From the IMG/VR virus record IMGVR_UViG_3300036715_003906, positions 62,001 through 126,000 of that record: DNA of 64,000 nucleotides, one strand, 5' to 3'. Below the pieces are notes generated by a model. That model was not told the origin of the DNA, searched no databases, and saw only the letters and a list, made by a program, of their open reading frames with translations. The translations under genes were made by a program, and so were the position numbers. Below, in pieces: positions 1-64,000 of this stretch (within the stretch, counting starts at the first letter, position 1; each line of letters opens with the position of its first letter).

Positions 1-288
1 TTGGACGCTCTCCGCCACGAGGGGCGCCGTCGCCGTGGTCGACCCGAGCAGGGTCCCCGGCGCCGGGGGCGGCACGACGCCGTACACGGCCTCGTTCGAC
101 AGGGCAGGGCCCGTCAGGAAGCGCTCCGCATTCGGGTCCCCACGGCCCACCACACCCTCGGGGCTGAGGGCGGAGTCGCCCACCGTGAGCGCCTTGCCTC
201 CGGCAGAGGTGTCCGCACGGCGGAGAGCCTCCAGCTCCAGGCGGGTCAGGTTGGAGAGCGTGCTCGTCGGGCTATAGGTTCCGGCCAT
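1..288 (-). CDS. Hypothetical virion protein, N-terminal part (runs off the window start)
   Basis: ATG at 288 with RBS-like GAGGA and a CTTTTATC motif upstream. Manual translation MAGTYSPTSTLSNLTRLELEALRRADT... is open to position 1. Absent from the ORF track because there is no stop in the window. Confidence 0.7.
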   Translation of the reverse strand, partial: MAGTYSPTSTLSNLTRLELEALRRADTSAGGKALTVGDSALSPEGVVGRGDPNAERFLTGPALSNEAVYGVVPPPAPGTLLGSTTATAPLVAESVQ

Positions 289-311
289 GAATCCTCTGCT
301 GTGTCTGCGGG

Positions 312-319
312 GATAAAAG
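312..319 (-). promoter_or_regulatory. Putative phage late-promoter motif (CTTTTATC)
   Basis: AT-rich motif in a short intergenic gap, 24 bp upstream of ATG 288. Similar motifs recur upstream of other genes. Confidence 0.4.
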
Positions 320-321
320 AC

Positions 322-2466
322 TCAGGGGGTGAGCCACTCGAACTCATTGACCCCAAGGGTCGTCCCGGGTCCTTTGATGAGCGTGAGGCGCAGGAAGAGG
401 GGGAACACCAACCCGTAGTTGCCCGTCGGCGACGTCGTGTTGTAGCTCACAACGACGTCCGAGCCCGAGGTTGAAAGACCGGTCTGGCACCCGTGACCGT
501 CCACCGTGGTGAGGTCAGGGTCGCCTTGGATGCGCCCGAGGTCAAGCCACCCCGTGACCCCGGGGACCTTGATCTCCAGGATCGCGCCCCCCGGATGATC
601 CGCCACGGGGTCGCCTGTGAAGACGCCGAGCGAGGCAAAAGCCGATGCCGCGAGCCCGTTTACCCGGATCCGGCCCGTGTTCCGGGAGATGCCCGTGTCG
701 AAGGCTCGGACGTACCGCCGCAGATGGTTCGCGGCATCCGCCGCCAGAACCGCCGCGTAGTTGGGCTGCCCCGTGGGACGGTAGACCGCAGCGGAGTAAT
801 CCGTCGTCGGATAGACCACCTGGTTGCCGATGATTTGCAGGTCGTCACCCCCCGCCGTCAGCACCGCCGCGGAGTTGAAGTGGTCACCCCCCGCGGGGAT
901 AACACCCACCGTGGCCACGCTGGCCGGGTAGGTCGAGACGTAGCGATACCGCTCGTCGACCATCGGCTCCAGGGTCGTGGTCGAGGCCGTGCTCCCCCCC
1001 GACTGGGGAAAGGAGTTGAAGAGCCAGGCGTGGTTGGTGTCCTCGTAGGAGGTCGCGACGTTCTGGTACGGCTTGCTCAGCTCCACGGTAAAGACCCCTA
1101 CGCCCTGCCCGCTCCGGGTGAAAGGCGTCGGGGAAGGAATCGTGACCGATCCGCTCGCAAACTGGCCCTGGTCTCCGGGCAGGGGCGCCGAGGATAGCGA
1201 GTAGAGGCTGCCCCCCGTCGGCTTGAGCTGCGTGTACGGGACGTCGAGGGCCGTCCCACCGAAGGTCGCAAAGTCGAACCGGATCGGCGGGTAATCCGTC
1301 GTGAAGCCCGTGGGGATGTCGGGGGGGCTGGCTGTCGTGCCCAGGTAAAAACTCCCATTAAAGAGGTTGTTCACCCGGAGGTCCACCGTCCACGACAAGC
1401 CCGCGCCCGAGTAGTGCTGGACCCCCGACGTCGCGATGAGGGTCGGGGACCCGTTGACCGTGACGTTGAAGAGCGCCCCAGACGGCGCCGTGCTCGACTG
1501 GGGGTCGACGAAGATGTTGTGCCGGTTGACCGTCTCGATGTCCCCCACGTCAAAGCTCCCCGCGATCGGAACCGCCGAGTACACGTTGGCCGCCACCATG
1601 TTCCCCGAGGTCAGGTTGACCGGCTGGATGGCGCTCAGGCTGACCGCGAAGGTCTCCCGCCAGTGGACGAGGAGGTACGAGCCGTTGTCCCCGTTCGACA
1701 GGGGGCGGCTCATGGCGAACGACGCGAGCTGGTAGCGGAAGAAGTCGATCCCGTAGTCGGCGTAGATCCCCGCGTAGGCCGAGTAATCCTTGAGGTTCGG
1801 GAGCCGGTGGGTGAGCGCGAAGATGTCGAGCCCGCCCCCTCCCGTGTGGTCGGCCTGGGCCCCCGTGCGGCTCGATTCCAGGAAGTTTGCGCTGGGCAAG
1901 CCCGCCGGGGGCGCCGCGGAGCCCAGCCACACGGCCCCGACGAGCGTCGTGTGGCTGCTGTCGAAGTAGTCGCTCGTCGTGGTCGTCCGGTAGAGGGCGA
2001 GGACGCCGCGGTCCGCCGGGAAGAAGACCCCGAGGCCAAAGAGCACGTTCGTGCCCGCCTGGTAAATGGTGTGCGTCGGGACCACGGCCCCGCTCCGGGC
2101 AAAGCCGCCCTTGACCGCCGAGGGCCACGTCGGGACCCCGGAGTTCGGGCCCCCCAGGTTGCGCCCGAGCGTGTTGGGCCGGGCGGGGAGCAGGTCCTTC
2201 ATCATGGCGATGAAGTCCTCGACGTTCTCCCCGTCGATCAGCCCCCCGACGCTGCTCAGGATGGCCTCTCCCGTGGGCGTGTAGACGGGGTTGATCCCGA
2301 TCGCCGAGGCCATGTGGGCGTCGACCGGGTCCGTGATGTGGGCTTCGAGCCCCGCGCCCCCGCCTCCCCCGGGCAGAAACAGGAGGGCACTGGCGGAGAC
2401 CGTCCCGGCCGGGACCTTGCCCGGGCCGGGGTTGACCGTCGTGTTCGGATCTTTCGTGCTCGGCAT
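322..2466 (-). CDS. Virion structural protein (tail/baseplate-associated), 714 aa
   Basis: Gly/Thr/Pro-rich beta-type composition with strong GC3 bias. Contains an LEAHITDPVDAHMASAI motif of the kind seen in phage fibre/baseplate proteins. Lies in the structural operon. Confidence 0.7.
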   Translation of the reverse strand: MPSTKDPNTTVNPGPGKVPAGTVSASALLFLPGGGGGAGLEAHITDPVDAHMASAIGINPVYTPTGEAILSSVGGLIDGENVEDFIAMMKDLLPARPNTLGRNLGGPNSGVPTWPSAVKGGFARSGAVVPTHTIYQAGTNVLFGLGVFFPADRGVLALYRTTTTSDYFDSSHTTLVGAVWLGSAAPPAGLPSANFLESSRTGAQADHTGGGGLDIFALTHRLPNLKDYSAYAGIYADYGIDFFRYQLASFAMSRPLSNGDNGSYLLVHWRETFAVSLSAIQPVNLTSGNMVAANVYSAVPIAGSFDVGDIETVNRHNIFVDPQSSTAPSGALFNVTVNGSPTLIATSGVQHYSGAGLSWTVDLRVNNLFNGSFYLGTTASPPDIPTGFTTDYPPIRFDFATFGGTALDVPYTQLKPTGGSLYSLSSAPLPGDQGQFASGSVTIPSPTPFTRSGQGVGVFTVELSKPYQNVATSYEDTNHAWLFNSFPQSGGSTASTTTLEPMVDERYRYVSTYPASVATVGVIPAGGDHFNSAAVLTAGGDDLQIIGNQVVYPTTDYSAAVYRPTGQPNYAAVLAADAANHLRRYVRAFDTGISRNTGRIRVNGLAASAFASLGVFTGDPVADHPGGAILEIKVPGVTGWLDLGRIQGDPDLTTVDGHGCQTGLSTSGSDVVVSYNTTSPTGNYGLVFPLFLRLTLIKGPGTTLGVNEFEWLTP

Positions 2467-2469
2467 GGC

Positions 2470-5061
2470 TCACGCCTTCTGCTGGATCGGGTTGCCCTTG
2501 AGGCGGAAGAATGCCGCCGTCGTGGTGTTCGAGGCCGCCGAGGGGTTGAAGGCGACGTCGTTGTTTGCGTCGAAGAACGCCTCCCGGATGATCACGCCGA
2601 GCACCAGTTGCCCCGGCTTCCCGAGGCCCGAGGCCGCCGGCAGCTCGGCCACGAAGGCCAGAGCGTTCCGATGCCGCTTCGGGTCGGAGAACGGCTGCGC
2701 GTAGGCGTTGGGGATGTACTGCCCCCCGGGCACCGTGGGAAAGAAGGTCCGCCCCTCGATGTCCGCGTCCCCGTTCCCGCGCGTGAAGGTCACGCTCTCG
2801 GGGTTGGGCACGTAGCCGATGAAGGCCGGCAGGCGCATGTAGCCGGTCGTCGCCGAGAAGTCGGTGACCGCCACCCCCGCCCCCGCGCGTAGCTCATGGT
2901 CCCCCGAGAAGGTGCCCCCCGAGGCCGGGTAGATACCCCCGAGCTGCGTCGAGGCGACCGCGTAGGGGTAGGCATCGTCCGGGCTCCCAGGGCCCGCCGT
3001 GAGGGCGTGGATCGTCGGGTCCACCAGCCGGGGCGTCACCGTGAAGCTCGTGCCCACCAGGGACCCCGGCGCCGACTGCGCAGCCCGGGCCTCGTAGTAG
3101 ATGGTCATCTGCTCGCCGTACTGCGGCAAGGGCCGGATGGCCTGGTAGGTGACGACCAGCGTGTCGCCCGGGGCCGTGTTGTCCGCCCCGTTCGTGTAGG
3201 TGCCGACCCGGCCCGAGGGCGAGAGGGTCACGCCCCCCACGATGGGCGTGGCGTTCTTCGTCACGCTCACAATCTGCCGGGCCCGCTCGGGGAGCGTGAA
3301 GGACCCCGAGGCCCCCGCGCTGTCCGCCCGCATCGTGATCGACTGGGTCGTTGTCAGGTACTGGAGCATCACCTCCCGGTGCGGGGCATTGATCTGGTTG
3401 CCACCGTAGAAGGCGCTGAAGTTCACCGGCGCCGAGGACAGAAGCTGCCCGGGGTTGTTGACCGTGAAGCTGCCCGAGCCAAAGTCCGCCGTCGGCGTCT
3501 TCGTGAGCCCCTGCCCCGGGGGGTAGGCTACGAGCAGGGTGACGTAGAGCGTCTCGTCCACGAGCCCCGCCGGCACCGTGCCCACCGTCAGGTTGATCGA
3601 GGTCACCGGCATCGCCCCGAGCCCCGTGATCGTCGTCAGGCTCGCGCTGGCGTCGTAGGTCTGCTGGCCCGCGCCCCCGATCCACCGGACCCCGACCACG
3701 TCCGTCCACACGACCGCCGCCGCGTTGTACGCGGCCCAGTTGAAGGGCGAGTAGGGGAAGATGGTGAGCGATGAGGGGTCGATCGTCACGACGTCGCCCA
3801 CGGTCCAGGTGCCCCCGGGGGGCGCGCAGGCCACCACGATGGTCTCGAGGACCACCCGGTCGGAGAAGGCCCGCCGGGCCGCGTCGAACTGCCCGATGAA
3901 CGTGGCCCCGGGCGTGTCCCCGGTCACCGTGCCATCGCCCCCGTTGGCGTTGCTGATCCCGATCTCGTCAGCCCAGAGCACCGTCGCCCCCACGACGCCC
4001 CCTCCGATCGGCGTCAGGGTCAGCTCCTGCTCCAGCAGGTTGTCGAAGATCCAGCCCAGGTTCTTCGCGAGAAGCTCGGCCATGGCCCAGCCGCCCGGGC
4101 GCACGGAGAGGCGCGCATCGACGATGTCCCGCCGGGCGATGATGTCGTTGTACAGGCCGTCGGGGCGGTCGCTCGGCCCGGGGGAGGCCACCCCGCCGTT
4201 GTGGTTCGTGTTCCGGTCGAAGGCCGTGGTGTTGCGCCGGATCACCCCGGTGAGGGGGATCGCGTACATATAGCCGTCCACGGTCCCCAGGGCGTTCGCC
4301 GGGTTGCCGTCACCCGCCCGCCAGAGGCCCGAGTCCCCGTTGCTCGCCTGGTTGGTGTAGGGGAAGGACGTGGTGCTCCCGTCAGGCGTCGCGGCGTTCG
4401 GGGGGACCGAGCGAGCGAGGACCGAGGAGTCGTCGAGGCCGTAGGGATAGGTCGCAAGGTCCACCCCCTGCACGGCCCGGAGGCGGTACTGGATCTGAAC
4501 ACGCTTGGTCGACTCGACCCCGAGCGTGCCGTCGAGGATGTCATCGACGAAGTTCAAGGTGAGGTCCTGGCTGCTGTCGACCTTGACGTTGCCGTTCCAC
4601 CAGATGCGCCCCGAGGGGCTCTTGCCCGTCGCCGAGGGGCTCGGGCTGACGAGCTGGCGCCAGACCTCCAGAAAGACGAAGTCCGTGCGCTTGGCCGCCG
4701 TCCCCGTGGGGCCCGCTCCGAGGGCAAGGAGGTTCGCGCCGTCGGTCGACCCCGTCCACGAGACCGGGATGATCCAGCCGTTGACGTGGGCCACAAGCCC
4801 CGCCTGGATCTTGATCTGGTTGACCACCGTGCTCGCGCTCCAGAAGGGCGAGGTGACGCTGCTGGTCACCGCCCGGTCGTCGAGCCACCCCGAGGGGAGC
4901 CCGAGCCGGAGGGTGGCCCGCTCGGTTGCCTGGGCAATGTCCCCTTCAAGGTTCAGCTCCTTGTCGAGGACCGCTTTCCCCTTCTGAAAGATCGTGAGGT
5001 CCCAGGCGCGGCCCGCCGTATCGAGCACCCCGGAGACCACCGGACCGTAGTTGTTTGCCAT
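2470..5061 (-). CDS. Baseplate/tail-fibre attachment structural protein, 863 aa
   Basis: N-terminal FQKGKAVLDKELN resembles the 'FQPG.pv...ELN' start of DUF4815-like baseplate proteins. Beta-rich and operonic. Confidence 0.6.
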   Translation of the reverse strand: MANNYGPVVSGVLDTAGRAWDLTIFQKGKAVLDKELNLEGDIAQATERATLRLGLPSGWLDDRAVTSSVTSPFWSASTVVNQIKIQAGLVAHVNGWIIPVSWTGSTDGANLLALGAGPTGTAAKRTDFVFLEVWRQLVSPSPSATGKSPSGRIWWNGNVKVDSSQDLTLNFVDDILDGTLGVESTKRVQIQYRLRAVQGVDLATYPYGLDDSSVLARSVPPNAATPDGSTTSFPYTNQASNGDSGLWRAGDGNPANALGTVDGYMYAIPLTGVIRRNTTAFDRNTNHNGGVASPGPSDRPDGLYNDIIARRDIVDARLSVRPGGWAMAELLAKNLGWIFDNLLEQELTLTPIGGGVVGATVLWADEIGISNANGGDGTVTGDTPGATFIGQFDAARRAFSDRVVLETIVVACAPPGGTWTVGDVVTIDPSSLTIFPYSPFNWAAYNAAAVVWTDVVGVRWIGGAGQQTYDASASLTTITGLGAMPVTSINLTVGTVPAGLVDETLYVTLLVAYPPGQGLTKTPTADFGSGSFTVNNPGQLLSSAPVNFSAFYGGNQINAPHREVMLQYLTTTQSITMRADSAGASGSFTLPERARQIVSVTKNATPIVGGVTLSPSGRVGTYTNGADNTAPGDTLVVTYQAIRPLPQYGEQMTIYYEARAAQSAPGSLVGTSFTVTPRLVDPTIHALTAGPGSPDDAYPYAVASTQLGGIYPASGGTFSGDHELRAGAGVAVTDFSATTGYMRLPAFIGYVPNPESVTFTRGNGDADIEGRTFFPTVPGGQYIPNAYAQPFSDPKRHRNALAFVAELPAASGLGKPGQLVLGVIIREAFFDANNDVAFNPSAASNTTTAAFFRLKGNPIQQKA

Positions 5062-5064
5062 GCG

Positions 5065-5868
5065 TCAGACTCCGGGTTCCATAACAGGGATCACAGCCTT
5101 GCGGGACATCGTTCGGACCCGGTGGCAGTTGGCGCACACCAGCTCACACTTGGCGATCTCTGCAAGGACTTTCTCACGGGACCAGGACCACATTGCGCTG
5201 ATGCCGGAGACCTTGTCGTCCTGGAGGTGATCGAAGTCCATCGCCGGATGATGCAGCGTCTTGCCGCAGTCCTTGCAGGGGGTCGCCTTGAGGGCAGAGA
5301 GCCACTCCCTGAACGCGCGCACCTTGGGAATCCTGGAAGCCCCCTTCCGGGCCTGTGTCCGTACCCGATGGCAGGCGCAGCAGACCAGCTCGCACTTCTC
5401 AAGCTCCGCCAAGACCGCCTCACGTCGATGGTTGGCCATCTTGCCGAGTGCCCACCGCTTCGTCCCGCGGACGTGGTCGAACTCCATGCAGAAAGGGGGG
5501 TACACCCCCACGCAGTCGAGGCAGGGCTTGCCCGCCTTGAGGCCATCGAGGAAAGCACGATGCTCCTGCCCCCGGCGCTGGTAATCCGACAGCAGATCGT
5601 CGCGGTGAGCCTCACGCCACTTGTCGGACGCGACCTTGTATTGGCCCTTTTTCTCGGCCCACCTCGCCCGGTTCGCGGCGTTCCGATCCGCTCGGTTTGC
5701 GGCATGGTGTGCCCGTCGAGCCATGTTCACCTCGGGGGTGAGATTCCGCGCGTTCATGTACGTCCTGTTGCACAGAAGGCACCACGAGCCGCAGCCATCG
5801 GCTCGCCGATTGTCCTTGACGAACTCGGACAAGGGCTTGTCCAGACGGCATTTCGAGCAGGTTTTCAT
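5065..5868 (-). CDS. HNH-type endonuclease with N-terminal Cys4 zinc finger and two tandem HNH-like domains (putative free-standing homing endonuclease)
   Basis: N-terminal CSKC...CLLC. Two copies of CxDC-x(8-9)-[ED]FDH-x~25-CELVCxxCHRVRT. Lower GC3 than its neighbours. Confidence 0.85.
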   Translation of the reverse strand: MKTCSKCRLDKPLSEFVKDNRRADGCGSWCLLCNRTYMNARNLTPEVNMARRAHHAANRADRNAANRARWAEKKGQYKVASDKWREAHRDDLLSDYQRRGQEHRAFLDGLKAGKPCLDCVGVYPPFCMEFDHVRGTKRWALGKMANHRREAVLAELEKCELVCCACHRVRTQARKGASRIPKVRAFREWLSALKATPCKDCGKTLHHPAMDFDHLQDDKVSGISAMWSWSREKVLAEIAKCELVCANCHRVRTMSRKAVIPVMEPGV

Positions 5869-5885
5869 GGCCCCACCCTACAGGA

Positions 5886-6548
5886 TCAAAAGGAAAGTCT
5901 CCACACGATCGTGAAGGTACTCGTCGCCGGCTTGTTGATCACCGCGAAGGTGAGGTAGTTGATCAGCGTGTCCCGCGTCGTCAGGTCCACGGCCGCGTTG
6001 TACGCGCCGTTGGGGGGCGAGACCGGGTTCTTGATCGAGAGATTCGAGTTGACGTTCCCCCCGAGGAGGCCCATCTCGACGAGCGGCCCGACCGCCTCGG
6101 ACTCCGTGAACGTGCAGACGAAGTCAACGACATTGGTGGGGATCGACGTCGGCAGGCCGCTCGCGTCCACGAAGTTCGTCGAGGCCAGCGTCTTGCGGCT
6201 GATCTCCGAGTAAAGGGCCCGCTGCGTGACCGTCGGCGCCGGGGGGCTCATCGGGTTCCACCCGACGTCGCCGCTGCCCACCGCGAGGGCAAAGACCCCG
6301 TGCGGGGGCTCGGACGGGTCCTTCATCAGCCGGGCGATGAGGATGCTGGCGTCCTTGACGACCAGGTTCCGCTTCTCCCAGATCTCTTGCAGCTCCCCCG
6401 TCTCGCCGTCCCGCATGTACAGGAACACGTCTCCCCGGATGTACCCACACCCTCCGGGGTCGCCGCTGTACTCGTCCCGCGCCCGGCTGGCCAGGTAGAA
6501 GTCGAGGCCGTGTTCGTGCGGGGCAGGGAGGCTCTCTCGGACGTGCAT
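5886..6548 (-). CDS. Tail collar/baseplate-type structural protein, probable separate gene with internal ATG inside ORF 5886..7736
   Basis: ATG 6548 is preceded by AGGAG and a CTCTTATC motif. Sequence NLVV...ALAVGSG...ALYSEISRK...FTESEAVGPLVEMGL is typical of tail-collar-like proteins. Confidence 0.7.
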   Translation of the reverse strand: MHVRESLPAPHEHGLDFYLASRARDEYSGDPGGCGYIRGDVFLYMRDGETGELQEIWEKRNLVVKDASILIARLMKDPSEPPHGVFALAVGSGDVGWNPMSPPAPTVTQRALYSEISRKTLASTNFVDASGLPTSIPTNVVDFVCTFTESEAVGPLVEMGLLGGNVNSNLSIKNPVSPPNGAYNAAVDLTTRDTLINYLTFAVINKPATSTFTIVWRLSF

Positions 6549-7736
6549 CTGATCTTTTCTCCTCGCCCCCCGCCGCGATAAGAGGGCTAAGGCAACCAGC
6601 GTGATCGTCGTCGTCGGCCCCGGGGGGATCGGGGCTCCGTTATCCGCGCAGATAAACAGGGCCCCGCCGCTGCCGTCCAGCGTCCAGTAGGGGTTATTGA
6701 GGTAGGCAAGGTAGCTCACGTCGAAGGGCTCCGTGAGCGTGGCCACGCAACGCCCGTCGGCCGCCTGGGGGGCGGCGTCAAGGACCTTCTGGTGCAAGTC
6801 GACCCGGGCCTCGCTGAGCACCCCCGCCCCGCCCCAGAGGACCGCGTCCCCCAGGCCCGTGACCGCGCCACCACCCCACAAGAACAGGGCCGAGGGGTCA
6901 ACGGGGGCCGGAAGAGGGTACTCGTCGTAGGCTTTCGTGCAGGCCGTGACCGAGTCGACCTGGATGACCGAGGCGGCCAGGGGCGAGAGAAGGGCCGGGC
7001 TGAAGAAGAGGAGCCCCGCGTGCTGGCCGAGGAGTCCGCCGGTCAGCTCCCCCGAGAAGCTCCCCAGGGCCACCTGGGCCCGGAGCGGCGCCATGGCCCA
7101 CTGGAAGGAGAGCGACCGGGGAGACACCTCCCGGCCATCGGGGGTGAGGAGGCCCGAGCTGAGCCGGGCCACGTAGACCCGCGTGGGCACGAGGTCCTCC
7201 CCGAGCTGCACGACCATCGACACGGGGTTGCCCGCCTGCTCGGCCACGACCCCGGAGATCAGGAGATCCTCCCCGTCCACCGTGGTGATGCGGTAGGAGG
7301 CCGGGTCGAGGAGGTCGCCGCTCCTCCGCAGAGGCTCGCTGAAGAGTAGCCGGACCCGGCGCGGACCTGTCGGCACCACCCGGGCCCCCGCGGGATTGAT
7401 CAGGCCCGTGAAGGTCGCCGTGCGCCCGTAGGGAGCCAGGGTGCGGCCGAGGATGTCCTTGGCCGCCGTCACCGTCACCACGTAGGTCTGAGCCGCCTGG
7501 GGCGATGTCGTGAGCAGGACCGACGAGGTCCCCCGCGTCGCCGCCGTGACCGTGAGCCCGGGGATGGAATAGTTCCCCGGGTCCGTGGTCGCGGCAAAGC
7601 CCGCGTCGAGCAGGGCGCTGAACGCCACCTCGACCAACGTACCCGTCTGCGCCTCCGCCCCCGTGACCACGAAGGGACCCGGGAGACTGCCGTAGGGAGT
7701 GGTGCCGTACCCTTCGATGCCGAAATGCCCTGTCAT
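5886..7736 (-). CDS. Ig-like/beta-sandwich virion protein (about 383 aa), read in-frame into the downstream collar gene as a 616-aa ORF
   Basis: GYGTTPYGS N-terminus and 'DPGNYSI'/'DPASYRI' Ig-like repeats. The junction at 6549-6590 is made of rare AT-rich codons and has a TAG one base out of frame (6587-6589). Confidence 0.6.
   Translation of the reverse strand: MTGHFGIEGYGTTPYGSLPGPFVVTGAEAQTGTLVEVAFSALLDAGFAATTDPGNYSIPGLTVTAATRGTSSVLLTTSPQAAQTYVVTVTAAKDILGRTLAPYGRTATFTGLINPAGARVVPTGPRRVRLLFSEPLRRSGDLLDPASYRITTVDGEDLLISGVVAEQAGNPVSMVVQLGEDLVPTRVYVARLSSGLLTPDGREVSPRSLSFQWAMAPLRAQVALGSFSGELTGGLLGQHAGLLFFSPALLSPLAASVIQVDSVTACTKAYDEYPLPAPVDPSALFLWGGGAVTGLGDAVLWGGAGVLSEARVDLHQKVLDAAPQAADGRCVATLTEPFDVSYLAYLNNPYWTLDGSGGALFICADNGAPIPPGPTTTITLVALALLSRRGARRKDQMHVRESLPAPHEHGLDFYLASRARDEYSGDPGGCGYIRGDVFLYMRDGETGELQEIWEKRNLVVKDASILIARLMKDPSEPPHGVFALAVGSGDVGWNPMSPPAPTVTQRALYSEISRKTLASTNFVDASGLPTSIPTNVVDFVCTFTESEAVGPLVEMGLLGGNVNSNLSIKNPVSPPNGAYNAAVDLTTRDTLINYLTFAVINKPATSTFTIVWRLSF
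6577..6584 (-). promoter_or_regulatory. Putative late-promoter motif (CTCTTATC)
   Basis: Same octamer as 47025-47032. Lies 29 bp upstream of ATG 6548. Confidence 0.4.
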
Positions 7737-7742
7737 GGTCCC

Positions 7743-10700
7743 TCAGCTATCGACGAAGATCGAGAGGAGTCCCTGGCCGGGGTCCCGGACCAGGCGGTAG
7801 GTGTGGAAGCCCCCGTCGTACCAGTCAAAGGGGATACCTCCGAGCACCTGGGCATTGTGCAGGTCGACCAGGAGGACGTACCGCTCGCCGAGGGGCGACG
7901 TGAGGAAGGCGAGGGCCGCCGTGACGTTCGGAGCGGCCGACATGCCCAGGCGGATCTGCGAGTCCCCGAGGCCGAAGGTGCCGTCTTGCACGATCTTGAG
8001 CCGGAAGGAGACCTCCGTGATGAGGCCGGGGGAGTCGGGGAGAGGGGTGGCGTTGCGGTAGACCGTCCGTGTGGCACCCGTCGTCCCGTAGGTGAGGATG
8101 CCGCCGAAGACCGACGCGGTCACCTGGCTGTCGTCGTCGCTCACCTTCTGCCAGGGCGTGGGGGCCGAGGGGTCGCTCTCGGGCAGGGTCCCGCCGTCGT
8201 AGCTCAGGCAGACCTCCTTCTGGTACTGCACCCCCTCCAACGTGGGGCCGGGGCAATCGCAGAAGGGCTGGAGAAGGCTCGCCTCGCCCGTCTGGGTCTC
8301 GATGACGTCGAGGGCCGTGTAGAGGACGTCGTCCGGGTAGACGATCTCCACCTTGGTGGCCCCGTCGTTGAGCGCAAAGTCCCCGTCCGTGTTGAGGACG
8401 TCCTCGGGCCGGTTCAGGGCCGAGAGGAAGACCGTCTGGGGCATGAGCTTCCGCACCTCCAGCGTCTGGGTCGAGGGGACCAGGGGCGTCCCTTCGTTCA
8501 GCAGGGTAAAGGCGACCAGGTTCGGGTCCGTGAGGAAGTCGGGGTACTGCTTGGGGGGGATGCCGTCGCTCCCGGCCCAGAAATCCGTGTGCGTGTGGGG
8601 GAGCTGCGTGAGGACGTGCTCGGGGCTGGCCATCACGTTCCGCTGGTTGAGCACCATCCCCTGGGGCACGATCCGAAGCTCGGTCGGGCTGCGTGTCATG
8701 CCGTAGCGGACGAAGGCCCAGGACGTCTGCGTGAGCGCCGCAGGATCGAAGGCCCCGAAGGACACGGAAGCCATGCCCTCCGCCGCCACGTTCGGCACCC
8801 CCGCGCTGGACGGGGGGAAGTTCAGCTCGTTCAGGTCCACCCGCAGGAGAGGCGCGGGGTCGCTGTCGAGGATCACCGTGACCTCGCCCGTGGGGCTGCG
8901 GACCAGGCGATACCGGTGCGGCGTCGTCCAGTCGGTCTCCCGCGGGAGGCGGTAGCCGACCACGGAGGGCTGCGACGGGAAGATCGTGGCCACCACGATC
9001 GTCGTCGCCGTGACCGCCGTGACCTCGTAGACGCCCGCGTTCGGGCCCACGTCCACGACCAGAAGGTCCCCCGCCGCCGCGCCCTGGGCCACGAAGTTCT
9101 GGCCCGGGTCGGAGAGGACGTTGCCGCCCACCGCCCCCTCCCCCGAGGCGCGCAAGGGCAGGTGGAAGTCCCGCAAGGTGCCCGTCGTGCCGCCGTTCCA
9201 GAGGCCCGCGTAGCGTCTCTCGCTCGGCCAGACCTTCCAGGTGTTCACGTAGGACCAGTCGACGACGGACTGAGCGAGCTGGCTCGCCGCCGTGGCGCTC
9301 CCGAAGGACACCATCCCGACCACCGAAGCGGGGGGGACGACGAAACTCGCGTAGGAGACCGTGCCGAGAAAGACGCTGTCGACGAAGAGGCTGACCAGGC
9401 CGCCGCCCGTGCTCTTCACGATGCGGTAGGTGTGGTAGGCCCCGTCGCGCCACTCGAAGGGCACCTGCCCCCCGGCAATCGGCACCCCGCCGCTGTGAAA
9501 GGTGACGTACCTCACCCCCGCCACTTCCTGGAGCATGATCCCGAGGAAGCGAGTCGAGTCGTACACGTCGAGGGTGACGCCGGCAAAGCCGCCAGGGTCC
9601 GGCGACGAGGACACCACCCGGACCCGGGTCTCGGCCACGTAGTCCCCCGGGCCCACCACCCGGGCGTCATCCCCGGGCAGGGCCACATCATCGACGAGGT
9701 ACACGCGGCCGTCCGTCGTGCTGGCATCGGAGATCCGCAAGGTCCGGCCCACCATCGCCGCCGGGGCCGTGCCGAGGGCGCTCCAGGGGGTGGGCGTCCA
9801 GTCGGTCGGCAGGCTCCGCCCCCCGTAGCCGAGAATGGGCGCGGCCCGGTCGGCAAAGAGGCTGAGCTGCATGAGCCGGGTCCCATCGTCCACGGCCGCC
9901 ATCACCGCGTTGGGCACCGGGCCCTGCGTGTGGGATCGGAGCTGGACCGCGACGTCGAGGACGACGTCCGAGGCCATGGTGAGCAGGGGTTCCAGGCGCA
10001 GGTAGCCCCGGAAGTCCCCGTCAATGAGGCCCGCCGCCGTCGAGGAGCTGGCCGTCGTGGCGCTCGTCGAGTCGAGCAGCATCGCCCCCGAGGGGAGGAA
10101 GGTCTCCGTCCCATGGTAGCCGACCGGCGTCCAGAGGGGAGAGGCCGCCTCGGGGGGCACGTTGCCCTCGTAGGTGACGAACACCGACGGCGCCGTCTGG
10201 AGGGGGTTCGAGGGGAGCACCGTGTAGCGGACGAAGTCCCAGATCGACCGGCTCATCGCCTCGCGGCTGAGAGACCCGAAGAAGACCCCCTGGATCTGGT
10301 CGAAAGGGTCGTTCAGCTCCGCGAGGAAGGGCAGGTCCGAGGGGATCACCCGCAGGGTCTCGACCACGCTCCCGTCCACGTAGATCCGCAGCACACCGTC
10401 CGTCCCTTGCAGGACCCGGTAGCTCCGAAGCGTCGACCAGTCGAAGACCGCCGGGGCCAGGGTGGGGAGGTTGTCGCCGTCGAGACCCCCGGTCCACGAG
10501 CTGACCTGACCCGGGTCGGCCCCGCCGCCCGCCCGCAGGACACCCACCTTGAGGATGCCTCCGTCGTTCAGGAAGCCCACGATGAGGGCCCGCTCCGGCC
10601 CCGCAAACCCCGCCGCGACGCCGGACCACACGCCCTCGGTCGCGGTCACCAGGGGCACCTCGACCTGCCAGGTCATGGCGAGGACATGGGGGAAGGTCGT

Positions 10701-13520
10701 GTCGACCGGCCGGACCCAGAAGATCGGGTTGCCTGCCGGGAAGGGGCCCGTGGTGGTGTCCTCGACCACGAGCCGGTCGCCCGACAGCGTGGCCGTCCCC
10801 AGCCCCTTGCGAGTCCAGGGGGCCAGGCTGTTGCCCTCGGGGAGCGCCACGGGCTCATAGCTCACGAAACTCTCGTCGAGCTGCCGGCCGAGAGGGGGGT
10901 AGGCCACCTTGTGGAGAGGCGTGTTGAGCAGCAGGCGCCCCGGGTCATTCAGGGCCGCCGTGTAGGCCCGCTCGTAGGCCCGGTACTTGAGATCTCGCTG
11001 GAGCGGCTGGTCGAGCTGCGCGAGGGGCACCACCTGGTCATCGAGGAAAGCCCAGTCCGCGGCTGGCGAGGACAGAGGGGCCGGAGACACCGTGACCGAG
11101 GTCGCCGACACGATGGCCGTGACCCGGTACGGGAGACCCGCATTCAGGCCCCCGAGGGAGAGGGTGAGCCCCACGAAGGACGGGAGCACCTTGGCCCCCG
11201 GCAAGGTCACCGTGGCACCGGACACCGTGGCTCCGCTCCCCTCCTGCACCACCTCGGCCGGGCTAAAGTCGCTCGGGGTGAGGAGGACGTTGCGGTAGGC
11301 GTAGACGTGGCCGCTGCCCCCCGGGAAGAGCTGGGCCTTGTTATTGAGCCGGAACTCGCGGGAGTTGAGCCGCTGCACGCTGACCTGGGGGTCGCTGATC
11401 CAGGAGTAGTCGACCTTGACCACGTCCGCCGGGCCAGGGGCCGCCGTGAGAACCACTTGCCCGAGGAGCCCGATCACGGACTCCACCGTGACCGGCGTGC
11501 CGTTGACCCTGACCTGGACGTGGCTCGGGTCGTCGGCGATCTCCCCGTCCCTCGGGTCGTAGACGGTCCACGTTGCCCCCGGGGCCCCCACGTCGGGGAG
11601 GCGCAGGTTCGCCGCCACCTTGCACCGGGTCCCGCTCTGGACCGACGTGATCCGGTAGTCCCCGTCGTTGCGGGCCGTCCCGGAGAGGGACAGGTAGCGC
11701 CCGACCACGGAGGGGGTGAGGCCAGCGCCTCCGAGGTCGAGGGTCACTGCGTCGACCAGGGTCGTCCCCGTGCCCGTCTGGAGGGTCAGGGGCGGCCGGG
11801 CGATGGGTCCGTGGTCCGTGAAGACACTGCGGACCGCCAGGGGCACCACGGCGTTGAAGGCGGCCTGGTGAGCCGCTGGGTCGATCGGGTTCCCGGCCGA
11901 GTCCTTGGGCGTCCCCGTGGCGTTGACGGTGAGGGTGTAGGAGCCAACCCCGAGGCCCGCGACGTCGAGGAGAACGTCCACATCGGACACCGTCCGAACC
12001 CCGAGGACCTCGACGGTCGTGGGGCCCGTCACCCGGTACTCGGCCGGGTCCGTGAGGGCCTTGTCACCTCGCATGGACCCCGAGAACGTGACCAGGAGGC
12101 TGCCCTCGGGGAGCTGCACGACGCCCGTGACCGTGGGCAGGGGCGCGACCGAAACGAACGTTGCCTGCCCCTCGTAGGGCAGCCCATCCGTCCTCCGCAG
12201 CCCCCGAACAACCAGCCGGTAGGTCTTGCCGCGCGTTGACAGATTCGTTGTCAGCAGAATCGACGTGACCGCGGTCGTGAGCCTCCAGGGCAGGGTGCCG
12301 TTGCCGGGGGTCAGCGGGAAGAGCGGCGTGTCCACCCGCACCGTGTCGGGAGCAAGGAGCGCCTCAACCCGCAGAGGGGGGTAGCCGTCGAGGTGAACGT
12401 AGCCCCCGATGCGGGAAGGCCCGAGACTCTGTCCGGGGAGCTGGAGGGCAAAGGAGCTGACCGAAGGGGGGGCGGAGACAAGGAGGGCGCCCGACCCCGA
12501 TGCAACGTCCGTGAAGGACGGGGAAGCATCGAGGACCACGAGCGGCACGCCCCCGTCTTCGGCGATCAGGGTAAAGAGCGAGGCATCGGGCGTGCGATCG
12601 ACCCGGAGCGGGTCGGGGAAGGTCACCTGGATCTGCTCCCCCCCGATCGGCACGAGGACGAGAGAGGCGAGCTGGACGCTATCCGTGACGAGGACCGTGT
12701 CGTGCAGCAGGACGCTGCTCCCGGTGACCACGGACACGGCGTCCGCGAGGGTGATCGTGTCCGCCAGGGCATCGACAGCCGTCTCGACGATCGAGACGCC
12801 GTCCGACACGGTCACGGTGTCGACAAGGAGCACATGAGCGTCGAAGCCGGTGCTGGCTTGGTCGGAGACCGTGACCGCGTCCGCGAGGGACACGTCGAAG
12901 CTCACCTGTGTGGCCGCCTGATCCGCAACGGTGACCGTGTCCGCCACCCCCAACGAGCCCGAGGCCACAAGGTCCACAGCATCCGAAGCCGTGACCGTGT
13001 CTGCCAGCCCGGCGCCCTGCCCTGCAAGAGCCGACACGGCGTCGGACACGGCCACCGTGTCCGCCAGGCCCGCCGTGGTGGCCACGACAGGCGAGAGCGC
13101 ATCGGAGACCGTGACCGTCTCCGTCAACGTCACCGCCTGACCCTGGGACAAGGTCTGGGCGTCCGTGACCGTGACCATTTCAATCAGGGGGAGCTGGTTG
13201 CCGTTGGTCGCGGTCCCTGCATCCGACACCGTGACCGTGTCGGACACGGCCAGGGAAGTGCCCCAGGCAAGGGCGACGGCGTCCGAAACCGTGACCGTAT
13301 CGGCCAAGGACGCGGTGAAGGCGTTGGTCGCAACGGCGCCTCCCGGAAGGGTCCGGCTGTGGCTCGTCTTGGTCTTCCCCTGCTGCGTGCTCGGGGAGTT
13401 CGTCGTGGTGGCGGAGCGAAGGTAGGACTCGGCCCCAACCTTGATCCCGATGGGCGAGAGGCGGCTGACCTTGGGAGAGCCCGCGCCCCGGCGCTCGCTT
13501 TTACCCTGTGCGACGCTCAC
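7743..13520 (-). CDS. Giant multidomain virion protein (about 1925 aa): 20-aa repeat stalk, Ig-like domains and repeated lectin-like beta-sandwiches
   Basis: Start re-called at GTG 13520 (GTGA overlap with the upstream stop). The first 183 codons of the track ORF overlap real genes in other frames and are atypical. Repeated [FT][DE]W-x(2-5)-[HR]xYR[VIL] motifs. Confidence 0.8.
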   Translation of the reverse strand: MSVAQGKSERRGAGSPKVSRLSPIGIKVGAESYLRSATTTNSPSTQQGKTKTSHSRTLPGGAVATNAFTASLADTVTVSDAVALAWGTSLAVSDTVTVSDAGTATNGNQLPLIEMVTVTDAQTLSQGQAVTLTETVTVSDALSPVVATTAGLADTVAVSDAVSALAGQGAGLADTVTASDAVDLVASGSLGVADTVTVADQAATQVSFDVSLADAVTVSDQASTGFDAHVLLVDTVTVSDGVSIVETAVDALADTITLADAVSVVTGSSVLLHDTVLVTDSVQLASLVLVPIGGEQIQVTFPDPLRVDRTPDASLFTLIAEDGGVPLVVLDASPSFTDVASGSGALLVSAPPSVSSFALQLPGQSLGPSRIGGYVHLDGYPPLRVEALLAPDTVRVDTPLFPLTPGNGTLPWRLTTAVTSILLTTNLSTRGKTYRLVVRGLRRTDGLPYEGQATFVSVAPLPTVTGVVQLPEGSLLVTFSGSMRGDKALTDPAEYRVTGPTTVEVLGVRTVSDVDVLLDVAGLGVGSYTLTVNATGTPKDSAGNPIDPAAHQAAFNAVVPLAVRSVFTDHGPIARPPLTLQTGTGTTLVDAVTLDLGGAGLTPSVVGRYLSLSGTARNDGDYRITSVQSGTRCKVAANLRLPDVGAPGATWTVYDPRDGEIADDPSHVQVRVNGTPVTVESVIGLLGQVVLTAAPGPADVVKVDYSWISDPQVSVQRLNSREFRLNNKAQLFPGGSGHVYAYRNVLLTPSDFSPAEVVQEGSGATVSGATVTLPGAKVLPSFVGLTLSLGGLNAGLPYRVTAIVSATSVTVSPAPLSSPAADWAFLDDQVVPLAQLDQPLQRDLKYRAYERAYTAALNDPGRLLLNTPLHKVAYPPLGRQLDESFVSYEPVALPEGNSLAPWTRKGLGTATLSGDRLVVEDTTTGPFPAGNPIFWVRPVDTTFPHVLAMTWQVEVPLVTATEGVWSGVAAGFAGPERALIVGFLNDGGILKVGVLRAGGGADPGQVSSWTGGLDGDNLPTLAPAVFDWSTLRSYRVLQGTDGVLRIYVDGSVVETLRVIPSDLPFLAELNDPFDQIQGVFFGSLSREAMSRSIWDFVRYTVLPSNPLQTAPSVFVTYEGNVPPEAASPLWTPVGYHGTETFLPSGAMLLDSTSATTASSSTAAGLIDGDFRGYLRLEPLLTMASDVVLDVAVQLRSHTQGPVPNAVMAAVDDGTRLMQLSLFADRAAPILGYGGRSLPTDWTPTPWSALGTAPAAMVGRTLRISDASTTDGRVYLVDDVALPGDDARVVGPGDYVAETRVRVVSSSPDPGGFAGVTLDVYDSTRFLGIMLQEVAGVRYVTFHSGGVPIAGGQVPFEWRDGAYHTYRIVKSTGGGLVSLFVDSVFLGTVSYASFVVPPASVVGMVSFGSATAASQLAQSVVDWSYVNTWKVWPSERRYAGLWNGGTTGTLRDFHLPLRASGEGAVGGNVLSDPGQNFVAQGAAAGDLLVVDVGPNAGVYEVTAVTATTIVVATIFPSQPSVVGYRLPRETDWTTPHRYRLVRSPTGEVTVILDSDPAPLLRVDLNELNFPPSSAGVPNVAAEGMASVSFGAFDPAALTQTSWAFVRYGMTRSPTELRIVPQGMVLNQRNVMASPEHVLTQLPHTHTDFWAGSDGIPPKQYPDFLTDPNLVAFTLLNEGTPLVPSTQTLEVRKLMPQTVFLSALNRPEDVLNTDGDFALNDGATKVEIVYPDDVLYTALDVIETQTGEASLLQPFCDCPGPTLEGVQYQKEVCLSYDGGTLPESDPSAPTPWQKVSDDDSQVTASVFGGILTYGTTGATRTVYRNATPLPDSPGLITEVSFRLKIVQDGTFGLGDSQIRLGMSAAPNVTAALAFLTSPLGERYVLLVDLHNAQVLGGIPFDWYDGGFHTYRLVRDPGQGLLSIFVDS
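12670..13310 (-). repeat. About 11 tandem 20-aa repeats (consensus xLADTVTVSDA...) within the giant protein
   Basis: Direct reading: SLADTVTVSDAVALAWGTSL / AVSDTVTVSDAGTATNGNQL / ... / LLHDTVLVTDSV. About 60-bp period with gtgaccgtgtc recurring. Confidence 0.9.
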
Positions 13521-13702
13521 GGGCCGGACCGGAGGAGGGTGTAAGCCGCGTAGGTGCTCCCCTGCTGCGTGCTCGGGGAGTTCGTCGTGGTGGCGGAGCG
13601 AAGGTAAGACTCGGCCCCAACCTTGATCCCCTGGGGGGAAACGCGGCTGACCTTGGGGATGCTCGCCCCCCTTCGCTGGCTCGGACCTTGGTCGACGCTC
13701 AC
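13377..13702. repeat. Direct repeat, two 144-bp copies (13377-13520 and 13559-13702), offset 182 bp
   Basis: Both copies encode MSVxQG.S.RRG...PKVSR.SP.GIKVGAESYLRSATTTNSPSTQQG. The last ~73 nt differ at one position. Confidence 0.95.
13517..13702 (-). CDS. 61-aa micro-protein paralogous to the N-terminal 48 aa of the downstream giant protein
   Basis: GAGG RBS before GTG 13702. Its stop overlaps the next start (GTGA). Confidence 0.7.
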   Translation of the reverse strand: MSVDQGPSQRRGASIPKVSRVSPQGIKVGAESYLRSATTTNSPSTQQGSTYAAYTLLRSGP

Positions 13703-13714
13703 GGTGCCTCACGA

Positions 13715-15361
13715 TCAGGAAGAGGCCGGGGTGCTGACACCGTCGTAGGGGCCGATGATGAGCCCCGGGTAAGACGACGTCGGGGTGAAGACCTGCATGA
13801 ACGTCAGGCTGTCCCAGGAGTCGTAAGCCGCCCCCGTGGGCACAGCATAGAGCCACCGGAACGTCCCCTTGCGGTGCTTCTGCGAGGCGTTGACCGAGAT
13901 GGCCCAGATGGGCTCCCGGACCGTGATGGACGCGGGGTGGCACGCCACCCGCTCGACCGTGCCCGTGTTCTGGATGATGCACAGACCGCCGGCTTGGGGG
14001 GCGTAGAGGGCCGAGAAGAAGTAAAAGGGGTTCCACGAGTCGCTCGTCGAAAACCCTCGACGGCGCCACCCGAGATGGTTGGCCGCCCAGGTAGCGGAAG
14101 CGTAACTGTAGCCGTCGGAGCTGGAGACCGTGGTCTGTGCGGCCTGGGAAGAGGTGCTGACCGCACCCTGGTACCAGAGGAAGGGGTCAAGGTCTCCGTC
14201 TTCCGTGTCATCCATCCGGTGGAGTGCAAACCCCGTCGAGGCCGTGGTGTTGAGACCAGGCATCCCGGACAGGAACCAGAAGGTGCCGTCCGCAGATACG
14301 CCCGTCCGGTTGATGCAGTCCACCGCGACAGACTGGGTCTTCGCCGTCCCGATGTTGCTGTCCTGGCTGCCCCCCCAGACCCTATGGTTCGTGGACCCGA
14401 GGGTGCCTACAACAGCCATGGCGTAATAGGGCGTGAAGAGTGTGGTCGGGTCGTTGGCCGTTCCACCCCCACCGGGAGGCACCGTGGCCGTGCATCCCGC
14501 CGTCCCGGTGAGCTGGGAGAAGCGCTGGGCGTTCTCCGTGCCCGAGCTGTCGGTGCAGCGGACGTAATAAAGGGTGCCTGAGTTCGTGTCGGTGTTCTTC
14601 CAGAAGACCACCTCGGACACGTAGGTGACGACGGGGGCGCTCGGGGTGACCGTGGCCCCCGAGGTCGCGCCCGTGATCTGATGCGTCGAGTCAAAGGTCC
14701 CGACCCGGGGGAGAACGGTCAGGTAGCTCGTCGAGACGGTGTCGAAGATGTAGCCGATGATCTCGCCCTCGGCGCTGCTCGTCGCCTGCGTGATCTTTTC
14801 GCCCCGGAGGAAGGTCCCGACCGAGGCCGCGTTGATCGGCACCTTGAGCACGTCCGGGCCGCGAGCTGCCCACCATGCGGAGACCGTCTCCAGCGGGTTG
14901 CCGGACGTGGCATAGACGTCCAGCTCGGGGTCGATCTCCGACCATGTGATGGACCCGTTGTGGGCGTCCGTCGCGACCGCCGCCGTGTTGCGGATCGTCA
15001 CGGACGTGGCCGAGAGGAAGGAAACGATCTGCCAGGTGCCGTTGTTGGCCGCCGAGGCCGCGCCCGTGATCTTGAGGTAGCGGCCGACCGAAGACGTGGT
15101 CATGCCGGTGACGCCCGTAACGGTCTGGTCCGCCCCCGCGACCGTGGTCAGACTGGCCGCCGCCGCCGTCTGCGCTCCCACCTGAACGCCCGGCCCCCAA
15201 TTGTCGTTGAAAGGGTTGCCCGTGGTGTCCTTGGTCGTGCCGTTCGAGGAGGCGATGTAGCGCCAGCCGGCCTTCTTCATTTCACGGGTAAGCCACCATA
15301 CCCCGAAAAAGAGGTTGTTGGCCGAGGGCATCAGCTTGTTGGTCGCAAAGGCGTTCGGCAT
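13715..15361 (-). CDS. Tail fibre/receptor-binding-like protein, 548 aa
   Basis: Thr/Ser/Gly-rich. Contains ITGAASAANNGTWQIV and GTFLRGEKITQATS modules common in phage fibres. More A/T third positions in the C-terminal half. Confidence 0.55.
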   Translation of the reverse strand: MPNAFATNKLMPSANNLFFGVWWLTREMKKAGWRYIASSNGTTKDTTGNPFNDNWGPGVQVGAQTAAAASLTTVAGADQTVTGVTGMTTSSVGRYLKITGAASAANNGTWQIVSFLSATSVTIRNTAAVATDAHNGSITWSEIDPELDVYATSGNPLETVSAWWAARGPDVLKVPINAASVGTFLRGEKITQATSSAEGEIIGYIFDTVSTSYLTVLPRVGTFDSTHQITGATSGATVTPSAPVVTYVSEVVFWKNTDTNSGTLYYVRCTDSSGTENAQRFSQLTGTAGCTATVPPGGGGTANDPTTLFTPYYAMAVVGTLGSTNHRVWGGSQDSNIGTAKTQSVAVDCINRTGVSADGTFWFLSGMPGLNTTASTGFALHRMDDTEDGDLDPFLWYQGAVSTSSQAAQTTVSSSDGYSYASATWAANHLGWRRRGFSTSDSWNPFYFFSALYAPQAGGLCIIQNTGTVERVACHPASITVREPIWAISVNASQKHRKGTFRWLYAVPTGAAYDSWDSLTFMQVFTPTSSYPGLIIGPYDGVSTPASS

Positions 15362-15426
15362 GGGATCTCAGGCTCCTCGCGGAACAAAGCGACGCCTGCT
15401 TGAGGCGACGGTAGACAAAGGTTGTG

Positions 15427-15930
15427 CTACCCGAGGGTGAGGGTGAACGTGACCGCCAGCGTGTCGTTCGTGTTCAGCGTGCGGGCCGAAGCGAAGACGA
15501 CCTCGTGGTTCATGACGCCGCCCGAGGACAGGTTGAAGAGAGCCCCCTTCGACACGAGCTGCGAGGGGCCGCCCGAGTAGGTGAAGGTCCGGGCGACCGC
15601 CGTCTGGTTGCCCGACCCCGTGGCGAGGATGACCGTGCCCTGTGCCCGGGTGAGGCCGTTGCCGGACAGCTCGGACGCCAGCGTGGTGTCCGTGGCCGAC
15701 GCAGCCGTCGCATCGGCGGTCAGGCCGATGTAATTGAAGCCGTTGGCCGGGGGCGTGGTGCTGTAGGCCGCGGTGTGAAGCTGCACCCGGCCGGTGTTGG
15801 TCAGCAGGTTGTGAACCGTCTCGTCGCTGAGGGTCTCGTAGTGCCAGAGGCCGGTCTCGGGGTCGCGACGCACCGGCCGCTTGTGGACGACCTGGACGAG
15901 AGCAAAAGCGGGGATGGGGGTGTCGTGCAT
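15427..15930 (-). CDS. Small tail/fibre-anchor structural protein, 167 aa
   Basis: NLLTNTGR...YIGL...ATDTTLASEL...GALFN...NDTLAVTFTL pattern resembles the collar-like gene at 5886-6548. AGGAG RBS and TTTCTATC motif upstream. Confidence 0.65.
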   Translation of the reverse strand: MHDTPIPAFALVQVVHKRPVRRDPETGLWHYETLSDETVHNLLTNTGRVQLHTAAYSTTPPANGFNYIGLTADATAASATDTTLASELSGNGLTRAQGTVILATGSGNQTAVARTFTYSGGPSQLVSKGALFNLSSGGVMNHEVVFASARTLNTNDTLAVTFTLTLG

Positions 15931-15973
15931 GGCGATCTCCTACTCCGGGTCGCCCGATAGAAAGAACCACGGC

Positions 15974-16783
15974 CTAGAAGTCGGCGGAGTGGTCCTCGTC
16001 CTGCACGGCCTGGTTCTGCTTCTTGCCGAGACGGTCCCGATCCCGGACGCCCCCGCAGTACCGGCGGAAGTCCTCGTAGTAGTAGGCCGACAGCCGCCAG
16101 CGCATCGCGTCGAGGATCTTCCCGAAACTCTCGTTCGGCAGGTAGGTGTCCGTGAAGATGTACCGGAGCCGGTAGAGCGTATGCGCCGGCCGGGCAATGT
16201 CCAGGATCTGTCGCACCGCCGCGTCCGCCTCAAAGACATTCGGAGGGAAGACGCCCCCCGTCACGATGTCCCCCGTGAAGCCGAACTGGTCGGAGATGTC
16301 GAGGCCGCTCGCCCCCTTGCGCACGAGCAGGAAGTTCTCCTTCACCTCGACCACCCCCGACAGGAAGATCTTGATCACGTCCCCCATCGACGTGGGGATC
16401 GACCCCTTGAAGAAGATGCGGATCAGGTTCACGACGAGGCTGCGGAACTCCGCGTCGTCGAAGGTGACCCCCGGGATGCGGCCGTTCAGGAGGACGAAGT
16501 AGCCCGCGATGCTGTAGAGGAACTCGGGCCGCGTCGTGTCGAAGCTCCGGTCACGGTCCACGTCCTCCAGCGCCAGCTCCAGCCGGGCCAGCTCCACCGC
16601 CACCGCCTTCAGCTCCGTCGTGTACGTCGGCCCCTGGACCGTCGAGACGTAGGTCGAGGGGAGCAGGTTGAGGAGCTGCGTGAAGATGGGCTGCGCCCGC
16701 TGGAGCAGGCGCAGGTTGTATTCGCGGCCGGACTGAACCGTCGTGTAGTTCTGCCGGTTCGGGTCAACGGTGAAGCGCGCCAT
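15974..16783 (-). CDS. Baseplate wedge subunit (gpI/gp7-like), 269 aa
   Basis: Follows the baseplate-J-like gene. Has 'EFRSLVVNLIRIFFKGSIPTSM' and C-terminal 'ARPAHTLY' typical of P2 gpI-like wedge proteins. Confidence 0.65.
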   Translation of the reverse strand: MARFTVDPNRQNYTTVQSGREYNLRLLQRAQPIFTQLLNLLPSTYVSTVQGPTYTTELKAVAVELARLELALEDVDRDRSFDTTRPEFLYSIAGYFVLLNGRIPGVTFDDAEFRSLVVNLIRIFFKGSIPTSMGDVIKIFLSGVVEVKENFLLVRKGASGLDISDQFGFTGDIVTGGVFPPNVFEADAAVRQILDIARPAHTLYRLRYIFTDTYLPNESFGKILDAMRWRLSAYYYEDFRRYCGGVRDRDRLGKKQNQAVQDEDHSADF

Positions 16784-16985
16784 AGCCCCTTGCCCGGAGG
16801 ATGGCCTGGTACTCCTCCGTGTCAGTGAAGACCTTGCGGCCTCCGAGGAGGAGGTAGTACCGGTCCCCCTCGTAGCCGCTGCCCCCGCACCGGATGGGGG
16901 AAACCATCGAGGCCGCGAGCTTCCTCCGGCTCTCAGGGTCCTGGAGCAAGAGGCGGAGGGCGTCGTTCCTTTCGTCGTTCGTCAT
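16764..16985 (-). CDS. 73-aa hypothetical protein with an RRKLAASMVSPIR motif
   Basis: ATGA overlap with the baseplate-J stop, and it fills the gap to the next gene. Confidence 0.55.
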   Translation of the reverse strand: MTNDERNDALRLLLQDPESRRKLAASMVSPIRCGGSGYEGDRYYLLLGGRKVFTDTEEYQAILRARGYGALHR

Positions 16986-19900
16986 GGGCCTAAGCTAGCA
17001 GAGCGGTACGTGATGACGAGACTCCCCAGCTCGACGTACTCGACGTCGGCCGCCGCGATGTCCCGGGGGCCCTTGTCCCCGCGGACCACGTAGCTGACCG
17101 TGTAGACGTGGAGCCCGGGCTCGTCAGGGGGGATGGACGTGGCCACGAGGGAGACCACGACGTGGTTGGCCGTCCGCCGGAGCCGCTCGGCCTGCCGGTC
17201 GGCCGCCGTGGCGAAGCCCAGGGCCGTCAGCGTGGCGTCATCGGAGTACCCGACGATCACGGCCCCACCCGAGCCGATGATGAAGGCTTGCCGCGGAGCC
17301 TGCGCGACCGCCGCCAGGGTGGGGGAGAGGGTGAGGGCCACGTCGTCCTGGAAGACGCCCTTGTGCTCCGTGTCGAGCCCACCCCCGTCCGTCGTGGGGC
17401 TCGTCAGGGGGTTCGACAGGAGAAAGGCGCGCTGACCCCCGATGTCGAGCGAGGAGACGTGGACGCTGGTGGACAGGACCATCTCCCGGATGCGCCGGCC
17501 CCCGTCGGCGTAAGCCATCCGGGCCAGGGGGACGATCTCGTAGTCGACGCCCGACGTCGAGTCGACGGCATTGATCACGTCCGACTGTGCGATCCCCTGG
17601 CCGATGAGCTTCTCGTTCAGCTCGATGCTCACATTCGAGCGCACCAGGGGGTCCGTCCGGTCCTTGGTGGCACCCGAGAGAAGCTGGATCGTGGTCTCGA
17701 TGTCGATGGGGTTGTTGATCGCCTGCTTCACGAGGACGTCGGCCGTCACATGCCGCTGCTTCTCGATGACCTGCTGGACCTCTTGCAAGAGGTCGTTGAT
17801 CACGTAGGTCAGCGTGAAATTCTCATCCTTCGTGTAGTCGACCGACACCGCCTGCCCCGAGGCGATGGCCGAGGGCGCTGTCCGCACGATCTTGATCGGA
17901 GTCGTCGGCGTCCCGGCCACGATGTCGAAGTCGGGGGAGGCATCCTCGGGGCCGTTGAACTCGATGCTCCGGTCGGCGTTGAAGACCCGGATCGTCTTGC
18001 TGTTGATCCCGACGCTGTCGAGGGGTTCCTGGATGAAGCCGATGAGGACGTGGGCCTCGTGGTTCACCTGGATCTGGTTGCCCGACGGGTTACCGCCCGA
18101 CTGGACGATCGAGACGTAGTACCGGGCGATGGTGCTCTCGCCGGTGATGAGCGGGTCATCCGTCTTGTACAGCTTGTAGTTGCCCCCGGCCGCGAGGGGC
18201 CCGGAGACCTCCCCGACCACGCTCACGACCCGGCGGACAGGCTGGAGCGTGGGGTAGAACTTGTCGACCGACCGGAAGCGGTAGTCGGCGAGGACCACGT
18301 CATCGAGGGCCGTCACGGGTTGGGGGATGCTCGCGTCCAGCCGGAAGGTCTGGTAGTCGAGGATCTGGACGTTCGTCAGGTCGTAGTCGAGCCCCTTGCT
18401 GGCGTTGCGAACCCCGAGCCCCTGACCGGGGTTGTTGAGGATCTCCAGCAGCGGCGTCTCCGCGGTCACCCGGGAGTCGAGGACGCGGAAGGTGAGCGTC
18501 CCGAGGTCCACCACCTGGCACGGGATGTCCCGGGCGATCTCGAAGGCGAAGGCGAAGACCTCGGTCACCTGGCGCTCCCGGAGCCCCTGGACGAAGATGT
18601 CGACCTTGCCCCCGATGTGCTTGCCCCGGACATCGTCGTAGTCCCGCATCATGAGCGGGTCCCCGCTCTTGACGATCTTGGCCTTGAGGATGCCCGCCTG
18701 CGCCGCCACCGTCGAGGCGTAGCCGCCCTCGGTTCCGGTATCGACCGACGTGAAGGCGAGGATGCTGCGGGCCGCCAGCTCCGCGTTGGTCTCGATGTTC
18801 GTACCGAAGATCGTGGCCTCCGTGTTCGTCACGAACACGCCCGAGACCCCGCTGATCCCGTGGATGGAGTCGGCCGGCCGGTTGCCCGTCTCCCCGATGG
18901 TCTCGCAGACCACGTCGGCGATGATCTCGTACCGCTTCGTGTCGTAGTTGTAGAACGCCTCGGCCTGCGCGGCCGGGAGCACGTAGGAGCCCCCGATCCG
19001 AAAGCGGACCGACCCTTGGCCATTCGCCGGGTCCGCGTCCGCCGTGACGAAGGACCCGGCCGGAACGACGATGTCCTTCGTCGGCTTCGTGGGCGTGTAG
19101 ACGACCACCTGCCCGACCGCCGCCCGCCCGGGGAGCCGGGGGTGCTGGACGTTGCCCGCCAGCTTGTCGAACTGCTGGTCGATGAGGCTCTGTGTCGCCT
19201 GGTCGCTCGTGTACCCGAGGGCCGCCCGGAGCGCCGTCTTGTAGGCGCTCGACACGACCGGGTCACTCACCCCGTCCCCGTTGGCGTCGTCCACCGCCAG
19301 AAGCGTCAGGAAGGACTGGCTCCGGTGGACGAAGTCCATGAGGAACCACAGCCGCTCCGCCTCGCTCGCGAAGGGGTCGAGGGTGTCCCGGGTCGTCGAG
19401 CCGGGGATGAGGGCCACCGTCTGGTTGACCCGCTGCACCGCCGTGATGTAGTCGATCACGATTTGCAGGAAGGTCCGGCCCGGGAGGTCCCGGATGGTCG
19501 TGTCAAGCACCAGGGGCTGCCCCACGACCTCCTGCGAATAGGGGGTCTCGACCTCCTGCCCGAGCGTGGGGTCGTAGTAGACGCCCGTGACCACGTAGTA
19601 GAGCGGGGACGAGTCATCCACGGTCCCGAACTGGTCCTCATTGATGATGTTCGGCCCGCCCCCGCGGATGTGCCGGAAAGGGACGAACTCGCGGATCTGG
19701 TAGTTGTCGATCGAGGCCGAGAAGCGCACCCGCTCGAAGAACTGGCTGACGTCCACCACGGTATCGAGGCGGCGTGTCAGCTCCGTCCCGAACTCGTCCT
19801 CCTCCGTCACCACGAGGCGCAGGTTCTTGTTCTTGCCGTCCCCCCAGGACACCTCCTCGGGGATCTGCCCGATCACGTCCTCCTCGAAGACCGTGCTCGA

Positions 19901-20443
19901 CGTCGTCACCAGCGCCGCGTTGATCTTGTAGTAGCCCGTCTGCCCCGCGGGCGTGGACGAGGCGTAGAGGTTGAAGCCCCGGAACACCGCCACCTGCATC
20001 GGGGTGCCGAGGACGTCCCGGAGCACCTGGGGCTTGGCCGTGAGGAGGTCGACCGCCCCGCGCCGCCGCCGGAGGCGGATGCCCGAGGGGATCTCCACCC
20101 CGAGCCCGCCATCGAGCGACCGGACCCGCGTGAGGGTCGCCGTGGCCGGCGCCGACACCGCCCCGAGGATGTCGATCACCCGCACCCGGATCGTGTTGAT
20201 CCCGTCCGTGAGGGGCAAGCCCCCGGGGTAGGCCACGGGGCTCGGGAGCGTGAACGATTGCAGGTTGAGGACCCCCAGCGTGGGGTCCGTCACGTAGGCC
20301 CCGTCGTTGATCGAGACCTGGACCGCGGCCGTGTTCACCGCCACGACCCCGGTGAGGACCACGGCCGGTTGGTTGGTCGTGAAGACCAGTTCGGCCACCT
20401 GGCCCGAGCCATCGCGTGCATCGAAAAGGGGTGTAGTCGCCAC
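16982..20443 (-). CDS. Baseplate J-like wedge protein (gpJ/gp6 family), extended, 1153 aa
   Basis: Contains 'LIPGSTTRD', 'AVGQVVVY...VPAGSFV', 'CETIGETGN...I' and 'GTNIETNAELAAR...DTGTEGGY', matching baseplate J motifs. Confidence 0.8.
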   Translation of the reverse strand: MATTPLFDARDGSGQVAELVFTTNQPAVVLTGVVAVNTAAVQVSINDGAYVTDPTLGVLNLQSFTLPSPVAYPGGLPLTDGINTIRVRVIDILGAVSAPATATLTRVRSLDGGLGVEIPSGIRLRRRRGAVDLLTAKPQVLRDVLGTPMQVAVFRGFNLYASSTPAGQTGYYKINAALVTTSSTVFEEDVIGQIPEEVSWGDGKNKNLRLVVTEEDEFGTELTRRLDTVVDVSQFFERVRFSASIDNYQIREFVPFRHIRGGGPNIINEDQFGTVDDSSPLYYVVTGVYYDPTLGQEVETPYSQEVVGQPLVLDTTIRDLPGRTFLQIVIDYITAVQRVNQTVALIPGSTTRDTLDPFASEAERLWFLMDFVHRSQSFLTLLAVDDANGDGVSDPVVSSAYKTALRAALGYTSDQATQSLIDQQFDKLAGNVQHPRLPGRAAVGQVVVYTPTKPTKDIVVPAGSFVTADADPANGQGSVRFRIGGSYVLPAAQAEAFYNYDTKRYEIIADVVCETIGETGNRPADSIHGISGVSGVFVTNTEATIFGTNIETNAELAARSILAFTSVDTGTEGGYASTVAAQAGILKAKIVKSGDPLMMRDYDDVRGKHIGGKVDIFVQGLRERQVTEVFAFAFEIARDIPCQVVDLGTLTFRVLDSRVTAETPLLEILNNPGQGLGVRNASKGLDYDLTNVQILDYQTFRLDASIPQPVTALDDVVLADYRFRSVDKFYPTLQPVRRVVSVVGEVSGPLAAGGNYKLYKTDDPLITGESTIARYYVSIVQSGGNPSGNQIQVNHEAHVLIGFIQEPLDSVGINSKTIRVFNADRSIEFNGPEDASPDFDIVAGTPTTPIKIVRTAPSAIASGQAVSVDYTKDENFTLTYVINDLLQEVQQVIEKQRHVTADVLVKQAINNPIDIETTIQLLSGATKDRTDPLVRSNVSIELNEKLIGQGIAQSDVINAVDSTSGVDYEIVPLARMAYADGGRRIREMVLSTSVHVSSLDIGGQRAFLLSNPLTSPTTDGGGLDTEHKGVFQDDVALTLSPTLAAVAQAPRQAFIIGSGGAVIVGYSDDATLTALGFATAADRQAERLRRTANHVVVSLVATSIPPDEPGLHVYTVSYVVRGDKGPRDIAAADVEYVELGSLVITYRSASLGP

Positions 20444-20444
20444 G

Positions 20445-21581
20445 TTATCCCACCTGCGTGTACTGGCTGAGGCTCTGCCGGATGATGCCCTGGTTCTGGG
20501 TCGAGCCGAGGAGGTTCATCGGCTCGGGGACCCGGATACCCCGCTCCAGCACGATGGGGTCAAAGGAACGATTCTGGAGGGTGATCGAGACCGTGAGGAT
20601 GGTGGGGTCCTGCTGGCTTGGGACCAGGTCCACGTCCAGAAGCCGGAAGGGGTACTCCCGATCGCTGACGGGTTGCCCCACCACCTGCTCCTGACGCTGC
20701 TTGATCGACTGCCACTTGCGGAAAGCGTCCGCGACGTCCGTGGCGATGAGGTTCTGCAAAAAGCCCCCGGCCGCCTGCTTCTTCCCGATCGATTCGAGGA
20801 GGCTCGTCCCGTACCCCGTGTGGAAAGGGTTGCTCCCCTTGAGGGTGTAGATGATCTTCTGCACCTCCTGGATCAAGAGGGCCTCGTCCACGACGGAGAT
20901 CACCTCGCCGGTCGCCCCGTAGCGCCAGTCGTACTCGACGCCCACGCCCCCGCACCGCCGGCACTCCTGCTGGACCGTCGTGTACGTCACCTCGACGTAG
21001 TCCCCCGCCGAGGGCAGGGGGTCGTCGAACACGATGAGGCGGGTCGGCCGGTCGCTCAGGGTGGCCTGGTCCCGCACGAGCGTCCACGGGGGCACCCGAT
21101 CCACCCCCCGCACCTCCCGGTCCACCGGAAGGCCCAGGCTCAGCCCGAGTGGGGAGGGGCTGAGCAGGCGCAGGGACGAGCCCCGGCCCCCCGTGTCCGT
21201 CCGCATCCCGATCCGCCGGTCCTGGACGAAGAACTGGGCCCCCCGCGCCTGCCGGCTGAGGACCGCCGCCAGATGGTCCGCCCCGAGGCGCTCCCCGGGG
21301 GTGACCGACAGGGTCTGCACCTCACCCTGATTTACCCTGAGGCGCAGGGTCTGGCTCCCCGCCGCCACCGTGTAGTTGCCGGGCTTCCGCGCCACCACGG
21401 AGGCAGGCAGCAGGACCCCAGGGCTCGGGCAGTCGATCGCCCCGTCCATCCTCACCACGAGGCCCACCGACGACGCGATGGGCCGCAGGGGCCGGATGGT
21501 GCGCCGGTCGTTCCCGAGGAGCAGGGCTTCCTCGACCACGGTGTGCGGGCAGATCTGGTCGATCTTGCGGTCGTAGCTCAC
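20445..21581 (-). CDS. Baseplate protein with C-terminal gp25/GPW-like domain, 378 aa
   Basis: True start at GTG 21581 (GTGA overlap). C-terminal LIQEVQKIIYTLKGSNPFHTGYGTSL is the gp25 signature. The upstream part of track ORF 20445..23813 is a shadow frame. Confidence 0.75.
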   Translation of the reverse strand: MSYDRKIDQICPHTVVEEALLLGNDRRTIRPLRPIASSVGLVVRMDGAIDCPSPGVLLPASVVARKPGNYTVAAGSQTLRLRVNQGEVQTLSVTPGERLGADHLAAVLSRQARGAQFFVQDRRIGMRTDTGGRGSSLRLLSPSPLGLSLGLPVDREVRGVDRVPPWTLVRDQATLSDRPTRLIVFDDPLPSAGDYVEVTYTTVQQECRRCGGVGVEYDWRYGATGEVISVVDEALLIQEVQKIIYTLKGSNPFHTGYGTSLLESIGKKQAAGGFLQNLIATDVADAFRKWQSIKQRQEQVVGQPVSDREYPFRLLDVDLVPSQQDPTILTVSITLQNRSFDPIVLERGIRVPEPMNLLGSTQNQGIIRQSLSQYTQVG

Positions 21582-22324
21582 GAGCCTCCCTCCCCGGGTT
21601 TGACGACGCCGCGGTCGCCAGAGTCCTTGCCGTAGACCGTCGCCGGGGACCGGTTCGGCCCCACGGAGTAGGGGGACAGCGGCGCCCCCGTCAGCTTGCC
21701 AAAGGGGTCCGTCCCCTTGTCGTCGTAGGCCGGTCGGTAGGTCGGGTCGTCCACGAGAGCCGAGAGCTGCGCGAGGATGTTCTCCAGCGAGTTCTCCAGG
21801 TCCACGCCCGCCGCCTTGAGGGCCAGGGTGACCTGCTCCTGCTGGAGCTGCTCCCCGTAGTCGATGAGCCGGCGGATCTTCCGCTCCAGGTACTCCCGGC
21901 GCGCGTAAAGGACGTCGTCCATCCAGGCCCGCAGGGGGACCATCAGCTCCGCCGTCCCACGGTCCCCGAGCCCGGGCGTCCCCATGATCTCCCCGTTCGA
22001 CAGGAGCTGGGCCGGCGTGGTCTCGTCCGCCCGGAGCAGGAAGACCGCCTGGCTCGCCGATCGGATGTTCAGGTCGTAGAAGGCGTCGCCCCCGAGGATC
22101 TCGTAGGCCGCCAGGAGCCGCCCGAGCTGCGAGTCCGAAGGCTGCGGGGAGTAAGCGAGGGGCCGGCCAGCCGCGTCGTAGGAGAACACGAGCACCCCCA
22201 GCCGGTCCTGCTCGGCCGCCAGGTGGTTGATCCGGGGCCCGATGTCCGTCACCTGCGCCCGCGACCAGGCCACCAGCCGATCGAGCTGGCTCCGGTTGAA
22301 CGTGCCCAGAAAATCGAAGCTCAT
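21578..22324 (-). CDS. Hypothetical baseplate-cluster protein, 248 aa
   Basis: Typical codon bias, helical/coiled-coil C-terminal half, operonic. Confidence 0.75.
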   Translation of the reverse strand: MSFDFLGTFNRSQLDRLVAWSRAQVTDIGPRINHLAAEQDRLGVLVFSYDAAGRPLAYSPQPSDSQLGRLLAAYEILGGDAFYDLNIRSASQAVFLLRADETTPAQLLSNGEIMGTPGLGDRGTAELMVPLRAWMDDVLYARREYLERKIRRLIDYGEQLQQEQVTLALKAAGVDLENSLENILAQLSALVDDPTYRPAYDDKGTDPFGKLTGAPLSPYSVGPNRSPATVYGKDSGDRGVVKPGEGGS

Positions 22325-22348
22325 CTCGGATCACCTGAGCGGCAAAAT

Positions 22349-22364
22349 CGCCCTGCCCAGGGCG
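22349..22364 (-). terminator. Weak hairpin followed by ATTTT (possible terminator/attenuator)
   Basis: Intergenic CGCCCTG-GG-CAGGGCG then ATTTT on the minus strand. Confidence 0.3.
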
Positions 22365-22378
22365 GGGGTATCGAAGGA

Positions 22379-24679
22379 CTAGAAGATCAGCCCGAAGGCC
22401 GCCTCGAAGGCCGCGACGTCCACCGCCAGGTACGCAAAGGCCACCCCGGCCGTGTACCCCCCGGGCCCCGAGGGGGGAGGGTTCTGGGCATTGTCGATGG
22501 CCTCGGTCCACTGGCCCACGTCCCCGCCCATCGTCCCCGAGTTGAGGAAGTAGAAGCCCGCGTTCAGGCTCTCGATGTAGTTGAGGATCTCGATGAGGAA
22601 CTGGAGGAAGCGCTCCAGGGTGTCGATCTTGCGCAGGATGAGGTCGATGAACGCCTTGACCTCGTCCGTCAGGCCCTTGAACGCATCGAGCAGCGCCTGG
22701 ATCTTGGCCAGCAGGTCGTACAGAAACTGGCCCGACCAGGGGATCATGTCCCTCAAGATCGCAATCTGCTGCCAGTTGGGGGGAATCCCCTGGCCGTTGA
22801 CGTTCAGGATGAAGTTGACGGCCGCGAGGATGTTTCGCCTCACCGCCGCGTCGTTGAAGGCCGACCCGAAGGTCTTGCGCGTGGCATCCGTGACCGTGCC
22901 CGCTCGAAAAGCCGTCGTCTCGAACACGACCGACGCCGCCGACCCCACCACCCCCTGCTCGACCGTGACATCCGACAGGGCCCTGACCATCTTCTCCAGG
23001 GTGTTCGCCCCGGCCAGGGTGGAACCCGCGAGGCTCGCCGCAGGCACCGGGGTCACGGGCAAGGGCCCCTGCATGAGCTGCCGGAAGTCCTCGGGCAGAT
23101 GCCCGTCCAGCTCCAGAAAGAGGGAGCCGAACTTGTTGGTCAGGCGCGCGGCGTGGAACCGCACCGACTTCTGCTGGAAGGGCAGCAGCGGCGCCTCGCC
23201 CGTCGCCGGGTTGATCGGCACGGAGACGATGACGTTCAGAAAGGAGTCGGGGAGGAACTTCTGGCTCACCGGCCCCGCCAGGTCCGCCAGGGTCCCCCGC
23301 CCGATGTCCGCCACCGGGTCGAGCGGCGGGAGGGGTGCCCCGTCCGGGCCGTAGAGGGGCTTCGTGAGCGGGTTGCCGTCCGGGCCAAGGACCGGGTTGC
23401 CCTGGCCGTCGAGAACCGGGTCGGGCTGCGGCAAGCCGAGATGGAAGTTCAGGGAGAGGGCGACGAGAAAAACCCGGCGGATGATGTCGAAGGTGTCGAA
23501 GTTCGCGGGCAAGGTGGGCACCCGGCCCTGCACGATCCCCGAGGTCCGACCCATCACGACCACGTTCGAGGGGTCCTTGGCCCTCCAGATGAAGCGGTAC
23601 TCCCCACCGTCGTTCATGTTCTGAACGATCTGGCTGGGCTGGTAGGTGAGGAGCCCCGACTCGGGACCCTCGAAGGGCAGGACGCCGCTGAAGGCACGGA
23701 CCCGGTAGTAGTAGGTCTTGTCCTTCTCGACCGAGACGTCGAGGAAACGGAACGTGCCGAGCTGCCCGGTAAAGAAGGTCGCCGGGTTCGAGGCCGCCGA
23801 CACGATGGCCCACGCCTGGAACTTGAAGAAGGGCGCCCCGTCCTCATCCCGGACCCGGACCTTGCGCGACACCTGCTTTCCGGTCCGAAAGTCGACCGAG
23901 CGGGTGTTCACGATCTTGGTCACGTAGCCGGCCGCCGCCGGGTTACCGAGGTCGGTGTCCGTGACCTCGTTCGTGAGCGGCACCTCCGACCTCTCGATGA
24001 ACCACTTGGGCGGGAAGAACTCCTGGCTCACCTGGGCCACGAGGCCCGTGAAGGCGCTGTCAGAGGCCGGGACCTGGCTCGGCAACGCCCACTCCAGCGC
24101 CAGGGCTGTGGGGGGCGTGCTGAACACGCTGGCCACCGACAGGAGAGGGTCCCCCTTGCTGCCCACCGGCACGACACGCACGTTCGCCGGAGCCCCGAAC
24201 TGCGGCTTCAAGAAGTCCTGCCCGAAGAACTTGAGCAGGGTCTTGACGAGGGCCAGGAGCGCCAGGGGCCCCTGGGCGTCCGCCACGATGAGCAGGTAAC
24301 CCCCCTTGAGGGCGCCCCCGAGGGGCTGCGGACGGTTCAGGTCCTGGGCATCGTAGAGCGACTGCTTGAACCGGCGTGCGAACCCCTGGTAGCCCCCCAC
24401 CACCTTGCCGAAGTTGGGGTCCGACACCGGGTCCGGGATGTCGTAGTAGGCGTAGACCCCCGTCCGCTTGAGGGCCGTGATCAGGGTCACGATGAGCCCG
24501 AGGAGCGCCTCGACCAGCGCGCGGACCGGGTTGCCGAAGTCGATGAGGACGGCCTTGATCGTTTCGAGGACCGCCTTGACGATCTCCAGGTAAATCAGGA
24601 GGGTTTCGAGGACATTCCTCGCCGACTCGAGGTAATCTTTGCCCGGAATCGTGATCGCGAGCGGCTCCCACTGTGCCAT
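22379..24679 (-). CDS. Hypothetical baseplate-cluster protein, 766 aa (helical ends, FN3-like middle)
   Basis: Long biased ORF. 'FLDVSVEKDKTYYYRVRAF' is an FN3-like strand motif. Amphipathic N- and C-terminal helices. Confidence 0.8.
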   Translation of the reverse strand: MAQWEPLAITIPGKDYLESARNVLETLLIYLEIVKAVLETIKAVLIDFGNPVRALVEALLGLIVTLITALKRTGVYAYYDIPDPVSDPNFGKVVGGYQGFARRFKQSLYDAQDLNRPQPLGGALKGGYLLIVADAQGPLALLALVKTLLKFFGQDFLKPQFGAPANVRVVPVGSKGDPLLSVASVFSTPPTALALEWALPSQVPASDSAFTGLVAQVSQEFFPPKWFIERSEVPLTNEVTDTDLGNPAAAGYVTKIVNTRSVDFRTGKQVSRKVRVRDEDGAPFFKFQAWAIVSAASNPATFFTGQLGTFRFLDVSVEKDKTYYYRVRAFSGVLPFEGPESGLLTYQPSQIVQNMNDGGEYRFIWRAKDPSNVVVMGRTSGIVQGRVPTLPANFDTFDIIRRVFLVALSLNFHLGLPQPDPVLDGQGNPVLGPDGNPLTKPLYGPDGAPLPPLDPVADIGRGTLADLAGPVSQKFLPDSFLNVIVSVPINPATGEAPLLPFQQKSVRFHAARLTNKFGSLFLELDGHLPEDFRQLMQGPLPVTPVPAASLAGSTLAGANTLEKMVRALSDVTVEQGVVGSAASVVFETTAFRAGTVTDATRKTFGSAFNDAAVRRNILAAVNFILNVNGQGIPPNWQQIAILRDMIPWSGQFLYDLLAKIQALLDAFKGLTDEVKAFIDLILRKIDTLERFLQFLIEILNYIESLNAGFYFLNSGTMGGDVGQWTEAIDNAQNPPPSGPGGYTAGVAFAYLAVDVAAFEAAFGLIF

Positions 24680-24846
24680 CAGCCACCCCGCTGGAGCTTT
24701 TCCAGCTTCCGCCGCAAGACCGCCAGCTCCGTCTCCGTCACCTTCTCCGTGAGCTGGATGATCTCCTTGAGCCGCCGGTTGATCCCCATCTCCGTCCGGT
24801 ACTCCCAGCCCGGGGTGGGCTCAGGGTCCTTGGTCTCCTCGCTCAT
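24679..24846 (-). CDS. 55-aa hypothetical protein (MSEETKDPEP...)
   Basis: Start re-called at ATG 24846 (ATGA overlap, GGAG RBS). Its stop overlaps the next ATG. Confidence 0.6.
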   Translation of the reverse strand: MSEETKDPEPTPGWEYRTEMGINRRLKEIIQLTEKVTETELAVLRRKLEKLQRGG

Positions 24847-27800
24847 GGCGCTCCTTTCACGGACGCGAGCTGCACAAGCTGGGCGACGAGCTTGGCCTCC
24901 GCATCCACCCTGCGAGCCTGGGCCCGACCGATCTTGTACAGCGTACCATCCTCCCCATCCACCCGGGCCCGAATCCACGAAAAGCGCTTGGCGTAGAGCT
25001 TGTCCTGGCTGACCAGCGCGAGCCCCAGGATCGCCCCCGGGCCCGCCACCGGGTCCGCGAGGAGCGCCTGCCGTGCCGTGACCTCGGCCTGGCGGGCGGA
25101 CACCTGAGCCGCCATGAGCCCGGTGGCGAAGATGGCCGCGTCAGGGGGCGTGACGGACACCGGCACCGTGGCCATCTGCCCGATCCAGGCCGACACCAGG
25201 GCTGCCTCATCGGTCGCCTGACCCTCCGCCGCCACCAGGGCCGCCAAGGTCGCCGCCGAGACGCCGAAGGCCGTCTCCACCCGGTAAGCCACCGCGCCCG
25301 CCGAGGGGAACGGGGTCGCCAGAGTGAGGACCGTCGAGGTGACCGTGGCCACCTTGTAGACGCCCCGGCTCGGGCCCGCCGCGACCTCGACGTAGGCCGC
25401 CGTCGTCACGCCCGCAGCCACGAAGTCCTGTCCGCCGTCCGTGAGCGTCAAGCCGTACGCCGCCCCGTTCCCCGAGGCGAGGAGGGTGCAGACGCCATCC
25501 TGCCCGTCGAGCGTGTCCCCGTGGAGGAACCGGTCGATCGCGAGGGCCTGGCTGTCGACCACGGCCGACAGGTGATGGTCGTTGGTCGTGAGCACGCGGA
25601 CCTGCTGAGCCGCCTCCGCCGTGGGGAGCAAGGACCAGGTGCCGGTCATCTTCTGCACCCGGTACGTGCCCCCGGCGAGGCTCCCCATCGGGGCGTCGAG
25701 GAGGAGCTGCGTCGAGGACAGCCGCGAGACCACCTGGCGCCTCTTCCCCGCGTTGAGCCCCGACGTCATGACCACCGTCATCCCCGCCGTGATCAAGCCC
25801 GAGAGGCCCGCATCCGAGAGGACCGTGAGCGAGGGGAAGGAGGCCGTACCCACCGCCACATCACCCCCCGTGGTCACGACCGCCTGCCCCGTGGTCGACG
25901 GGAAGGGGAAGGCCGTGTCGACGGACCCCAGGTTGGGGCCCACCACGGCGTTCAGCCGCCGCCAGCCGGCCCCCGCGTTGGGGCCCGTGACGAAGCGCAC
26001 CAGGTCATAGACCTCGGGCAAGGAGGGCCAGAAGGGGGCCGCCGTCAGGTTCTTGCCCGTGGCGTCCACCGTCAGGGACGAGACCACGACCGGCGTTGCC
26101 GCCCCCCCGAGCGCCGCAAGGAGGGCCGCCTCCGCCGCGAGGGCCTGGGCCTCCTGCTCGACTACTGGGCCCACCAGGGGCAAGCCCGTGTCCCCCGTGT
26201 CCGTCGTGGTCCCGCCATCGAGGGCCGGGAAGCGGAAGGGGGTGGTGCGCGTCGAGGTGATGCCCGCCCCGTCCATCTGGAGCTGCTCCCCGCTCGCCGG
26301 AGCCTGGATGTTGAGCGCCGCCGGGATGAGGGGCACCGACCCGTCAAAGGGGAAGTAGGGGGCGACGTAGGTGAGGTGGCCCGCGTCTCCGTCGAGGCCC
26401 ACATCCGTCCCGAGGCGGTAACTCTTGGCGTAGCTCGTGTCCGCCGAGGAGCCGGTCGTGCAAAGCACCACGGTCGAGCCCTCGGGGACCGGGACGGGGA
26501 GCGCACTCACTCCGATCCGCTCCGGGGACCCGAGAACCGACGCCACCGTGAGCGGCGTCCCGTCCCCGATGATCGCGGTCCCGTCGGGGGCCACCACGAT
26601 GACGGTCATGCCCGCCGCGAAGGCCGGCCGAAGGGGCACGGCTTGCCCCTGGGCGTTGTCGAGGAGAAGGACCGTGCTCCCGGCCGGCGTCGTGGCGCTC
26701 ACCCGGGCCCGAGGCCAGCGCCGGTAGACCACCGGCGGGGGGCCGCTGATGCCCTCCTCTGCGAAGTCGAGGATCGGGTCCCCCGTACTCGCCCCCGTGT
26801 CGCTCCCCGCCGTGGTCCGCCCGAACAGCGTGGCCCGGCGAGTCGGATAGAGCCGCGAGAGCGTGGACGGCTGCCAGAGGGGCACATTCGTCCCGAGGAA
26901 GGTCACCACGGGGGGCGCGGGTGGGTTCCACACCACGGTCGTCGGGTAGGGCGAGATCTGGACCAGGTCGTCGATGTCGTTGGTGATGTCGGCGTTGGTG
27001 AGCCGGACCGGGTTGCCCACCTGCCCATCGAAGCGGAAACGCCCGTCGGTCGCCCCCACCACGCGGCCGTCGAGGCTCTGCCAGGCGTCTTCGAGGTGAT
27101 CGATGGCGTCGTGGAAGAAGGACAGGAGCGCCCGGGCGACGTAGTCGACGTTCGCGATGTGCCCCTCGTCGTAGAACAGGGACGGGCTCCCCTGCTGGTA
27201 GAGCCGGGGGCTCGCTGCATGGCTCGTCACCGGCCCCGCCGTCGGCGCCTGGGCGAGCGCCGCCGCCTGGATCTCGTCCGTGACCTCCCCCCGGAAATTC
27301 GTCAGGGTCTCGACCCGGAAGAAGAAGGTGTCGGGGCTCGCCACCGTGGTGTCCGCCCGGAGCTTCTGCCCGAGGAGTCCGTTGTCCGCCGAGGGGGCGA
27401 TGGTTGCCGTGTAGCTCGCCTTGACCCGCACCCCCGCCGCAAGGAGCCGGTAGCCCACGTAGAAGAGCCCGATCATCTCCCCGGGGCCGAGCGCGTCCGC
27501 CTTGAGCGTCCCCGCTTCCGACAGGTCCGTCGTCAGGACGACCCCGGGCTGCCCCTCCGTCCGCCGGAAGGCCACGTAGCCCTCGGACACGACCGGTTGC
27601 CGCCGCGTCTGGAAGCTCGTCTGTCCCTCCTCGGCGATGGGCCGGCGCGAGACCCGGAGGAAGGTCTGCCCGGGCCGCGCCTCCCGGACCAGGGGCTGCG
27701 CCAGGGTCACCTGGGTCACCCCCGTGCCCGCGTCGTAGCTCGACCCCGTCACCGCGTAGAAGTCCTGCGGAACCCCGGCCACCGCGGCGAGGTAGACGAC

Positions 27801-30800
27801 GCTCCCCGTCGGGTAGGCCCCCGTCCGGTCCCCGTTCAACCGGAAGCTCCGCGCCCCCCGAGGGATGGGGGACCACGCCGATGGCTCGGGGACGAAGTAG
27901 CTCTCCGCCAGCCCCGTGGTCACGACGCGAAGGATGCCCGTGGTCACGTCGAGCGCCGGCAAGGAAGCGTCCTCGGCGAAGACCTCCCCGCCCGCCAGGG
28001 TGACCGTGGTCACGTCGAGCGCCCCGTCGTAAGTCGACCCCGCGAGGAGGTAGACGGCTTCCTTCTCCACCCGGAGCAGGTAGCCCGCCGGGAAGAGGCT
28101 CGTCTGATCCCCCGCCACGGCAAAGCCACTCGCGCCGTCCGTGAGGGTCACCGCGGCCGTGAAGAGCGGGGGTTGGAGAACCGTGAAGGACCGTTCCCCT
28201 CCAAACGCCTCGTGGACGTAGTAATCGACGTAGAGGCGCTCGTCGGTCTGAACCGCAGATCCGCTCGGGAGGGCATCCGTCTGGAAGCCCTGCGCCGGCA
28301 GGAAGGTGATCGTGGACTGCGCGAGGTCGACCGCCACCTGGTCCGCCGTCTGGGGCCGGCCCCCGCGATAGACGGCCGGGGCCGGGGAAGCCGCCACCGT
28401 TCGCCCCGTGGGGTTGAAGCTCACCTGATTGGTCACCGCGGGCCTTGGGGTCGGCGTCCGCTCCTTGGCCACGAGGAAGCCTGCCCGCTCCGTGATGGGC
28501 GCCGAGGGCAAGCCCGTCGGGCCCACCGTGCGGTAGGTGATCTGGACCTCCTCCCCTGCGAGGAGCCGGTCGTTCAGCTCGACGAAGCCGAGCGCCGCCG
28601 TGACCTGGAAGTCCCGAAACCGCGTGAGGGTACGCACCCGGGCCACGGCCTGCCCGTAGTCGGCCGCGCTGAAGTTCAGGTTGCCGGTCTCCAGGGAGAC
28701 CTCGACGTGACCCGCCGGGAGCACGGAGAAGTCAAGGTCAGTCGCCACGGCCACGGGCGTGATGACCCCCTGCCCGAGCTGCACGGCCTGCCCCGGGAAG
28801 AGCCCGAGGCGCCGGACCACGTCGCCGCTGGCCGCTCCGAAGCTCGTCCAGGCCCGATCCACCGTGAGCCTTGCCCCATCCACCTGAACGACGACCCGCG
28901 AGGTCCCCACCCCGGGCCCGCTCGTGAGCCGCAGGGTGTCCCCGGGGAGAACCCCGTCCGCTCCGAAGTCTCCTGCCACCACCGCCGTCAGGGCGTCGGG
29001 GAAGGAGAGCGCGCCATAGCTGTGAACCGCCTCCTCGGCCGCCGCGAACCCGATCGGGGTGGTCCGTTGGAGGACCAGGGCGGGGTCAAGGAGGATAGCC
29101 GGAGACCAGGCGCGATCCGCGACGACCTCGACACCCCGGCGGAGGTCGTAGGCCCCCTGGCCCGCAAAGGAGGGCACGTCGAGGGTGAGCGCCGTGTTGC
29201 CGACCACCTGAGCGACCCTGTAGACGCCCCCTGGGCCCGAGGTCACCACGACGTAGTCCCCGACCTGAGCCGTCGTGAGGAAGCTGGCCAGGCTGTCCGT
29301 CAAGGTGGTCCCGGCCAAGGTAGCCGTCCCGGTGCCCACCACCGCCCCCGCGGCCGTCGTGAAGGAAAGAAGCCCCGAGGTGGGGTCGAGGAGCGCCCCT
29401 TGGCCGAGGGTGATTGCCGTGTACGCCCCCGTGCCGGGGCCCGTCTCCTCGGCCAAGGCGATGTTCGAGGAGAGGACCAGGGGGTCCGGCAAGGCCAGGG
29501 CCCCCTGGGGCTGGGAGGCCGAGACGAGCACGTCCTCCTTGCGCTGGGAGAAGACCATCTGCCGGGCCGCAAAGTCGAGGGTGTACCCGAGCCCTGCGGG
29601 CGGGCTGGGCAGGTCCTGCCGGGGCAAGGTGCCCACGAAGCGTCCCGTGCCTTGCTCCACGCGCACCACGAGGGGTTGATCATCCCGGGGCAGGGCCGGC
29701 AAGTAAACCTGGGGCGAAGCCACCATGGGGTCCGCCCACGTCGCCCCCGTCACGGGGTAGAGGGCCGCGAGGTCCTTGGCCGTCGGGTCACCCCCGTCCT
29801 GGTTCACGGGGTTGCGGAAGAGCCGCAGGACGACCCCGCGCTCGATGGGCAAGTCCCCGCTGACGAAGGTGACGCCCTGAGCCCCGAGGCGGGCCGTGTC
29901 GACGTCCGAGAAGTGGACGTGCCCGTCCGGCTTGACCTGCACCTCCCCCGAGACCCCGGCGTCGAAGGACGCCCCCGCCCCGAGACGGCGCACCACCGGG
30001 AAGCGGTAACCCGAGGCCAGGCGGAAGAGGAGGTCACCGCCCTCGGCGGGCAAAGAGGGCACCACCAGGGGGGAGGCCACCGTCCCGAGCGACTGGGAGG
30101 GCAAGGGAAGGTTCGTGGCAAAGAGGGTGCCGTCGTGGAAGACCAGGACGCCCGGCCGTGCCCCGAGGTCCGCCGACCCGAAGCGCAGCCGCCCGGTCGT
30201 CCGGGACCACTGGACCGTCCCCGAGGGGATGGCCGAGGGGGCATCGAAGCCCCCGTCGCTGGCCTTCTCGACCGCCTGCATCCACCCGCCGTACCCGAGC
30301 CGGACGAGGGGCGTCTGACCCGAGGCAGGGAGGGGGCAGAGGAGCAGCGCGTCCTCGATGACCCCGATCTGTCCGGTGCTCTCCTGGTAGGTGGCGAAGC
30401 CTTGCCGCTGGAAGCGCACCACCTGCCCGGCGTAGGTGACCATGTCCGCGGGGTTCCAGTGCAGCTCCCCGGTCCCGGTGAGGAGCTGCACGGTGCCGGC
30501 CGGGGGGCTCGCGAAGGCCGAGACCAGGGCCACGGTGAGCGTCGTACCCGACCCCGGACCGACGGAGAGACGGAAGGGGGCCGCGCTGAGCACCCCCTGG
30601 GGCGCCGTGACCTTGAGCCGGCTCGTGTTGAGCGAGGGGCCCACCACGCCGGGGACCTCGGGTGGGAGCCCCGGCAAGGGGGCAAAGCGCTGGTCTTGCC
30701 CGAGGTAGTCGAAGCGGGCGACGACCTCGTTCTTGGTCCAGCCGAGCCTCGCGGGGCCGTCGAGGTTGCCCTCCGCCATGACGAGGACCAGGTACTCCGT

Positions 30801-30947
30801 CCGCGGCGCGGGCTCCGACCCCACAGGGTAGGCCGCATGGAACGCCGTGCCATCCGCGATCCCGTCGTTCGGTGTCAGCGTCGTCGCGGCGTTGCTCCCC
30901 CCCACCCGGGGGGGTTCGAGGACGTACCCCTTGAGGCTCAGGCTCAT
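24843..30947 (-). CDS. Giant baseplate/tail structural protein, 2034 aa
   Basis: Strong codon bias and multiple beta-sandwich modules (e.g. GDYVVVTSGPGGVYRV, GMTVVMTSGLNAGKRRQV). Sits between the spike and wedge genes. Confidence 0.8.
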   Translation of the reverse strand: MSLSLKGYVLEPPRVGGSNAATTLTPNDGIADGTAFHAAYPVGSEPAPRTEYLVLVMAEGNLDGPARLGWTKNEVVARFDYLGQDQRFAPLPGLPPEVPGVVGPSLNTSRLKVTAPQGVLSAAPFRLSVGPGSGTTLTVALVSAFASPPAGTVQLLTGTGELHWNPADMVTYAGQVVRFQRQGFATYQESTGQIGVIEDALLLCPLPASGQTPLVRLGYGGWMQAVEKASDGGFDAPSAIPSGTVQWSRTTGRLRFGSADLGARPGVLVFHDGTLFATNLPLPSQSLGTVASPLVVPSLPAEGGDLLFRLASGYRFPVVRRLGAGASFDAGVSGEVQVKPDGHVHFSDVDTARLGAQGVTFVSGDLPIERGVVLRLFRNPVNQDGGDPTAKDLAALYPVTGATWADPMVASPQVYLPALPRDDQPLVVRVEQGTGRFVGTLPRQDLPSPPAGLGYTLDFAARQMVFSQRKEDVLVSASQPQGALALPDPLVLSSNIALAEETGPGTGAYTAITLGQGALLDPTSGLLSFTTAAGAVVGTGTATLAGTTLTDSLASFLTTAQVGDYVVVTSGPGGVYRVAQVVGNTALTLDVPSFAGQGAYDLRRGVEVVADRAWSPAILLDPALVLQRTTPIGFAAAEEAVHSYGALSFPDALTAVVAGDFGADGVLPGDTLRLTSGPGVGTSRVVVQVDGARLTVDRAWTSFGAASGDVVRRLGLFPGQAVQLGQGVITPVAVATDLDFSVLPAGHVEVSLETGNLNFSAADYGQAVARVRTLTRFRDFQVTAALGFVELNDRLLAGEEVQITYRTVGPTGLPSAPITERAGFLVAKERTPTPRPAVTNQVSFNPTGRTVAASPAPAVYRGGRPQTADQVAVDLAQSTITFLPAQGFQTDALPSGSAVQTDERLYVDYYVHEAFGGERSFTVLQPPLFTAAVTLTDGASGFAVAGDQTSLFPAGYLLRVEKEAVYLLAGSTYDGALDVTTVTLAGGEVFAEDASLPALDVTTGILRVVTTGLAESYFVPEPSAWSPIPRGARSFRLNGDRTGAYPTGSVVYLAAVAGVPQDFYAVTGSSYDAGTGVTQVTLAQPLVREARPGQTFLRVSRRPIAEEGQTSFQTRRQPVVSEGYVAFRRTEGQPGVVLTTDLSEAGTLKADALGPGEMIGLFYVGYRLLAAGVRVKASYTATIAPSADNGLLGQKLRADTTVASPDTFFFRVETLTNFRGEVTDEIQAAALAQAPTAGPVTSHAASPRLYQQGSPSLFYDEGHIANVDYVARALLSFFHDAIDHLEDAWQSLDGRVVGATDGRFRFDGQVGNPVRLTNADITNDIDDLVQISPYPTTVVWNPPAPPVVTFLGTNVPLWQPSTLSRLYPTRRATLFGRTTAGSDTGASTGDPILDFAEEGISGPPPVVYRRWPRARVSATTPAGSTVLLLDNAQGQAVPLRPAFAAGMTVIVVAPDGTAIIGDGTPLTVASVLGSPERIGVSALPVPVPEGSTVVLCTTGSSADTSYAKSYRLGTDVGLDGDAGHLTYVAPYFPFDGSVPLIPAALNIQAPASGEQLQMDGAGITSTRTTPFRFPALDGGTTTDTGDTGLPLVGPVVEQEAQALAAEAALLAALGGAATPVVVSSLTVDATGKNLTAAPFWPSLPEVYDLVRFVTGPNAGAGWRRLNAVVGPNLGSVDTAFPFPSTTGQAVVTTGGDVAVGTASFPSLTVLSDAGLSGLITAGMTVVMTSGLNAGKRRQVVSRLSSTQLLLDAPMGSLAGGTYRVQKMTGTWSLLPTAEAAQQVRVLTTNDHHLSAVVDSQALAIDRFLHGDTLDGQDGVCTLLASGNGAAYGLTLTDGGQDFVAAGVTTAAYVEVAAGPSRGVYKVATVTSTVLTLATPFPSAGAVAYRVETAFGVSAATLAALVAAEGQATDEAALVSAWIGQMATVPVSVTPPDAAIFATGLMAAQVSARQAEVTARQALLADPVAGPGAILGLALVSQDKLYAKRFSWIRARVDGEDGTLYKIGRAQARRVDAEAKLVAQLVQLASVKGAP

Positions 30948-30948
30948 G

Positions 30949-31143
30949 TCAGCGGCCCATCACCACGAGCCAGAGGAGCCAGCGGTAGGTCCGCTCCCCG
31001 GGGGTCATGTGGAAGCGGTGGCCAAGAAGGGTGATCCAGACGTCGCGGGTGATGGCCCCGGTGACAAGCTCGTTCCCGACGCGCTCGACAGGGCGGCTCT
31101 CGGCAAACTCGAACCAGGACGTGGGGGTGAACGTGAGGGGCAT
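30949..31143 (-). CDS. 64-aa hypothetical protein
   Basis: AGGAG upstream, fills the intergenic gap, normal codon use. Confidence 0.55.
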   Translation of the reverse strand: MPLTFTPTSWFEFAESRPVERVGNELVTGAITRDVWITLLGHRFHMTPGERTYRWLLWLVVMGR

Positions 31144-31156
31144 GGGGATGGGTCTC

Positions 31157-31723
31157 CTAGAAAATCTGACCCGTCACGGTGGCCGCGCCTGGGCCGGGAC
31201 CGCTCGGGCCTACCACGATCACCGGCATAGAGAAACTTGCGAAGAAGATGTCGAGCCCCTGGCCGATCGCCCGGGCTTCCTTGACCGCCCCGGGGCCCAC
31301 CAGCCCCGCGGACGCGAAGCCCTGGATCATGAAAGGAACCGCGGTCCCGCGGAAGGTGGCGACCCCGGCCCCGCTCCCCACCCCCGGAACGGCGGCCGTG
31401 ATGATGCCGGGGAGGAGGGCCGCGGCGATCCCCTGGCTGAGCCCCACGGCAAAGACGGGGGTGAAGATGCCCAGCATCCCCGCGCTCGTGAAGGCCCCGA
31501 GGAGCGCCGGGAGGAGCAGGGGCGACGGGACGAGAAGCGGCATGGCCACGACCCCCGTCCCCACGACCCCGACGGCGGAAATGGGTACGCGCACGGCCTT
31601 CGACCAGGCCGTGAGGCCCAGGGCGACGCCGAGGGCGAGCTTGGGGGTGCCGATCCCGAGGCACCCGACCCCCAGCAGGGCGGGGTAGATCGAAGCCACC
31701 ATGGCGGGGGGAGCGAGAGGCAT
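31157..31723 (-). CDS. Gly/Ala-rich hydrophobic protein downstream of the spike (possible spike tip), 188 aa
   Basis: TGATG overlap with the spike gene. Its position corresponds to PAAR/gp5.4 genes. Confidence 0.55.
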   Translation of the reverse strand: MPLAPPAMVASIYPALLGVGCLGIGTPKLALGVALGLTAWSKAVRVPISAVGVVGTGVVAMPLLVPSPLLLPALLGAFTSAGMLGIFTPVFAVGLSQGIAAALLPGIITAAVPGVGSGAGVATFRGTAVPFMIQGFASAGLVGPGAVKEARAIGQGLDIFFASFSMPVIVVGPSGPGPGAATVTGQIF

Positions 31724-33903
31724 CAGAAAGACCGCGCGAGGGCCGAGCCGAGGTAAGGGATACCGAGGATGTAGTCGAGGGAGGGGGCCCCCGGGGGGAG
31801 CGTGGGGGCCCCTCGCACAATCCCGAGGACGGCGGCGGGGCCCCCGAGCAGGATCTGGGGGGCGATGAGGCTGACGGCGGCGGCGGCGGTGAGGGTCATG
31901 GCCAGCCCCGCCGTCAGGGTCATGGCCAGCCCCGCCGTGAGGGCGACGGCGCCCCCTGCGGCCGAGATGGCGACGGCGCCGCTCGCCGTGGTCAGGGTGA
32001 GCGCCCCGGCCCCGACGGTGACGGCAAAGGCGCCCCCGGGGTTGTTGAAGGCGGTGGCCCCGGCCGCCACGGTGGTCGTCATGGCCCCGGCGAGGATGCT
32101 CCGCACCTCACTGCCCGCCAGGATGGTCGAGACCCGGCCGCCTGCGGCGATGGTCTCCTGGACGAGCAAGCCGTAGCGGTACTGGCTCTGGCCCGCGACC
32201 ACCCACGAGACATCCTTGGCCGTCGAGGCAAAGCCGCTCGTGGCGTTCAGGTTGACCCGCTCCCCCCCGAGGTCGAGGAGGTTGCTGGCCCGGATGGACC
32301 TCGTGCCCTCGACCGTCTCGACCGAGTCCCCCGAGACGGCCTCCGCCTTGTCCCCCTGGATCTCGATGTCGAGGGCGCGGTCCGTGTCCCCCGGCACCCC
32401 GCGGTACGAGTGGCGGACCCCCGAGTGGTAGGTGATGTCGAGGGCGTTGCCCGTGTCGGAGTTGTGGCCAATGTCGGCCTTGATCCCGCCGGCCAGGGTG
32501 GCCTGGATGCTCGTGTTCGTGGGGCTCATGGCCCCGATGAACATCTTGATCGCGCCGAGGATGTTGGCCTCGAGGCTCACCCCCCGGGCGTCGGGGTAGC
32601 GCTCGACGGTGGGCTTGGGCACCTGGATGAGCACCTTGCCTTGCTTCTGCACCGACATGGCGAAGGTGTCCGCCAGCCCGGCGCCCTTGGGGGCAAAGAC
32701 ACGGAAGAGGTAGGCTCCCGCCGAGGTCGTGGCCTCCGCGTCGCTGCCCCCGGCCCGGTCGATCTCCTCCAGGGAGAAGAGCCCGGGCTTCGTCGTGCCG
32801 ATGTCGGTCCAGATCTGCGGGCGGAGGACCTTGCCGTACTGCCGCTGCCCGAGCGAGGACCAGGGGTCGTTGCCGACGAGCGTGCCGTAGACCTGCTCGA
32901 TGTAGACCCGGGCCGACTGCACCGGGAAGCCGTCGATCTCCGTGATGCTGTCCTGGCTGAGATCCGACTGGTGCCGCATCTCCATGCGGTCTTCGGTGAA
33001 GGCGTCCCCCGGCCCGGCCTCGCCCCCTTCGAGGGGCGTGCCGTAGACCGTGGACGGGTAAAAGGCCCGGCGCCCGTTGGCGTAGACCACGGGTGGCGAC
33101 GCGCCGTCCAGGTTCTGGAAGAGGGGGTTGAGCGTCCCGTCCGCCTGGGCAAACTTCGTGGGGGCCCCCGGGAGTCCGGGCCCGAGCCCCGCCAGCTCAT
33201 CCCGGCCAAAATACCGATCGGCCTCCCCTTTCAGCTTGCCCGAGGAGTCGAGGACGTCGGGGGGCAGGAAGGCGTCGAAGCGGCGGATGGGCCCCGCCAG
33301 GCGCTTGACACCGCTCGCCGACTCGACCTTGTGAACCGAGTGGATGACGGCGGTCCGCTCGGCGTCCCGTAGCTCGACGGCGTCGCCGGCCCGGTTGACC
33401 ATCCGGGCGTCCTTCGACAGCACCAGCTCGGACCCCGCGGCCGACATGCCCCCCACGTCCCCCGACCGGAGCCGTAGGCGCTTGTAACGGGTCGTGCGCC
33501 CGATGATCTTCGCGTAGAGGGAGGCATCCTCGGGGGCGATGTTCGCCGGGTCATCGGGGGCGTAGGGGTCAAAGCGTCCCCCGCTCTTCGTCCCCACCGG
33601 CAGGTAGCCGAGGATGACCACCTCCTCGATCTGCTTGTGCTTCTTGCGGAAACCGACGACGGCCAGGGAATCGACCTCGGGGATGCCACCCCAGAAGCTA
33701 CGCGGCCCCGCCATCGCCTGCGTCAAGTCGATCTCGAACCGCTCCCCGCCCCCGGTGACGATCTTGAGGTCGGCCTTCATGGTCACGTCGTCCACGCGCG
33801 TGATCACGGCGAGCTTGAGGTAGAGGCCCCGGATAGCGTCAGCGAACTCCTTGCCGGGGACGTAGCCGGGGACGTGGGTCGGGTGAGTCTTGAGGGGCGG
33901 CAT
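31723..33903 (-). CDS. Baseplate central spike (gp5/gpV/VgrG C-terminal-like), 726 aa
   Basis: N-terminal OB-fold-like region (AVITRVDD...GGIPEVDSLAVVGF). C-terminal beta-helix repeats (AVTVGAGALTLTTASGAVAISAAGG...). Confidence 0.75.
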   Translation of the reverse strand: MPPLKTHPTHVPGYVPGKEFADAIRGLYLKLAVITRVDDVTMKADLKIVTGGGERFEIDLTQAMAGPRSFWGGIPEVDSLAVVGFRKKHKQIEEVVILGYLPVGTKSGGRFDPYAPDDPANIAPEDASLYAKIIGRTTRYKRLRLRSGDVGGMSAAGSELVLSKDARMVNRAGDAVELRDAERTAVIHSVHKVESASGVKRLAGPIRRFDAFLPPDVLDSSGKLKGEADRYFGRDELAGLGPGLPGAPTKFAQADGTLNPLFQNLDGASPPVVYANGRRAFYPSTVYGTPLEGGEAGPGDAFTEDRMEMRHQSDLSQDSITEIDGFPVQSARVYIEQVYGTLVGNDPWSSLGQRQYGKVLRPQIWTDIGTTKPGLFSLEEIDRAGGSDAEATTSAGAYLFRVFAPKGAGLADTFAMSVQKQGKVLIQVPKPTVERYPDARGVSLEANILGAIKMFIGAMSPTNTSIQATLAGGIKADIGHNSDTGNALDITYHSGVRHSYRGVPGDTDRALDIEIQGDKAEAVSGDSVETVEGTRSIRASNLLDLGGERVNLNATSGFASTAKDVSWVVAGQSQYRYGLLVQETIAAGGRVSTILAGSEVRSILAGAMTTTVAAGATAFNNPGGAFAVTVGAGALTLTTASGAVAISAAGGAVALTAGLAMTLTAGLAMTLTAAAAVSLIAPQILLGGPAAVLGIVRGAPTLPPGAPSLDYILGIPYLGSALARSF

Positions 33904-33906
33904 GGG

Positions 33907-36900
33907 TCAGTGGGGGAGCGCGGAGAGCTTCTGCTGGTCGTGGCGGATCTGCTGCCGGAGCGGGGCGGTGTCGGCGTCGCTGGCCCCGCTCTGGACCATG
34001 GCCTTGAGCTGCCCCTGGGCCTGGTTGATCTGGCCCTGAAGCTGCGCTCGCTCCCCCGAGGCCCGGAGCTTCTGCCCGAAGGACGACCAGGTAGAGGTGA
34101 GGTCGTCCCGCGCCGAGGACCCCTGGAGGGCAATGGCCGCGGGGTCCCCGACCGCCGCCCGGTTCATCGGGGAGAAGGGGGGCGAGAGGGGCGAAGGAAC
34201 CGGGGCCCCGCCCGCATCCGTCGGGGGGGCGTCCGTGGACTCGGACGTGCTCCCCCGCAGGGCCTGTTCGAGCCGCTGGTGGGGCCCGTCGAGGGTCTCG
34301 TACAGGTTGAAGAGGTAGCGGTTGACGATGTCCGCGGCCTGGGTCGGGCTGAGGAGCGCCGGGGCCGGGCCCGTGGGCACCACCGGGCCGCCATCGGTGA
34401 CCCCGAAGAGGCTGGCCGTGTCGGGCACGGCCCCTTTCAGGATCTTGACCTGGTAACCGTTCGTGAGGAAGGCCAGGTCGCTCCGGCCGAGAAGGCAGGC
34501 GCAGTCCTCATCAGGGTACTGCCCCTGCTTGATAAAGGTCATCTCGGCGAGGGTGAGGGCCCGGCTGAGCTGCGTCGCCTCGACCGAGTTCGAGAAGCCC
34601 TTTTGCTGCGGGCTACCGAGGGGGGCGGCATCGACGAAGTTTGACCCCGCCGCCACGAACTCCGCCTTGCCCGTCTTCGGGTTGTAGACGCCCGCGGTCT
34701 CAAGATCGTCCAGCTCCAGACGTGCCACGGCTTCCGCGGGGTTCGTCGAGGTCGACGTGACCGAGGTGAGCCCCGCCGACTGGGCCGTGAGGGTCGCGAA
34801 AAGGTCCCCGGAGAGGGCGAGCTGGATGTCGACGGAGGCGGCGTCGTTGCGGCCGACGAAGGTGGGCACCAGGCGGCCGTCCCGCATGGCCACGCCCCGG
34901 CCATAGCGGAAGTGGCCGATGACCTCGAAGCCCCGCTCATCGCTGATGGGCCGGATGAGGGCCGTATGGCCCTCGACCACGGCGACCGCCTGGCCGCTCT
35001 CGGTCACGCTGCTCAGGTTCTTCGTGGGGAGCAGGACCATCTCCGAGATGCTCTTCTTGAGGTCGTGGGCGTAGACGTAGACCCCGGCGGAGTTGAGCCC
35101 GTACTGGTAGCGGTTGTTGAGGTGCTTCGTCCGCAGGTCGTCCTCGGCCGTCGAGGTGTGCTGGGCCGTCAGGTACTTGCCCACCTCGGCGAGCCCCGCC
35201 TTCATCTGCTGGGCACGCTTGGGGTCCGTGTAGGCGTTGAGCTGCTTGCCCTTGGTCCCCGCGTTCTTGGCCAGGTCGTCAGGCTGCGGCTGGAAGGGCC
35301 TCGTGTAGACGAGGGTGGCGTTGGGGAAGCCCACGGCCCGCCCCGTCTTCGGATGCCGCAGGACGAGGGCCTCGTAGGGGTTATCCCCTTGCACGCTGGC
35401 GAGGGCCTCGGGGGTGGGGGGAAGCGTCGCCGCCGACCCCAGGGTGAGCTGGTAGACGCCCCCCTTGCTGAGCTGCCGGCTGCTGTACTTGTAGGTGTCG
35501 TCCTTGCCCGGCGTCGCCCCGTCGACCTTCTTCAAGTCGAGCTTGCCCACGCCCCGGGGAGCAAAGAACTTCTGGCGCTTGGCCGTGAGGGTCAAGGTGG
35601 TCTCGCACCGGCCACCCATGGTGATGTTGTGGCTGATCCCGTGGACGTACCAGACCTGGTCCTTCGGAGCGAGGTAGACCGGGAACCCCAGGCGCAGCTC
35701 GGGCCGGAGCGGGATGTTGACCGAACCACGGTGACGCTTCGAGTTGATCCGGTCGAGGATGTCGAGGCCGTGGTAAAACATGAGCAGGGGGTCGCTCATG
35801 AACTCGGAGTTGTAGGGGTGGGGCCGCCAGCCGTACTTGCGGAGGAGGTGGTAGTCCGTGACGCTCGTGAAGGGCGTGATCTCCTCGGGGAAGCCGTACT
35901 CGACGTTCCCCCCGTAGGACCCCTGCATCTGGATTTGCGTCACCACCTCGGACTCGGAATCACTGAGATTCCACGAGATAATGTCGATATCCTGAATCCA
36001 CGAGAGGGGCTTGTTCCCGAGGACGTCCAGGTTGAAGAAGGGCGGCTTGAACACGATGTCGCCGGTGACGTCCATGTACAGCTCGAAGCCGATGGCCTCC
36101 TTGGCGGCATTCGCCAGCTCCATCTTCGTCTGGTAGCTCGACTGCCAGAAGTTGACCTGCCCGGCGTCGTTGAACTGCGTGCGGAAGGCGACCACGGAGG
36201 GGTCCGTGGGGTCGAAGACCATCTGCCCGCCCGCGGCCCCGCCGTTGGCGTTGCGCACGGCCGTCGAGGCGAAGGGCTGCCGGGCCGCCCCCTTGCCCGA
36301 ACGCTGGGCCTCGGAGAGCGTATCGCCCCGGACCGCGACCCCGTTCACCCCGTAGAGGAGCAGGTTCGACCGGACGCGGGAAAAACGCTGCTCCCAGTAG
36401 GACATGATGTCCCGGAGGGCCGAGGAGAACGCCTGCTTCTGCCCCCCGTTCTCCTTGGTGAGCGAGATGAGGGACCCCGACCCGATGACGACGTCCCCGA
36501 ACGCCTGCTGGGCGACGGTCCAGATCACGTCATAAGGATTCATCCCATAGAAAACATTGCCGAAAATGCTGGTCCCCGCCTGGCCCTTCGGGGCCGTGAA
36601 GGCGGGATTGATGTTCATCCGGCAGAGGTCCCACCACTTGAGGATATCGGCGCACGAGATGGACACCGTGTGCTCGCCCCCGGAGTAGCTGTCGCCCACC
36701 TCCGTGATGATCCCCCAGAAGATCGGGTAATACTGGGGCACGCCCTCGACGAGATAGAAGCCCTTGGCGTAGATCTCGATCTCCATCATCTCCGTGATGA
36801 CGGGCTGCCCCTCGAAGAAGAAGTCGTCGATCGCGTGCCGGGGGATGCTCAGGTTGACCGAGGCCGATCCGGGGACGCTCTCGACCGACAGATCCACGCT

Positions 36901-37059
36901 GATCTGCGTGATGAACTTGTTGAAATCGAAGCGTCGCCGGCAGCTCGGGCAGCCGATGAGATCCGTCTCGCCATTGATGTACACGATGGCATCGGGCGCG
37001 TGGATCACGGTGGGCCGGACGCCCGCCTGGTACGTGCCGCTGAACGGGGAGCGAGCCAT
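33907..37059 (-). CDS. Baseplate hub (gp27/gpD-like), 1050 aa
   Basis: Contains 'YYPIFWGIITEVGDSYSGGEHTVSISCAD', 'GFELYMDVTGDIVFKPP', 'VNIPLRPELRLGFPVY...WYVHGISH...TTLTL'. Confidence 0.75.
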   Translation of the reverse strand: MARSPFSGTYQAGVRPTVIHAPDAIVYINGETDLIGCPSCRRRFDFNKFITQISVDLSVESVPGSASVNLSIPRHAIDDFFFEGQPVITEMMEIEIYAKGFYLVEGVPQYYPIFWGIITEVGDSYSGGEHTVSISCADILKWWDLCRMNINPAFTAPKGQAGTSIFGNVFYGMNPYDVIWTVAQQAFGDVVIGSGSLISLTKENGGQKQAFSSALRDIMSYWEQRFSRVRSNLLLYGVNGVAVRGDTLSEAQRSGKGAARQPFASTAVRNANGGAAGGQMVFDPTDPSVVAFRTQFNDAGQVNFWQSSYQTKMELANAAKEAIGFELYMDVTGDIVFKPPFFNLDVLGNKPLSWIQDIDIISWNLSDSESEVVTQIQMQGSYGGNVEYGFPEEITPFTSVTDYHLLRKYGWRPHPYNSEFMSDPLLMFYHGLDILDRINSKRHRGSVNIPLRPELRLGFPVYLAPKDQVWYVHGISHNITMGGRCETTLTLTAKRQKFFAPRGVGKLDLKKVDGATPGKDDTYKYSSRQLSKGGVYQLTLGSAATLPPTPEALASVQGDNPYEALVLRHPKTGRAVGFPNATLVYTRPFQPQPDDLAKNAGTKGKQLNAYTDPKRAQQMKAGLAEVGKYLTAQHTSTAEDDLRTKHLNNRYQYGLNSAGVYVYAHDLKKSISEMVLLPTKNLSSVTESGQAVAVVEGHTALIRPISDERGFEVIGHFRYGRGVAMRDGRLVPTFVGRNDAASVDIQLALSGDLFATLTAQSAGLTSVTSTSTNPAEAVARLELDDLETAGVYNPKTGKAEFVAAGSNFVDAAPLGSPQQKGFSNSVEATQLSRALTLAEMTFIKQGQYPDEDCACLLGRSDLAFLTNGYQVKILKGAVPDTASLFGVTDGGPVVPTGPAPALLSPTQAADIVNRYLFNLYETLDGPHQRLEQALRGSTSESTDAPPTDAGGAPVPSPLSPPFSPMNRAAVGDPAAIALQGSSARDDLTSTWSSFGQKLRASGERAQLQGQINQAQGQLKAMVQSGASDADTAPLRQQIRHDQQKLSALPH

Positions 37060-37062
37060 GGT

Positions 37063-39036
37063 CTACCTCTTTGGTTTCGCGAACGTGCGGGACGCGCCCC
37101 CGGGGCCCGCGGTCCCGGACTTGGCGGCCTGCCCCGGAAAGAGCTTCGCGGCAAGCTCGGCGTTCGACAGGGGCGGGTCGGCGAAGATGTTGCCCGGGTC
37201 CTTCGGGGCCAGGCGCTGCTCCTGGGCCGCCCGCTCCCCGTCGGCGATGATCCGGGCCTCGTTCGCCGCGATGTCCGCATCCGACATGACCCGGCCGAAC
37301 ACCCCCGTCTCTCCGATGAGGGCGTCCCCGGTCACGGAGAGGGGCTTCGACCCCGCGGGCTTGCCGAAGGAGTCGGGGGCCCCGGCCGCCACCCTGGGGT
37401 CGACCACGGGGTCGAGGAGGAAGGTCGCCCGCACCGTGAAGGAGAAGTCGTAGTCGAGCGAGAAGGGCTTTTCGTCCGACTCGCTGACGTTGAAGGAGTC
37501 GAAGCTCCCGATGTAGATCGTGTTGTCGTAGTAGATGTACACGGACCCGACGAGGGCGAGGTTGTTGGGGCGGCTCGTCGTCGGGTCCGTGAGGTCGTCG
37601 ATCCAGATGCCCCCATTGTTCTTGTAGATCAGGTACAGGCTCAGGAAGTTGCCGTACCCGGCCGAGAAGTTGCGGGCCATCCGGGTGAGCCCCGGCCCCG
37701 TCCCGGGGGAACCGAGGGGCGTCCCCGCGGCGTCCATGGCGTAGAAGCCCGCCACCCGGCCCGAGGCGCTGATCTTGTCCTGCCCCTCCCCCCAGTGCTC
37801 GACGATGGGCCCGTTCCGCCCCCAGTTGCCGTCCGAGACGATCTTCTCCGTGGCGACCTTGAAGGAAGTCGGGTTGACGAGCATCCGCAGGGGCGGCGTC
37901 CGGGCCATCTGGTCGACGGCCTGCTGGAGAGCCCGGATCTGCGCCTGCTGCTGGGCCGCGAGCTGCTGGCCGAGCTGGGTCTGGTTGAGGTCCCGGTTCT
38001 CCTTGGTCGCGGCGGCCTTCTGGGCCTCCTGGGCGTTGTCCGCCCCCGTGGCCTGCCAGGAGGCGGATTGCCCAAGGTTGGGGTTCTGGTCGAGGGCGGC
38101 CTTGCCGTTGGCGATCCCGGCGGCGAGGGACCCGGGAAGCGAGGGTAGAATCGAGGCCAGATCCTCGGTCGTGATGTACCCCTTCCCGTCCCGGTCGAGC
38201 CCCTTGTTCTCCCGGTAGGAGACCTGCTGCTGCTCGCACTTGTCGTAGCCCTTGTCGCACGCCGAACCGTCGTAGAGGGACCCGTTGGGGTTGTTGAAGC
38301 CTCCGAAGTTCTTGCGGTAGAGCTGTGCGGCCGAGGAGCCCTTCGACCCCTTGAAGTATTTTTCAACCCAGATGAGCTGCTCGCTGGCAGGGACGTTCTC
38401 GTAGGTGTCCCAGTACCCGGGGGGCATCCCGAACGCCGTACCGGTGGCCTGCGTCATCTGGTTGAGGCCCTTGGCCTGGGGCTTCCCCGTCTTGGAGTTC
38501 CGGTTCACCGACCCCGGGCTGAACTTGCTCTCGCTGTAGAGCACCCGCGCCAGGTCCTCCGGCGCAATGCTCAGCCGCTGGCACATGGCGACGTACTTGG
38601 CCCAGAAGTCGACGTCGTCCGAGGACACCATGGTGCCCAGGGACGAGGAAGTGGACCCCCCGGCGACGGGGGCCGCGGGGAGCGTCCCATCCGTGCCGAA
38701 GGTCTGCTGAAGAGCACTGGTGCCCCCGAGCGCCGAGACGCTGTCCCCCGTGTACCCCTGGAGAGCCGCGACCGACGAGGAGCGGTCGAGGAGACGCCCG
38801 GTGATGTTGGCCGAAGGGGGGATGAGCCCGATCACGAACAGGTGACAGTCCTGCCGGCGCCGGGGACGGACGGCCGTGAGCGGGATGAAGTCCGCGCCGA
38901 GGGGGTCCCCCTCCGTCTTGAGTACGTTGTGCCGCCCGAGCAGGTCGTAGATGCCCGGGGCGTAGAAGCCCGCGGTCTCCTCGATCTGCTCGTAGATCCG
39001 CGTCGGGGACGTGGCCGGGGTCTTCGTGTCCGCCAT
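37063..39036 (-). CDS. Tube-initiator-like baseplate protein with an inserted lysozyme/SLT-like domain, 657 aa
   Basis: LARVLYSESKF...GLNQM...EQLIWVEKYF...NKGLDRDGKGYIT lysozyme-like segment. C-terminal LVNPTSF...VEHWGE domain is paralogous to 39040-39750. Confidence 0.7.
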   Translation of the reverse strand: MADTKTPATSPTRIYEQIEETAGFYAPGIYDLLGRHNVLKTEGDPLGADFIPLTAVRPRRRQDCHLFVIGLIPPSANITGRLLDRSSSVAALQGYTGDSVSALGGTSALQQTFGTDGTLPAAPVAGGSTSSSLGTMVSSDDVDFWAKYVAMCQRLSIAPEDLARVLYSESKFSPGSVNRNSKTGKPQAKGLNQMTQATGTAFGMPPGYWDTYENVPASEQLIWVEKYFKGSKGSSAAQLYRKNFGGFNNPNGSLYDGSACDKGYDKCEQQQVSYRENKGLDRDGKGYITTEDLASILPSLPGSLAAGIANGKAALDQNPNLGQSASWQATGADNAQEAQKAAATKENRDLNQTQLGQQLAAQQQAQIRALQQAVDQMARTPPLRMLVNPTSFKVATEKIVSDGNWGRNGPIVEHWGEGQDKISASGRVAGFYAMDAAGTPLGSPGTGPGLTRMARNFSAGYGNFLSLYLIYKNNGGIWIDDLTDPTTSRPNNLALVGSVYIYYDNTIYIGSFDSFNVSESDEKPFSLDYDFSFTVRATFLLDPVVDPRVAAGAPDSFGKPAGSKPLSVTGDALIGETGVFGRVMSDADIAANEARIIADGERAAQEQRLAPKDPGNIFADPPLSNAELAAKLFPGQAAKSGTAGPGGASRTFAKPKR

Positions 39037-39039
39037 GGC

Positions 39040-39750
39040 TCAGCGTCCCACGCCCACGGTCGAGGGAACCCGGACCTGCCGGTTCTGGGTCTGGAAGTTG
39101 GGGTTCACCTGCCCCGTGTCGAGCCCGCCGCCACGGGACACCGTCCCCACCTCCGTGGTCGTCCGGTTCACGCCAGGGATTTTCAGGATCGTCTCTTCCA
39201 CCTTGAAGCTCCAGTTGAGGCGAAACGCAAAGGGGCTCGCCTCCGTCTCCTCGACATCGAAGGAGCGGAAGGACCCGATGTACGTCCCGCGATCGTAGAG
39301 GATCATGACGTGCCCTTGCAGGACAATCGCGCCGGCTGGGTTGCGGACCGACCCGTTGTTCAGGAAGAGGTCGTAGAGGTCCCGGTAGCGGTCCCACGCG
39401 ATGCTCTGCTGCCGGAGCACGCTGGAGACCCCCGTCAGGAAGTTGACGAAGGCCCCCGTGCTCCCCTCGGCGCTGATCTCGGTCAGGTCATCCCCCCAGT
39501 GCTGCTCGACGAAGCCCCCGCGGGTCTGGAAGCGCTCGACCTTCTTTGTGTGGCTCTCGGAGAAGCTCGCCGGGTTGACGTGCAAGATCAGGGCATGGGG
39601 GAGGAGCGCCAGGGTCCGGTCAAAGGGGCTCGTGATCTGGAAGGCCATCGGGATGGCCCCCTTCCGCGTCTCCGCCGGATGGGAGTAGGGCGGCGTGCTG
39701 GAGGGCTGGAAGATCGGCGAGGAGTCCGCGTTGGCAGAGGGGATAGGCAT
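39040..39750 (-). CDS. Tail tube initiator (gp48/gp54-like), 236 aa
   Basis: LHVNPASFSES...GGFVEQHWGDDLTEISAEG. Directly follows the tape measure gene. Confidence 0.65.
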   Translation of the reverse strand: MPIPSANADSSPIFQPSSTPPYSHPAETRKGAIPMAFQITSPFDRTLALLPHALILHVNPASFSESHTKKVERFQTRGGFVEQHWGDDLTEISAEGSTGAFVNFLTGVSSVLRQQSIAWDRYRDLYDLFLNNGSVRNPAGAIVLQGHVMILYDRGTYIGSFRSFDVEETEASPFAFRLNWSFKVEETILKIPGVNRTTTEVGTVSRGGGLDTGQVNPNFQTQNRQVRVPSTVGVGR

Positions 39751-39753
39751 GGC

Positions 39754-42700
39754 TCACCGGAGACGGGCAAGGGCCGAGTTGCGGGCAAACACGTCGCTCG
39801 CCCGGGCGTCGATGATCTTCCCGAGGTCGCCCTTGAGAGACAGGATCACCTCGATGCGGCGGGAGTCCCCCCCACCACCCCCCGCGGGCACAATGCGCTC
39901 CCCGGGACCGACCGAGGCCAGGCCCTCCCCCGAGGGCAGGCGCCGCACCTGGGCCACGCCCCCGCTGACGCCGGTGACCACGCCACCCTCGGCGTTCTTC
40001 TGGTAGCTGGCAAGGGCCTGCTGGGGGCCGACCCCCTTGCCAAATTGCTCGGCCAGCATCGGGCCCAGCTCCGCGGGCTTGAGTCCCCCCATCATGGCCT
40101 TCTGGACGTCGCCCTGGGCCACGTCCTTGTAGAGATAGAACTCGTAGAGGGCCGTGCGGAGGGAGTCGAGCATCCCCTTGTCGAGCTGGTCCTGGATGCG
40201 GCTCTTCCACTGGGTCTTGTCGAAGACGATGCCCTTCTGGCGGAGGATCTTCTCGACCTCGCCCAAGGTTCCCACGACCTTCTCCTGCTGCTCGGTCTGC
40301 ACCTCGGCGTGGTCGGCCGTCGTCTGGGCCGCCTGGGCCGTCCGGGCCACCGGAGAGGAAGGCTGCGCCGCCGAAGGGGCCGCCAGGGCCGCGGGCGGTA
40401 GGCCGGTGGCCGCGGGAGACCCCCCCGGAGCCTGGGGACTCGCCACGCCCGCCACGCCCGCCCCGGACAGGGCAGCAAGGAGCTGCCGGGGGTCGAGCTG
40501 CCCGGCGGCCTGGGCGTAGATCTTCCCGATCTGCTCGTCGGTCAGGCCGGCCTTGTTGATATCCACCTCGTCCGCGTTGCCGTTCGCGGCCCCCTGGGCC
40601 CGGAGCTGCGTGTCGAGCGTGCTCACGGCATCGGGGTCCAGCCCCGCGGACTTGGCCGCGGCGAGGAGCCGGTTCACCTTGACCATGGGGTCGTCCGACC
40701 CGCCGGCCAACTGGTCGTCGATGGCCTTGCGACCCGCCCTCTGCTGGTCGATGAGGGCGTCCTTCTGCTTGCCGATCGCCTGGGCCCCCGCCACATCGCC
40801 CCCGGCGGCGGTCGCCTGCTCCTTGGCCGCGAGGTCGGCGATCTGCTTCGGGAGCGCTTCGAGGCTCCCGGTCAGCGTCTTGCCCGCACCGGTGCCGAGG
40901 AGGCGCTTGACGACGTCCTCCTTGCCGCCCTTGGCCCCCTCGACCGCGGAGATGATCTCCTGGTTCTTGGTCTTGTAGGCGGCCGAGAGAGACCGGCCCT
41001 TGCCCCCGTCCCCGACGCCCGGGAGCGACGAGAGGGCATCGAACATGCCGACGATAAGGTTGTAGAACGTGGTCTGGAACCAGCCGAAGAAGGCCGCGAT
41101 CTTGGCGTTGAAGCTCTCGGTCATGTCGAGCTGCTTCTGCGCGGCGTCGCGGGTGTCGGTGATCCCCTTGACCTGCTTCTGGGCGTCATCCCCCATGGAG
41201 GACAGGATGTCGTCGTAGTCGGCCGAGTCGATGTCCTCGGGCTTGAGCCCTGCCTTCTTGAGCGCCGCCTGCCCGGCGTCCGTGCCCTGGTTCTTCTTGA
41301 GCCAATCGCGCTGGTCGTCGATGGCCTCCTCGAACTGCGCCAGGCTCCGAAACATCTTCCGATCGATGCCCTGCTTGTCGGCCAGCATCTCCGACCCGAG
41401 GTCCCCGACCCGGTCGCGCAGCTTGCCCTTGCCCGTGATGTTGAGCGAGTCCTTGAGCACCTGGAGCGAGGCCCCGGCCCCGAGGTTCCCCATGGCCATG
41501 GAGGACCCGAAGACGCCCTTCTTGTTGGCCGTGGAATCCATCCGCATCTCGCTGATGGCTTCCCGGAGCGCCCCCTTCTGCTCGTCGGCGACGCCCTCCA
41601 GCAAGTCGTCGTAGCTCTTCTTCATCAGGTCGTCGCGGGTGAGACCCTTCTTGCCCCCGTTGCGTTCGATCTCGCTGGCCACCCCGGCCGACTTGCGGGC
41701 GAGTTCCTTCTCGACGACCTCCCCGCCCTTGCTGCCCCCGAGCATGTTGGTCTGGAGGAGCTGGACGCGGCCCATCCCCTTGAGGGCGTTCGTGGCCGTC
41801 TGCATGAACTTCGCGGCGTTCCGCGGGGACATGACCTTGCTGAGCAGGGTCATGATGTGGATCGTCTCGTCGAGGCGCGTGTTGTACAGGGCCAGATCCG
41901 AGGAGACCCCCTTGATCATGGTGAAGAAGCGCTGGGACGAGACGCCCGCCTCCGCCGCCCCCCGCTCCATGGCCTGGAAGGAGTCGACGACGTTCCCGGC
42001 GCTCATGCCGAGTTCCGTCATCATCTCGCCCTGGAAGCTGGCGATTTCTTGCAAGGGCACGTTCATCTGCCGGGCGTAGGCCACGGCCATGTGCGTGTTG
42101 CTGGCGAAGACCTTGGCGTAGGCTTCCCCGGCACCCTGGGCCCGCGAGAACTCGTTGGCGATGGTGTGGAGCGACAGCCCCTGCTGGCCGAGCGCGGCGC
42201 TCACCGTCGTGAAATCCTCCTTGCTGAGCCCCCGCATCACGTTGTCGAGCGTGAATGCCTCGTCCCGGAGCTTGGCCATGTCGGCCTCCATCTCCTGGCT
42301 CGCCATGACCACGTTGCCCATGTTCCGACCGAGGGCCCCCGTCGTCGAGGCCGACTCCATGACGGATTTGTTGAACTCCTTGATATGGGCGTCCGCGTCG
42401 AGGAACATCTGGACCAGGCCCACGATGGCGCCCCCCAGGACCCCCACGAGGGGCCCGATCTTGGCGAGGGACTGGAGGAGGGGCCCGATCCCCTTGGTCG
42501 CGGACCCGAGGGTGGACATCGCCCCCCCGAGCTTCCCGACTCCAGCGCCTGCGATCCCGCCCATGCCCTTGCCCTTGGCCTGGAGCTTCCCGCCCATCCG
42601 CTGGAGGCTCGACCCGGGCTTGTGGAGCACCTCGGTGAGCCCCTTGCCGGCCCCCTTGATCGCGATGTCGAGGCCCGTCCCGAGGAGCTTGGCGCCCGAC

Positions 42701-43314
42701 TTCATCGCCGTCTGCCAGTCCCGGTCGAGCATGGCCTTGAAGGGCTCGACCAGCTCCCCCCCCGCGTCGATGGCCGCCTTGACCAGCTCCTCCGTGTTGA
42801 GCCCGAACTTCTCCTGGGCCTTGGTCTTGGCGTCCATGAGCTTGTCCACGGAATCGAGCCGGTTTTTGCGGAGCTTGGTGATCGCCGCCCGCTGATCGTC
42901 GAGCCCCCGGAGCTTCTCCTTCTGCTGCTGGACCTTCTTCCGGTGAGCCTCCATGTCGGTGACGCTGCCCGAGCGCTCGACCAGGACGAGGTTGTGGAGG
43001 GCCCGCTCGGTCTTCTTGATCTTTTTCTGGATCGCGTCGTAGTCGTCCTTCGTCTGCCTCATCGTCTTCTGGTAGAGCTTGGCCGCGACCTTCTGCTGCT
43101 TGTCGAGGTCGGTGACCATCTGGCGACCCTTGGTCACCGACGCGAAGAACTTGCTGACGGCCTGAAACTGGCTCTTTTGGACCGCGTCAAAGGTCTTCTC
43201 CGTGCGCCTCGTGGACGACTGGACGACGGTCTCAAACTTCTTCGACGCCCGCTCGGCCGAGCGAGTGTCGAGGTCGAGCTGGAGCGCTACGAGCTGTTGC
43301 TTATTGGTGGGCAT
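39754..43314 (-). CDS. Tape measure protein, 1186 aa
   Basis: Ala/Gly/Lys-rich helical protein with coiled coils. Positioned after the chaperones and before the initiators and hub. Confidence 0.85.
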   Translation of the reverse strand: MPTNKQQLVALQLDLDTRSAERASKKFETVVQSSTRRTEKTFDAVQKSQFQAVSKFFASVTKGRQMVTDLDKQQKVAAKLYQKTMRQTKDDYDAIQKKIKKTERALHNLVLVERSGSVTDMEAHRKKVQQQKEKLRGLDDQRAAITKLRKNRLDSVDKLMDAKTKAQEKFGLNTEELVKAAIDAGGELVEPFKAMLDRDWQTAMKSGAKLLGTGLDIAIKGAGKGLTEVLHKPGSSLQRMGGKLQAKGKGMGGIAGAGVGKLGGAMSTLGSATKGIGPLLQSLAKIGPLVGVLGGAIVGLVQMFLDADAHIKEFNKSVMESASTTGALGRNMGNVVMASQEMEADMAKLRDEAFTLDNVMRGLSKEDFTTVSAALGQQGLSLHTIANEFSRAQGAGEAYAKVFASNTHMAVAYARQMNVPLQEIASFQGEMMTELGMSAGNVVDSFQAMERGAAEAGVSSQRFFTMIKGVSSDLALYNTRLDETIHIMTLLSKVMSPRNAAKFMQTATNALKGMGRVQLLQTNMLGGSKGGEVVEKELARKSAGVASEIERNGGKKGLTRDDLMKKSYDDLLEGVADEQKGALREAISEMRMDSTANKKGVFGSSMAMGNLGAGASLQVLKDSLNITGKGKLRDRVGDLGSEMLADKQGIDRKMFRSLAQFEEAIDDQRDWLKKNQGTDAGQAALKKAGLKPEDIDSADYDDILSSMGDDAQKQVKGITDTRDAAQKQLDMTESFNAKIAAFFGWFQTTFYNLIVGMFDALSSLPGVGDGGKGRSLSAAYKTKNQEIISAVEGAKGGKEDVVKRLLGTGAGKTLTGSLEALPKQIADLAAKEQATAAGGDVAGAQAIGKQKDALIDQQRAGRKAIDDQLAGGSDDPMVKVNRLLAAAKSAGLDPDAVSTLDTQLRAQGAANGNADEVDINKAGLTDEQIGKIYAQAAGQLDPRQLLAALSGAGVAGVASPQAPGGSPAATGLPPAALAAPSAAQPSSPVARTAQAAQTTADHAEVQTEQQEKVVGTLGEVEKILRQKGIVFDKTQWKSRIQDQLDKGMLDSLRTALYEFYLYKDVAQGDVQKAMMGGLKPAELGPMLAEQFGKGVGPQQALASYQKNAEGGVVTGVSGGVAQVRRLPSGEGLASVGPGERIVPAGGGGGDSRRIEVILSLKGDLGKIIDARASDVFARNSALARLR

Positions 43315-44534
43315 CAGGGCCTCCGAAACGGCTTGCCTACCTCACGCGGGGGCATAGGTGGAGGCGCGTCCGGGACGAGCCCCCACTTCTCCTGGTGCGC
43401 AACCATGCGCTCGTCGGTGGCCTCGGGGTTCATCATCCGGTGAGCAGCCTGAGCCTGCTCCTGGCGGGTCTGCTGGACCCGCCGGGCCACTTCCTCCCCG
43501 GTGAGCCCCGCAAGCGACGTGGTCCCCTGGACACCGTGCCCCTGGAAGACATCGTCGTTGCGGCGAGCCAGGGCCTCCATGTGAGCCTGCCGGGCCCCCA
43601 TGGCCGCCCGCTGCCGTTCCATGTGAGCGTCGACCACCTGGTCGTGCCAGTCCTTCTCCCCGCGAAGGTCTCGGGCCATCTGGTCGGCGAGGTCCTCGAC
43701 CGTCCGGGCCACGATGACCTGCCGCCCGTCCCGCAGGGTGGTGTCCTCGATGGGCTTGCCCTCGAACACATGCCGGAGGAGGGCATCCTTCCGGGCCGTG
43801 CGGTCCTCGGCCTCCCGTCGATGCCGGTCATGGTCCTGGCTGTAGATCTTCTGCACCCCCTTGCCCGCCATGCACGAACCGATGAACTTAGCGTTCTCCC
43901 AGGCCCGCTCGTGCTCGACGTTCGTGTCCTCGATCTGGTTCAAGGCCCGCCAGGTGAGCTGAGCCCACCCGAGGCCGATCCGCTCCGTCCCGGGCACCCC
44001 CGTCACGCTGGGCTGGGCTGGGTCCATCCCCCGGATCTGGGACCAACGAAAGCGGCTGTAGCTCTCCAGGGCATAGGCTTCTGCCAGAGCCGTGAGGAGG
44101 CTCGCCTTGCGGTTCAGCTCCGACAGGTTCCGCACCACGGCCTGCTTGGCCTCCTTGGCCATCTCCCGGGACATCCGCCGGATCTCGGGCATCCACTTCT
44201 CCCGCTCGGGGAGGACGTTGACCCCCTCGATCATGAAGAGGGAGTAGCCGAGGAACACGTCCCAGAACCGGTCCGACGCCGGGCGCGACGTCCCCGCCAG
44301 GCTCGCCAGGCGGGCCATCTCGAACTCGTGCTGGTTCAGGCTCTTCCAGACCAGCAGGACCCCGTTGATCTCCGAAGGCAGAACCAGAAACCCCCTGAAG
44401 ATCAGGGGGATCACGTCCTGGTAGACCTCGGGCCTGACCTCGGGCGCTTTCGGGATGGGCAGGGAGATGTCATCCCCCGACCCACCCTCGGCCAGCCTCT
44501 CTTGCTCGGCCGCGTAGTCGTGCTCGGCCGGCAT
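43314..44534 (-). CDS. Tail assembly chaperone-like protein 2, 406 aa
   Basis: Position between tube and tape measure; helical and charged. Confidence 0.55.
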   Translation of the reverse strand: MPAEHDYAAEQERLAEGGSGDDISLPIPKAPEVRPEVYQDVIPLIFRGFLVLPSEINGVLLVWKSLNQHEFEMARLASLAGTSRPASDRFWDVFLGYSLFMIEGVNVLPEREKWMPEIRRMSREMAKEAKQAVVRNLSELNRKASLLTALAEAYALESYSRFRWSQIRGMDPAQPSVTGVPGTERIGLGWAQLTWRALNQIEDTNVEHERAWENAKFIGSCMAGKGVQKIYSQDHDRHRREAEDRTARKDALLRHVFEGKPIEDTTLRDGRQVIVARTVEDLADQMARDLRGEKDWHDQVVDAHMERQRAAMGARQAHMEALARRNDDVFQGHGVQGTTSLAGLTGEEVARRVQQTRQEQAQAAHRMMNPEATDERMVAHQEKWGLVPDAPPPMPPREVGKPFRRP

Positions 44535-44540
44535 CTGGGC

Positions 44541-45641
44541 TCAGTGCCCCGGCGGCCGGAAGAAGGGATTGATCCCTGCGGCGGGCTGGGTCTCGATGAT
44601 CGACGCGGCGGCCTGCGCCGCCTTGGCCGGATCGACCGGAGCCCGGCCCCGTAGCTCGACGGGCTCTCCCCGGGGGACGCCGAGGGGCACCGGCGGAGCC
44701 CCCTGGCTCGCCACCGGGGCCACGGGCAAAAGCCCCAGCTCCCGCTCCGCCGCTTCGGCCTGTGCCGCCAGCTCCGCCGACCGCCGGGAGACCGAGGGCC
44801 CGGGGGACGCCTGGGGGGGCACAGGAGACGCCATCACGGGGGCCGGGGGCCCGAGGTCGGGGGACACGTCCACAACGCGGTTGAGGGGCTGCCGGGGCGG
44901 GGGAGAGGGCGGGACCTGCTGGACCTGGGCGAGCCCCCGGCGAAGCGTGCTCACGTCGACCGGGGCTTCCTCGGCAGGAGCTTCCGCCGTAACGCCCTGG
45001 GCCTCCTCGGCCTCCTTGGCGGCCTGCTCCCGGGCGACCGCGTCGAGCGTCTCCTGGGCGTTCTTGTTCTCGGCCGCCGTGGACTGCTCCATGAGGCCGT
45101 AGTCGTCGAGGACCCGGCGGCGGACGAGGGGGGGAAGCTCCCCGAGCACCTCCTTGGCCTCCCCGATGAGCCGGCGGCTCCGGTCCTCCTCGGACTCGTC
45201 GGGGACCAGGAAGGTGACGCCCTCGGCGGCCTTGGCTTCCGCCTTCTGGATGGCGTCCCCCACCTTGCGATAGGCCGTGTAGAGCGACTCCCGGCCCCAG
45301 GTGGTGAGGACGTTGTCCGCCACCCACCGGTGCCGTTCGACGCGGACCTTCTTGGTGCGCCCCTTCTCGTCCGTGGTCTCGTCCTCGACAAAGTCCACTT
45401 CGCGGAGATCGAGCCCCGCCACCTCGACGAGCCCCCGGGAGACGTGGGCCCGCTGGAGGGTGTGGAGGTACACGAGGTCGTCCATCCCCTCGCAGTCGGC
45501 CAGGATCGCCTCGTGCTCATCGGGCCGGAGACTCCGTACCACCATGGGCAGGCCCCCCATCTCGAAGGGTTCCTCGACGATGCCCACGCCCCGCGCTTGC
45601 GCGAGGGCCTCCCTGAGCTGCTTGGCCGCTACGATACGCAT
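44541..45641 (-). CDS. Tail assembly chaperone-like protein 1, 366 aa
   Basis: Directly after the tube gene. 'VVRSLRPDEHEAI' is typical of tail chaperones. Pro/Ala-rich disordered C-terminus. Confidence 0.6.
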   Translation of the reverse strand: MRIVAAKQLREALAQARGVGIVEEPFEMGGLPMVVRSLRPDEHEAILADCEGMDDLVYLHTLQRAHVSRGLVEVAGLDLREVDFVEDETTDEKGRTKKVRVERHRWVADNVLTTWGRESLYTAYRKVGDAIQKAEAKAAEGVTFLVPDESEEDRSRRLIGEAKEVLGELPPLVRRRVLDDYGLMEQSTAAENKNAQETLDAVAREQAAKEAEEAQGVTAEAPAEEAPVDVSTLRRGLAQVQQVPPSPPPRQPLNRVVDVSPDLGPPAPVMASPVPPQASPGPSVSRRSAELAAQAEAAERELGLLPVAPVASQGAPPVPLGVPRGEPVELRGRAPVDPAKAAQAAASIIETQPAAGINPFFRPPGH

Positions 45642-45661
45642 TTTGTCCTCATCTTGATTGG

Positions 45662-45681
45662 CCCCCGGCCGGAGCCGGGGG
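45662..45681 (-). other. 8-bp GC hairpin (CCCCCGGC-TCCG-GCCGGGGG) between the tube and chaperone genes
   Basis: Perfect inverted repeat with no U-tract. Confidence 0.6.
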
Positions 45682-45688
45682 AGTCAGG

Positions 45689-46399
45689 TCAGCCGACCAG
45701 CGGCGAGAAGGCCCCGCCCGCGAAGCGGAGCGAGTAGCCCTTGCCGGCGGCGCCGTTGTCGGCGATCGGGGCGAGGCCCGTGTCGACGAACTCGCCGTAG
45801 TGATCCGTCCCGCTGATGACGTCCGTGACGTTGACCGAGCTGTTCTCGGAGACCATCGCGGCATCGGCGGTGAAGGACGCGGAGTAGCTGTTGAACCAGC
45901 ACCCCTCGAAGTACGTGAAGAGAGCCCGGATGTCGGTCGTGACGAAGCCCGCGCCGCTCGTCGGGAGCTGGCTCGCCGGGAGCGCGAAGCCCTGTTTGTC
46001 GTACTGGGGCGAGGACGCGATCTCGGAGAACACCAGCTCTTGCTTGATATCGAAGGGCCAGCGGTGGTGACGGAGCGACCGCACCAACCCGTCGATGCCA
46101 CCCTTGTAGCCGACCATCTGGAAGAGGTTGGCCGTGTAGAGCAGGGTCTTGTTGAGCGTGAGGGTCATCGACTCGGTGACGTTCGGCACCAGCTCGGCGA
46201 TGATGTCCCCGTACCCGACGCCGCGCACGGAGTCGATCGTCCGGCTCTCGTCGAAGCCGAACTCGCTGATCACCCCGAGCTGCTGGAACGCATTGGCGCC
46301 CGTGGCGTAGGAGTAGATCTTGTTCTTCTGGCTGACGGCCGCCCGCGTGTTGGGGGCCGTGCCCTGCCGATAGATGTAGTTGTCTTGGGTGACGGGCAT
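45689..46399 (-). CDS. Tail tube protein (gp19-like), 236 aa
   Basis: Contains 'GVISEFGFDESRTI...GYGDIIAELVP...TLTLNKTLLY' and 'TYFEGCWFNSYSASF...MVSENSSVNVTD'. Size and position fit. Confidence 0.8.
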   Translation of the reverse strand: MPVTQDNYIYRQGTAPNTRAAVSQKNKIYSYATGANAFQQLGVISEFGFDESRTIDSVRGVGYGDIIAELVPNVTESMTLTLNKTLLYTANLFQMVGYKGGIDGLVRSLRHHRWPFDIKQELVFSEIASSPQYDKQGFALPASQLPTSGAGFVTTDIRALFTYFEGCWFNSYSASFTADAAMVSENSSVNVTDVISGTDHYGEFVDTGLAPIADNGAAGKGYSLRFAGGAFSPLVG

Positions 46400-46439
46400 G
46401 GGGTTACCTCAAATGGGGGGGCCGAGACGCGAGGAAGCC

Positions 46440-47273
46440 TCACTTCCCGGGGGGGAAGAAGGCGTCGTGGATCTTGGTGGCGTCCGCCGCGAGGGTGTCC
46501 AGCTCCGGGCCAACCCAGGGCTGCGCCATGTCGACGTCGCAGGCCAGCTTGGCGACCTTGGCGGCGAGGACGTGCAGGTCCGCCCGGGCCTTGGGGGCGT
46601 TGAAGCCCCCCTTGCCGGACGCCTTGCGGGTCGCCTCGATCTCGTTCACACGAGCGAGAACCGTCTGGATCTTGCCCAGGGTCTCGTCGGCGATGGCGAC
46701 GTTCCGGTCGAGCATGTCCGCCGAGGGGCCGCACGCCTCCTTGCCGGGGGTGGGGTGCGTGACGCTCTTCGGGAGGGTGTAGCCGCCGTCCGGAACGGTG
46801 TCGACCTTCGGTTGACCGAGGCCCATGAAGGCGTCGTTCTTCGACGGGTCGCCGAAGTTCGGCAGGGTGAGGGTCGCGAGGACCTTGTGGAGAGCCTTGA
46901 AGGTGTCCGTCGTCGGCTTCTGCCCGGAGGTCATCCCTCGGGAGATCTGATCCAGGACAGCACTGGCCGCCGTGAGCTTGGAGGCGATGCGGGTCGCGGG
47001 GTTCATGGTTCGATCCCCGCGGGGGATAAGAGGACTAGCAGCCCACCGTTTGCGCACGGGGACCAGGAACGCAAGGAGCGCATCCAGGTCGAGCGCGACG
47101 GTCACCGTCCCGTGCTTGTTGAACTCGTCGAGCGCCCTCCGCTGCCGCCCCCGGCCCCCCACAAACGTCGAAACCACCCGAAGCACGGAGACCCTCCCGA
47201 GGGAGAGGCGCTCCCCTTCGGGCGTCTCGACGTAATCCACAAACCCATCGGTGCCGAGGGTGACGGTTCGCAT
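46440..47273 (-). CDS. Hypothetical protein, 277 aa, with probable internal start at ATG 47006
   Basis: GAGGGGG RBS at the 47273 start. Internal CTCTTATC motif lies 19 bp before ATG 47006. Confidence 0.65.
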   Translation of the reverse strand: MRTVTLGTDGFVDYVETPEGERLSLGRVSVLRVVSTFVGGRGRQRRALDEFNKHGTVTVALDLDALLAFLVPVRKRWAASPLIPRGDRTMNPATRIASKLTAASAVLDQISRGMTSGQKPTTDTFKALHKVLATLTLPNFGDPSKNDAFMGLGQPKVDTVPDGGYTLPKSVTHPTPGKEACGPSADMLDRNVAIADETLGKIQTVLARVNEIEATRKASGKGGFNAPKARADLHVLAAKVAKLACDVDMAQPWVGPELDTLAADATKIHDAFFPPGK

Positions 47274-47400
47274 CCCCCTCGGCGCCCCGACAGATGGATA
47301 ACCAAGGCAGCTCGTCGGTGTCGCGCGCCAGGGTCTCGAAGGTCTTGGCGGCGGGGGGAGGGGGGAGGGTGTCTCGGGCGGGCATCTCGACCTCCTCGCA

Positions 47401-47474
47401 GGAGAGGTGAGCGAAGCCGCGGATGGCGGCGGAGGAGAGGTGAGCGAAGCCGCGGATGGCGGCGGAGGAGAGGT
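47401..47474. repeat. Perfect 33-bp tandem repeat (2 copies plus 8 bp)
   Basis: ggagaggtgagcgaagccgcggatggcggcgga x2. Encodes LSSAAIRGFAH x2 in the minus-strand ORF starting at ATG 47487. Confidence 0.95.
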
Positions 47475-47522
47475 CCGAGGGGGTCATGGAGCTACTACGC
47501 GGCGCCCCCCTCGGAATCAACA

Positions 47523-48359
47523 TCAAATCTGCACAAGCACAGGGAGCACGTCCGAAAGACCGAGGGACGTCCCACCCTCGGGGGACCTGACCCACTCCCC
47601 CGCACGTACCCATGGACGCCCCTCCCGCTCGGTCAGGAGGAAGGACCCCCGGTCCAGATCGAAGGGCACGTAAGGGCTCTTCCGGCCGAGCCACACCTCG
47701 CCCCCGGCCCCCTGCACAGCCCCCCGCAGATACCCCCGGCGGAAGGCTTCGATCCACCCGTAAAGGGGGGCGTGGGGCGTCTGAAACATCCCGAAGCCCT
47801 CCGTCCCGTGCTCGATGAGGGTGATGTCCCGGGGGAAGTGCCTCATGGACGGCAAGGTCCCCGCCGAGAGGTAACCCTCGATCCACTCGACGGCGGATCG
47901 GAGACGCCGGCCGCACTCCGATCGGCTCAGTCCCGAGGGAAAGCTGTCCTCCAGGTGCCGGAGGAACTGGCAGACCCGAGTGTCGAGATGCGCGAGAAAC
48001 GACGGGCCCAGCCGGTGGGCCGCGTCCACCTCGGCCACGAACCCAATCAGCCGGTCGCTGAGGCAGAGGTTCCGCCGGAGAAAGACGGACACGGCCACCA
48101 GCGTGTCGACATGGACCTCACGACAGACGAACTTCAGGGGCAGGGGGCGCCCCTGCAAGATGTCGAAGACCAGGCTGGTGAGGGCTCCCGGGTCCGCCAC
48201 CCCGAAACCCGGCCCGTGATGGTTGTAGGCGTAGAGCCCGGGGTCCCCCACCTGGGCCCGGGTCGACCCCGTCTCGAACGTCACCGCGTCGTCAAGGATC
48301 GGAGGGGCGGTCGTGTCCACCACCACATGGAGGTCAATCGGCGCGAGGCTCTCCTGCAT
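47523..48359 (-). CDS. Hypothetical protein, possibly a permuted/degenerate DHH-like phosphoesterase, 278 aa
   Basis: 'FETG...YNHHG...' followed by 'HVDTLVA'. The His-His motif precedes the Asp motif. Confidence 0.4.
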   Translation of the reverse strand: MQESLAPIDLHVVVDTTAPPILDDAVTFETGSTRAQVGDPGLYAYNHHGPGFGVADPGALTSLVFDILQGRPLPLKFVCREVHVDTLVAVSVFLRRNLCLSDRLIGFVAEVDAAHRLGPSFLAHLDTRVCQFLRHLEDSFPSGLSRSECGRRLRSAVEWIEGYLSAGTLPSMRHFPRDITLIEHGTEGFGMFQTPHAPLYGWIEAFRRGYLRGAVQGAGGEVWLGRKSPYVPFDLDRGSFLLTEREGRPWVRAGEWVRSPEGGTSLGLSDVLPVLVQI

Positions 48360-48380
48360 CCCCCACCCCTACACCGCGGG

Positions 48381-48902
48381 CTAACACGGGCAGGGGTCGA
48401 CATCGCACGAGGGGGGGTCCACATGCGCCTGCTGAGGGATGTCCGGGTAGACGCGGATGACCCGGTCCCGGTAGCTCGGCGGGGGCACGGGGACCGCGCC
48501 CATGGGGTAGCTCTGACGCCCGTCCCTCTGGTCCACGTAGGAGGCGAGCGCCGTGTAGGCGTGAAGAGGAAGGGGGACCGTCTCGGCCTCCCAGGCGTCG
48601 ATCGTGGCCGTGTCGACGTTCAGGAACGTCGCGGCCTCGCTGACCAGCCAGGGGACCCCTTGGCGAAGGAACTGGAAGACCACCCCCCGCACCAGGCCCA
48701 TGTGGGCCAGGGTGGACGCGGCACGGAGCCAGGCTGCCCGGCGAGCCTCGAGGGTGAACTCGGGCCCCCAGTCCCGCTGCAAGGCCGGGAGACGGGCCAC
48801 GAAGGTGATACCCAGCCCGGGGACCTGCATGGAGTAGTCCCCTGTCGTCCAGAAGGGCTCGTGGGGGCTGGGAGGGCAGGGGTCTGGGGGGCAGGGGGAC
48901 AC
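48381..48902 (-). CDS. Xre/MqsA-antitoxin-like HTH protein, 173 aa
   Basis: Start re-called at GTG 48902, 20 bp after a TTCTTATG motif. FQFLRQG...EAATFLNVDTATIDAWE is an HTH pattern; ITFVARLPAL resembles the YgiT-type N-domain. Confidence 0.55.
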   Translation of the reverse strand: MSPCPPDPCPPSPHEPFWTTGDYSMQVPGLGITFVARLPALQRDWGPEFTLEARRAAWLRAASTLAHMGLVRGVVFQFLRQGVPWLVSEAATFLNVDTATIDAWEAETVPLPLHAYTALASYVDQRDGRQSYPMGAVPVPPPSYRDRVIRVYPDIPQQAHVDPPSCDVDPCPC

Positions 48903-49077
48903 GGGGCTATCACCCCCCGTCCATAAGAAGAGCCTCCCGGATGCCCCGGCTGGCGCCGCGTCGGGCCTTCTTGTGCCCGGACCGGTGCACCTTGGCGAGC
49001 ACCTCCCGGAACCATCGCTTGTGCCGCGGGTCAGAGCAGCCGGAAGAAGGAGACGGTCGCCCCGGAGGGCGAACGCA

Positions 49078-49443
49078 TCAGGCGCGGCCCTCCCAGTATC
49101 CCTCGCGGTCGTGGTAGTCCTCCATCTCGGCCTCGATGCGGTCCTGGAGGTTGTCCCGCCAGTTCTGCGTCCGCTTGACGATGGGGGCCTTGCCGGACTT
49201 GAGGGGCCGCTGGGACCGGATCGAGTAGAGCTGGATGCGGATTGCATCCTCCCCGATCCCCGCGCCCTGGCTCGCGCCATCCCGGATCGAGGTCCACACC
49301 CGGACCGCGACCAGCGAGGAAAGGAGGAGGTCGTAGTAGATCTCCCCCCGATGCGTCGAACGACGGGGCGTGAGGGCCCGGAAGGCGCGGGTCAGGAACT
49401 TGTCCATCTCCGCCTGGGTAACGTTCGTGAACTGGACAGCCAT
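49078..49443 (-). CDS. Conserved-looking hypothetical protein, 121 aa (GEDAIRI...KRTQNWRDNL)
   Basis: GAGG RBS, normal codon bias, operonic with the helicase. Confidence 0.7.
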   Translation of the reverse strand: MAVQFTNVTQAEMDKFLTRAFRALTPRRSTHRGEIYYDLLLSSLVAVRVWTSIRDGASQGAGIGEDAIRIQLYSIRSQRPLKSGKAPIVKRTQNWRDNLQDRIEAEMEDYHDREGYWEGRA

Positions 49444-49458
49444 CGCGTACCTCTTGGA

Positions 49459-52400
49459 TCAGTTACGGGTCCGGTCGTAGGTATACCCCGACAGCGGCGC
49501 GGGGCTCGGGGCGGCCGGGACGGAGACGGGCACGCGGGCCGGAGTGAAGCGCGCACTCCGTAGCCGGGCGGTCTTGTCCATGTAGTCGTCGAGGCCCGCC
49601 CCGACCTCGTCCCAGTCGAGGGGCTCCTCCAGGACCTCCTCGGCGTTCTCGACCACCTCGGCGTCCGTGGCGGGCACGGCGCCGGGGGTGAGGGTCTCCG
49701 GCTGCTGGACGTTCTGCCCGGGCTTGAGACCGGCCTCCGCGACGAAGGGCGACATGCCCCCGGGGCAGAGGATCGTAAGGGACTTCTGGGCCCGGGTGAG
49801 CGCCACGTACCCGAGCCGGCGCTCGGACTCCATGGCCGTCTGGGGGTCGACGAGCTGCTCCTCGCGGATCTCGTTCTCCTTGGGCTTGCGGGGCGCACGC
49901 TCCATCGGGAACTTGCCCTTGGGCATCATGAGGGTGACGTCGGGCCACTCGGCGCCCTTCGTCGAGTGCGCCGTCCCCAGGTAGACGCCCGGCGGGGGCT
50001 TGCGCTCGGAGAGCGGGACACCCTGGGCCACCTGCTGCTTCTCCCACTCGTCCGGATCGATCCGCAGCTCCTCCGACCGGCTGGCGAGCCCGTCGAACTT
50101 CGCCCGGAACTGGTGGGGGTCCTGGGGGTTGTAGTTCGGGTCGACCTCCTGGGGCTGCATCATCATCATGACGAACTCCAGAGACCCGAGGCTCGACTTC
50201 TCCTCCGTCAGCTCCGGGTCCTCCTCGGCCGCCTCCTGGCTCACCCGCGCTGACAGCCGGCGCACGGTGGCGTCATGGAAGGACTCGATGCGGGTCGCCC
50301 AGACGGTCTGGCCCGGGTCGGGCGGGATCACCTCGACGATGGGCAGGGCGAGGATGCTCTCGAACAAGTCCTTCGAGGAGAACTCCTTGTCCTGCATGTA
50401 GGAGCGGATATCCCCCAGGCCCTCGAGGAGCGGCTTGGCCTTCTGCGCATCCTTGGACGCCCGGTACACGGGGTCCCCCGTGATCCCCTGGATCATGGTC
50501 GAGAGGAACATCGGGTCCCGGACGCACGCCAGCAGGGGGTCGAAGGTGGCGAAGTCGAAGCGGTGACGGGCGCAGTAGTCCTGCATCGCCCGCTTCATGG
50601 CCTTCTCGGCCAGCTTGACGTTCTCCGCCCGGTCCGTCTGCGAGAACTTGGGCTTGATAATCCCGCCGTGGATGAGGGTCTGGCAGAAGGACTCCTGCAC
50701 CGCCCGGGGCGTCGAGCCCGTCGCCACGTTCATGAAGGACCGGAAGGTGTCCGTCTCCTGCGAGCCGAAGACCGAAGCGGCCTTCTTCTGGACGTACCGG
50801 GTCCCGGTGACCGCGCAGATGCGCTGGAACACCCCCAGCTCCGCGTTCGTCCGGGCGAGGACGGCGAAGTTGCTGAGGGGCTCCCCGGCCGCCGTGGCCA
50901 TCATGATCTTCTTGCCGAACTCCACCGCCGCGTCTGCGTCCGTATTCGGGACCAGGACGTTCAGGTTCGCCTCCCCCTTCACCCGGTGCGGGGCCGCCTT
51001 GGCCACCATGGGGATCTGGTTCGCGTTGTTGGCGATGAGCTTGTTTGCCGCGTCGACAAACTCCGGGGCGCAGCGGTAGTTCGTCGTGATCTGCCGGTCC
51101 TTGAACCCCATCTGATCGAGCGCGATGAAGTTGGCCGGGTCTGCACCACGGAACTGGTAGATCGACTGCTTGTCGTCGCCCACCATCCAGAAGGACTTGT
51201 CCTTGTCGTCCGTCTGGATGTGCTCCGTCATGAGCTGGAGGATCTCGAACTGAAGGGGGTTCAGGTCCTGGCACTCGTCGACCATGATGTGGTCGATGCC
51301 CGCCTGGACCTTCTTCCGGGCCTGGGGGTTCGCCTTGATAATGTCACGGAAGACCGCGAGCATGTCGTTGAAGTCCCCGACGCGCGGCTTGCCGCCCCGG
51401 TAGAAGTCCACGAACTTCGCGAACTTCGGCGTGCCCTTGGGGTTCGTCGAAGGGCCGCAGAGGTTCGGCCGCCACGACGTCCCGAGGCCGCCCTTGAGCC
51501 CCTCGTAGACCTCGTAGAAGCGGAGCGCCTGGTACGCCTCCATCGAGCCCTGCTTCTCGCACCAGTCCTTGACCTGGTCCATGGACATGCCCTGCCCCTG
51601 GAAGATGTTGAGGTAGGCCATCATCCGGGCCGACTTGGGGGGCATCTTCCACAGCTCGTCCGCCGGCACCTCGCGCTTCTCGCCCTCGGGGTCGCCCGGG
51701 GGGTCGCGATCGATGTACGGGAAGCACTCCTCCCAGATGTCCTTGGTCGCCTTGAAGAGGGCCGACGCCGACACCATCCCGCCCCGGCCGTTGACCCGGG
51801 CGAAGATGTTGACCTGGGCCGGTGTGCCGTAGGCATTGATGGCCGCCAGGAAGGTCGAGTGCATCGTCCCGACCGTGACCCCGTTCGCGTTCTTGTTCTT
51901 GGTCGTCGAGACCTTCCCCGACCCGACCTTGACCGCCATCTTCTGCGCCAGCTCTTCCGCCGCCTTCGTGTTGAAGGACATGGCGATCATCCGGTTCGGC
52001 GTGGCGCCGCTGTCGATCAGGTACTGGACCCGGGCGAGCAGGGTCGTGGACTTGCCCGACCCGGCGCCGGCCGACACCCGCACCTTGCCCCCCGTGAGGG
52101 CCGCCGACCGCTGCTCGGGATCGAGCTTGCGAAGGGCCGGGGGAACGTTGGCCTCGATGGCCGGATCCGTCGCCACGGCCACCGCCACGCTCGTGGCCAC
52201 CGCAATGGCCTCCGCACGGGTGATGGGTCCGTCAGGCGTCCCCGCCTTGTCCATGGCCCGCGTGGCCGCCTCGTGGGCCTCCGCCTCGACCTTGGCCAAG
52301 GTTGCCGACTGCTTGTCCCCCGCCTCCGCCCCCTCGTCACGGTCAGGCTTCGCCTCCCGCGTCACCTGCTGCGCAAACGACGCCTTGGTGGCATCCGCCA

Positions 52401-52995
52401 CCCCCTTGACCGCCTCCTGGATCGGATTGATCTGGACAGGTCCGGGGACCGCGACCTCGCTCGCCTTGTCGATCCACTTCTCGACGACCTTGTTCCGCAG
52501 CACGATGGCCGACAGACGCCCGAGGGCGGCATCCGGGTCATCCATCTTGGCCGCGTCCATGGCGTCGAGGGCCTCCTTGCGGGCCTTGTTGCTCGACCCA
52601 AAGACCGCCTTGGCCGTCGTCGACCCGCCCCGGGACAGGACCGACCGGAGCTTGAGCGCCCGGAGGGATGCCCCATCGGGGCTCGGGGGCGGCCGGAGAG
52701 CGGCCTCCAGGAGCTTGACGCTGGCCGGGGTCGTGAGACTCGACCGGATCGTCTGAGCGATGGCCTCCAGGCTCCCTCGCTCCACACGCCGGAGCAGGCT
52801 CAGGCCCTGCGACAGCGTGGGGTCCATGGGATCAACTACGCCTCGGGTCTCCTGCTGCCAGCGCATGAACGTGTCCACGCTCAGGAGAAGGACCAGGTAA
52901 TCGGCGACAGCCAACTCCCGGATGTCGGCGTCGTCCGTGTGGTCCGTCGCGACGGTGACGGGCAGGGGGCGTTCGTAGCGGAGTTCCATCGTCAT
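49459..52995 (-). CDS. uvrD: UvrD/Rep/PcrA superfamily-1 helicase with about 290-aa N-terminal extension, 1178 aa
   Basis: AGAGSGKS (I), TMHS (Ib), VDECQD (II), VGDDKQSIYQFRGA (III), TNYRC (IV), ARTN (IVa), TAHSTKGAEW (V), ERRLGYVALTRA (VI). Confidence 0.95.
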   Translation of the reverse strand: MTMELRYERPLPVTVATDHTDDADIRELAVADYLVLLLSVDTFMRWQQETRGVVDPMDPTLSQGLSLLRRVERGSLEAIAQTIRSSLTTPASVKLLEAALRPPPSPDGASLRALKLRSVLSRGGSTTAKAVFGSSNKARKEALDAMDAAKMDDPDAALGRLSAIVLRNKVVEKWIDKASEVAVPGPVQINPIQEAVKGVADATKASFAQQVTREAKPDRDEGAEAGDKQSATLAKVEAEAHEAATRAMDKAGTPDGPITRAEAIAVATSVAVAVATDPAIEANVPPALRKLDPEQRSAALTGGKVRVSAGAGSGKSTTLLARVQYLIDSGATPNRMIAMSFNTKAAEELAQKMAVKVGSGKVSTTKNKNANGVTVGTMHSTFLAAINAYGTPAQVNIFARVNGRGGMVSASALFKATKDIWEECFPYIDRDPPGDPEGEKREVPADELWKMPPKSARMMAYLNIFQGQGMSMDQVKDWCEKQGSMEAYQALRFYEVYEGLKGGLGTSWRPNLCGPSTNPKGTPKFAKFVDFYRGGKPRVGDFNDMLAVFRDIIKANPQARKKVQAGIDHIMVDECQDLNPLQFEILQLMTEHIQTDDKDKSFWMVGDDKQSIYQFRGADPANFIALDQMGFKDRQITTNYRCAPEFVDAANKLIANNANQIPMVAKAAPHRVKGEANLNVLVPNTDADAAVEFGKKIMMATAAGEPLSNFAVLARTNAELGVFQRICAVTGTRYVQKKAASVFGSQETDTFRSFMNVATGSTPRAVQESFCQTLIHGGIIKPKFSQTDRAENVKLAEKAMKRAMQDYCARHRFDFATFDPLLACVRDPMFLSTMIQGITGDPVYRASKDAQKAKPLLEGLGDIRSYMQDKEFSSKDLFESILALPIVEVIPPDPGQTVWATRIESFHDATVRRLSARVSQEAAEEDPELTEEKSSLGSLEFVMMMMQPQEVDPNYNPQDPHQFRAKFDGLASRSEELRIDPDEWEKQQVAQGVPLSERKPPPGVYLGTAHSTKGAEWPDVTLMMPKGKFPMERAPRKPKENEIREEQLVDPQTAMESERRLGYVALTRAQKSLTILCPGGMSPFVAEAGLKPGQNVQQPETLTPGAVPATDAEVVENAEEVLEEPLDWDEVGAGLDDYMDKTARLRSARFTPARVPVSVPAAPSPAPLSGYTYDRTRN

Positions 52996-53036
52996 CGTTG
53001 CGTGCTCCTACACCAGAGACTCACGATGACAGGGGG

Positions 53037-53044
53037 TATAAAAG
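53037..53044 (-). promoter_or_regulatory. Putative late-promoter motif (CTTTTATA)
   Basis: Intergenic AT-rich motif 42 bp upstream of the helicase ATG. Confidence 0.35.
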
Positions 53045-53057
53045 CATCACCCGCGCG

Positions 53058-53729
53058 TCAAGGGGTTCCGGCGGTGGTTCCCTCCTTCGGGGCGGTCTCC
53101 GCGAACCGGTGAAAGACCCGGTTCGCGAGCTGGACCCGGACCCGGGACTTGTGGCTGGCGTCAGCGTACTTCCTCGCCTGCTTGTCGAGGCAGACCTTGT
53201 CCTCGTCGCACTTGGCGGGGTCCGGCTTGCATTCTCCGCTGGCGTACTGGTTCAGCCAATGGTCCCGGGGGAGCAAACGGCAGGAGGCAAAGGACCGCCG
53301 GACCATCTCCAGGACGACGGCCATGCACTTCTCCCGATCGGAGATCAGGTCCTTGCCGGTCCACGACTTCATGACGTCGTCGCCCACGGGCACGGTCCCC
53401 GACCCCAGGTTGATCTGGCCCATGCACCAGGACCGGCCGTGGTCCTCCTCCCCCCACGACGCCCGCTTCGCCCGGGACAGCCCGAGGTCCACGTCCTTGC
53501 GCCAGCCCGACTCGATGTAGGTAACGGAGAGAAGAACCGCCGCCGTGTAGGCCCGACCCGAAGGCCCGGGGATCAGGGGGGGATTGGCCGCGACCACCTT
53601 CTCGATGGCCGCCGCGATCTCCTGGTAGCGCGCGTCCCGCTGGGGTACCGTTTCGAGGGTGGAGCGGTGCCTGCTCACCGGCTGCAAGTAGAGCATCAGG
53701 GAGAGGGCCCAAAGCGTGAGGGTCTGCAT
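53058..53729 (-). CDS. Secreted lysozyme/SLT-like protein, 223 aa
   Basis: Start re-called at ATG 53729. Hydrophobic N-terminus MQTLTLWALSLMLYL, then VTYIESGWRKDVD (catalytic Glu-Ser), GRSWCMGQI and six Cys. Confidence 0.65.
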   Translation of the reverse strand: MQTLTLWALSLMLYLQPVSRHRSTLETVPQRDARYQEIAAAIEKVVAANPPLIPGPSGRAYTAAVLLSVTYIESGWRKDVDLGLSRAKRASWGEEDHGRSWCMGQINLGSGTVPVGDDVMKSWTGKDLISDREKCMAVVLEMVRRSFASCRLLPRDHWLNQYASGECKPDPAKCDEDKVCLDKQARKYADASHKSRVRVQLANRVFHRFAETAPKEGTTAGTP

Positions 53730-53778
53730 GAGGGCGCGTGACCTACCACAGCTCGCCTGATGGGCAAACGAAAAGGCC

Positions 53779-55026
53779 CTACCCCCCCACGCCTTCGTCG
53801 AGGAGACGCTGGCACAGGAAATCAGGGTCCGTATAGGGTTCATCCTCCCGGACGACCAGGTAATGGAACCGGCCGTCCTCCCGTACCTGTCGCTCCTTCT
53901 CCCGGTCCCGCACCTGGAGAGCATCGAAGAGACCCCGGTCCTTGATATACACGGAGGGGAACTCCCAGTGCTGGAACCCGTGGAACTCGGCGATGAGGCG
54001 ATGCGAGGGGAAGAAACCGTCGAACCGGTAGAAGGCGTTTTTTGCGGACATGAATGCCCGCGACCGCCACTCCATCTCGTAGGTCGCGCCCCCAAGAACC
54101 TTCGCGACAGCTTCCAGGAAAAGGGTCTGGCTAATGAACCGGTGAAAGGTCGGGAGGCCGTGGCGCTGGCATTCACGCTTGACCACGGCGAAGTCGTGCC
54201 CGAGACCCGCCATCGCCCGACCGATCGCGATCTTGCCGTTGCCAAGTGCGAAGGGCAACAGCGCATCCTTGTCCAGACGGATCGTGGCGCGCTCTGCCCT
54301 CTCCCGCACGTAGCGATGGCTGAGGCGGAGACCCAGGCGGCCCATGTACTTTGTCACGGTCTCCTCCGTGACGCTCAGCTCCTCAGCCATGGCCTTCCGG
54401 TCAACCGCCCCGGTCGCGTCCAGGTACGGCGTGAAGTCGACGTCGGAGAGGTCCAGCGCACGGCCTGACGGGACGCCCATCTTCAGGGCGGAGAGCTTCT
54501 CCGACGTGGAAAGGAGGCCCGGATGGTCCTGCTTTGTGAGCCCCCTCGACCACGACGCTCGCCCCCTCATGGCCTCCGCTGCGTGAGCTACCCGCTCGTC
54601 CGTCTCTTTGGTGAGCCCGCGGTTCCAGCCCGCCGCCGCGGACATCTTCGCCCGGGTCTCGGGGGACAAGGGGCGGCCCTTCAAGGGCGAAGGAGCCCGT
54701 GGACGGACTGCCCGCTGGACACGAGCCTCCTGCCTCTCCCGGTCCTTACACGCCGGGCACCGGGCCTGAAGGGACGCGGTCAGCCCCACCTCATGAACGG
54801 CACCACAAGGGCAGGTGGCGGCCTTCTTCTTACCCGCCCTCGGGCTCTCCGCGTGCTGCTTGACGAAAGCCGCCTTGCGGTTGGCCTCGCACGCCTCCGA
54901 CCGAATACGGGCCCCCGGGTACTGCCCCCGATACGACTCGGCCGAGACCCCGTGCGCCGCCTTGAGGTGGCGGGCCAGTGTCTCGGCCGAGTGCCCACAG
55001 ACCAAACAAGTCACCCTCGTTTCCAT
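53779..55026 (-). CDS. Putative homing endonuclease: Zn finger, NUMOD3-like repeats and a DUF559/Vsr-like PD-(D/E)xK nuclease, 415 aa
   Basis: CLVC...H...H; KGRPLSPETRAKMS; WNRGLTKE/WSRGLTKQ; RFDGFF...IAEFHG.QHW...D..K. Lower GC with an AT-rich leader. Confidence 0.75.
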   Translation of the reverse strand: METRVTCLVCGHSAETLARHLKAAHGVSAESYRGQYPGARIRSEACEANRKAAFVKQHAESPRAGKKKAATCPCGAVHEVGLTASLQARCPACKDRERQEARVQRAVRPRAPSPLKGRPLSPETRAKMSAAAGWNRGLTKETDERVAHAAEAMRGRASWSRGLTKQDHPGLLSTSEKLSALKMGVPSGRALDLSDVDFTPYLDATGAVDRKAMAEELSVTEETVTKYMGRLGLRLSHRYVRERAERATIRLDKDALLPFALGNGKIAIGRAMAGLGHDFAVVKRECQRHGLPTFHRFISQTLFLEAVAKVLGGATYEMEWRSRAFMSAKNAFYRFDGFFPSHRLIAEFHGFQHWEFPSVYIKDRGLFDALQVRDREKERQVREDGRFHYLVVREDEPYTDPDFLCQRLLDEGVGG

Positions 55027-55050
55027 CCCGCCAGAGTAGCGGGATATTAT

Positions 55051-58000
55051 TTAGAAACAAGGGGTTGATTTTGTCTTATGCTGTGCTAAGAGTCGGGCGC
55101 GCAGGTTGAAGGTCAGGATAAGGTACAGCAGGGGGAAGACCGGCTGGTAGTACGCCTCGAACCGCAGCACCGTGGGGTCATCGGGGTCGATGGCCGAGCT
55201 GACCCCGCTGAAGGCCGCGATGATCTCCGCCTGGATGAGCTGCCGGAGGAGGCCGGTCATCGAGACGTTGACCTCGTTCGTCCGGCTCGCCAGGAACTTG
55301 GTCCCGACGAAGGAGTCGAGGAGGAGCCGCGACTGCTGCTGCACGAAGTCCGCGATCTGCGTGACCGTGGGCGTCCGGGTCAGGATGTTGTCCATCCGGG
55401 TCGTGAGGCCGTGGCGGATACGGATGATCGGGTCGAGGTCCTCCAGCACCGTGACGCCCGCGACCGCCGTCTGGTTGGCCTCGACGGCGTCCAGGATGCG
55501 GGGGATGCGGGTGATGCCGAGGAGCTTCCGCCGATCGTAGGGTGTCGCCACGTCGACCGCGGGGCTCACGACCGCCCCCGAGAGGGCCGCCGCGAACACC
55601 GTGCCGTCCGTGAGCTGCTCGAAGTTCTGCCCCAGCTCATCCGTGAGGGTGATCACGGACGAATCGGGGTAGAGGGCGATGATCCGGTTGCTCGCCATGG
55701 CCCGCGCCACCGTCTGGGCGTTCTGGGGGCTCGTCCCGGAGGCGAAGCCAATGAAGCCGAGGCGCTCGCTCTGGTGGAGCGTGTCGCTCATCACCTCGAC
55801 GTGCCGGGTCAGGTACGAGTAGATCGCCGTGGTCGTCCCGAGGGGCACGAGGACGTCCGGCCGGATGTTCCCGGGCAGGGGGGTCCCCAGCTCATCGATC
55901 GCCGTGATGAAGTCCCGGTCCGACGCCTGGCTCGTGCCGGGAACCTTGAGCACCTGCTTGACCCCGACGAGCAGGGAGCCGTTGGTGATCGCCAGGTAGG
56001 CCGCGAGGCTCACCCGGTTCTCCGCCGACACCCGGCCGTAGTTGGCCTCGATGGTCTTGAGCTGCCGGAAGATCCGGGTGTCGAAGCCCTGCTTCATGTA
56101 GTTGTAGCTGACGTAGTACACGTCACCCACAGCCGGCTCGACACCCCCGGGGTTGAAGGTCTGGAGGGTCGAGGTGTCGTTCACCGCCACCCCCACCGTG
56201 TTGCTCACCGTCAGCTCCAGGCCGGGGACCGCGTAGCCGGGGCGGGCGGGGTCAACCTGGAAGGTGGGGCTCACCGTGAGGGTGAAGCTCCCGGCGTTGG
56301 CGTAGGACCCGACCTGCGAGGGCAGGACCGAGAAGCGGAGGCCCGTGGCGGGGTCCGTGTAGGTCTGCCCCGGGACGCCCGTCCCCGCGGAGCCCGCGGG
56401 GTGGGTCGAGGTGACCGTGTAGATCTGCTGGGCATCCTCGCCGACATCCCCGTCCGTCGCCGGGGTGACGCCCACGCCCGTCGAGATGTTGAAGGCGCTG
56501 TTCGAGGAGGTGGCAAACCCCACGCTGCTCGTCGACAGGCCCGTCGTCAGGGACTCGATCGTGAGGTAGGTCTGCCCGTTGATCGTGGCGGCGTAGGCGA
56601 CGCCCGCCGCGGTGAAGCCCGCCGTCGTCATGAGGACGTCGACCACCTCGCCCGGGGTGACCATCGTCTGACCCGCCGCGTCGCCCTGCGTGAAGCCGAG
56701 GACGTCGTTGGCGTTGCCGTCGAGGATGGTCAGGGACGAGCCGGGGTCGTTCGTCGGGCTCGTGAGCCGCAGGTGGTTCAGGTTACCGAGGGTCCCGACC
56801 GAGGCGACGCCCGAGAGCCCGGCGATGGCGTTGATCGCCACGGCGACCGCCGAGGTGGCGACCGCCGCTCCCGCGGGCAGCGTCATCTGGTAGTCGGTCC
56901 CGTTCATGCGGAACTTGAACGTGTCGTTCAGGCCCGCCGTGATGGCGAAGGTGCCCGCCAGGCTCCCGAGGAGGGTCGAGGGCTTGTTGACGGCCCCCGG
57001 CGTCCCCACGGCCGACTGGAAGGGCGCGAAGCCCAGCGTGGCCTCGGCCGTGCCCGGGTTGACCTTGGCCGTGGAGACGACGTCAAAACCGCCGGGGAGC
57101 GCGCCGGGCGTCGTCGTGCTGGTGACGATGAAGAAGAGGTCGCCCGTCGAGCCGCCGATCTGGACGAAGCTCGCCACCGAAGACCCGACCTCGACGTTGA
57201 TGTCCGAGACGATCTGGGTCGGCGTCCGGTTGCCCGCCGTCAGCGTCACGGGGATGACCGTGTCGTCCACGACCAGGTTGAGGACGTCGTTGACCGTGGC
57301 CGTGATCGTGATCTTGCCCGCGTCGGGCCCGGTCTGGATCGGGGTCACATGACCGCCGACCAGGACCGCGGGGGACGCCGTCGCGAGGTTGCTCGTGATC
57401 GTCGACCCGTTCAGCCGCGTGGCCCAGGTGGCCGAGTAGGGGGTGTAGAAGCTGTACGGCCCCGCGCCCTTGATCGTGTAGGCCGCGTTCTTGGCGACGG
57501 CCTGCCCGAAGGTGACCGTCACCGTCTCGCTCACCGGCGTCCCGGTGCCCGCGTGGAAAGCGTCGGGGATCTGCTCGACCCCCCGGGGCCACTGGACAAT
57601 CTGGGGCAGGGCCGACTTGGTCCCGAAGCGCACCTGGTAGAGCGGCGCATCGAGGGTCGTCGAGAAGACCTCGTACTGCCCGACGCCAACCGGACCCGCC
57701 ACCTTGTTGGTCAGCAGGTAGGTGTCATCGACGATCCGGTTGTAGTAGAAGGTCGCGAAGGCCGTCCAGTCCGGGGGGACCGCCGCCGCGAGGGTGAGGA
57801 GACGGCTCGCGCCGTCCACCTTGAGCACCTTGACGGGGGGACGGTTCAGGGCGTCCCGCAGGTTCCGACCCACCCGCACGACCACGAGGTCGGGGCGGTT
57901 CGTGATGACGTCCTGCTTGACGTTGGTGACCGAGGAGTAGAGGGACACCCCGAGCTGCGTGTCCCGGCCGTTCCCCGTGGTGGGGATCTCGGGCATCACG

Positions 58001-59334
58001 AACTGGGTCGCCGAGACCGTCGCCGGAATCGTCGTGCTGTCGATGAGGCGGCTGCACTGGGCGAGGTACATCTTCTCGTCCACGAGCTGGCCGGTCACCT
58101 GCGAGGAGCCGAAGGGCTCGGCCCCCGGGGTCGTCGTGGCCGGGGCCACGAGCCAGCTCGTCCCCCAGTGAATGACCGAGACGTCAGGCGAGGGGTTCAG
58201 GATGACGAAGTCCTGCCCCTGGATGTAGTCGGCCCGCGAGGGGGCGATGCCGCACCGGTCGACCGAGGTGACCAGGGTGTTCGGCAGGTAGTCGAAGGTG
58301 TCCTGCCAGGTGTTCGCCCAGTAGGTCACCGTGACCGTGCTGCCCATGGCCGGGGCGTAGGGGAGGGTGACCGCCCCGTTGGCCCCGTCCACCGCCGACG
58401 GGATGACCTGGGACCCGTTGACCTTGACGACCACCTTGCTCGTGTCGGTCGTCGTGAGGCCCGAGCCCGTGCCGTCCACGATGGGCCGGTTGAAGACCGT
58501 GAAGGTCGCGTTCCGGTTCGTGACCGTGAAGCTCGTGAAGCCGAGGGGGCCGTTGGCCGTCCCGTCCTGGACCTCCAGACTCTGGGTCGCCGTGAACATG
58601 ACGTGGTTCTCCCCATGCCCGTCCATGTACACGGACGTCGAGAAGTTGGGGAGCAGGAGGGCGTCGAACTGCGCCTTGACCCCCGAGGCCGTGAGGTTGC
58701 CCGCCGTCAGCGTCAAGGTCCGGGCCACCCCGTTGACCTTGAACTTGAAGATGTCGTTCGACCCGGCGACGATCACGAAGGGCTCGAAGCCCGGCGTCGT
58801 CAGGGTGGCGACCGCCCCCGTCACCTGCGAGGAGACGTCATCCGTGAAGCTCGTGTCGCCCCGGTGGAAGTAGTACGTCGCCCGCACCAGGTCCGTCGGC
58901 TGCGTCGGAATCTGGAGCGTGATGAGCCCCTTCTGCCCCGACACCCCGCCGAGAGCCACCGGCACCCCGTTGACCGTGACGCTCACCGACCGGATATCGT
59001 TCGTCACGCGGCCGAACCCCTGCCCATCGACGATGGGGTTGTTCTTCACGCGGAACGTCACGTAGGTCCCGTTCTGGGCCCCGAGGATCAGCTTGGCCGG
59101 GTTGGCGGCGTCCACCACCCACGAAACAGAAACGTCCTCGTTGACGATCTGCTGGTCGACCGTCGAGGACGAACCCCGGACGATCTCCACGTTGAACTGC
59201 GACAGCTCTTGCTGACCGACCCCGATCTCGACCGGGATACGAAGGCCCGCCACGAGGTTCGAGGCGTTGGCGTCCGTGAGGGTCCGGGAGTAAACGCCGG
59301 GGGGAACGTAGGTGACAAAGGGTCCGACGGACAT
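55051..59334 (-). CDS. Contractile tail sheath protein with many inserted domains, 1427 aa
   Basis: N-terminal YVPPGVY. C-terminal sheath core 'IRIRHGLTT...TVTQIADFVQQQ...FVG.K...YYQPVFPLLYLILTFNL'. Confidence 0.9.
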   Translation of the reverse strand: MSVGPFVTYVPPGVYSRTLTDANASNLVAGLRIPVEIGVGQQELSQFNVEIVRGSSSTVDQQIVNEDVSVSWVVDAANPAKLILGAQNGTYVTFRVKNNPIVDGQGFGRVTNDIRSVSVTVNGVPVALGGVSGQKGLITLQIPTQPTDLVRATYYFHRGDTSFTDDVSSQVTGAVATLTTPGFEPFVIVAGSNDIFKFKVNGVARTLTLTAGNLTASGVKAQFDALLLPNFSTSVYMDGHGENHVMFTATQSLEVQDGTANGPLGFTSFTVTNRNATFTVFNRPIVDGTGSGLTTTDTSKVVVKVNGSQVIPSAVDGANGAVTLPYAPAMGSTVTVTYWANTWQDTFDYLPNTLVTSVDRCGIAPSRADYIQGQDFVILNPSPDVSVIHWGTSWLVAPATTTPGAEPFGSSQVTGQLVDEKMYLAQCSRLIDSTTIPATVSATQFVMPEIPTTGNGRDTQLGVSLYSSVTNVKQDVITNRPDLVVVRVGRNLRDALNRPPVKVLKVDGASRLLTLAAAVPPDWTAFATFYYNRIVDDTYLLTNKVAGPVGVGQYEVFSTTLDAPLYQVRFGTKSALPQIVQWPRGVEQIPDAFHAGTGTPVSETVTVTFGQAVAKNAAYTIKGAGPYSFYTPYSATWATRLNGSTITSNLATASPAVLVGGHVTPIQTGPDAGKITITATVNDVLNLVVDDTVIPVTLTAGNRTPTQIVSDINVEVGSSVASFVQIGGSTGDLFFIVTSTTTPGALPGGFDVVSTAKVNPGTAEATLGFAPFQSAVGTPGAVNKPSTLLGSLAGTFAITAGLNDTFKFRMNGTDYQMTLPAGAAVATSAVAVAINAIAGLSGVASVGTLGNLNHLRLTSPTNDPGSSLTILDGNANDVLGFTQGDAAGQTMVTPGEVVDVLMTTAGFTAAGVAYAATINGQTYLTIESLTTGLSTSSVGFATSSNSAFNISTGVGVTPATDGDVGEDAQQIYTVTSTHPAGSAGTGVPGQTYTDPATGLRFSVLPSQVGSYANAGSFTLTVSPTFQVDPARPGYAVPGLELTVSNTVGVAVNDTSTLQTFNPGGVEPAVGDVYYVSYNYMKQGFDTRIFRQLKTIEANYGRVSAENRVSLAAYLAITNGSLLVGVKQVLKVPGTSQASDRDFITAIDELGTPLPGNIRPDVLVPLGTTTAIYSYLTRHVEVMSDTLHQSERLGFIGFASGTSPQNAQTVARAMASNRIIALYPDSSVITLTDELGQNFEQLTDGTVFAAALSGAVVSPAVDVATPYDRRKLLGITRIPRILDAVEANQTAVAGVTVLEDLDPIIRIRHGLTTRMDNILTRTPTVTQIADFVQQQSRLLLDSFVGTKFLASRTNEVNVSMTGLLRQLIQAEIIAAFSGVSSAIDPDDPTVLRFEAYYQPVFPLLYLILTFNLRARLLAQHKTKSTPCF

Positions 59335-59434
59335 GGAGTCTCCTGGTGAGAGCCTTTAGGGATGCGGGTGTGAGTGCGGGGCTCCCCGAAGGGGTCGGAT
59401 CTTGGTCTGGATGTGGGGACGGAAGAGGGGACGG

Positions 59435-59460
59435 GTCCGCCGCTTCACCCTGCGGCGGAC
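59435..59460 (-). other. 9-bp hairpin in the sheath 5' leader
   Basis: GTCCGCCGC-8nt-GCGGCGGAC, directly after a CTTCTATG motif (59461-59468). Confidence 0.6.
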
Positions 59461-59470
59461 CATAGAAGCC

Positions 59471-59935
59471 TTACCGGGCCTTCTGCTTCGCCCGGGCCCT
59501 GGCTTCCTCCCGGTGCGTGAGAAGGCTCGCCACGGCCTTGTGGGCCGTCTCCCGACGAGCCACGGCCCCTGTCGGCGTGAGGGTCTCGTACTCCGTCCAC
59601 CCGGGGCCATCGACCCTCCGGAGCTTGGGCGTCCCGCCCCCCGCCCGGGCCGCCTCCTTCACCTTGGCGCGGTCCCCGTAGTAGACCCAGCGACGGTCTG
59701 CATCCCGGCCCACCGCGTGGTCCGCCGTGGGGTAGTCGTCCTTGTGGACCCCGCTGTTACCCTCCTTCGCCTTGGGCGTCTCGAAGGCGAAGGCAAAGCC
59801 CTGGTCCTTGAAGAGCCGGGGGGCCTGCTCATGGCAGAGGGAGCAGGCATGGGACAGGTTCGGGCCCATCTTGAGGATGAGGTCGAACGTGAGCCCGCAG
59901 TCGGGGTTCTGGCACTCGAAAACGTACTTGGGCAT
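59471..59935 (-). CDS. FmdB-family zinc-ribbon protein, 154 aa
   Basis: MPKYVFECQNPDCG..F...CSLC...APRL. Confidence 0.8.
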   Translation of the reverse strand: MPKYVFECQNPDCGLTFDLILKMGPNLSHACSLCHEQAPRLFKDQGFAFAFETPKAKEGNSGVHKDDYPTADHAVGRDADRRWVYYGDRAKVKEAARAGGGTPKLRRVDGPGWTEYETLTPTGAVARRETAHKAVASLLTHREEARARAKQKAR

Positions 59936-59949
59936 GGGGTCTCCGATCT

Positions 59950-61110
59950 CTATTTGATGCGTTCGTAGCTGTGATTGCGGTTTGGCAAGACAGGGGCCGT
60001 CGCCGACGTGAGACCGAGGTGCAAGGCCCCCTCGACCCCCTGCGTACCGTCCTGGCGTTCCCCTGTCACCTTGCTGAACGTGAGGGGGAGCGGAATGTGG
60101 ACCTCCCAGTCCGCCCGGAACTGGATGCCCAGGCTGGCCGTGTAGAAGAAGAGGTCCCCCGTCTCGTCGTAGGACTCCTCCGCCGTCCCCCCGATGCTGA
60201 TGTCGAGTAGCTCGATGCCCTCGAACTCCAGGACCGGCTTCTTCTCGGCCGTGAGGGTCATGACCGCGAAGTCCGCGATCTCCTCCATCTGGATTGGATC
60301 CGTCGCGATCACGTCCACGTCGAAGGAAAGCTCGTACTTTCCCCCGTAGGCCATCGCTGCCTGGACCCTGTCCTGGTAGACGGACACGGCGACCTTGTCC
60401 CCCTTCCGGGCCCGCTTGCCGAAGGCCAGGACGACGCCGGGCAAGGTCAGGGCGTCGGACGTGTTCCAGTAGAACTCCTGGGGCCCGATGCTGTCCCCGG
60501 GGTAGCGGTAGTCGGCCGTGACCGTCGTCCCCCCAGGAAAGGCCGCCTGAAAGGTGATGGCCCCCTTGCCGTCCACCACGTAGTCCCGCCCCGGCTGCAT
60601 GAGCACCCGCTGGTTCAACCAGAGGCGTAGCGTCTTCGGGGCCGGCGCGTGACGGAGCTGGGCCGCCCGCTCCACCCCGGAGACGAAGCGCAAAACCGGC
60701 TCGTCCGTCACGGTGTAGAGGGGGTCGATGATATAGGTCCCCGGCGTCTGGGGCGTGTCAGGCGCCTCCAGGACCTCCAGGAAATAGACGCCCGGGGCCG
60801 TGGGCATGACGTCCCCCTTCTGCTGGACGACCGCCAGATCCTCCCGGACCCATTCGAGGGGGTACGACGGGGGGCCCACGTAGGACAGCATCGTCCGGGA
60901 GTGGATGGTCCCGACGAAGTTGTCCGCGGAGAGGACCACCTTGTTCGCGCTCGCCCCCTTGACCACAATGCCGAAGTGCGGCCTCTCCTCGAAGCTGTAC
61001 TTGTCCTGGATGAAGGGGACGATCTTCGCGTAAATCGGATGACGGCTGAAGCTGTCCTGAAGCTCGACGATCAGCCGCCGCTTCATCGACGAGAGCAGGT
61101 AGTAGTACAC
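59950..61110 (-). CDS. Putative tail completion/terminator (neck) protein, 386 aa
   Basis: Upstream of the sheath. C-terminal alpha/beta region 'SFDVDVIATDPIQMEEIAD...FYTASLGIQFRADW'. Confidence 0.5.
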   Translation of the reverse strand: MYYYLLSSMKRRLIVELQDSFSRHPIYAKIVPFIQDKYSFEERPHFGIVVKGASANKVVLSADNFVGTIHSRTMLSYVGPPSYPLEWVREDLAVVQQKGDVMPTAPGVYFLEVLEAPDTPQTPGTYIIDPLYTVTDEPVLRFVSGVERAAQLRHAPAPKTLRLWLNQRVLMQPGRDYVVDGKGAITFQAAFPGGTTVTADYRYPGDSIGPQEFYWNTSDALTLPGVVLAFGKRARKGDKVAVSVYQDRVQAAMAYGGKYELSFDVDVIATDPIQMEEIADFAVMTLTAEKKPVLEFEGIELLDISIGGTAEESYDETGDLFFYTASLGIQFRADWEVHIPLPLTFSKVTGERQDGTQGVEGALHLGLTSATAPVLPNRNHSYERIK

Positions 61111-61118
61111 GCCCCCCC

Positions 61119-61144
61119 GGGCGGCACAGGTAGTTTAGCCGCCC
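61119..61144 (-). other. 7-bp hairpin between the actin-like and tail-completion genes
   Basis: GGGCGGC-12nt-GCCGCCC, intergenic. Confidence 0.4.
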
Positions 61145-61154
61145 CCGGCCGCCC

Positions 61155-62162
61155 TCACTCCTCTTCGGAGGCGAGAACCAGGAGCCCCTCGGCGACCGCC
61201 GTCATCGGGTCCGAGGCGGGCACGATGTCGCTGACCTCGATGGGAAAGCCCTTCTTCTTGACCGCCTGGAACTCCTGCTTGAACACGTCGAGGAAGTTCT
61301 TGGCTCGCGTCGTGCCCCCCGAGACGACGAGCGGCACGGCCTCGGGCAAGTCGACCGCCGCCGTCCCCTTGCGCACGAAGTCCGCCGTCTGCTGGAGCGT
61401 GTAATGGACGAGCGACCGGATGTAGACGACCAGCGCCTCCTCCTCGCGCCCCTTGGGGTGGAGCAGGTCGACCCCCCGCTCCTTGATCGCGCAGACCTTG
61501 GCCGAGGTCGACCCGAGGGCCCGGGCCGTCTGGCTGTCGATCCAGTCCCCGCCCCGGGAGAGGCTGAACGCAAAGGCCGGCACCGTCTGGTAGGCCAGGG
61601 CGATGTTGGCCATCCCCGAGCCGTAGCTGATCGCCAGACCCGAGAAGGTCGAGCCCGCGCACTGGCTGTAGATGACCGCCTCCGCCTCGTTCTTCGGGTG
61701 CGCCGTGTACCCGAAGCCGCTCAGGATCTGGCGGAGGCTCTCCGTGTGGAAGATGACGTCCTGCCCCTCCTGATCCACCGGAGCCGCCGGGACGGAGTAG
61801 TAGCAGTGCTCCCCCTCGACCACGGGCTCCCCGATGACGTTGTGCAGGAGGTACGAGAGGATCTTCTGCGCGTCGAGTTCCCCCGCCGACACCACGCCCC
61901 GGGCGAGCGGCCTACGCAGGTCCCGCTTGAAGAGGTTGGCAAGCGTGAGGGCGCTGTCCCCGAGGACCAGGAGCTTGTCCCCCTCAACGATGTAGTCGAC
62001 CTTGCCCATCTTGAGCTGCTTCTTGGCCGACTCGTCGAGGTCGATGAAGCAGTCACGGATGCGCCGGATCGAGGTCTTGCCCCCCTCGGCCATCCGGGCC
62101 GAGACGAGGTTCATGGTTCCGATATCGAGGCCCACGCCGGGCCGGTTGAGGTCCTTGCTCAT
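61155..62162 (-). CDS. Actin-fold (MreB/FtsA/ParM-like) ATPase, 335 aa
   Basis: Phosphate-1 GLDIGTMNL, connect-1 NEAEAVIY, phosphate-2 variant ISYGSGMAN, adenosine VVSGGT, connect-2 DPMTAVAEG. Confidence 0.85.
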   Translation of the reverse strand: MSKDLNRPGVGLDIGTMNLVSARMAEGGKTSIRRIRDCFIDLDESAKKQLKMGKVDYIVEGDKLLVLGDSALTLANLFKRDLRRPLARGVVSAGELDAQKILSYLLHNVIGEPVVEGEHCYYSVPAAPVDQEGQDVIFHTESLRQILSGFGYTAHPKNEAEAVIYSQCAGSTFSGLAISYGSGMANIALAYQTVPAFAFSLSRGGDWIDSQTARALGSTSAKVCAIKERGVDLLHPKGREEEALVVYIRSLVHYTLQQTADFVRKGTAAVDLPEAVPLVVSGGTTRAKNFLDVFKQEFQAVKKKGFPIEVSDIVPASDPMTAVAEGLLVLASEEE

Positions 62163-62171
62163 ACCGGCCCC

Positions 62172-62849
62172 CTACACCGATCCGGGCTCCATCCTTTGCC
62201 GGAGCAGGTACGCCAGCTCCTCGTGCTTGTCCGCGATGCCTTGCAGCAGGTTGTCCAGGCCGGGCGTGAGCAGCCCCTTTTGCCGGAGCTGCCCGTACAC
62301 GAGGTCGAGCAAGACAAGGAAGCGCAGGAGAGCCCGGAAGCTCACCGCCACCGGGTCCGGAGCCGCCTCTTGCTTGTGGGGGCCGAGGTAGGATTCGAGG
62401 AAGACCCCCCGGGCATGGTGCTGCGGGAGTACCCCCACCAGCGCCGCCGACCCGAGGCCCACCGTCCGCTCTGCCAGGGCATCGACGAGGGCGTAGGTGT
62501 CGTCGTAGAGGCGCTGGAATAGCTCATGGTCGGCATAGAAGGCCGGCCCCTTGCTCTGCCAGTGGCTCCCCAGGTGAACGTCCACCTCGGCCCGTAGGGC
62601 CGCGAGGACCACGGCCAGCTCCGCCATCGGCACCCCGCCGAAGTCGGCGAGCAAGTGCGTGAGGATGATCTCCGCCTCGACCCCGGGCTGGGCCGCCATC
62701 CGGTGGACAAAGGACCACAGCCGGTGGCGATGAGGCGCCGTGGAGGCGCTCTTCGTCCGGGCGATGCGGGGTGCGGGCTTCCCGGGGAGGTAAGGAGGAC
62801 CGTCACGCAGTGCGTCGTACCCCAACTGATCCGTCCAGAGGTCAGGCAC
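62172..62849 (-). CDS. dps: Dps-like ferritin-fold protein with basic N-terminal extension, 225 aa
   Basis: HW...H...D...E with exact Dps spacing H-x11-H-x14-D-x3-E (SHWQSKGPAFYADHELFQRLYDDTYALVDALAER). C-terminal 'KHEELAYLL'. Confidence 0.8.
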   Translation of the reverse strand: MPDLWTDQLGYDALRDGPPYLPGKPAPRIARTKSASTAPHRHRLWSFVHRMAAQPGVEAEIILTHLLADFGGVPMAELAVVLAALRAEVDVHLGSHWQSKGPAFYADHELFQRLYDDTYALVDALAERTVGLGSAALVGVLPQHHARGVFLESYLGPHKQEAAPDPVAVSFRALLRFLVLLDLVYGQLRQKGLLTPGLDNLLQGIADKHEELAYLLRQRMEPGSV

Positions 62850-62852
62850 GAG

Positions 62853-63386
62853 TCACCCCCCCGTGCGAGCGGAGAGCTGGTCGGCGACGGCCCGGGCCTC
62901 GTCCGCGAGGGCCTCGATGGACCGGATGACCGGCCGGGCGTAGTCCACCGCCCCGATCCCGTGCGACTGGGCCAGGGCCTCCGCCGACGCTCGCCGCACC
63001 CGCTCGACGTCCGCCACACGAGCCGTGATGACCCCGAGGGCCGGGTGGTTCGGGGTGCGGAGGAAGTCGCCCGCCACCGCCTCTGGATCGAGACCCAGAT
63101 CGGCGGCCTTCTTCGCCTTGCCCTTGCCCTTGTCGGCCTTCTCGGCCTTGGCGTCCTCCTTCAGCTCCTTGCCCACGTCCCCCATGCTGACCTTCTCGGG
63201 CTTGGCCGAGAAGGTCTTGCCCGTGTACGGGGAGCGGACGCTCACCATCTTCTTCGGGAGGTAGAAGTCCTGCTTCGTTTCCGGGCAGGTATAGAGCCAG
63301 AGGGACGTGGCCGCGGTCTTGTCGTCGGCGGTCTTCTCGACAAGGAACTGGGCGAGATCAGCGAGGTGGGCTTGGCGGGGGTGCAT
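62853..63386 (-). CDS. Hypothetical protein, 177 aa
   Basis: GGAGGAG RBS; internal CPET..F / SPYTG..F pseudo-repeat; Lys/Ala-rich linker. Confidence 0.7.
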   Translation of the reverse strand: MHPRQAHLADLAQFLVEKTADDKTAATSLWLYTCPETKQDFYLPKKMVSVRSPYTGKTFSAKPEKVSMGDVGKELKEDAKAEKADKGKGKAKKAADLGLDPEAVAGDFLRTPNHPALGVITARVADVERVRRASAEALAQSHGIGAVDYARPVIRSIEALADEARAVADQLSARTGG

Positions 63387-63419
63387 GTCGTCTCCTCCAC
63401 ACCGGTGGGGAAAAGGACT

Positions 63420-64000
63420 TTACCGCCCCTGCTTGATTCGCCGCAGGGCCTCCCGGGCACTCTCCGTCCCCCCCTGCTGGGTCGACTCCGTGACCGTCAC
63501 CCGCCCGCCCTCGGGCTTCTCGAACGTGGGGAGAAAGATCGGGACGTCCGACGAGGACGACGAGCCACCCTGAACGTGGACGTGGGACGGGGCCGCCGGA
63601 ACGCCCACCGTGACGACCGCCGGCCGGGACTGGAGTTCCGTGAGGAGCGTGAGCATCTGGTCAAAGCGGGGGTCGGGGGCGGGGCCCTTGGACGCGACCA
63701 GGCCCTGGAGAATACGGATCTCCGCGTCCCGCTCACCCACCTGGGCCTGGGTCCGTGCCAGGTGCTCCCTCAGTCCCTCGACCTGGGCCTGGAGGTCAGC
63801 CTTCTCCCGCTCCAGCACCGCGAGCCGGTCCTGCACGTCCGTGTCCACGGGGGGCCCGCCCCCCTCCAGGGGCAGTCCCCGCCTCACCCGCGCAAGGAGA
63901 CTCTGGTTGACCGCCCGCCACAGGTCGCGGGAGGAGAGAGCCTTGTCCGTCGCTATCGCCACCACCTCACCCTCCGTGATGATCAGCGAAAGATCCGCGA
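63420..64000 (-). CDS. Coiled-coil protein, partial (frame open past the window end)
   Basis: The in-frame sequence stays open to 63998 (ADLSLIITEGEVV...). Heptad segment LAVLEREKADLQAQVEGLREHL. Confidence 0.7.
   Translation of the reverse strand, partial: ADLSLIITEGEVVAIATDKALSSRDLWRAVNQSLLARVRRGLPLEGGGPPVDTDVQDRLAVLEREKADLQAQVEGLREHLARTQAQVGERDAEIRILQGLVASKGPAPDPRFDQMLTLLTELQSRPAVVTVGVPAAPSHVHVQGGSSSSSDVPIFLPTFEKPEGGRVTVTESTQQGGTESAREALRRIKQGR

What the first reader, a model, noticed from the sequence alone, without database searches (positions are those of the whole stretch)
61155..62162. Phage actin-fold ATPase embedded in the virion morphogenesis operon
All five actin-superfamily motifs are recognisable, but phosphate-2 lacks the usual Asp (ISYGSG instead of DxGxG). 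Known phage cytoskeletal proteins (PhuZ tubulin of phiKZ-like phages, AlpC actin of CGP3) act in DNA positioning. This gene instead lies between putative head-associated genes and the neck/sheath genes. Together with the upstream coiled-coil (63420+), the 177-aa protein and Dps, it is the best candidate here for an undescribed system: an actin-like filament or chaperone organising virion assembly, head-tail joining or capsid trafficking.
Basis: partly seen in the sequence, partly recalled or inferred. Interest (0 to 1): 0.72.

Follow-up and report, generated by a model that had tools for sequence, protein, structure and literature searches.

The report
Volactin-type actin gene in huge phages
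This gene encodes a bacterial-virus version of the recently described 'volactin' actin family; it is a conserved single-copy gene that always sits among the head-to-tail joining genes of a large group of uncultivated huge phages. It probably forms a virus-made cytoskeleton, but nobody has tested what that does.

Summary
The ORF at 61155-62162 (-) is real. It encodes a 335-aa actin-fold protein that matches Pfam Volactin (PF25216) over its full length (E 2.7e-66) and folds confidently (pLDDT 93.8) into an MreB/MamK-like structure.

The "missing Asp" in phosphate-2 (ISYGSG) is not peculiar to this gene. Ser-x-Gly-x-Gly is conserved across the volactin family.

The window is part of a 251-kb fragment of an uncultivated huge phage. 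More than 80 viral contigs (up to 529 kb; other metagenome contigs up to 620 kb) carry orthologues at 40-66% identity. Only one of about 185,000 prokaryote species genomes does, on a contig with the same phage genes.

Gene order is collinear throughout:
- head-tail connector
- neck/"minor tail" protein
- (Dps-like)
- actin
- tail terminator
- Zn-ribbon
- tail sheath

Phages G and Tunturi_5 share this module without the actin.

So the observation and its structural-module context are confirmed, and host capture is rejected. The proposed partner set is only partly conserved, and a role in virion assembly remains untested.

Best reading: an ATP-driven, filament-forming phage actin, expressed with late genes, that organises infection. 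This is a new phage member of a known family.

The parts
61155..62162 (-). Phage volactin-family actin homologue, 335 aa
   Evidence: ORF. Pfam PF25216 E 2.7e-66, full length. AF2 model pLDDT 93.8, pTM 0.91. Foldseek hits MreB/Mbl, MamK, BeeR and actin at probability 1.0. TM 0.92-0.95 to ESM Atlas volactin clusters.
62109..62132 (-). Phosphate-1 motif GLDIGTMN (D13, G15, T16 invariant)
61674..61697 (-). Connect-1 region PKNEAEAV with invariant E159 (presumed catalytic Glu, as in MreB/ParM)
   Evidence: The catalytic role is inferred from the family.
61605..61634 (-). Phosphate-2 loop AISYGSGMAN. S179 replaces the usual Asp; G181 and G183 are invariant.
   Evidence: Relatives carry inteins inserted after residues 179, 181, 184/185 and 203.
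61302..61328 (-). Adenosine motif VVSGGTTRA (G282, G283 invariant)
61179..61211 (-). Connect-2 helix DPMTAVAEGLL (G326 invariant), followed by a short acidic C-terminal tail (SEEE, 61158-61178)
59950..61110 (-). Tail-terminator / neck protein, 386 aa, immediately downstream (44-nt gap)
   Evidence: Atlas look-alikes SP10_terminator, Gp37 and T4-gp15. tblastn to Tunturi_5 gp324 'tail terminator' E 3e-8. AF2 model pLDDT 76.8. Best PDB match is phage 812 neck chain G, E 7e-9, with further neck/terminator/gateway proteins below it. Present in 82/84 loci.
59471..59935 (-). Zn-ribbon protein, 154 aa
   Evidence: Pfam Zn_ribbon_8 E 1.7e-5, below the cut-off. Present in 74/84 loci. The same family sits at this position in relatives.
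55051..59334 (-). Giant tail sheath protein, 1427 aa
   Evidence: tblastn hits 244 phage records, those listed under features annotated tail sheath: Tunturi_5 gp326 4e-50, phage G gp178 2e-27, and many actinophages. Present in 82/84 loci at median 61% identity.
62172..62849 (-). Dps/ferritin-like four-helix-bundle protein, immediately upstream (9-nt gap). The true start is probably the Met at residue 51 (about 62699).
   Evidence: phrog_3636 'DNA binding protein' 8.9e-9. Atlas structure and feature matches to phage Dps/ferritin clusters. Present in 69/84 loci.
62853..63386 (-). 177-aa Lys/Ala/Glu-rich protein of unknown function
   Evidence: Weak FYDLN_acid hit. Present in 42/84 loci.
63420..64000 (-). 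C-terminal part of a 410-aa coiled-coil-like protein that runs off the window. It is poorly conserved.
   Evidence: Present in 7/84 loci. No Pfam or PHROG family.

Best explanation
The gene encodes a phage-lineage member of the volactin family of prokaryotic actins.

Shown here:
- It has the complete actin/MreB/MamK fold and every nucleotide-binding motif. A Ser at the phosphate-2 Asp position is the family norm.
- It is a single-copy, strongly conserved gene of a large clade of uncultivated huge phages with genomes of about 0.4-0.6 Mb. The five near-complete members checked show no recognisable tubulin.
- It was inserted, with a Dps-like gene, into an older neck/tail module (head-tail connector, p488, tail terminator, sheath). 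It has stayed there, on the same strand and nearly abutting the terminator gene.

Inferred:
- It binds and hydrolyses ATP and polymerises into dynamic filaments, as H. volcanii volactin does in vivo.
- It is made together with the late structural genes.
- The filaments organise the infected cell by positioning or moving large cargo (phage DNA, capsids or tails). This would be an actin-based counterpart of the PhuZ tubulin spindle or the AlpC filaments.

Which cargo is moved is not resolved.
For: - Family and fold.
- Invariant D13/G15/T16, E159, G181/G183 and G282/G283 across members at 31-80% identity.
- Inteins have repeatedly invaded the phosphate-2 loop in relatives, as expected for a highly conserved, functionally constrained site.
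- Distribution: over 900 homologues, contigs to 620 kb; 80 IMG/VR loci; a monophyletic syntenic clade.
- The actin is as conserved as the sheath: median 60% versus 61% identity.
- Five near-complete 407-529 kb genomes have one volactin each and no PF00091 tubulin.
- Volactin forms dynamically unstable, ParM-like filaments in vivo (PMC10869688).
- Bacterial volactins are fused to HU or ParB-HTH DNA-binding domains, which suggests cargo-attached filaments.
- Operon-like packing: a 9-nt gap upstream with a G-rich RBS-like run before the ATG, a 44-nt gap downstream, same strand in 79/79 loci, median gap 14 nt.
Against: - There is no direct evidence of polymerisation, ATPase activity, expression timing or cargo.
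- The self-association prediction gave no verdict.
- No transcript data were listed.
- The Ser-for-Asp change in phosphate-2 could alter or slow hydrolysis.
- Phages with the same neck/tail module (phage G, Tunturi_5) manage without this gene.
- Absence of tubulin was tested with one Pfam model in five genomes only.
Confidence: 0.55

Rival explanations
1. Virion-morphogenesis factor in the narrow sense. The actin-fold ATPase acts specifically at the neck, as a filament, scaffold or chaperone that brings filled heads and very large tails together or assists terminator/sheath assembly. It might itself be virion-associated, as the closterovirus Hsp70 homologue is.
For: - It lies invariably between neck genes and directly before the tail terminator across deep divergence, down to 40% identity.
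- The neighbours are confirmed as neck/tail proteins.
- The sheath is unusually large at 1427 aa.
- Structural look-alikes among viral proteins include virion-assembly Hsp70 homologues.
Against: - Position is the only evidence.
- More distant phage volactins lie among small non-structural genes.
- LR756511 carries a volactin, but no sheath related to this one was detected anywhere in that record.
- The best structural matches are filament formers (MreB, MamK), not chaperones.
- There is no substrate-binding domain.
- Related phages assemble the same module without it.
Confidence: 0.2
2. DNA-positioning or partition system of the ParMRC/AlpAC type. The filaments push or anchor phage genomes or replication centres, or segregate an extrachromosomal prophage. 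The adjacent Dps-like or 177-aa protein would serve as the DNA-binding adaptor.
For: - Known phage and plasmid actins (AlpC, ParM, Alp7A) work this way (PMC4446434, seen; the rest is established knowledge).
- Bacterial volactins are fused to HU and ParB-HTH domains.
- The upstream neighbour matches a PHROG annotated 'DNA binding protein' and Dps.
- One relative is classed as a provirus by IMG/VR.
Against: - No centromere-like repeat array lies near the gene.
- The Dps-like gene is missing from 15/84 loci and from the whole second syntenic clade.
- The gene sits in a late structural operon rather than with replication or early genes.
Confidence: 0.15
3. Host-cell remodelling. The phage actin replaces or perturbs the host's shape-determining cytoskeleton, for example to enlarge or stabilise the cell for production of very large virions. 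This would echo volactin's role in archaeal cell shape.
For: - The founding family member affects cell shape.
- The fold is closest to MreB/Mbl and MamK.
Against: - No amphipathic N-terminal helix or other evident membrane-binding element is visible in the sequence (inspection).
- No RodZ/MreCD-type partners are nearby.
- The idea is purely analogical.
Confidence: 0.07
4. Functionally irrelevant passenger ('moron') that happens to be lodged in the structural module.
For: Phage structural modules tolerate insertions. Phages G and Tunturi_5 lack it.
Against: - It is single-copy and present in every near-complete genome examined.
- It is as conserved as the sheath.
- The catalytic residues are invariant.
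- Its position has been retained across a very broad clade.
Confidence: 0.03

Closest known systems
Volactin (VolA, HVO_2015) of Haloferax volcanii; Pfam PF25216
   Same: Same Pfam family, with a full-length match well above the cut-off. Same fold: TM 0.92 to an archaeal volactin cluster. Same motif set, including Ser at phosphate-2.
   Different: Encoded by a huge phage rather than an archaeon. It forms a separate phage clade and lies in a neck/tail operon. Volactin's known role, the rod-to-disk shape transition, has no obvious equivalent here. Filament formation has not been shown for the phage protein.
MamK and MreB/Mbl (bacterial actins)
   Same: Nearest solved structures. MamK is best by profile, E 5e-15. 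By fold, MamK 5ljv scores TM 0.71-0.73 and MreB 0.61-0.68.
   Different: Only 14-19% identity. There is no Pfam MreB_Mbl hit. Phosphate-2 has Ser instead of Asp. No magnetosome or cell-wall partners are present.
AlpC/AlpA of prophage CGP3, and ParM-type partition actins
   Same: Phage- or plasmid-encoded actin-like ATPases. This is the likely mode of action: dynamic filaments acting on large cargo.
   Different: A different actin family. No adjacent centromere repeats and no proven adaptor. The gene is located with late structural genes, not with replication genes.
PhuZ tubulin spindle of nucleus-forming jumbo phages
   Same: A phage-encoded cytoskeletal polymer conserved within a jumbo or huge phage lineage. 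It is a possible functional analogue. The five near-complete relatives checked have volactin but no tubulin-family hit.
   Different: Tubulin fold versus actin fold, so there is no homology. No evidence for a phage nucleus was sought or found here.
Closterovirus Hsp70 homologue (Hsp70h)
   Same: A viral actin-fold ATPase linked to virion tail assembly (established knowledge). It appears among structural matches in BFVD.
   Different: Hsp70h has a C-terminal substrate domain and belongs to Hsp70. This protein is the size of the nucleotide-binding domain alone and groups with filament-forming actins.

Membership tests
Volactin family (Pfam PF25216) | Full-length match to the family HMM above the curated cut-off | tested here: met
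   224.7 bits against a cut-off of 35, E 2.7e-66, profile positions 3-321 of 321. Confirmed in genome context.
Volactin family (Pfam PF25216) | Actin/ASKHA fold closest to other volactins | tested here: met
   AF2 model pLDDT 93.8. TM 0.95 and 0.92 to Atlas volactin clusters, against 0.72-0.78 for salactin, MamK and MreB clusters.
Volactin family (Pfam PF25216) | Conserved nucleotide-binding motifs, including family-typical S-x-G-x-G at phosphate-2 | tested here: met
   D13, G15, T16, E159, G181, G183, G282 and G283 are invariant and S179 is conserved in at least 90% of 39 diverse members. S179 aligns with the MamK Asp.
Volactin family (Pfam PF25216) | Dynamic filament formation in vivo | not testable with these tools
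   Shown only for H. volcanii VolA (PMC10869688). The self-association prediction gave no verdict.
Host MreB/FtsA (recent capture) | Best family match is MreB_Mbl or FtsA, and close cellular homologues exist | tested here: not met
   Volactin is the only Pfam family reported. One close relative was found among 185,579 species genomes, on a contig carrying the same phage module. A 300-genome sample of that genome's phylum gave only cross-hits of 38.7 bits or less (the sample includes unpublished genomes G126, G007, G094 and G054, all with weak hits only).
ParMRC / AlpAC-type partition cassette | Actin-like ATPase plus adjacent DNA-binding adaptor | tested here: inconclusive
   The actin is present. 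The upstream Dps-like protein matches a PHROG annotated as DNA-binding but is absent from 15/84 loci. No binding test was possible.
ParMRC / AlpAC-type partition cassette | Centromere-like iterated repeats next to the cassette | tested here: not met
   Only two-copy repeats of about chance level, inside coding sequence, in 59300-64000.
Hsp70 / Hsp70h chaperones | Nucleotide-binding domain followed by a substrate-binding domain; Hsp70 family match | tested here: not met
   The protein is 335 aa, the size of the nucleotide-binding domain alone. There is no HSP70 Pfam hit. The top PDB fold matches are MreB, MamK, BeeR and actin.
Core gene of a huge-phage clade, resident in the neck/tail module | Conserved presence and collinear synteny in viral contigs | tested here: met
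   The actin was recovered in all 84 loci, which were fetched through their actin gene. Terminator in 82/84, sheath in 82/84, p488 in 70/84. Order is collinear in all. Same strand in 79/79. One copy in each of 5 near-complete genomes.

The most novel reading that the evidence does not exclude
Huge phages of this clade build a late-expressed, actin-based cytoskeleton dedicated to virion morphogenesis, for example trafficking or aligning filled capsids and very large tails for head-tail joining. That would make it the first actin counterpart of the PhuZ spindle and the first cytoskeletal element genetically wired into a phage neck/tail operon.
Probability: 0.2. Interest if true: 0.85.

Novelty: new member of a known kind. 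Interest (0 to 1): 0.6.

Why it matters
Phage-encoded cytoskeletons are known from very few systems: PhuZ/TubZ tubulins and the AlpC actin. Those systems have reshaped ideas about how large phages organise infected cells.

Here a different actin family, first described in 2024 in an archaeon, turns out to be a conserved single-copy gene of a widespread clade of 0.4-0.6 Mb phages with no recognisable tubulin in the five near-complete genomes checked. It is fixed inside the neck/tail operon.

This gives a concrete, testable candidate for how non-nucleus-forming huge phages handle very large genomes and virions. It also shows that much of volactin-family diversity may be viral, with inteins and DNA-binding fusions among the relatives. 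No paper in the searched library describes this.

Tried and rejected
- Complex prediction with three copies of residues 6-335: score 0.00, no verdict. It counts neither for nor against polymerisation.
- Single-sequence phmmer against PDB sequences: no hit. Only the profile search worked.
- Profiles of the 386-aa protein and of the sheath against PDB sequences: no hits. Their identities came from tblastn to annotated phages and from fold search instead.
- PHROGs: no family for the actin.
- Megablast of the region against GenBank phages: no match.
- The diverse alignment A1 was too divergent for locus scans. The closer alignment A2 was used.
- Promoter scan: no sigma-70-like sites, so it was uninformative for a phage of unknown host.
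- RNA sequencing runs: none was listed. Read laying was therefore not used and expression timing remains inferred.
- Host-capture hypothesis: rejected.
- Centromere-like repeats: none found.
- The tree is midpoint-rooted and has no taxon-labelled archaeal sequences. It shows that the syntenic phage clade is monophyletic but does not give the direction of transfer.

Full report
**Observation**

The ORF at 61155-62162 on the minus strand starts with ATG and encodes 335 aa. Its codon-position GC (0.65/0.42/0.95) is that of genuine genes in this roughly 68% GC sequence. Pfam gives one family, Volactin PF25216, over the whole length (E 2.7e-66, 224.7 bits, cut-off 35). PHROGs has no family for it.

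An AlphaFold2 model built on a 39-sequence alignment is confident (pLDDT 93.8, pTM 0.91). Foldseek places it in the actin fold, with MreB/Mbl, MamK, BeeR and eukaryotic actin all at probability 1.0 and 14-19% identity. A sequence profile of the family finds MamK first among solved structures (E 5e-15), then BeeR, MreB and FtsA.

**The "missing Asp"**

I aligned 39 family members at 31-80% identity to the query. D13, G15, T16, E159, G181, G183, G282, G283 and G326 are invariant, and S179 is conserved in at least 90%. In the profile alignment to MamK, the family's "S-f-G-a-G" lines up with MamK "D-I-G-A-G". Ser at the phosphate-2 Asp position is therefore a volactin-family trait, not a peculiarity of this gene.

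The loop is clearly under strong constraint. Canonical inteins (Cys...His-Asn followed by Cys/Ser) have been inserted in relatives after the residues equivalent to 179, 181, 184/185 and 203. Seventeen of the 150 representative clusters listed carry such insertions.

**What the window is**

The window is positions 62001-126000 of a 251,474-bp IMG/VR virus record that CheckV estimates as 53% complete. That makes it a fragment of a huge phage of roughly 0.45-0.5 Mb. Near-identical DNA occurs in microbial-mat, sediment and lake metagenomes. The host is unknown.

**Distribution**

- More than 900 homologues were found, over 100 of them at 60-65% identity, on contigs up to 620 kb.
- About 986 clusters at the 50% identity level match at E ≤ 1e-3.
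- An IMG/VR scan returned 80 loci on viral contigs up to 529 kb.
- GenBank's uncultured huge phage LR745208 (485 kb) has a 50.6% identical copy. LR756511 (595 kb) has a 28% identical one.
- A scan of one genome per 185,579 prokaryote species found a single close relative, in a MAG labelled Lysinibacter. That contig carries the entire phage gene block.
- In a 300-genome sample of that MAG's phylum, nothing beyond MreB-like cross-hits of 38.7 bits or less was found. That sample includes four unpublished genomes, G126, G007, G094 and G054, all with weak hits only.
- Five near-complete relatives (407-529 kb, three with terminal repeats) each have exactly one volactin gene and no Pfam tubulin match.

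A recent capture of a host MreB/FtsA is therefore rejected.

**Neighbourhood**

I ran tblastn with the window's proteins against 84 related loci. These loci were fetched through their actin gene, so its presence in all 84 is by construction.

| Protein | Loci with a hit (of 84) | Median identity |
|---|---|---|
| Actin | 84 | 60% |
| 386-aa protein | 82 | 56% |
| 1427-aa protein | 82 | 61% |
| Zn-ribbon protein | 74 | – |
| 488-aa upstream protein (p488) | 70 | 56% |
| Dps-like protein | 69 | – |
| 177-aa protein | 42 | – |
| Coiled-coil protein | 7 | – |

(All.) The order is collinear in every locus. Actin and the 386-aa gene are on the same strand in 79/79 cases, with a median gap of 14 nt. 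In the window the gaps are 9 nt upstream and 44 nt downstream of the actin gene, and a G-rich RBS-like run precedes the ATG.

The neighbours were identified as follows.

- **1427-aa protein: tail sheath.** Its C-terminal part matches 244 phage records; in those listed the match lies under features annotated as tail sheath (Tunturi_5 gp326 4e-50, Bacillus phage G gp178 2e-27).
- **386-aa protein: neck/tail-terminator protein.** Atlas look-alikes are SP10_terminator, Gp37 and T4 gp15. It matches the Tunturi_5 "tail terminator" at 3e-8. Its AF2 model (pLDDT 76.8) best matches a neck chain of phage 812 (E 7e-9) and other neck, terminator and gateway proteins.
- **p488** is homologous to Tunturi_5 gp322 "minor tail protein" (5e-33) and to phage G gp175.
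- **A roughly 300-aa gene further upstream** in relatives is homologous to the Tunturi_5 gp319 head-tail connector (2e-38).
- **The 225-aa upstream neighbour** is a phage Dps/ferritin-like protein.

Tunturi_5 and phage G have the same connector, p488, terminator, sheath order but no actin. The actin, with the Dps-like gene, is therefore an insertion into an older neck/tail module that became fixed in this clade.

The module is not purely structural. The sheath is followed by a MucR/NUMOD3 protein and a UvrD-type helicase.

**Wider family**

- A tree of 200 domain sequences shows the syntenic phage clade as monophyletic. A second syntenic clade (L074-L083) lies nearby and L084 lies further away.
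- P0128 (45% identity) keeps the order actin, large protein, Zn-ribbon.
- P0191 (36% identity) lies among small phage-like ORFs without tail genes.
- A separate clade has N-terminal extensions. Atlas and Pfam show HU-volactin and ParB-HTH-volactin fusions, a volactin fused to a BY-kinase-like protein, and tandem volactins in bacteria. Archaeal volactins form their own structural cluster.

**Mechanism**

Family, fold, intact nucleotide site, phage-specific clade, single copy, strong conservation and fixed position in the neck/tail operon are shown.

The following is inferred from the family. H. volcanii volactin forms dynamically unstable, ParM-like filaments (PMC10869688). From this I infer that the phage protein polymerises in an ATP-dependent way, and from its packing that it is expressed with the late genes. 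The most likely role is a phage cytoskeleton that positions or moves large cargo late in infection (confidence about 0.55).

The cargo is unresolved. The DNA-binding fusions in bacterial relatives and the Dps-like neighbour favour DNA (about 0.15). However, no centromere-like repeats are present and the Dps-like gene is dispensable in some lineages. Host-shape remodelling and a neutral passenger are less likely.

**Comparison and novelty**

The protein meets every testable membership criterion for the volactin family and fails those for MreB/FtsA, Hsp70 and a ParMRC-type cassette. It would work like AlpC/ParM or PhuZ without belonging to those families.

The literature searches found volactin papers only on haloarchaea. 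They found no description of phage volactins or of an actin gene in a phage neck/tail operon. The library is incomplete, and databases (Pfam pre-annotation, ESM Atlas cluster names) already label viral members. I therefore rate it a new, phage member of a known kind, with a moderately high interest score because it makes a phage actin cytoskeleton directly testable.

**What led nowhere**

The self-association prediction gave no verdict. No RNA runs were listed. The promoter scan was empty. Several sequence searches against PDB were blank.

Noticed in passing
L005:4102-6664 (equivalent to window coordinates 67102-69664, just beyond the window's end): The head-tail connector gene is one ORF of about 300 aa in relatives and is homologous to Tunturi_5 gp319. 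Here it is split into 165-aa and 207-aa pieces, with a 438-aa ORF between them. Two of these ORFs carry intein C-terminal splicing domains. This looks like an intein-invaded structural gene.
   Followed up: partly
Relatives P0062, P0121, P0124, P0125, P0127, P0129, P0144, P0181, P0184, P0196, P0209, P0230, P0256 and others: Volactin genes of related phages carry inteins, some with LAGLIDADG endonucleases. They sit at four or more distinct sites in or beside the phosphate-2 ATP-binding loop, after query residues 179, 181, 184/185 and 203.
   Followed up: yes
Proteins P0149, P0158, P0159, P0122; ESM Atlas clusters: Bacterial volactin-family proteins occur fused to HU or ParB-HTH DNA-binding domains and to a Wzz/GNVR/ParA-like (BY-kinase-type) module, and also as tandem duplications. 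This hints at DNA- or envelope-linked roles not yet described for the family.
   Followed up: partly
window 53779-55026 (-): A 415-aa protein with a ROS/MucR zinc finger and a NUMOD3 motif lies between the sheath and a UvrD-like helicase. It is present in only 20/84 related loci, so it is probably a mobile homing-endonuclease-like insertion.
   Followed up: no
window 49459-52995 (-): A 1178-aa UvrD/Rep-type helicase lies directly downstream of the tail sheath block and is also found there in relatives. A replication or repair gene is thus embedded in the structural region.
   Followed up: no
window 55051-59334 (-): The tail sheath is very large at 1427 aa. Only its last 375 residues or so align to ordinary sheaths of phage G and actinophages. 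The remaining 1000 residues or so are clade-specific insertions.
   Followed up: no
L086 / G006 contig C4 (MAG labelled Lysinibacter sp., 127-kb contig): This is the only prokaryote species genome with a close volactin relative, and it carries the whole phage neck/tail block. It is likely a mis-binned phage contig, or possibly a hint to an actinobacterial host.
   Followed up: partly
Bacillus phage G gp506 (BFVD entry G3MAP7): Phage G lacks a volactin in its neck module. It nevertheless encodes a distant actin-fold protein elsewhere in its genome (Foldseek E 1.5e-11, 10% identity).
   Followed up: no
window 62172-62849 (-): The Dps-like ORF called from the first GTG is probably 50 codons too long. 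The database copy starts at the Met at residue 51, and only residues 51-225 are modelled as the four-helix bundle.
   Followed up: no

What the first reader, a model, noticed from the sequence alone, without database searches (positions are those of the whole stretch)
62172..62849. Dps-like mini-ferritin with intact ferroxidase signature among structural genes
It has the exact H-x11-H-x14-D-x3-E spacing of the Dps ferroxidase centre plus a ~65-aa basic extension (KPAPRIARTKSASTAPHRHR). Dps N-tails bind DNA (established for E. coli Dps). Its location in the late operon suggests protection of replicating or packaged phage DNA from Fenton damage, iron sequestration, or a co-packaged internal head protein.
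Basis: partly seen in the sequence, partly recalled or inferred. Interest (0 to 1): 0.6.

Follow-up and report, generated by a model that had tools for sequence, protein, structure and literature searches.

The report
Huge-phage Dps mini-ferritin beside actin gene
This gene of a very large uncultured phage encodes a genuine Dps-type iron-detoxifying protein that carries a strictly conserved extra peptide at its front end and almost always sits next to a phage actin-like gene; phage Dps genes are already known, so it is an interesting variant, not a new kind of system.

Summary
The ORF at 62172-62849 (-) is real. It encodes 225 aa, and the H-x11-H-x14-D-x3-E pattern occurs once in all six frames of the 251-kb phage record. 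It belongs to the Dps family:
- A family profile hits only Dps chains in the PDB (best E 1.5e-13).
- The AF2 model (pLDDT 88.8) superposes on Dps at Z 17.
- A predicted homodimer (ipSAE 0.52 against 0.00 for controls) places D123/E127 opposite H96' as in Dps.

The "basic DNA-binding tail" reading is not supported. The basic patch is specific to this lineage, and the N-extension is net acidic in most relatives. What is conserved is an N-terminal peptide, W-x-D-P-x2-Y-D-x4-G-P-P-Y-L-P, whose partner is unknown.

The gene lies in a tightly spaced block (g177, Dps, Volactin-type actin, terminator-like g386, Zn-ribbon, sheath-like g1427). Dps sits directly upstream of the actin gene in 64 of 71 related huge-phage loci. 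It is missing from one close relative and from a distant subclade, so it is an accessory gene.

Most likely it is a ferroxidase-active, probably dodecameric Dps that limits iron/peroxide damage during infection. The rivals, a virion-packaged protein or an adaptor for the actin filament, remain open. I class it as a new variant of a known kind, of moderate interest.

The parts
62172..62849 (-). Dps-like gene, 225 aa, GTG start
   Evidence: ORF; PDB phmmer hits are almost all Dps; profile against PDB gives E 1.5e-13; AF2 pLDDT 88.8; Z 17.2 to Dps
62784..62840 (-). Conserved N-terminal peptide, residues 4-22 (W-x-D-P-x2-Y-D-x4-G-P-P-Y-L-P)
   Evidence: G17 and P18 are invariant and P19/Y20/L21/P22 nearly invariant in 24 long forms. 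The peptide or a near variant is present in ~53 of 55 distinct actin-linked relatives. It is unique in the genome, has low confidence in the monomer model and is not in the confident dimer interface.
62700..62780 (-). Lineage-specific basic patch, residues 24-50
   Evidence: 7 K/R and no D/E here, but the N-extension is net 0 to -9 in all but one of the relatives that carry it. The column block is variable in the alignment.
62469..62564 (-). Ferroxidase-centre segment, H96 to E127 (H96, W97, D107, H108, D123, E127)
   Evidence: Invariant in 53 of 53 homologues. The exact pattern is found in 54 of 55 distinct linked relatives and once per genome. D123 contacts H96' and E127 contacts W97' in the predicted dimer.
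62175..62645 (-). Dps four-helix-bundle core, residues ~69-225 (helices A 76-98, B 104-132, BC 140-158, C 166-190, D 196-220)
   Evidence: AF2 secondary structure; aligned range 68-225 to Dps chains at rmsd 2.3-2.8 A
61155..62162 (-). Volactin-family actin-like ATPase, 9 nt downstream of Dps
   Evidence: PF25216 E 2.7e-66. Dps lies directly upstream in 64 of 71 related loci.
62853..63386 (-). g177, upstream gene of the block (weak FYDLN_acid-like match)
   Evidence: PF09538 E 0.0049, below the curated cut-off; conserved upstream of Dps in many relatives
59950..61110 (-). g386, conserved block member, possibly a tail terminator (lead only)
   Evidence: 51-63% identical across the main clade. 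ESM-atlas features lie near SP10_terminator at 0.91. No Pfam, PHROG or PDB sequence hit.
59471..59935 (-). Zn-ribbon protein, 154 aa, block member
   Evidence: PF09723 E 1.7e-5, below the curated cut-off; conserved in the block
55051..59334 (-). g1427, conserved giant protein, probably the tail sheath (lead only)
   Evidence: 52-68% identical across the main clade. The C-terminus lies near DUF2586/Phage_sheath clusters at 0.92-0.94. No sequence-level confirmation, and the AF2 model failed.

Best explanation
The gene encodes a true Dps-family mini-ferritin. Each subunit is a four-helix bundle. Two subunits pair about a two-fold axis so that H96/H108 of one chain and D123/E127 of the other form the inter-subunit ferroxidase centres. 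The dimers most likely assemble into the usual 12-mer shell, which oxidises Fe(II) with H2O2 or O2 and stores the iron. The gene belongs to a clade of huge, high-GC phages from microbial mats, sediments and fresh water, and it is accessory. It is very probably co-transcribed with the neighbouring actin-like gene, just upstream of tail genes. During the long infection it lowers free iron and peroxide, and so limits Fenton damage to the large replicating or packaged genome.

The roughly 70-residue N-extension is not a generic basic DNA-binding tail. Its conserved element is an exposed proline/aromatic peptide. Displayed twelve times on the shell surface, it would dock the particle to a partner that is not yet identified.

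Shown: fold, family, ligand conservation, predicted dimer geometry, synteny. Inferred: 12-mer, catalysis, timing, physiological role, role of the peptide.
For: Sequence:
- The top 51 PDB phmmer hits are all Dps-family chains; the only other matches are two RNA-polymerase chains at E > 0.2.
- A 53-sequence family profile hits 53 PDB sequences, all Dps, with the best at 1.5e-13 across the whole bundle.
- Pfam Ferritin is matched by 43 of 53 members and DUF5856 by 37 of 53.
- PHROG 3636 matches at 8.9e-9.

Fold:
- AF2 gives pLDDT 88.8 and pTM 0.81.
- The Foldseek top hits are all Dps.
- VIA gives Z 17.2, rmsd 2.3 A over 142 residues, and 48 of the top 50 entries are Dps or Dpr.

Ligands:
- H96, W97, D107, H108, D123 and E127 are invariant in 53 of 53 homologues.
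- The exact pattern is found in 54 of 55 distinct linked relatives, although overall identity is only 33-41%.

Oligomer:
- The homodimer scores ipSAE 0.52 (three runs: 0.52-0.60) against a best control of 0.00. In calibration this mark was reached by 20 of 30 solved homodimers and 1 of 23 monomers. Contacts agree 100% between runs and partner pLDDT is 82.
- The contacts D123-H96' and E127-W97' match Dps geometry.

Context:
- Gaps of 3 and 9 nt separate Dps from the flanking genes.
- Baseplate and tail PHROG hits lie on both sides.

Precedent:
- Phage Dps-like genes have been proposed as oxidative-stress protectants (PMC8008677, PMC6669764).
Against: - No activity, oligomer size or expression data exist.
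- The single-sequence Pfam Ferritin score (17 bits) is below the gathering cut-off of 24.5.
- The secondary site-B position (+4 after H108) is Q here and varies among E, D, Q and M in the family.
- The dimer pass may reflect the predictor's memory of solved Dps structures.
- A plain antioxidant role explains neither the invariant N-terminal peptide nor the near-obligate adjacency to the actin-like gene.
Confidence: 0.6

Rival explanations
1. The protein is packaged into the virion, as an internal head protein or a protein ejected with the DNA. The N-terminal peptide acts as the targeting or docking signal, and the Dps shell protects the packaged or just-injected genome.
For: - The Dps-fold protein gp346 of megaphage G appears among the structural matches, and it was reported in the virion proteome (PMC12484599).
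- Three uncultured-phage proteins labelled 'Prohead protease' contain a Dps-like fold segment.
- The gene lies in a long array with tail and baseplate genes.
- A conserved terminal peptide is what a targeting signal would look like.
Against: - The gene is missing from a close relative (L057) and from a distant subclade that keep the neighbouring tail genes.
- No head, portal or protease gene was identified next to it.
- The peptide is unique in the genome, so it is not a signal shared by several cargo proteins.
- Short-form relatives lie beside a DNA polymerase or RNA-repair genes.
- The 'Prohead protease' labels are unverified annotations.
Confidence: 0.15
2. The Dps shell is an adaptor for the adjacent Volactin-type filament, analogous to ParR for ParM or AlpA for AlpC. 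Its twelve exposed N-terminal peptides bind the actin-like protein, so that Dps-bound phage DNA or a Dps-DNA condensate is positioned or moved in the cell.
For: - Dps lies directly upstream of the actin gene in 64 of 71 loci, typically 30-90 nt away and 9 nt here.
- The N-terminal peptide occurs only in the actin-linked forms.
- Five records with short-form Dps, one of them 100% complete, have no Volactin gene.
- Precedent exists for a phage actin with a neighbouring DNA-binding adaptor: AlpC/AlpA (PMC4446434, PMC5539076).
Against: - Seven actin-bearing loci have no Dps and no transplanted peptide.
- Two of 55 linked Dps proteins lack the peptide.
- The extension is mostly acidic, and no DNA-binding tail is conserved.
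- There is no iteron or centromere-like array near the pair.
- An adaptor role would not need invariant ferroxidase ligands.
- The co-occurrence is confounded by shared ancestry.
Confidence: 0.12
3. This is the first reader's mechanism: the basic N-terminal stretch binds and condenses DNA as the Lys-rich N-tail of E. coli Dps does.
For: Residues 24-50 carry 7 K/R and 3 H with no acidic residue. The nearest relative, P0002, keeps part of the patch. A few relatives have Lys-rich C-terminal extensions that could play this role instead.
Against: The patch falls in the most variable block of the alignment. The net charge of the extension is 0 to -9 in all but one of the relatives that carry it. Selection acts on the proline/aromatic peptide, not on charge.
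Confidence: 0.08
4. The protein is an iron donor or chaperone for iron-containing tail parts, such as iron-loaded spikes or fibres. This would explain its place in the tail module.
For: Only its location among tail and baseplate genes. That iron ions occur in some phage spikes and fibres is general knowledge and was not checked here.
Against: No protein in the window has clustered HxH motifs; only isolated single HxH occurrences were found. The gene is dispensable in relatives that have the same tail genes.
Confidence: 0.03

Closest known systems
Bacterial and archaeal Dps (DNA protection during starvation) dodecameric mini-ferritins. The best profile hit is Nostoc punctiforme Dps4 (5hjf); the best structural matches are M. 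smegmatis Dps2 (8hwz) and Thermoleptolyngbya Dps1 (6lkp).
   Same: It has the four-helix bundle with a BC helix, the HW...DH...D...E inter-subunit ferroxidase ligands at the canonical spacing, and the predicted two-fold dimer geometry.
   Different: - Identity to these proteins is only 17-24%.
- The single-sequence Pfam score is below the cut-off.
- A roughly 70-residue N-extension adds two extra helices and an invariant proline/aromatic peptide that no solved Dps covers.
- It is encoded by a phage. Among 185,579 species genomes the pattern scan confirmed only 3 MAG contigs, one of which carries the same phage block.
Previously noted phage Dps-like proteins: PHROG 3636 and 858, Pfam DUF5856, Lactobacillus phages (LP65 Orf120, Semele), gut 'Gratiaviridae', and megaphage G gp346.
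   Same: They share the fold and are phage-borne. An oxidative-stress or DNA-protection role has been proposed for them but not tested (PMC8008677, PMC6669764, PMC12484599).
   Different: Those proteins are mostly short forms of about 140-190 aa without the N-terminal peptide, and they lie in replication or metabolism contexts (PMC6669764). This subfamily has the conserved peptide and a fixed position between g177 and an actin-like gene upstream of tail genes.
Actin-adaptor pairs of mobile elements: ParM/ParR and the prophage pair AlpC/AlpA.
   Same: An actin-like ATPase gene lies next to a small gene whose product could link cargo to the filament.
   Different: There is no homology to ParR or AlpA, and no centromere-like repeats nearby. 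The candidate adaptor is a ferroxidase shell. The interaction is untested.

Membership tests
Dps (ferritin superfamily, dodecameric mini-ferritin) | Four-helix bundle with a short BC helix in the long crossover loop | tested here: met
   The AF2 model has helices A, B, BC, C and D. VIA gives Z 17.2, rmsd 2.3-2.8 A over 142-149 residues to Dps chains, and 48 of the top 50 entries are Dps or Dpr. Foldseek agrees. The BC helix is longer than usual, at about 19 residues.
Dps (ferritin superfamily, dodecameric mini-ferritin) | Inter-subunit ferroxidase ligands His, His, Asp, Glu at H-x11-H-x14-D-x3-E, with Trp after the first His | tested here: met
   H96, W97, H108, D123 and E127 are present. They are invariant in 53 of 53 homologues, match in 54 of 55 linked relatives, and the pattern occurs once in the genome.
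Dps (ferritin superfamily, dodecameric mini-ferritin) | Significant sequence-profile similarity to Dps and to no other family | tested here: met
   The family profile hits 53 PDB sequences, all Dps, with the best at 1.5e-13. Single-sequence phmmer gives 4.9e-6 to MrgA. Caveat: the single-sequence Pfam PF00210 score is 17 bits, below the cut-off of 24.5, although 43 of 53 family members match PF00210.
Dps (ferritin superfamily, dodecameric mini-ferritin) | Two-fold dimer that brings His ligands of one chain opposite Asp/Glu of the other | tested here: met
   This is a prediction only. ipSAE is 0.52 against a best control of 0.00, a mark reached by 20 of 30 solved homodimers and 1 of 23 single chains. 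Contacts agree 100% between runs and pLDDT is 82. The contacts include D123-H96' and E127-W97'. The pass may reflect the predictor's memory of solved Dps structures.
Dps (ferritin superfamily, dodecameric mini-ferritin) | Assembly into a hollow 12-mer with 23 symmetry | not testable with these tools
Only the dimer was modelled.
Dps (ferritin superfamily, dodecameric mini-ferritin) | Fe(II) oxidation by H2O2 or O2 and iron core formation | not testable with these tools
   This needs biochemistry.
E. coli-type DNA-binding Dps (subset of the family) | Conserved Lys/Arg-rich flexible terminal tail | tested here: not met
   The basic patch (residues 24-50) is specific to this lineage. The extension has net charge +1 here and 0 to -9 in all but one of the relatives that carry it.
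ParR/AlpA-like filament adaptor (considered for the novel reading) | Binds the partner actin-like protein through a terminal peptide | not tested
There is only co-occurrence evidence.
ParR/AlpA-like filament adaptor (considered for the novel reading) | Cognate repeated DNA site (centromere, alpS or parC) near the operon | tested here: not met
   Only short two-copy repeats inside coding sequence were found in 59300-64000.

The most novel reading that the evidence does not exclude
The Dps shell and the adjacent Volactin-type actin form a two-part phage cytoskeletal module. The twelve surface-exposed W-x-D-P...G-P-P-Y-L-P peptides tether the ferritin-like particle, and whatever DNA or cargo it holds, to phage-made actin filaments. 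This would give huge phages an actin-based way to position or protect their genome, functionally parallel to ParMR or AlpAC but built on a mini-ferritin.
Probability: 0.12. Interest if true: 0.8.

Novelty: new variant of a known kind. Interest (0 to 1): 0.45.

Why it matters
Phage-borne Dps genes have been noticed several times but never characterised. This study defines a coherent subfamily with three properties: more than 50 distinct members on contigs up to about 530 kb, catalytic residues under strict selection, and an equally conserved surface peptide with no known partner. The gene is locked next to a phage actin-like gene.

If the protein is simply an antioxidant, it shows that iron and peroxide stress limits the long infections of huge phages in redox-stratified habitats. 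If the peptide docks the shell to the actin filament or to the virion, it reveals a new use of the Dps cage. It would also offer a natural, peptide-addressable nanocage.

Tried and rejected
1. Identity of g1427 as tail sheath. Pfam, PHROG, PDB phmmer, a 6-sequence profile against the PDB, and a DUF2586 search of the genome all found nothing. AF2 of the C-terminal 428 residues with a shallow alignment failed at pLDDT 28. Only ESM-atlas feature similarity (0.92-0.94) points to sheath families, so this stays a lead.
2. Expression timing. No RNA run holds the stretch, there are no sigma-70-like promoters, and terminator-like sites are at chance level. The GC-rich hairpins after the actin gene and after the Zn-ribbon gene fold no better than shuffles, with z -0.46 and -1.27.
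3. The peptide as a shared targeting signal. No other ORF in the 251-kb record carries it.
4. The peptide moved to another protein in actin-bearing loci without Dps. None was found.
5. Iron-loaded tail idea. No tail protein in the window has clustered HxH motifs.
6. Centromere-like repeats near the Dps-actin pair. None was found.
7. tblastn against 50,697 deposited phage genomes gave one marginal hit. The clade is absent from cultured phages.
8. No claim here rests on absence of relatives.

Full report
**What is there**

The minus-strand ORF at 62172..62849 encodes 225 aa from a GTG start. The start lies 3 nt after the stop of the upstream gene and is preceded by a G-run. The window is positions 62001-126000 of a 251,474-bp IMG/VR virus record. 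CheckV estimates that record at 53% complete, and its GC content is about 68%. This is therefore a huge phage. Elsewhere the record carries a tmRNA and 33 tRNA genes. Near-identical DNA occurs in microbial-mat, sediment and freshwater metagenomes, and no RNA run holds it.

The pattern H-x11-H-x14-D-x3-E (H96, H108, D123, E127) is present. It occurs once in all six frames of the whole record. The database's own gene call starts at M51 and gives 175 aa. Residues 4-50 are conserved in relatives, and M51 is not. The long form is therefore correct.

**Family**

Sequence evidence:
- The top 51 single-sequence phmmer hits in the PDB are all Dps-family chains, with B. subtilis MrgA best at 4.9e-6. The only other matches are two RNA-polymerase chains at E > 0.2.
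- Pfam Ferritin scores 17 bits, below its cut-off of 24.5. PHROG 3636 matches at 8.9e-9.
- The word search found 53 homologues.
- A profile built from them hits 53 PDB sequences, all Dps. The best is Nostoc Dps4 at 1.5e-13, aligned across the whole bundle.
- Of the 53 members, 43 match Pfam Ferritin and 37 match the phage family DUF5856.

Structural evidence:
- The AF2 model (pLDDT 88.8, pTM 0.81) shows helices A 76-98, B 104-132, BC 140-158, C 166-190 and D 196-220. Two extra helices (35-53 and 58-69) and a low-confidence segment (1-34) precede them.
- The Foldseek top hits in the PDB are all Dps.
- VIA gives Z 17.2 at rmsd 2.3 A over 142 residues. Of the top 50 entries, 48 are Dps or Dpr and 2 are mini-bacterioferritins. 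Only residues 68-225 are covered.

Oligomer evidence:
- A homodimer prediction scored ipSAE 0.52 (runs 0.52-0.60) against 0.00 for the best of three controls.
- In calibration that mark was reached by 20 of 30 solved homodimers and 1 of 23 single chains. Contacts agree 100% between runs and pLDDT is 82.
- The contacts D123-H96' and E127-W97' match the Dps inter-subunit ferroxidase geometry.
- The pass may partly reflect the predictor's memory of solved Dps structures.
- The 12-mer and catalysis could not be tested.

**Conservation**

H96, W97, D107, H108, R113, Y115, D123, E127 and several helix-D residues (G197, N200, D207, L215) are invariant in all 53 homologues. Of 55 distinct, untruncated relatives found next to the actin gene, 54 keep the exact pattern HW-x9-DH-x14-D-x3-E. 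Overall identity to the window protein is only 33-41%. The position +4 after H108, which I recall (not checked here) as a site-B ligand in L. innocua Dps, is Q here and varies among E, D, Q and M in the family.

**The extension**

The net charge of the extension is +1 here and 0 to -9 in all but one of the relatives that carry it. What is conserved is residues 4-22, with the consensus [AV][ILV]W-x-D-P-x2-[YF]-[DN]-x4-G-P-P-Y-L-P.

Properties of this peptide:
- G17 and P18 are invariant in the 24 long forms aligned.
- It, or a near variant such as GAPYLP or GPPYMP, is present in about 53 of 55 linked relatives.
- It has low confidence in the monomer model and is not part of the confident dimer interface.
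- It is unique in the genome.
- Short-form phage Dps proteins lack it.

Its partner is unknown.

**Context**

The gene order on the minus strand is g181, g177, Dps, Volactin-family actin-like ATPase (PF25216, 2.7e-66), g386, a Zn-ribbon protein and g1427. The gaps between them are 33, 3, 9, 44, 14 and 136 nt.

Genes further along the same strand include:
- a MucR/Ros-like protein and a UvrD-type helicase;
- baseplate wedge, hub and tail-lysozyme matches;
- upstream, a minor-tail match.

By ESM-atlas features, g386 lies near a tail-terminator family and the C-terminus of g1427 lies near sheath families. These are leads only. "Among structural genes" is therefore fair. "Late operon" is untested.

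**Linkage in relatives**

The block recurs in 8 loci found through Dps. Searching with an alignment of the actin gene found 276 viral contigs, of which the best 80 were kept. Of 71 loci with at least 1.5 kb upstream of the actin gene, 64 have the Dps ORF directly upstream, usually 30-90 nt away.

The seven exceptions are:
- one close relative (L057), in which g177 abuts the actin gene;
- six members of a distant subclade, whose g1427 is about 37-40% identical.

None of these carries the peptide on another protein. Dps is therefore tightly linked but dispensable, and it evolves faster than its neighbours, which are 51-68% identical.

Short-form relatives in other huge phages lie beside a DNA polymerase (L014). 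In L018 the Dps domain sits within a 421-aa ORF next to tRNA nucleotidyltransferase and RNA ligase genes. Five short-form records, including one complete 536-kb genome, have no Volactin gene. A pattern scan of one genome for each of 185,579 species confirmed only three MAG contigs. One of them, in a 'Lysinibacter' bin, carries the same phage block.

**Known precedent**

Dps-like genes have been reported in several places:
- Lactobacillus phages, near replication genes (PMC6669764);
- gut 'Gratiaviridae' and 36 other phage genomes (PMC8008677);
- megaphage G, whose ferritin-like gp346 was detected in virion proteomics (PMC12484599). gp346 also appears among the structural matches.

The BFVD matches further include three proteins labelled 'Prohead protease' and one labelled 'ParB' that contain a Dps-like segment. 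Those labels are unverified. A phage actin with a neighbouring DNA-binding adaptor is known from the prophage pair AlpC/AlpA (PMC4446434, PMC5539076).

**Interpretation**

The best-supported reading (confidence 0.6) is a ferroxidase-active, probably dodecameric Dps. It acts as an accessory protectant against iron and peroxide damage during infection, and it carries a surface peptide for docking to an unknown partner.

The rivals are:
- a virion-packaged protein (0.15);
- an adaptor for the actin filament (0.12);
- DNA binding through the basic tail (0.08);
- an iron donor for tail parts (0.03).

The plain antioxidant model leaves the peptide and the adjacency to the actin gene unexplained. That is why the rivals keep appreciable weight.

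**Novelty**

This is a new variant of a known kind. Phage Dps is known. The long form, with its invariant peptide and fixed Dps-actin pairing across a large huge-phage clade, was not found in the papers held here.

Noticed in passing
window 61155-62162 (-): A huge phage encodes a Volactin-family actin-like ATPase (PF25216, E 2.7e-66). Relatives are encoded on 276 IMG/VR contigs, and the best 80 are 51-66% identical. None of the papers found by the literature searches run here describes a phage-encoded Volactin.
   Followed up: partly
window 55051-59334 (-): A 1427-aa protein is 52-68% identical across the main clade. It has no Pfam or PDB sequence match, and its C-terminus resembles tail-sheath families only by language-model features. 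The AF2 model failed at pLDDT 28.
   Followed up: partly
G000:C1:200303-211667 and 248035-248110 (outside the window): A tmRNA gene (tag ANDNVALVALAA) and 33 tRNA genes, most of them in one array. Two have odd anticodon loops.
   Followed up: no
window 5065-5868, 49459-52995, 53779-55026 (-): An HNH endonuclease, a 1178-aa UvrD-type helicase and a MucR/Ros-like protein sit within the tail and baseplate gene array.
   Followed up: no
window ~59436-59463 (-): A perfect 10-bp GC-rich hairpin lies just after the Zn-ribbon gene and before g1427. It has no U-run and is no more stable than shuffles (z -1.27).
   Followed up: yes
P0005, P0011, P0016; L028, L035, L065: Some long-form relatives carry extra C-terminal extensions of 130-230 aa rich in Lys and Glu. 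These could be DNA-binding tails in those lineages.
   Followed up: no
L018:7542-8807: In another huge-phage lineage the Dps domain sits within a 421-aa ORF, behind an unassigned N-terminal segment of about 150 aa and ahead of about 130 unassigned C-terminal residues. The ORF lies next to tRNA nucleotidyltransferase and RNA ligase genes.
   Followed up: no
window 7743-14069 and 24843-30947 (-): Two giant ORFs (2108 and 2034 aa) in the baseplate region have almost no family matches.
   Followed up: no
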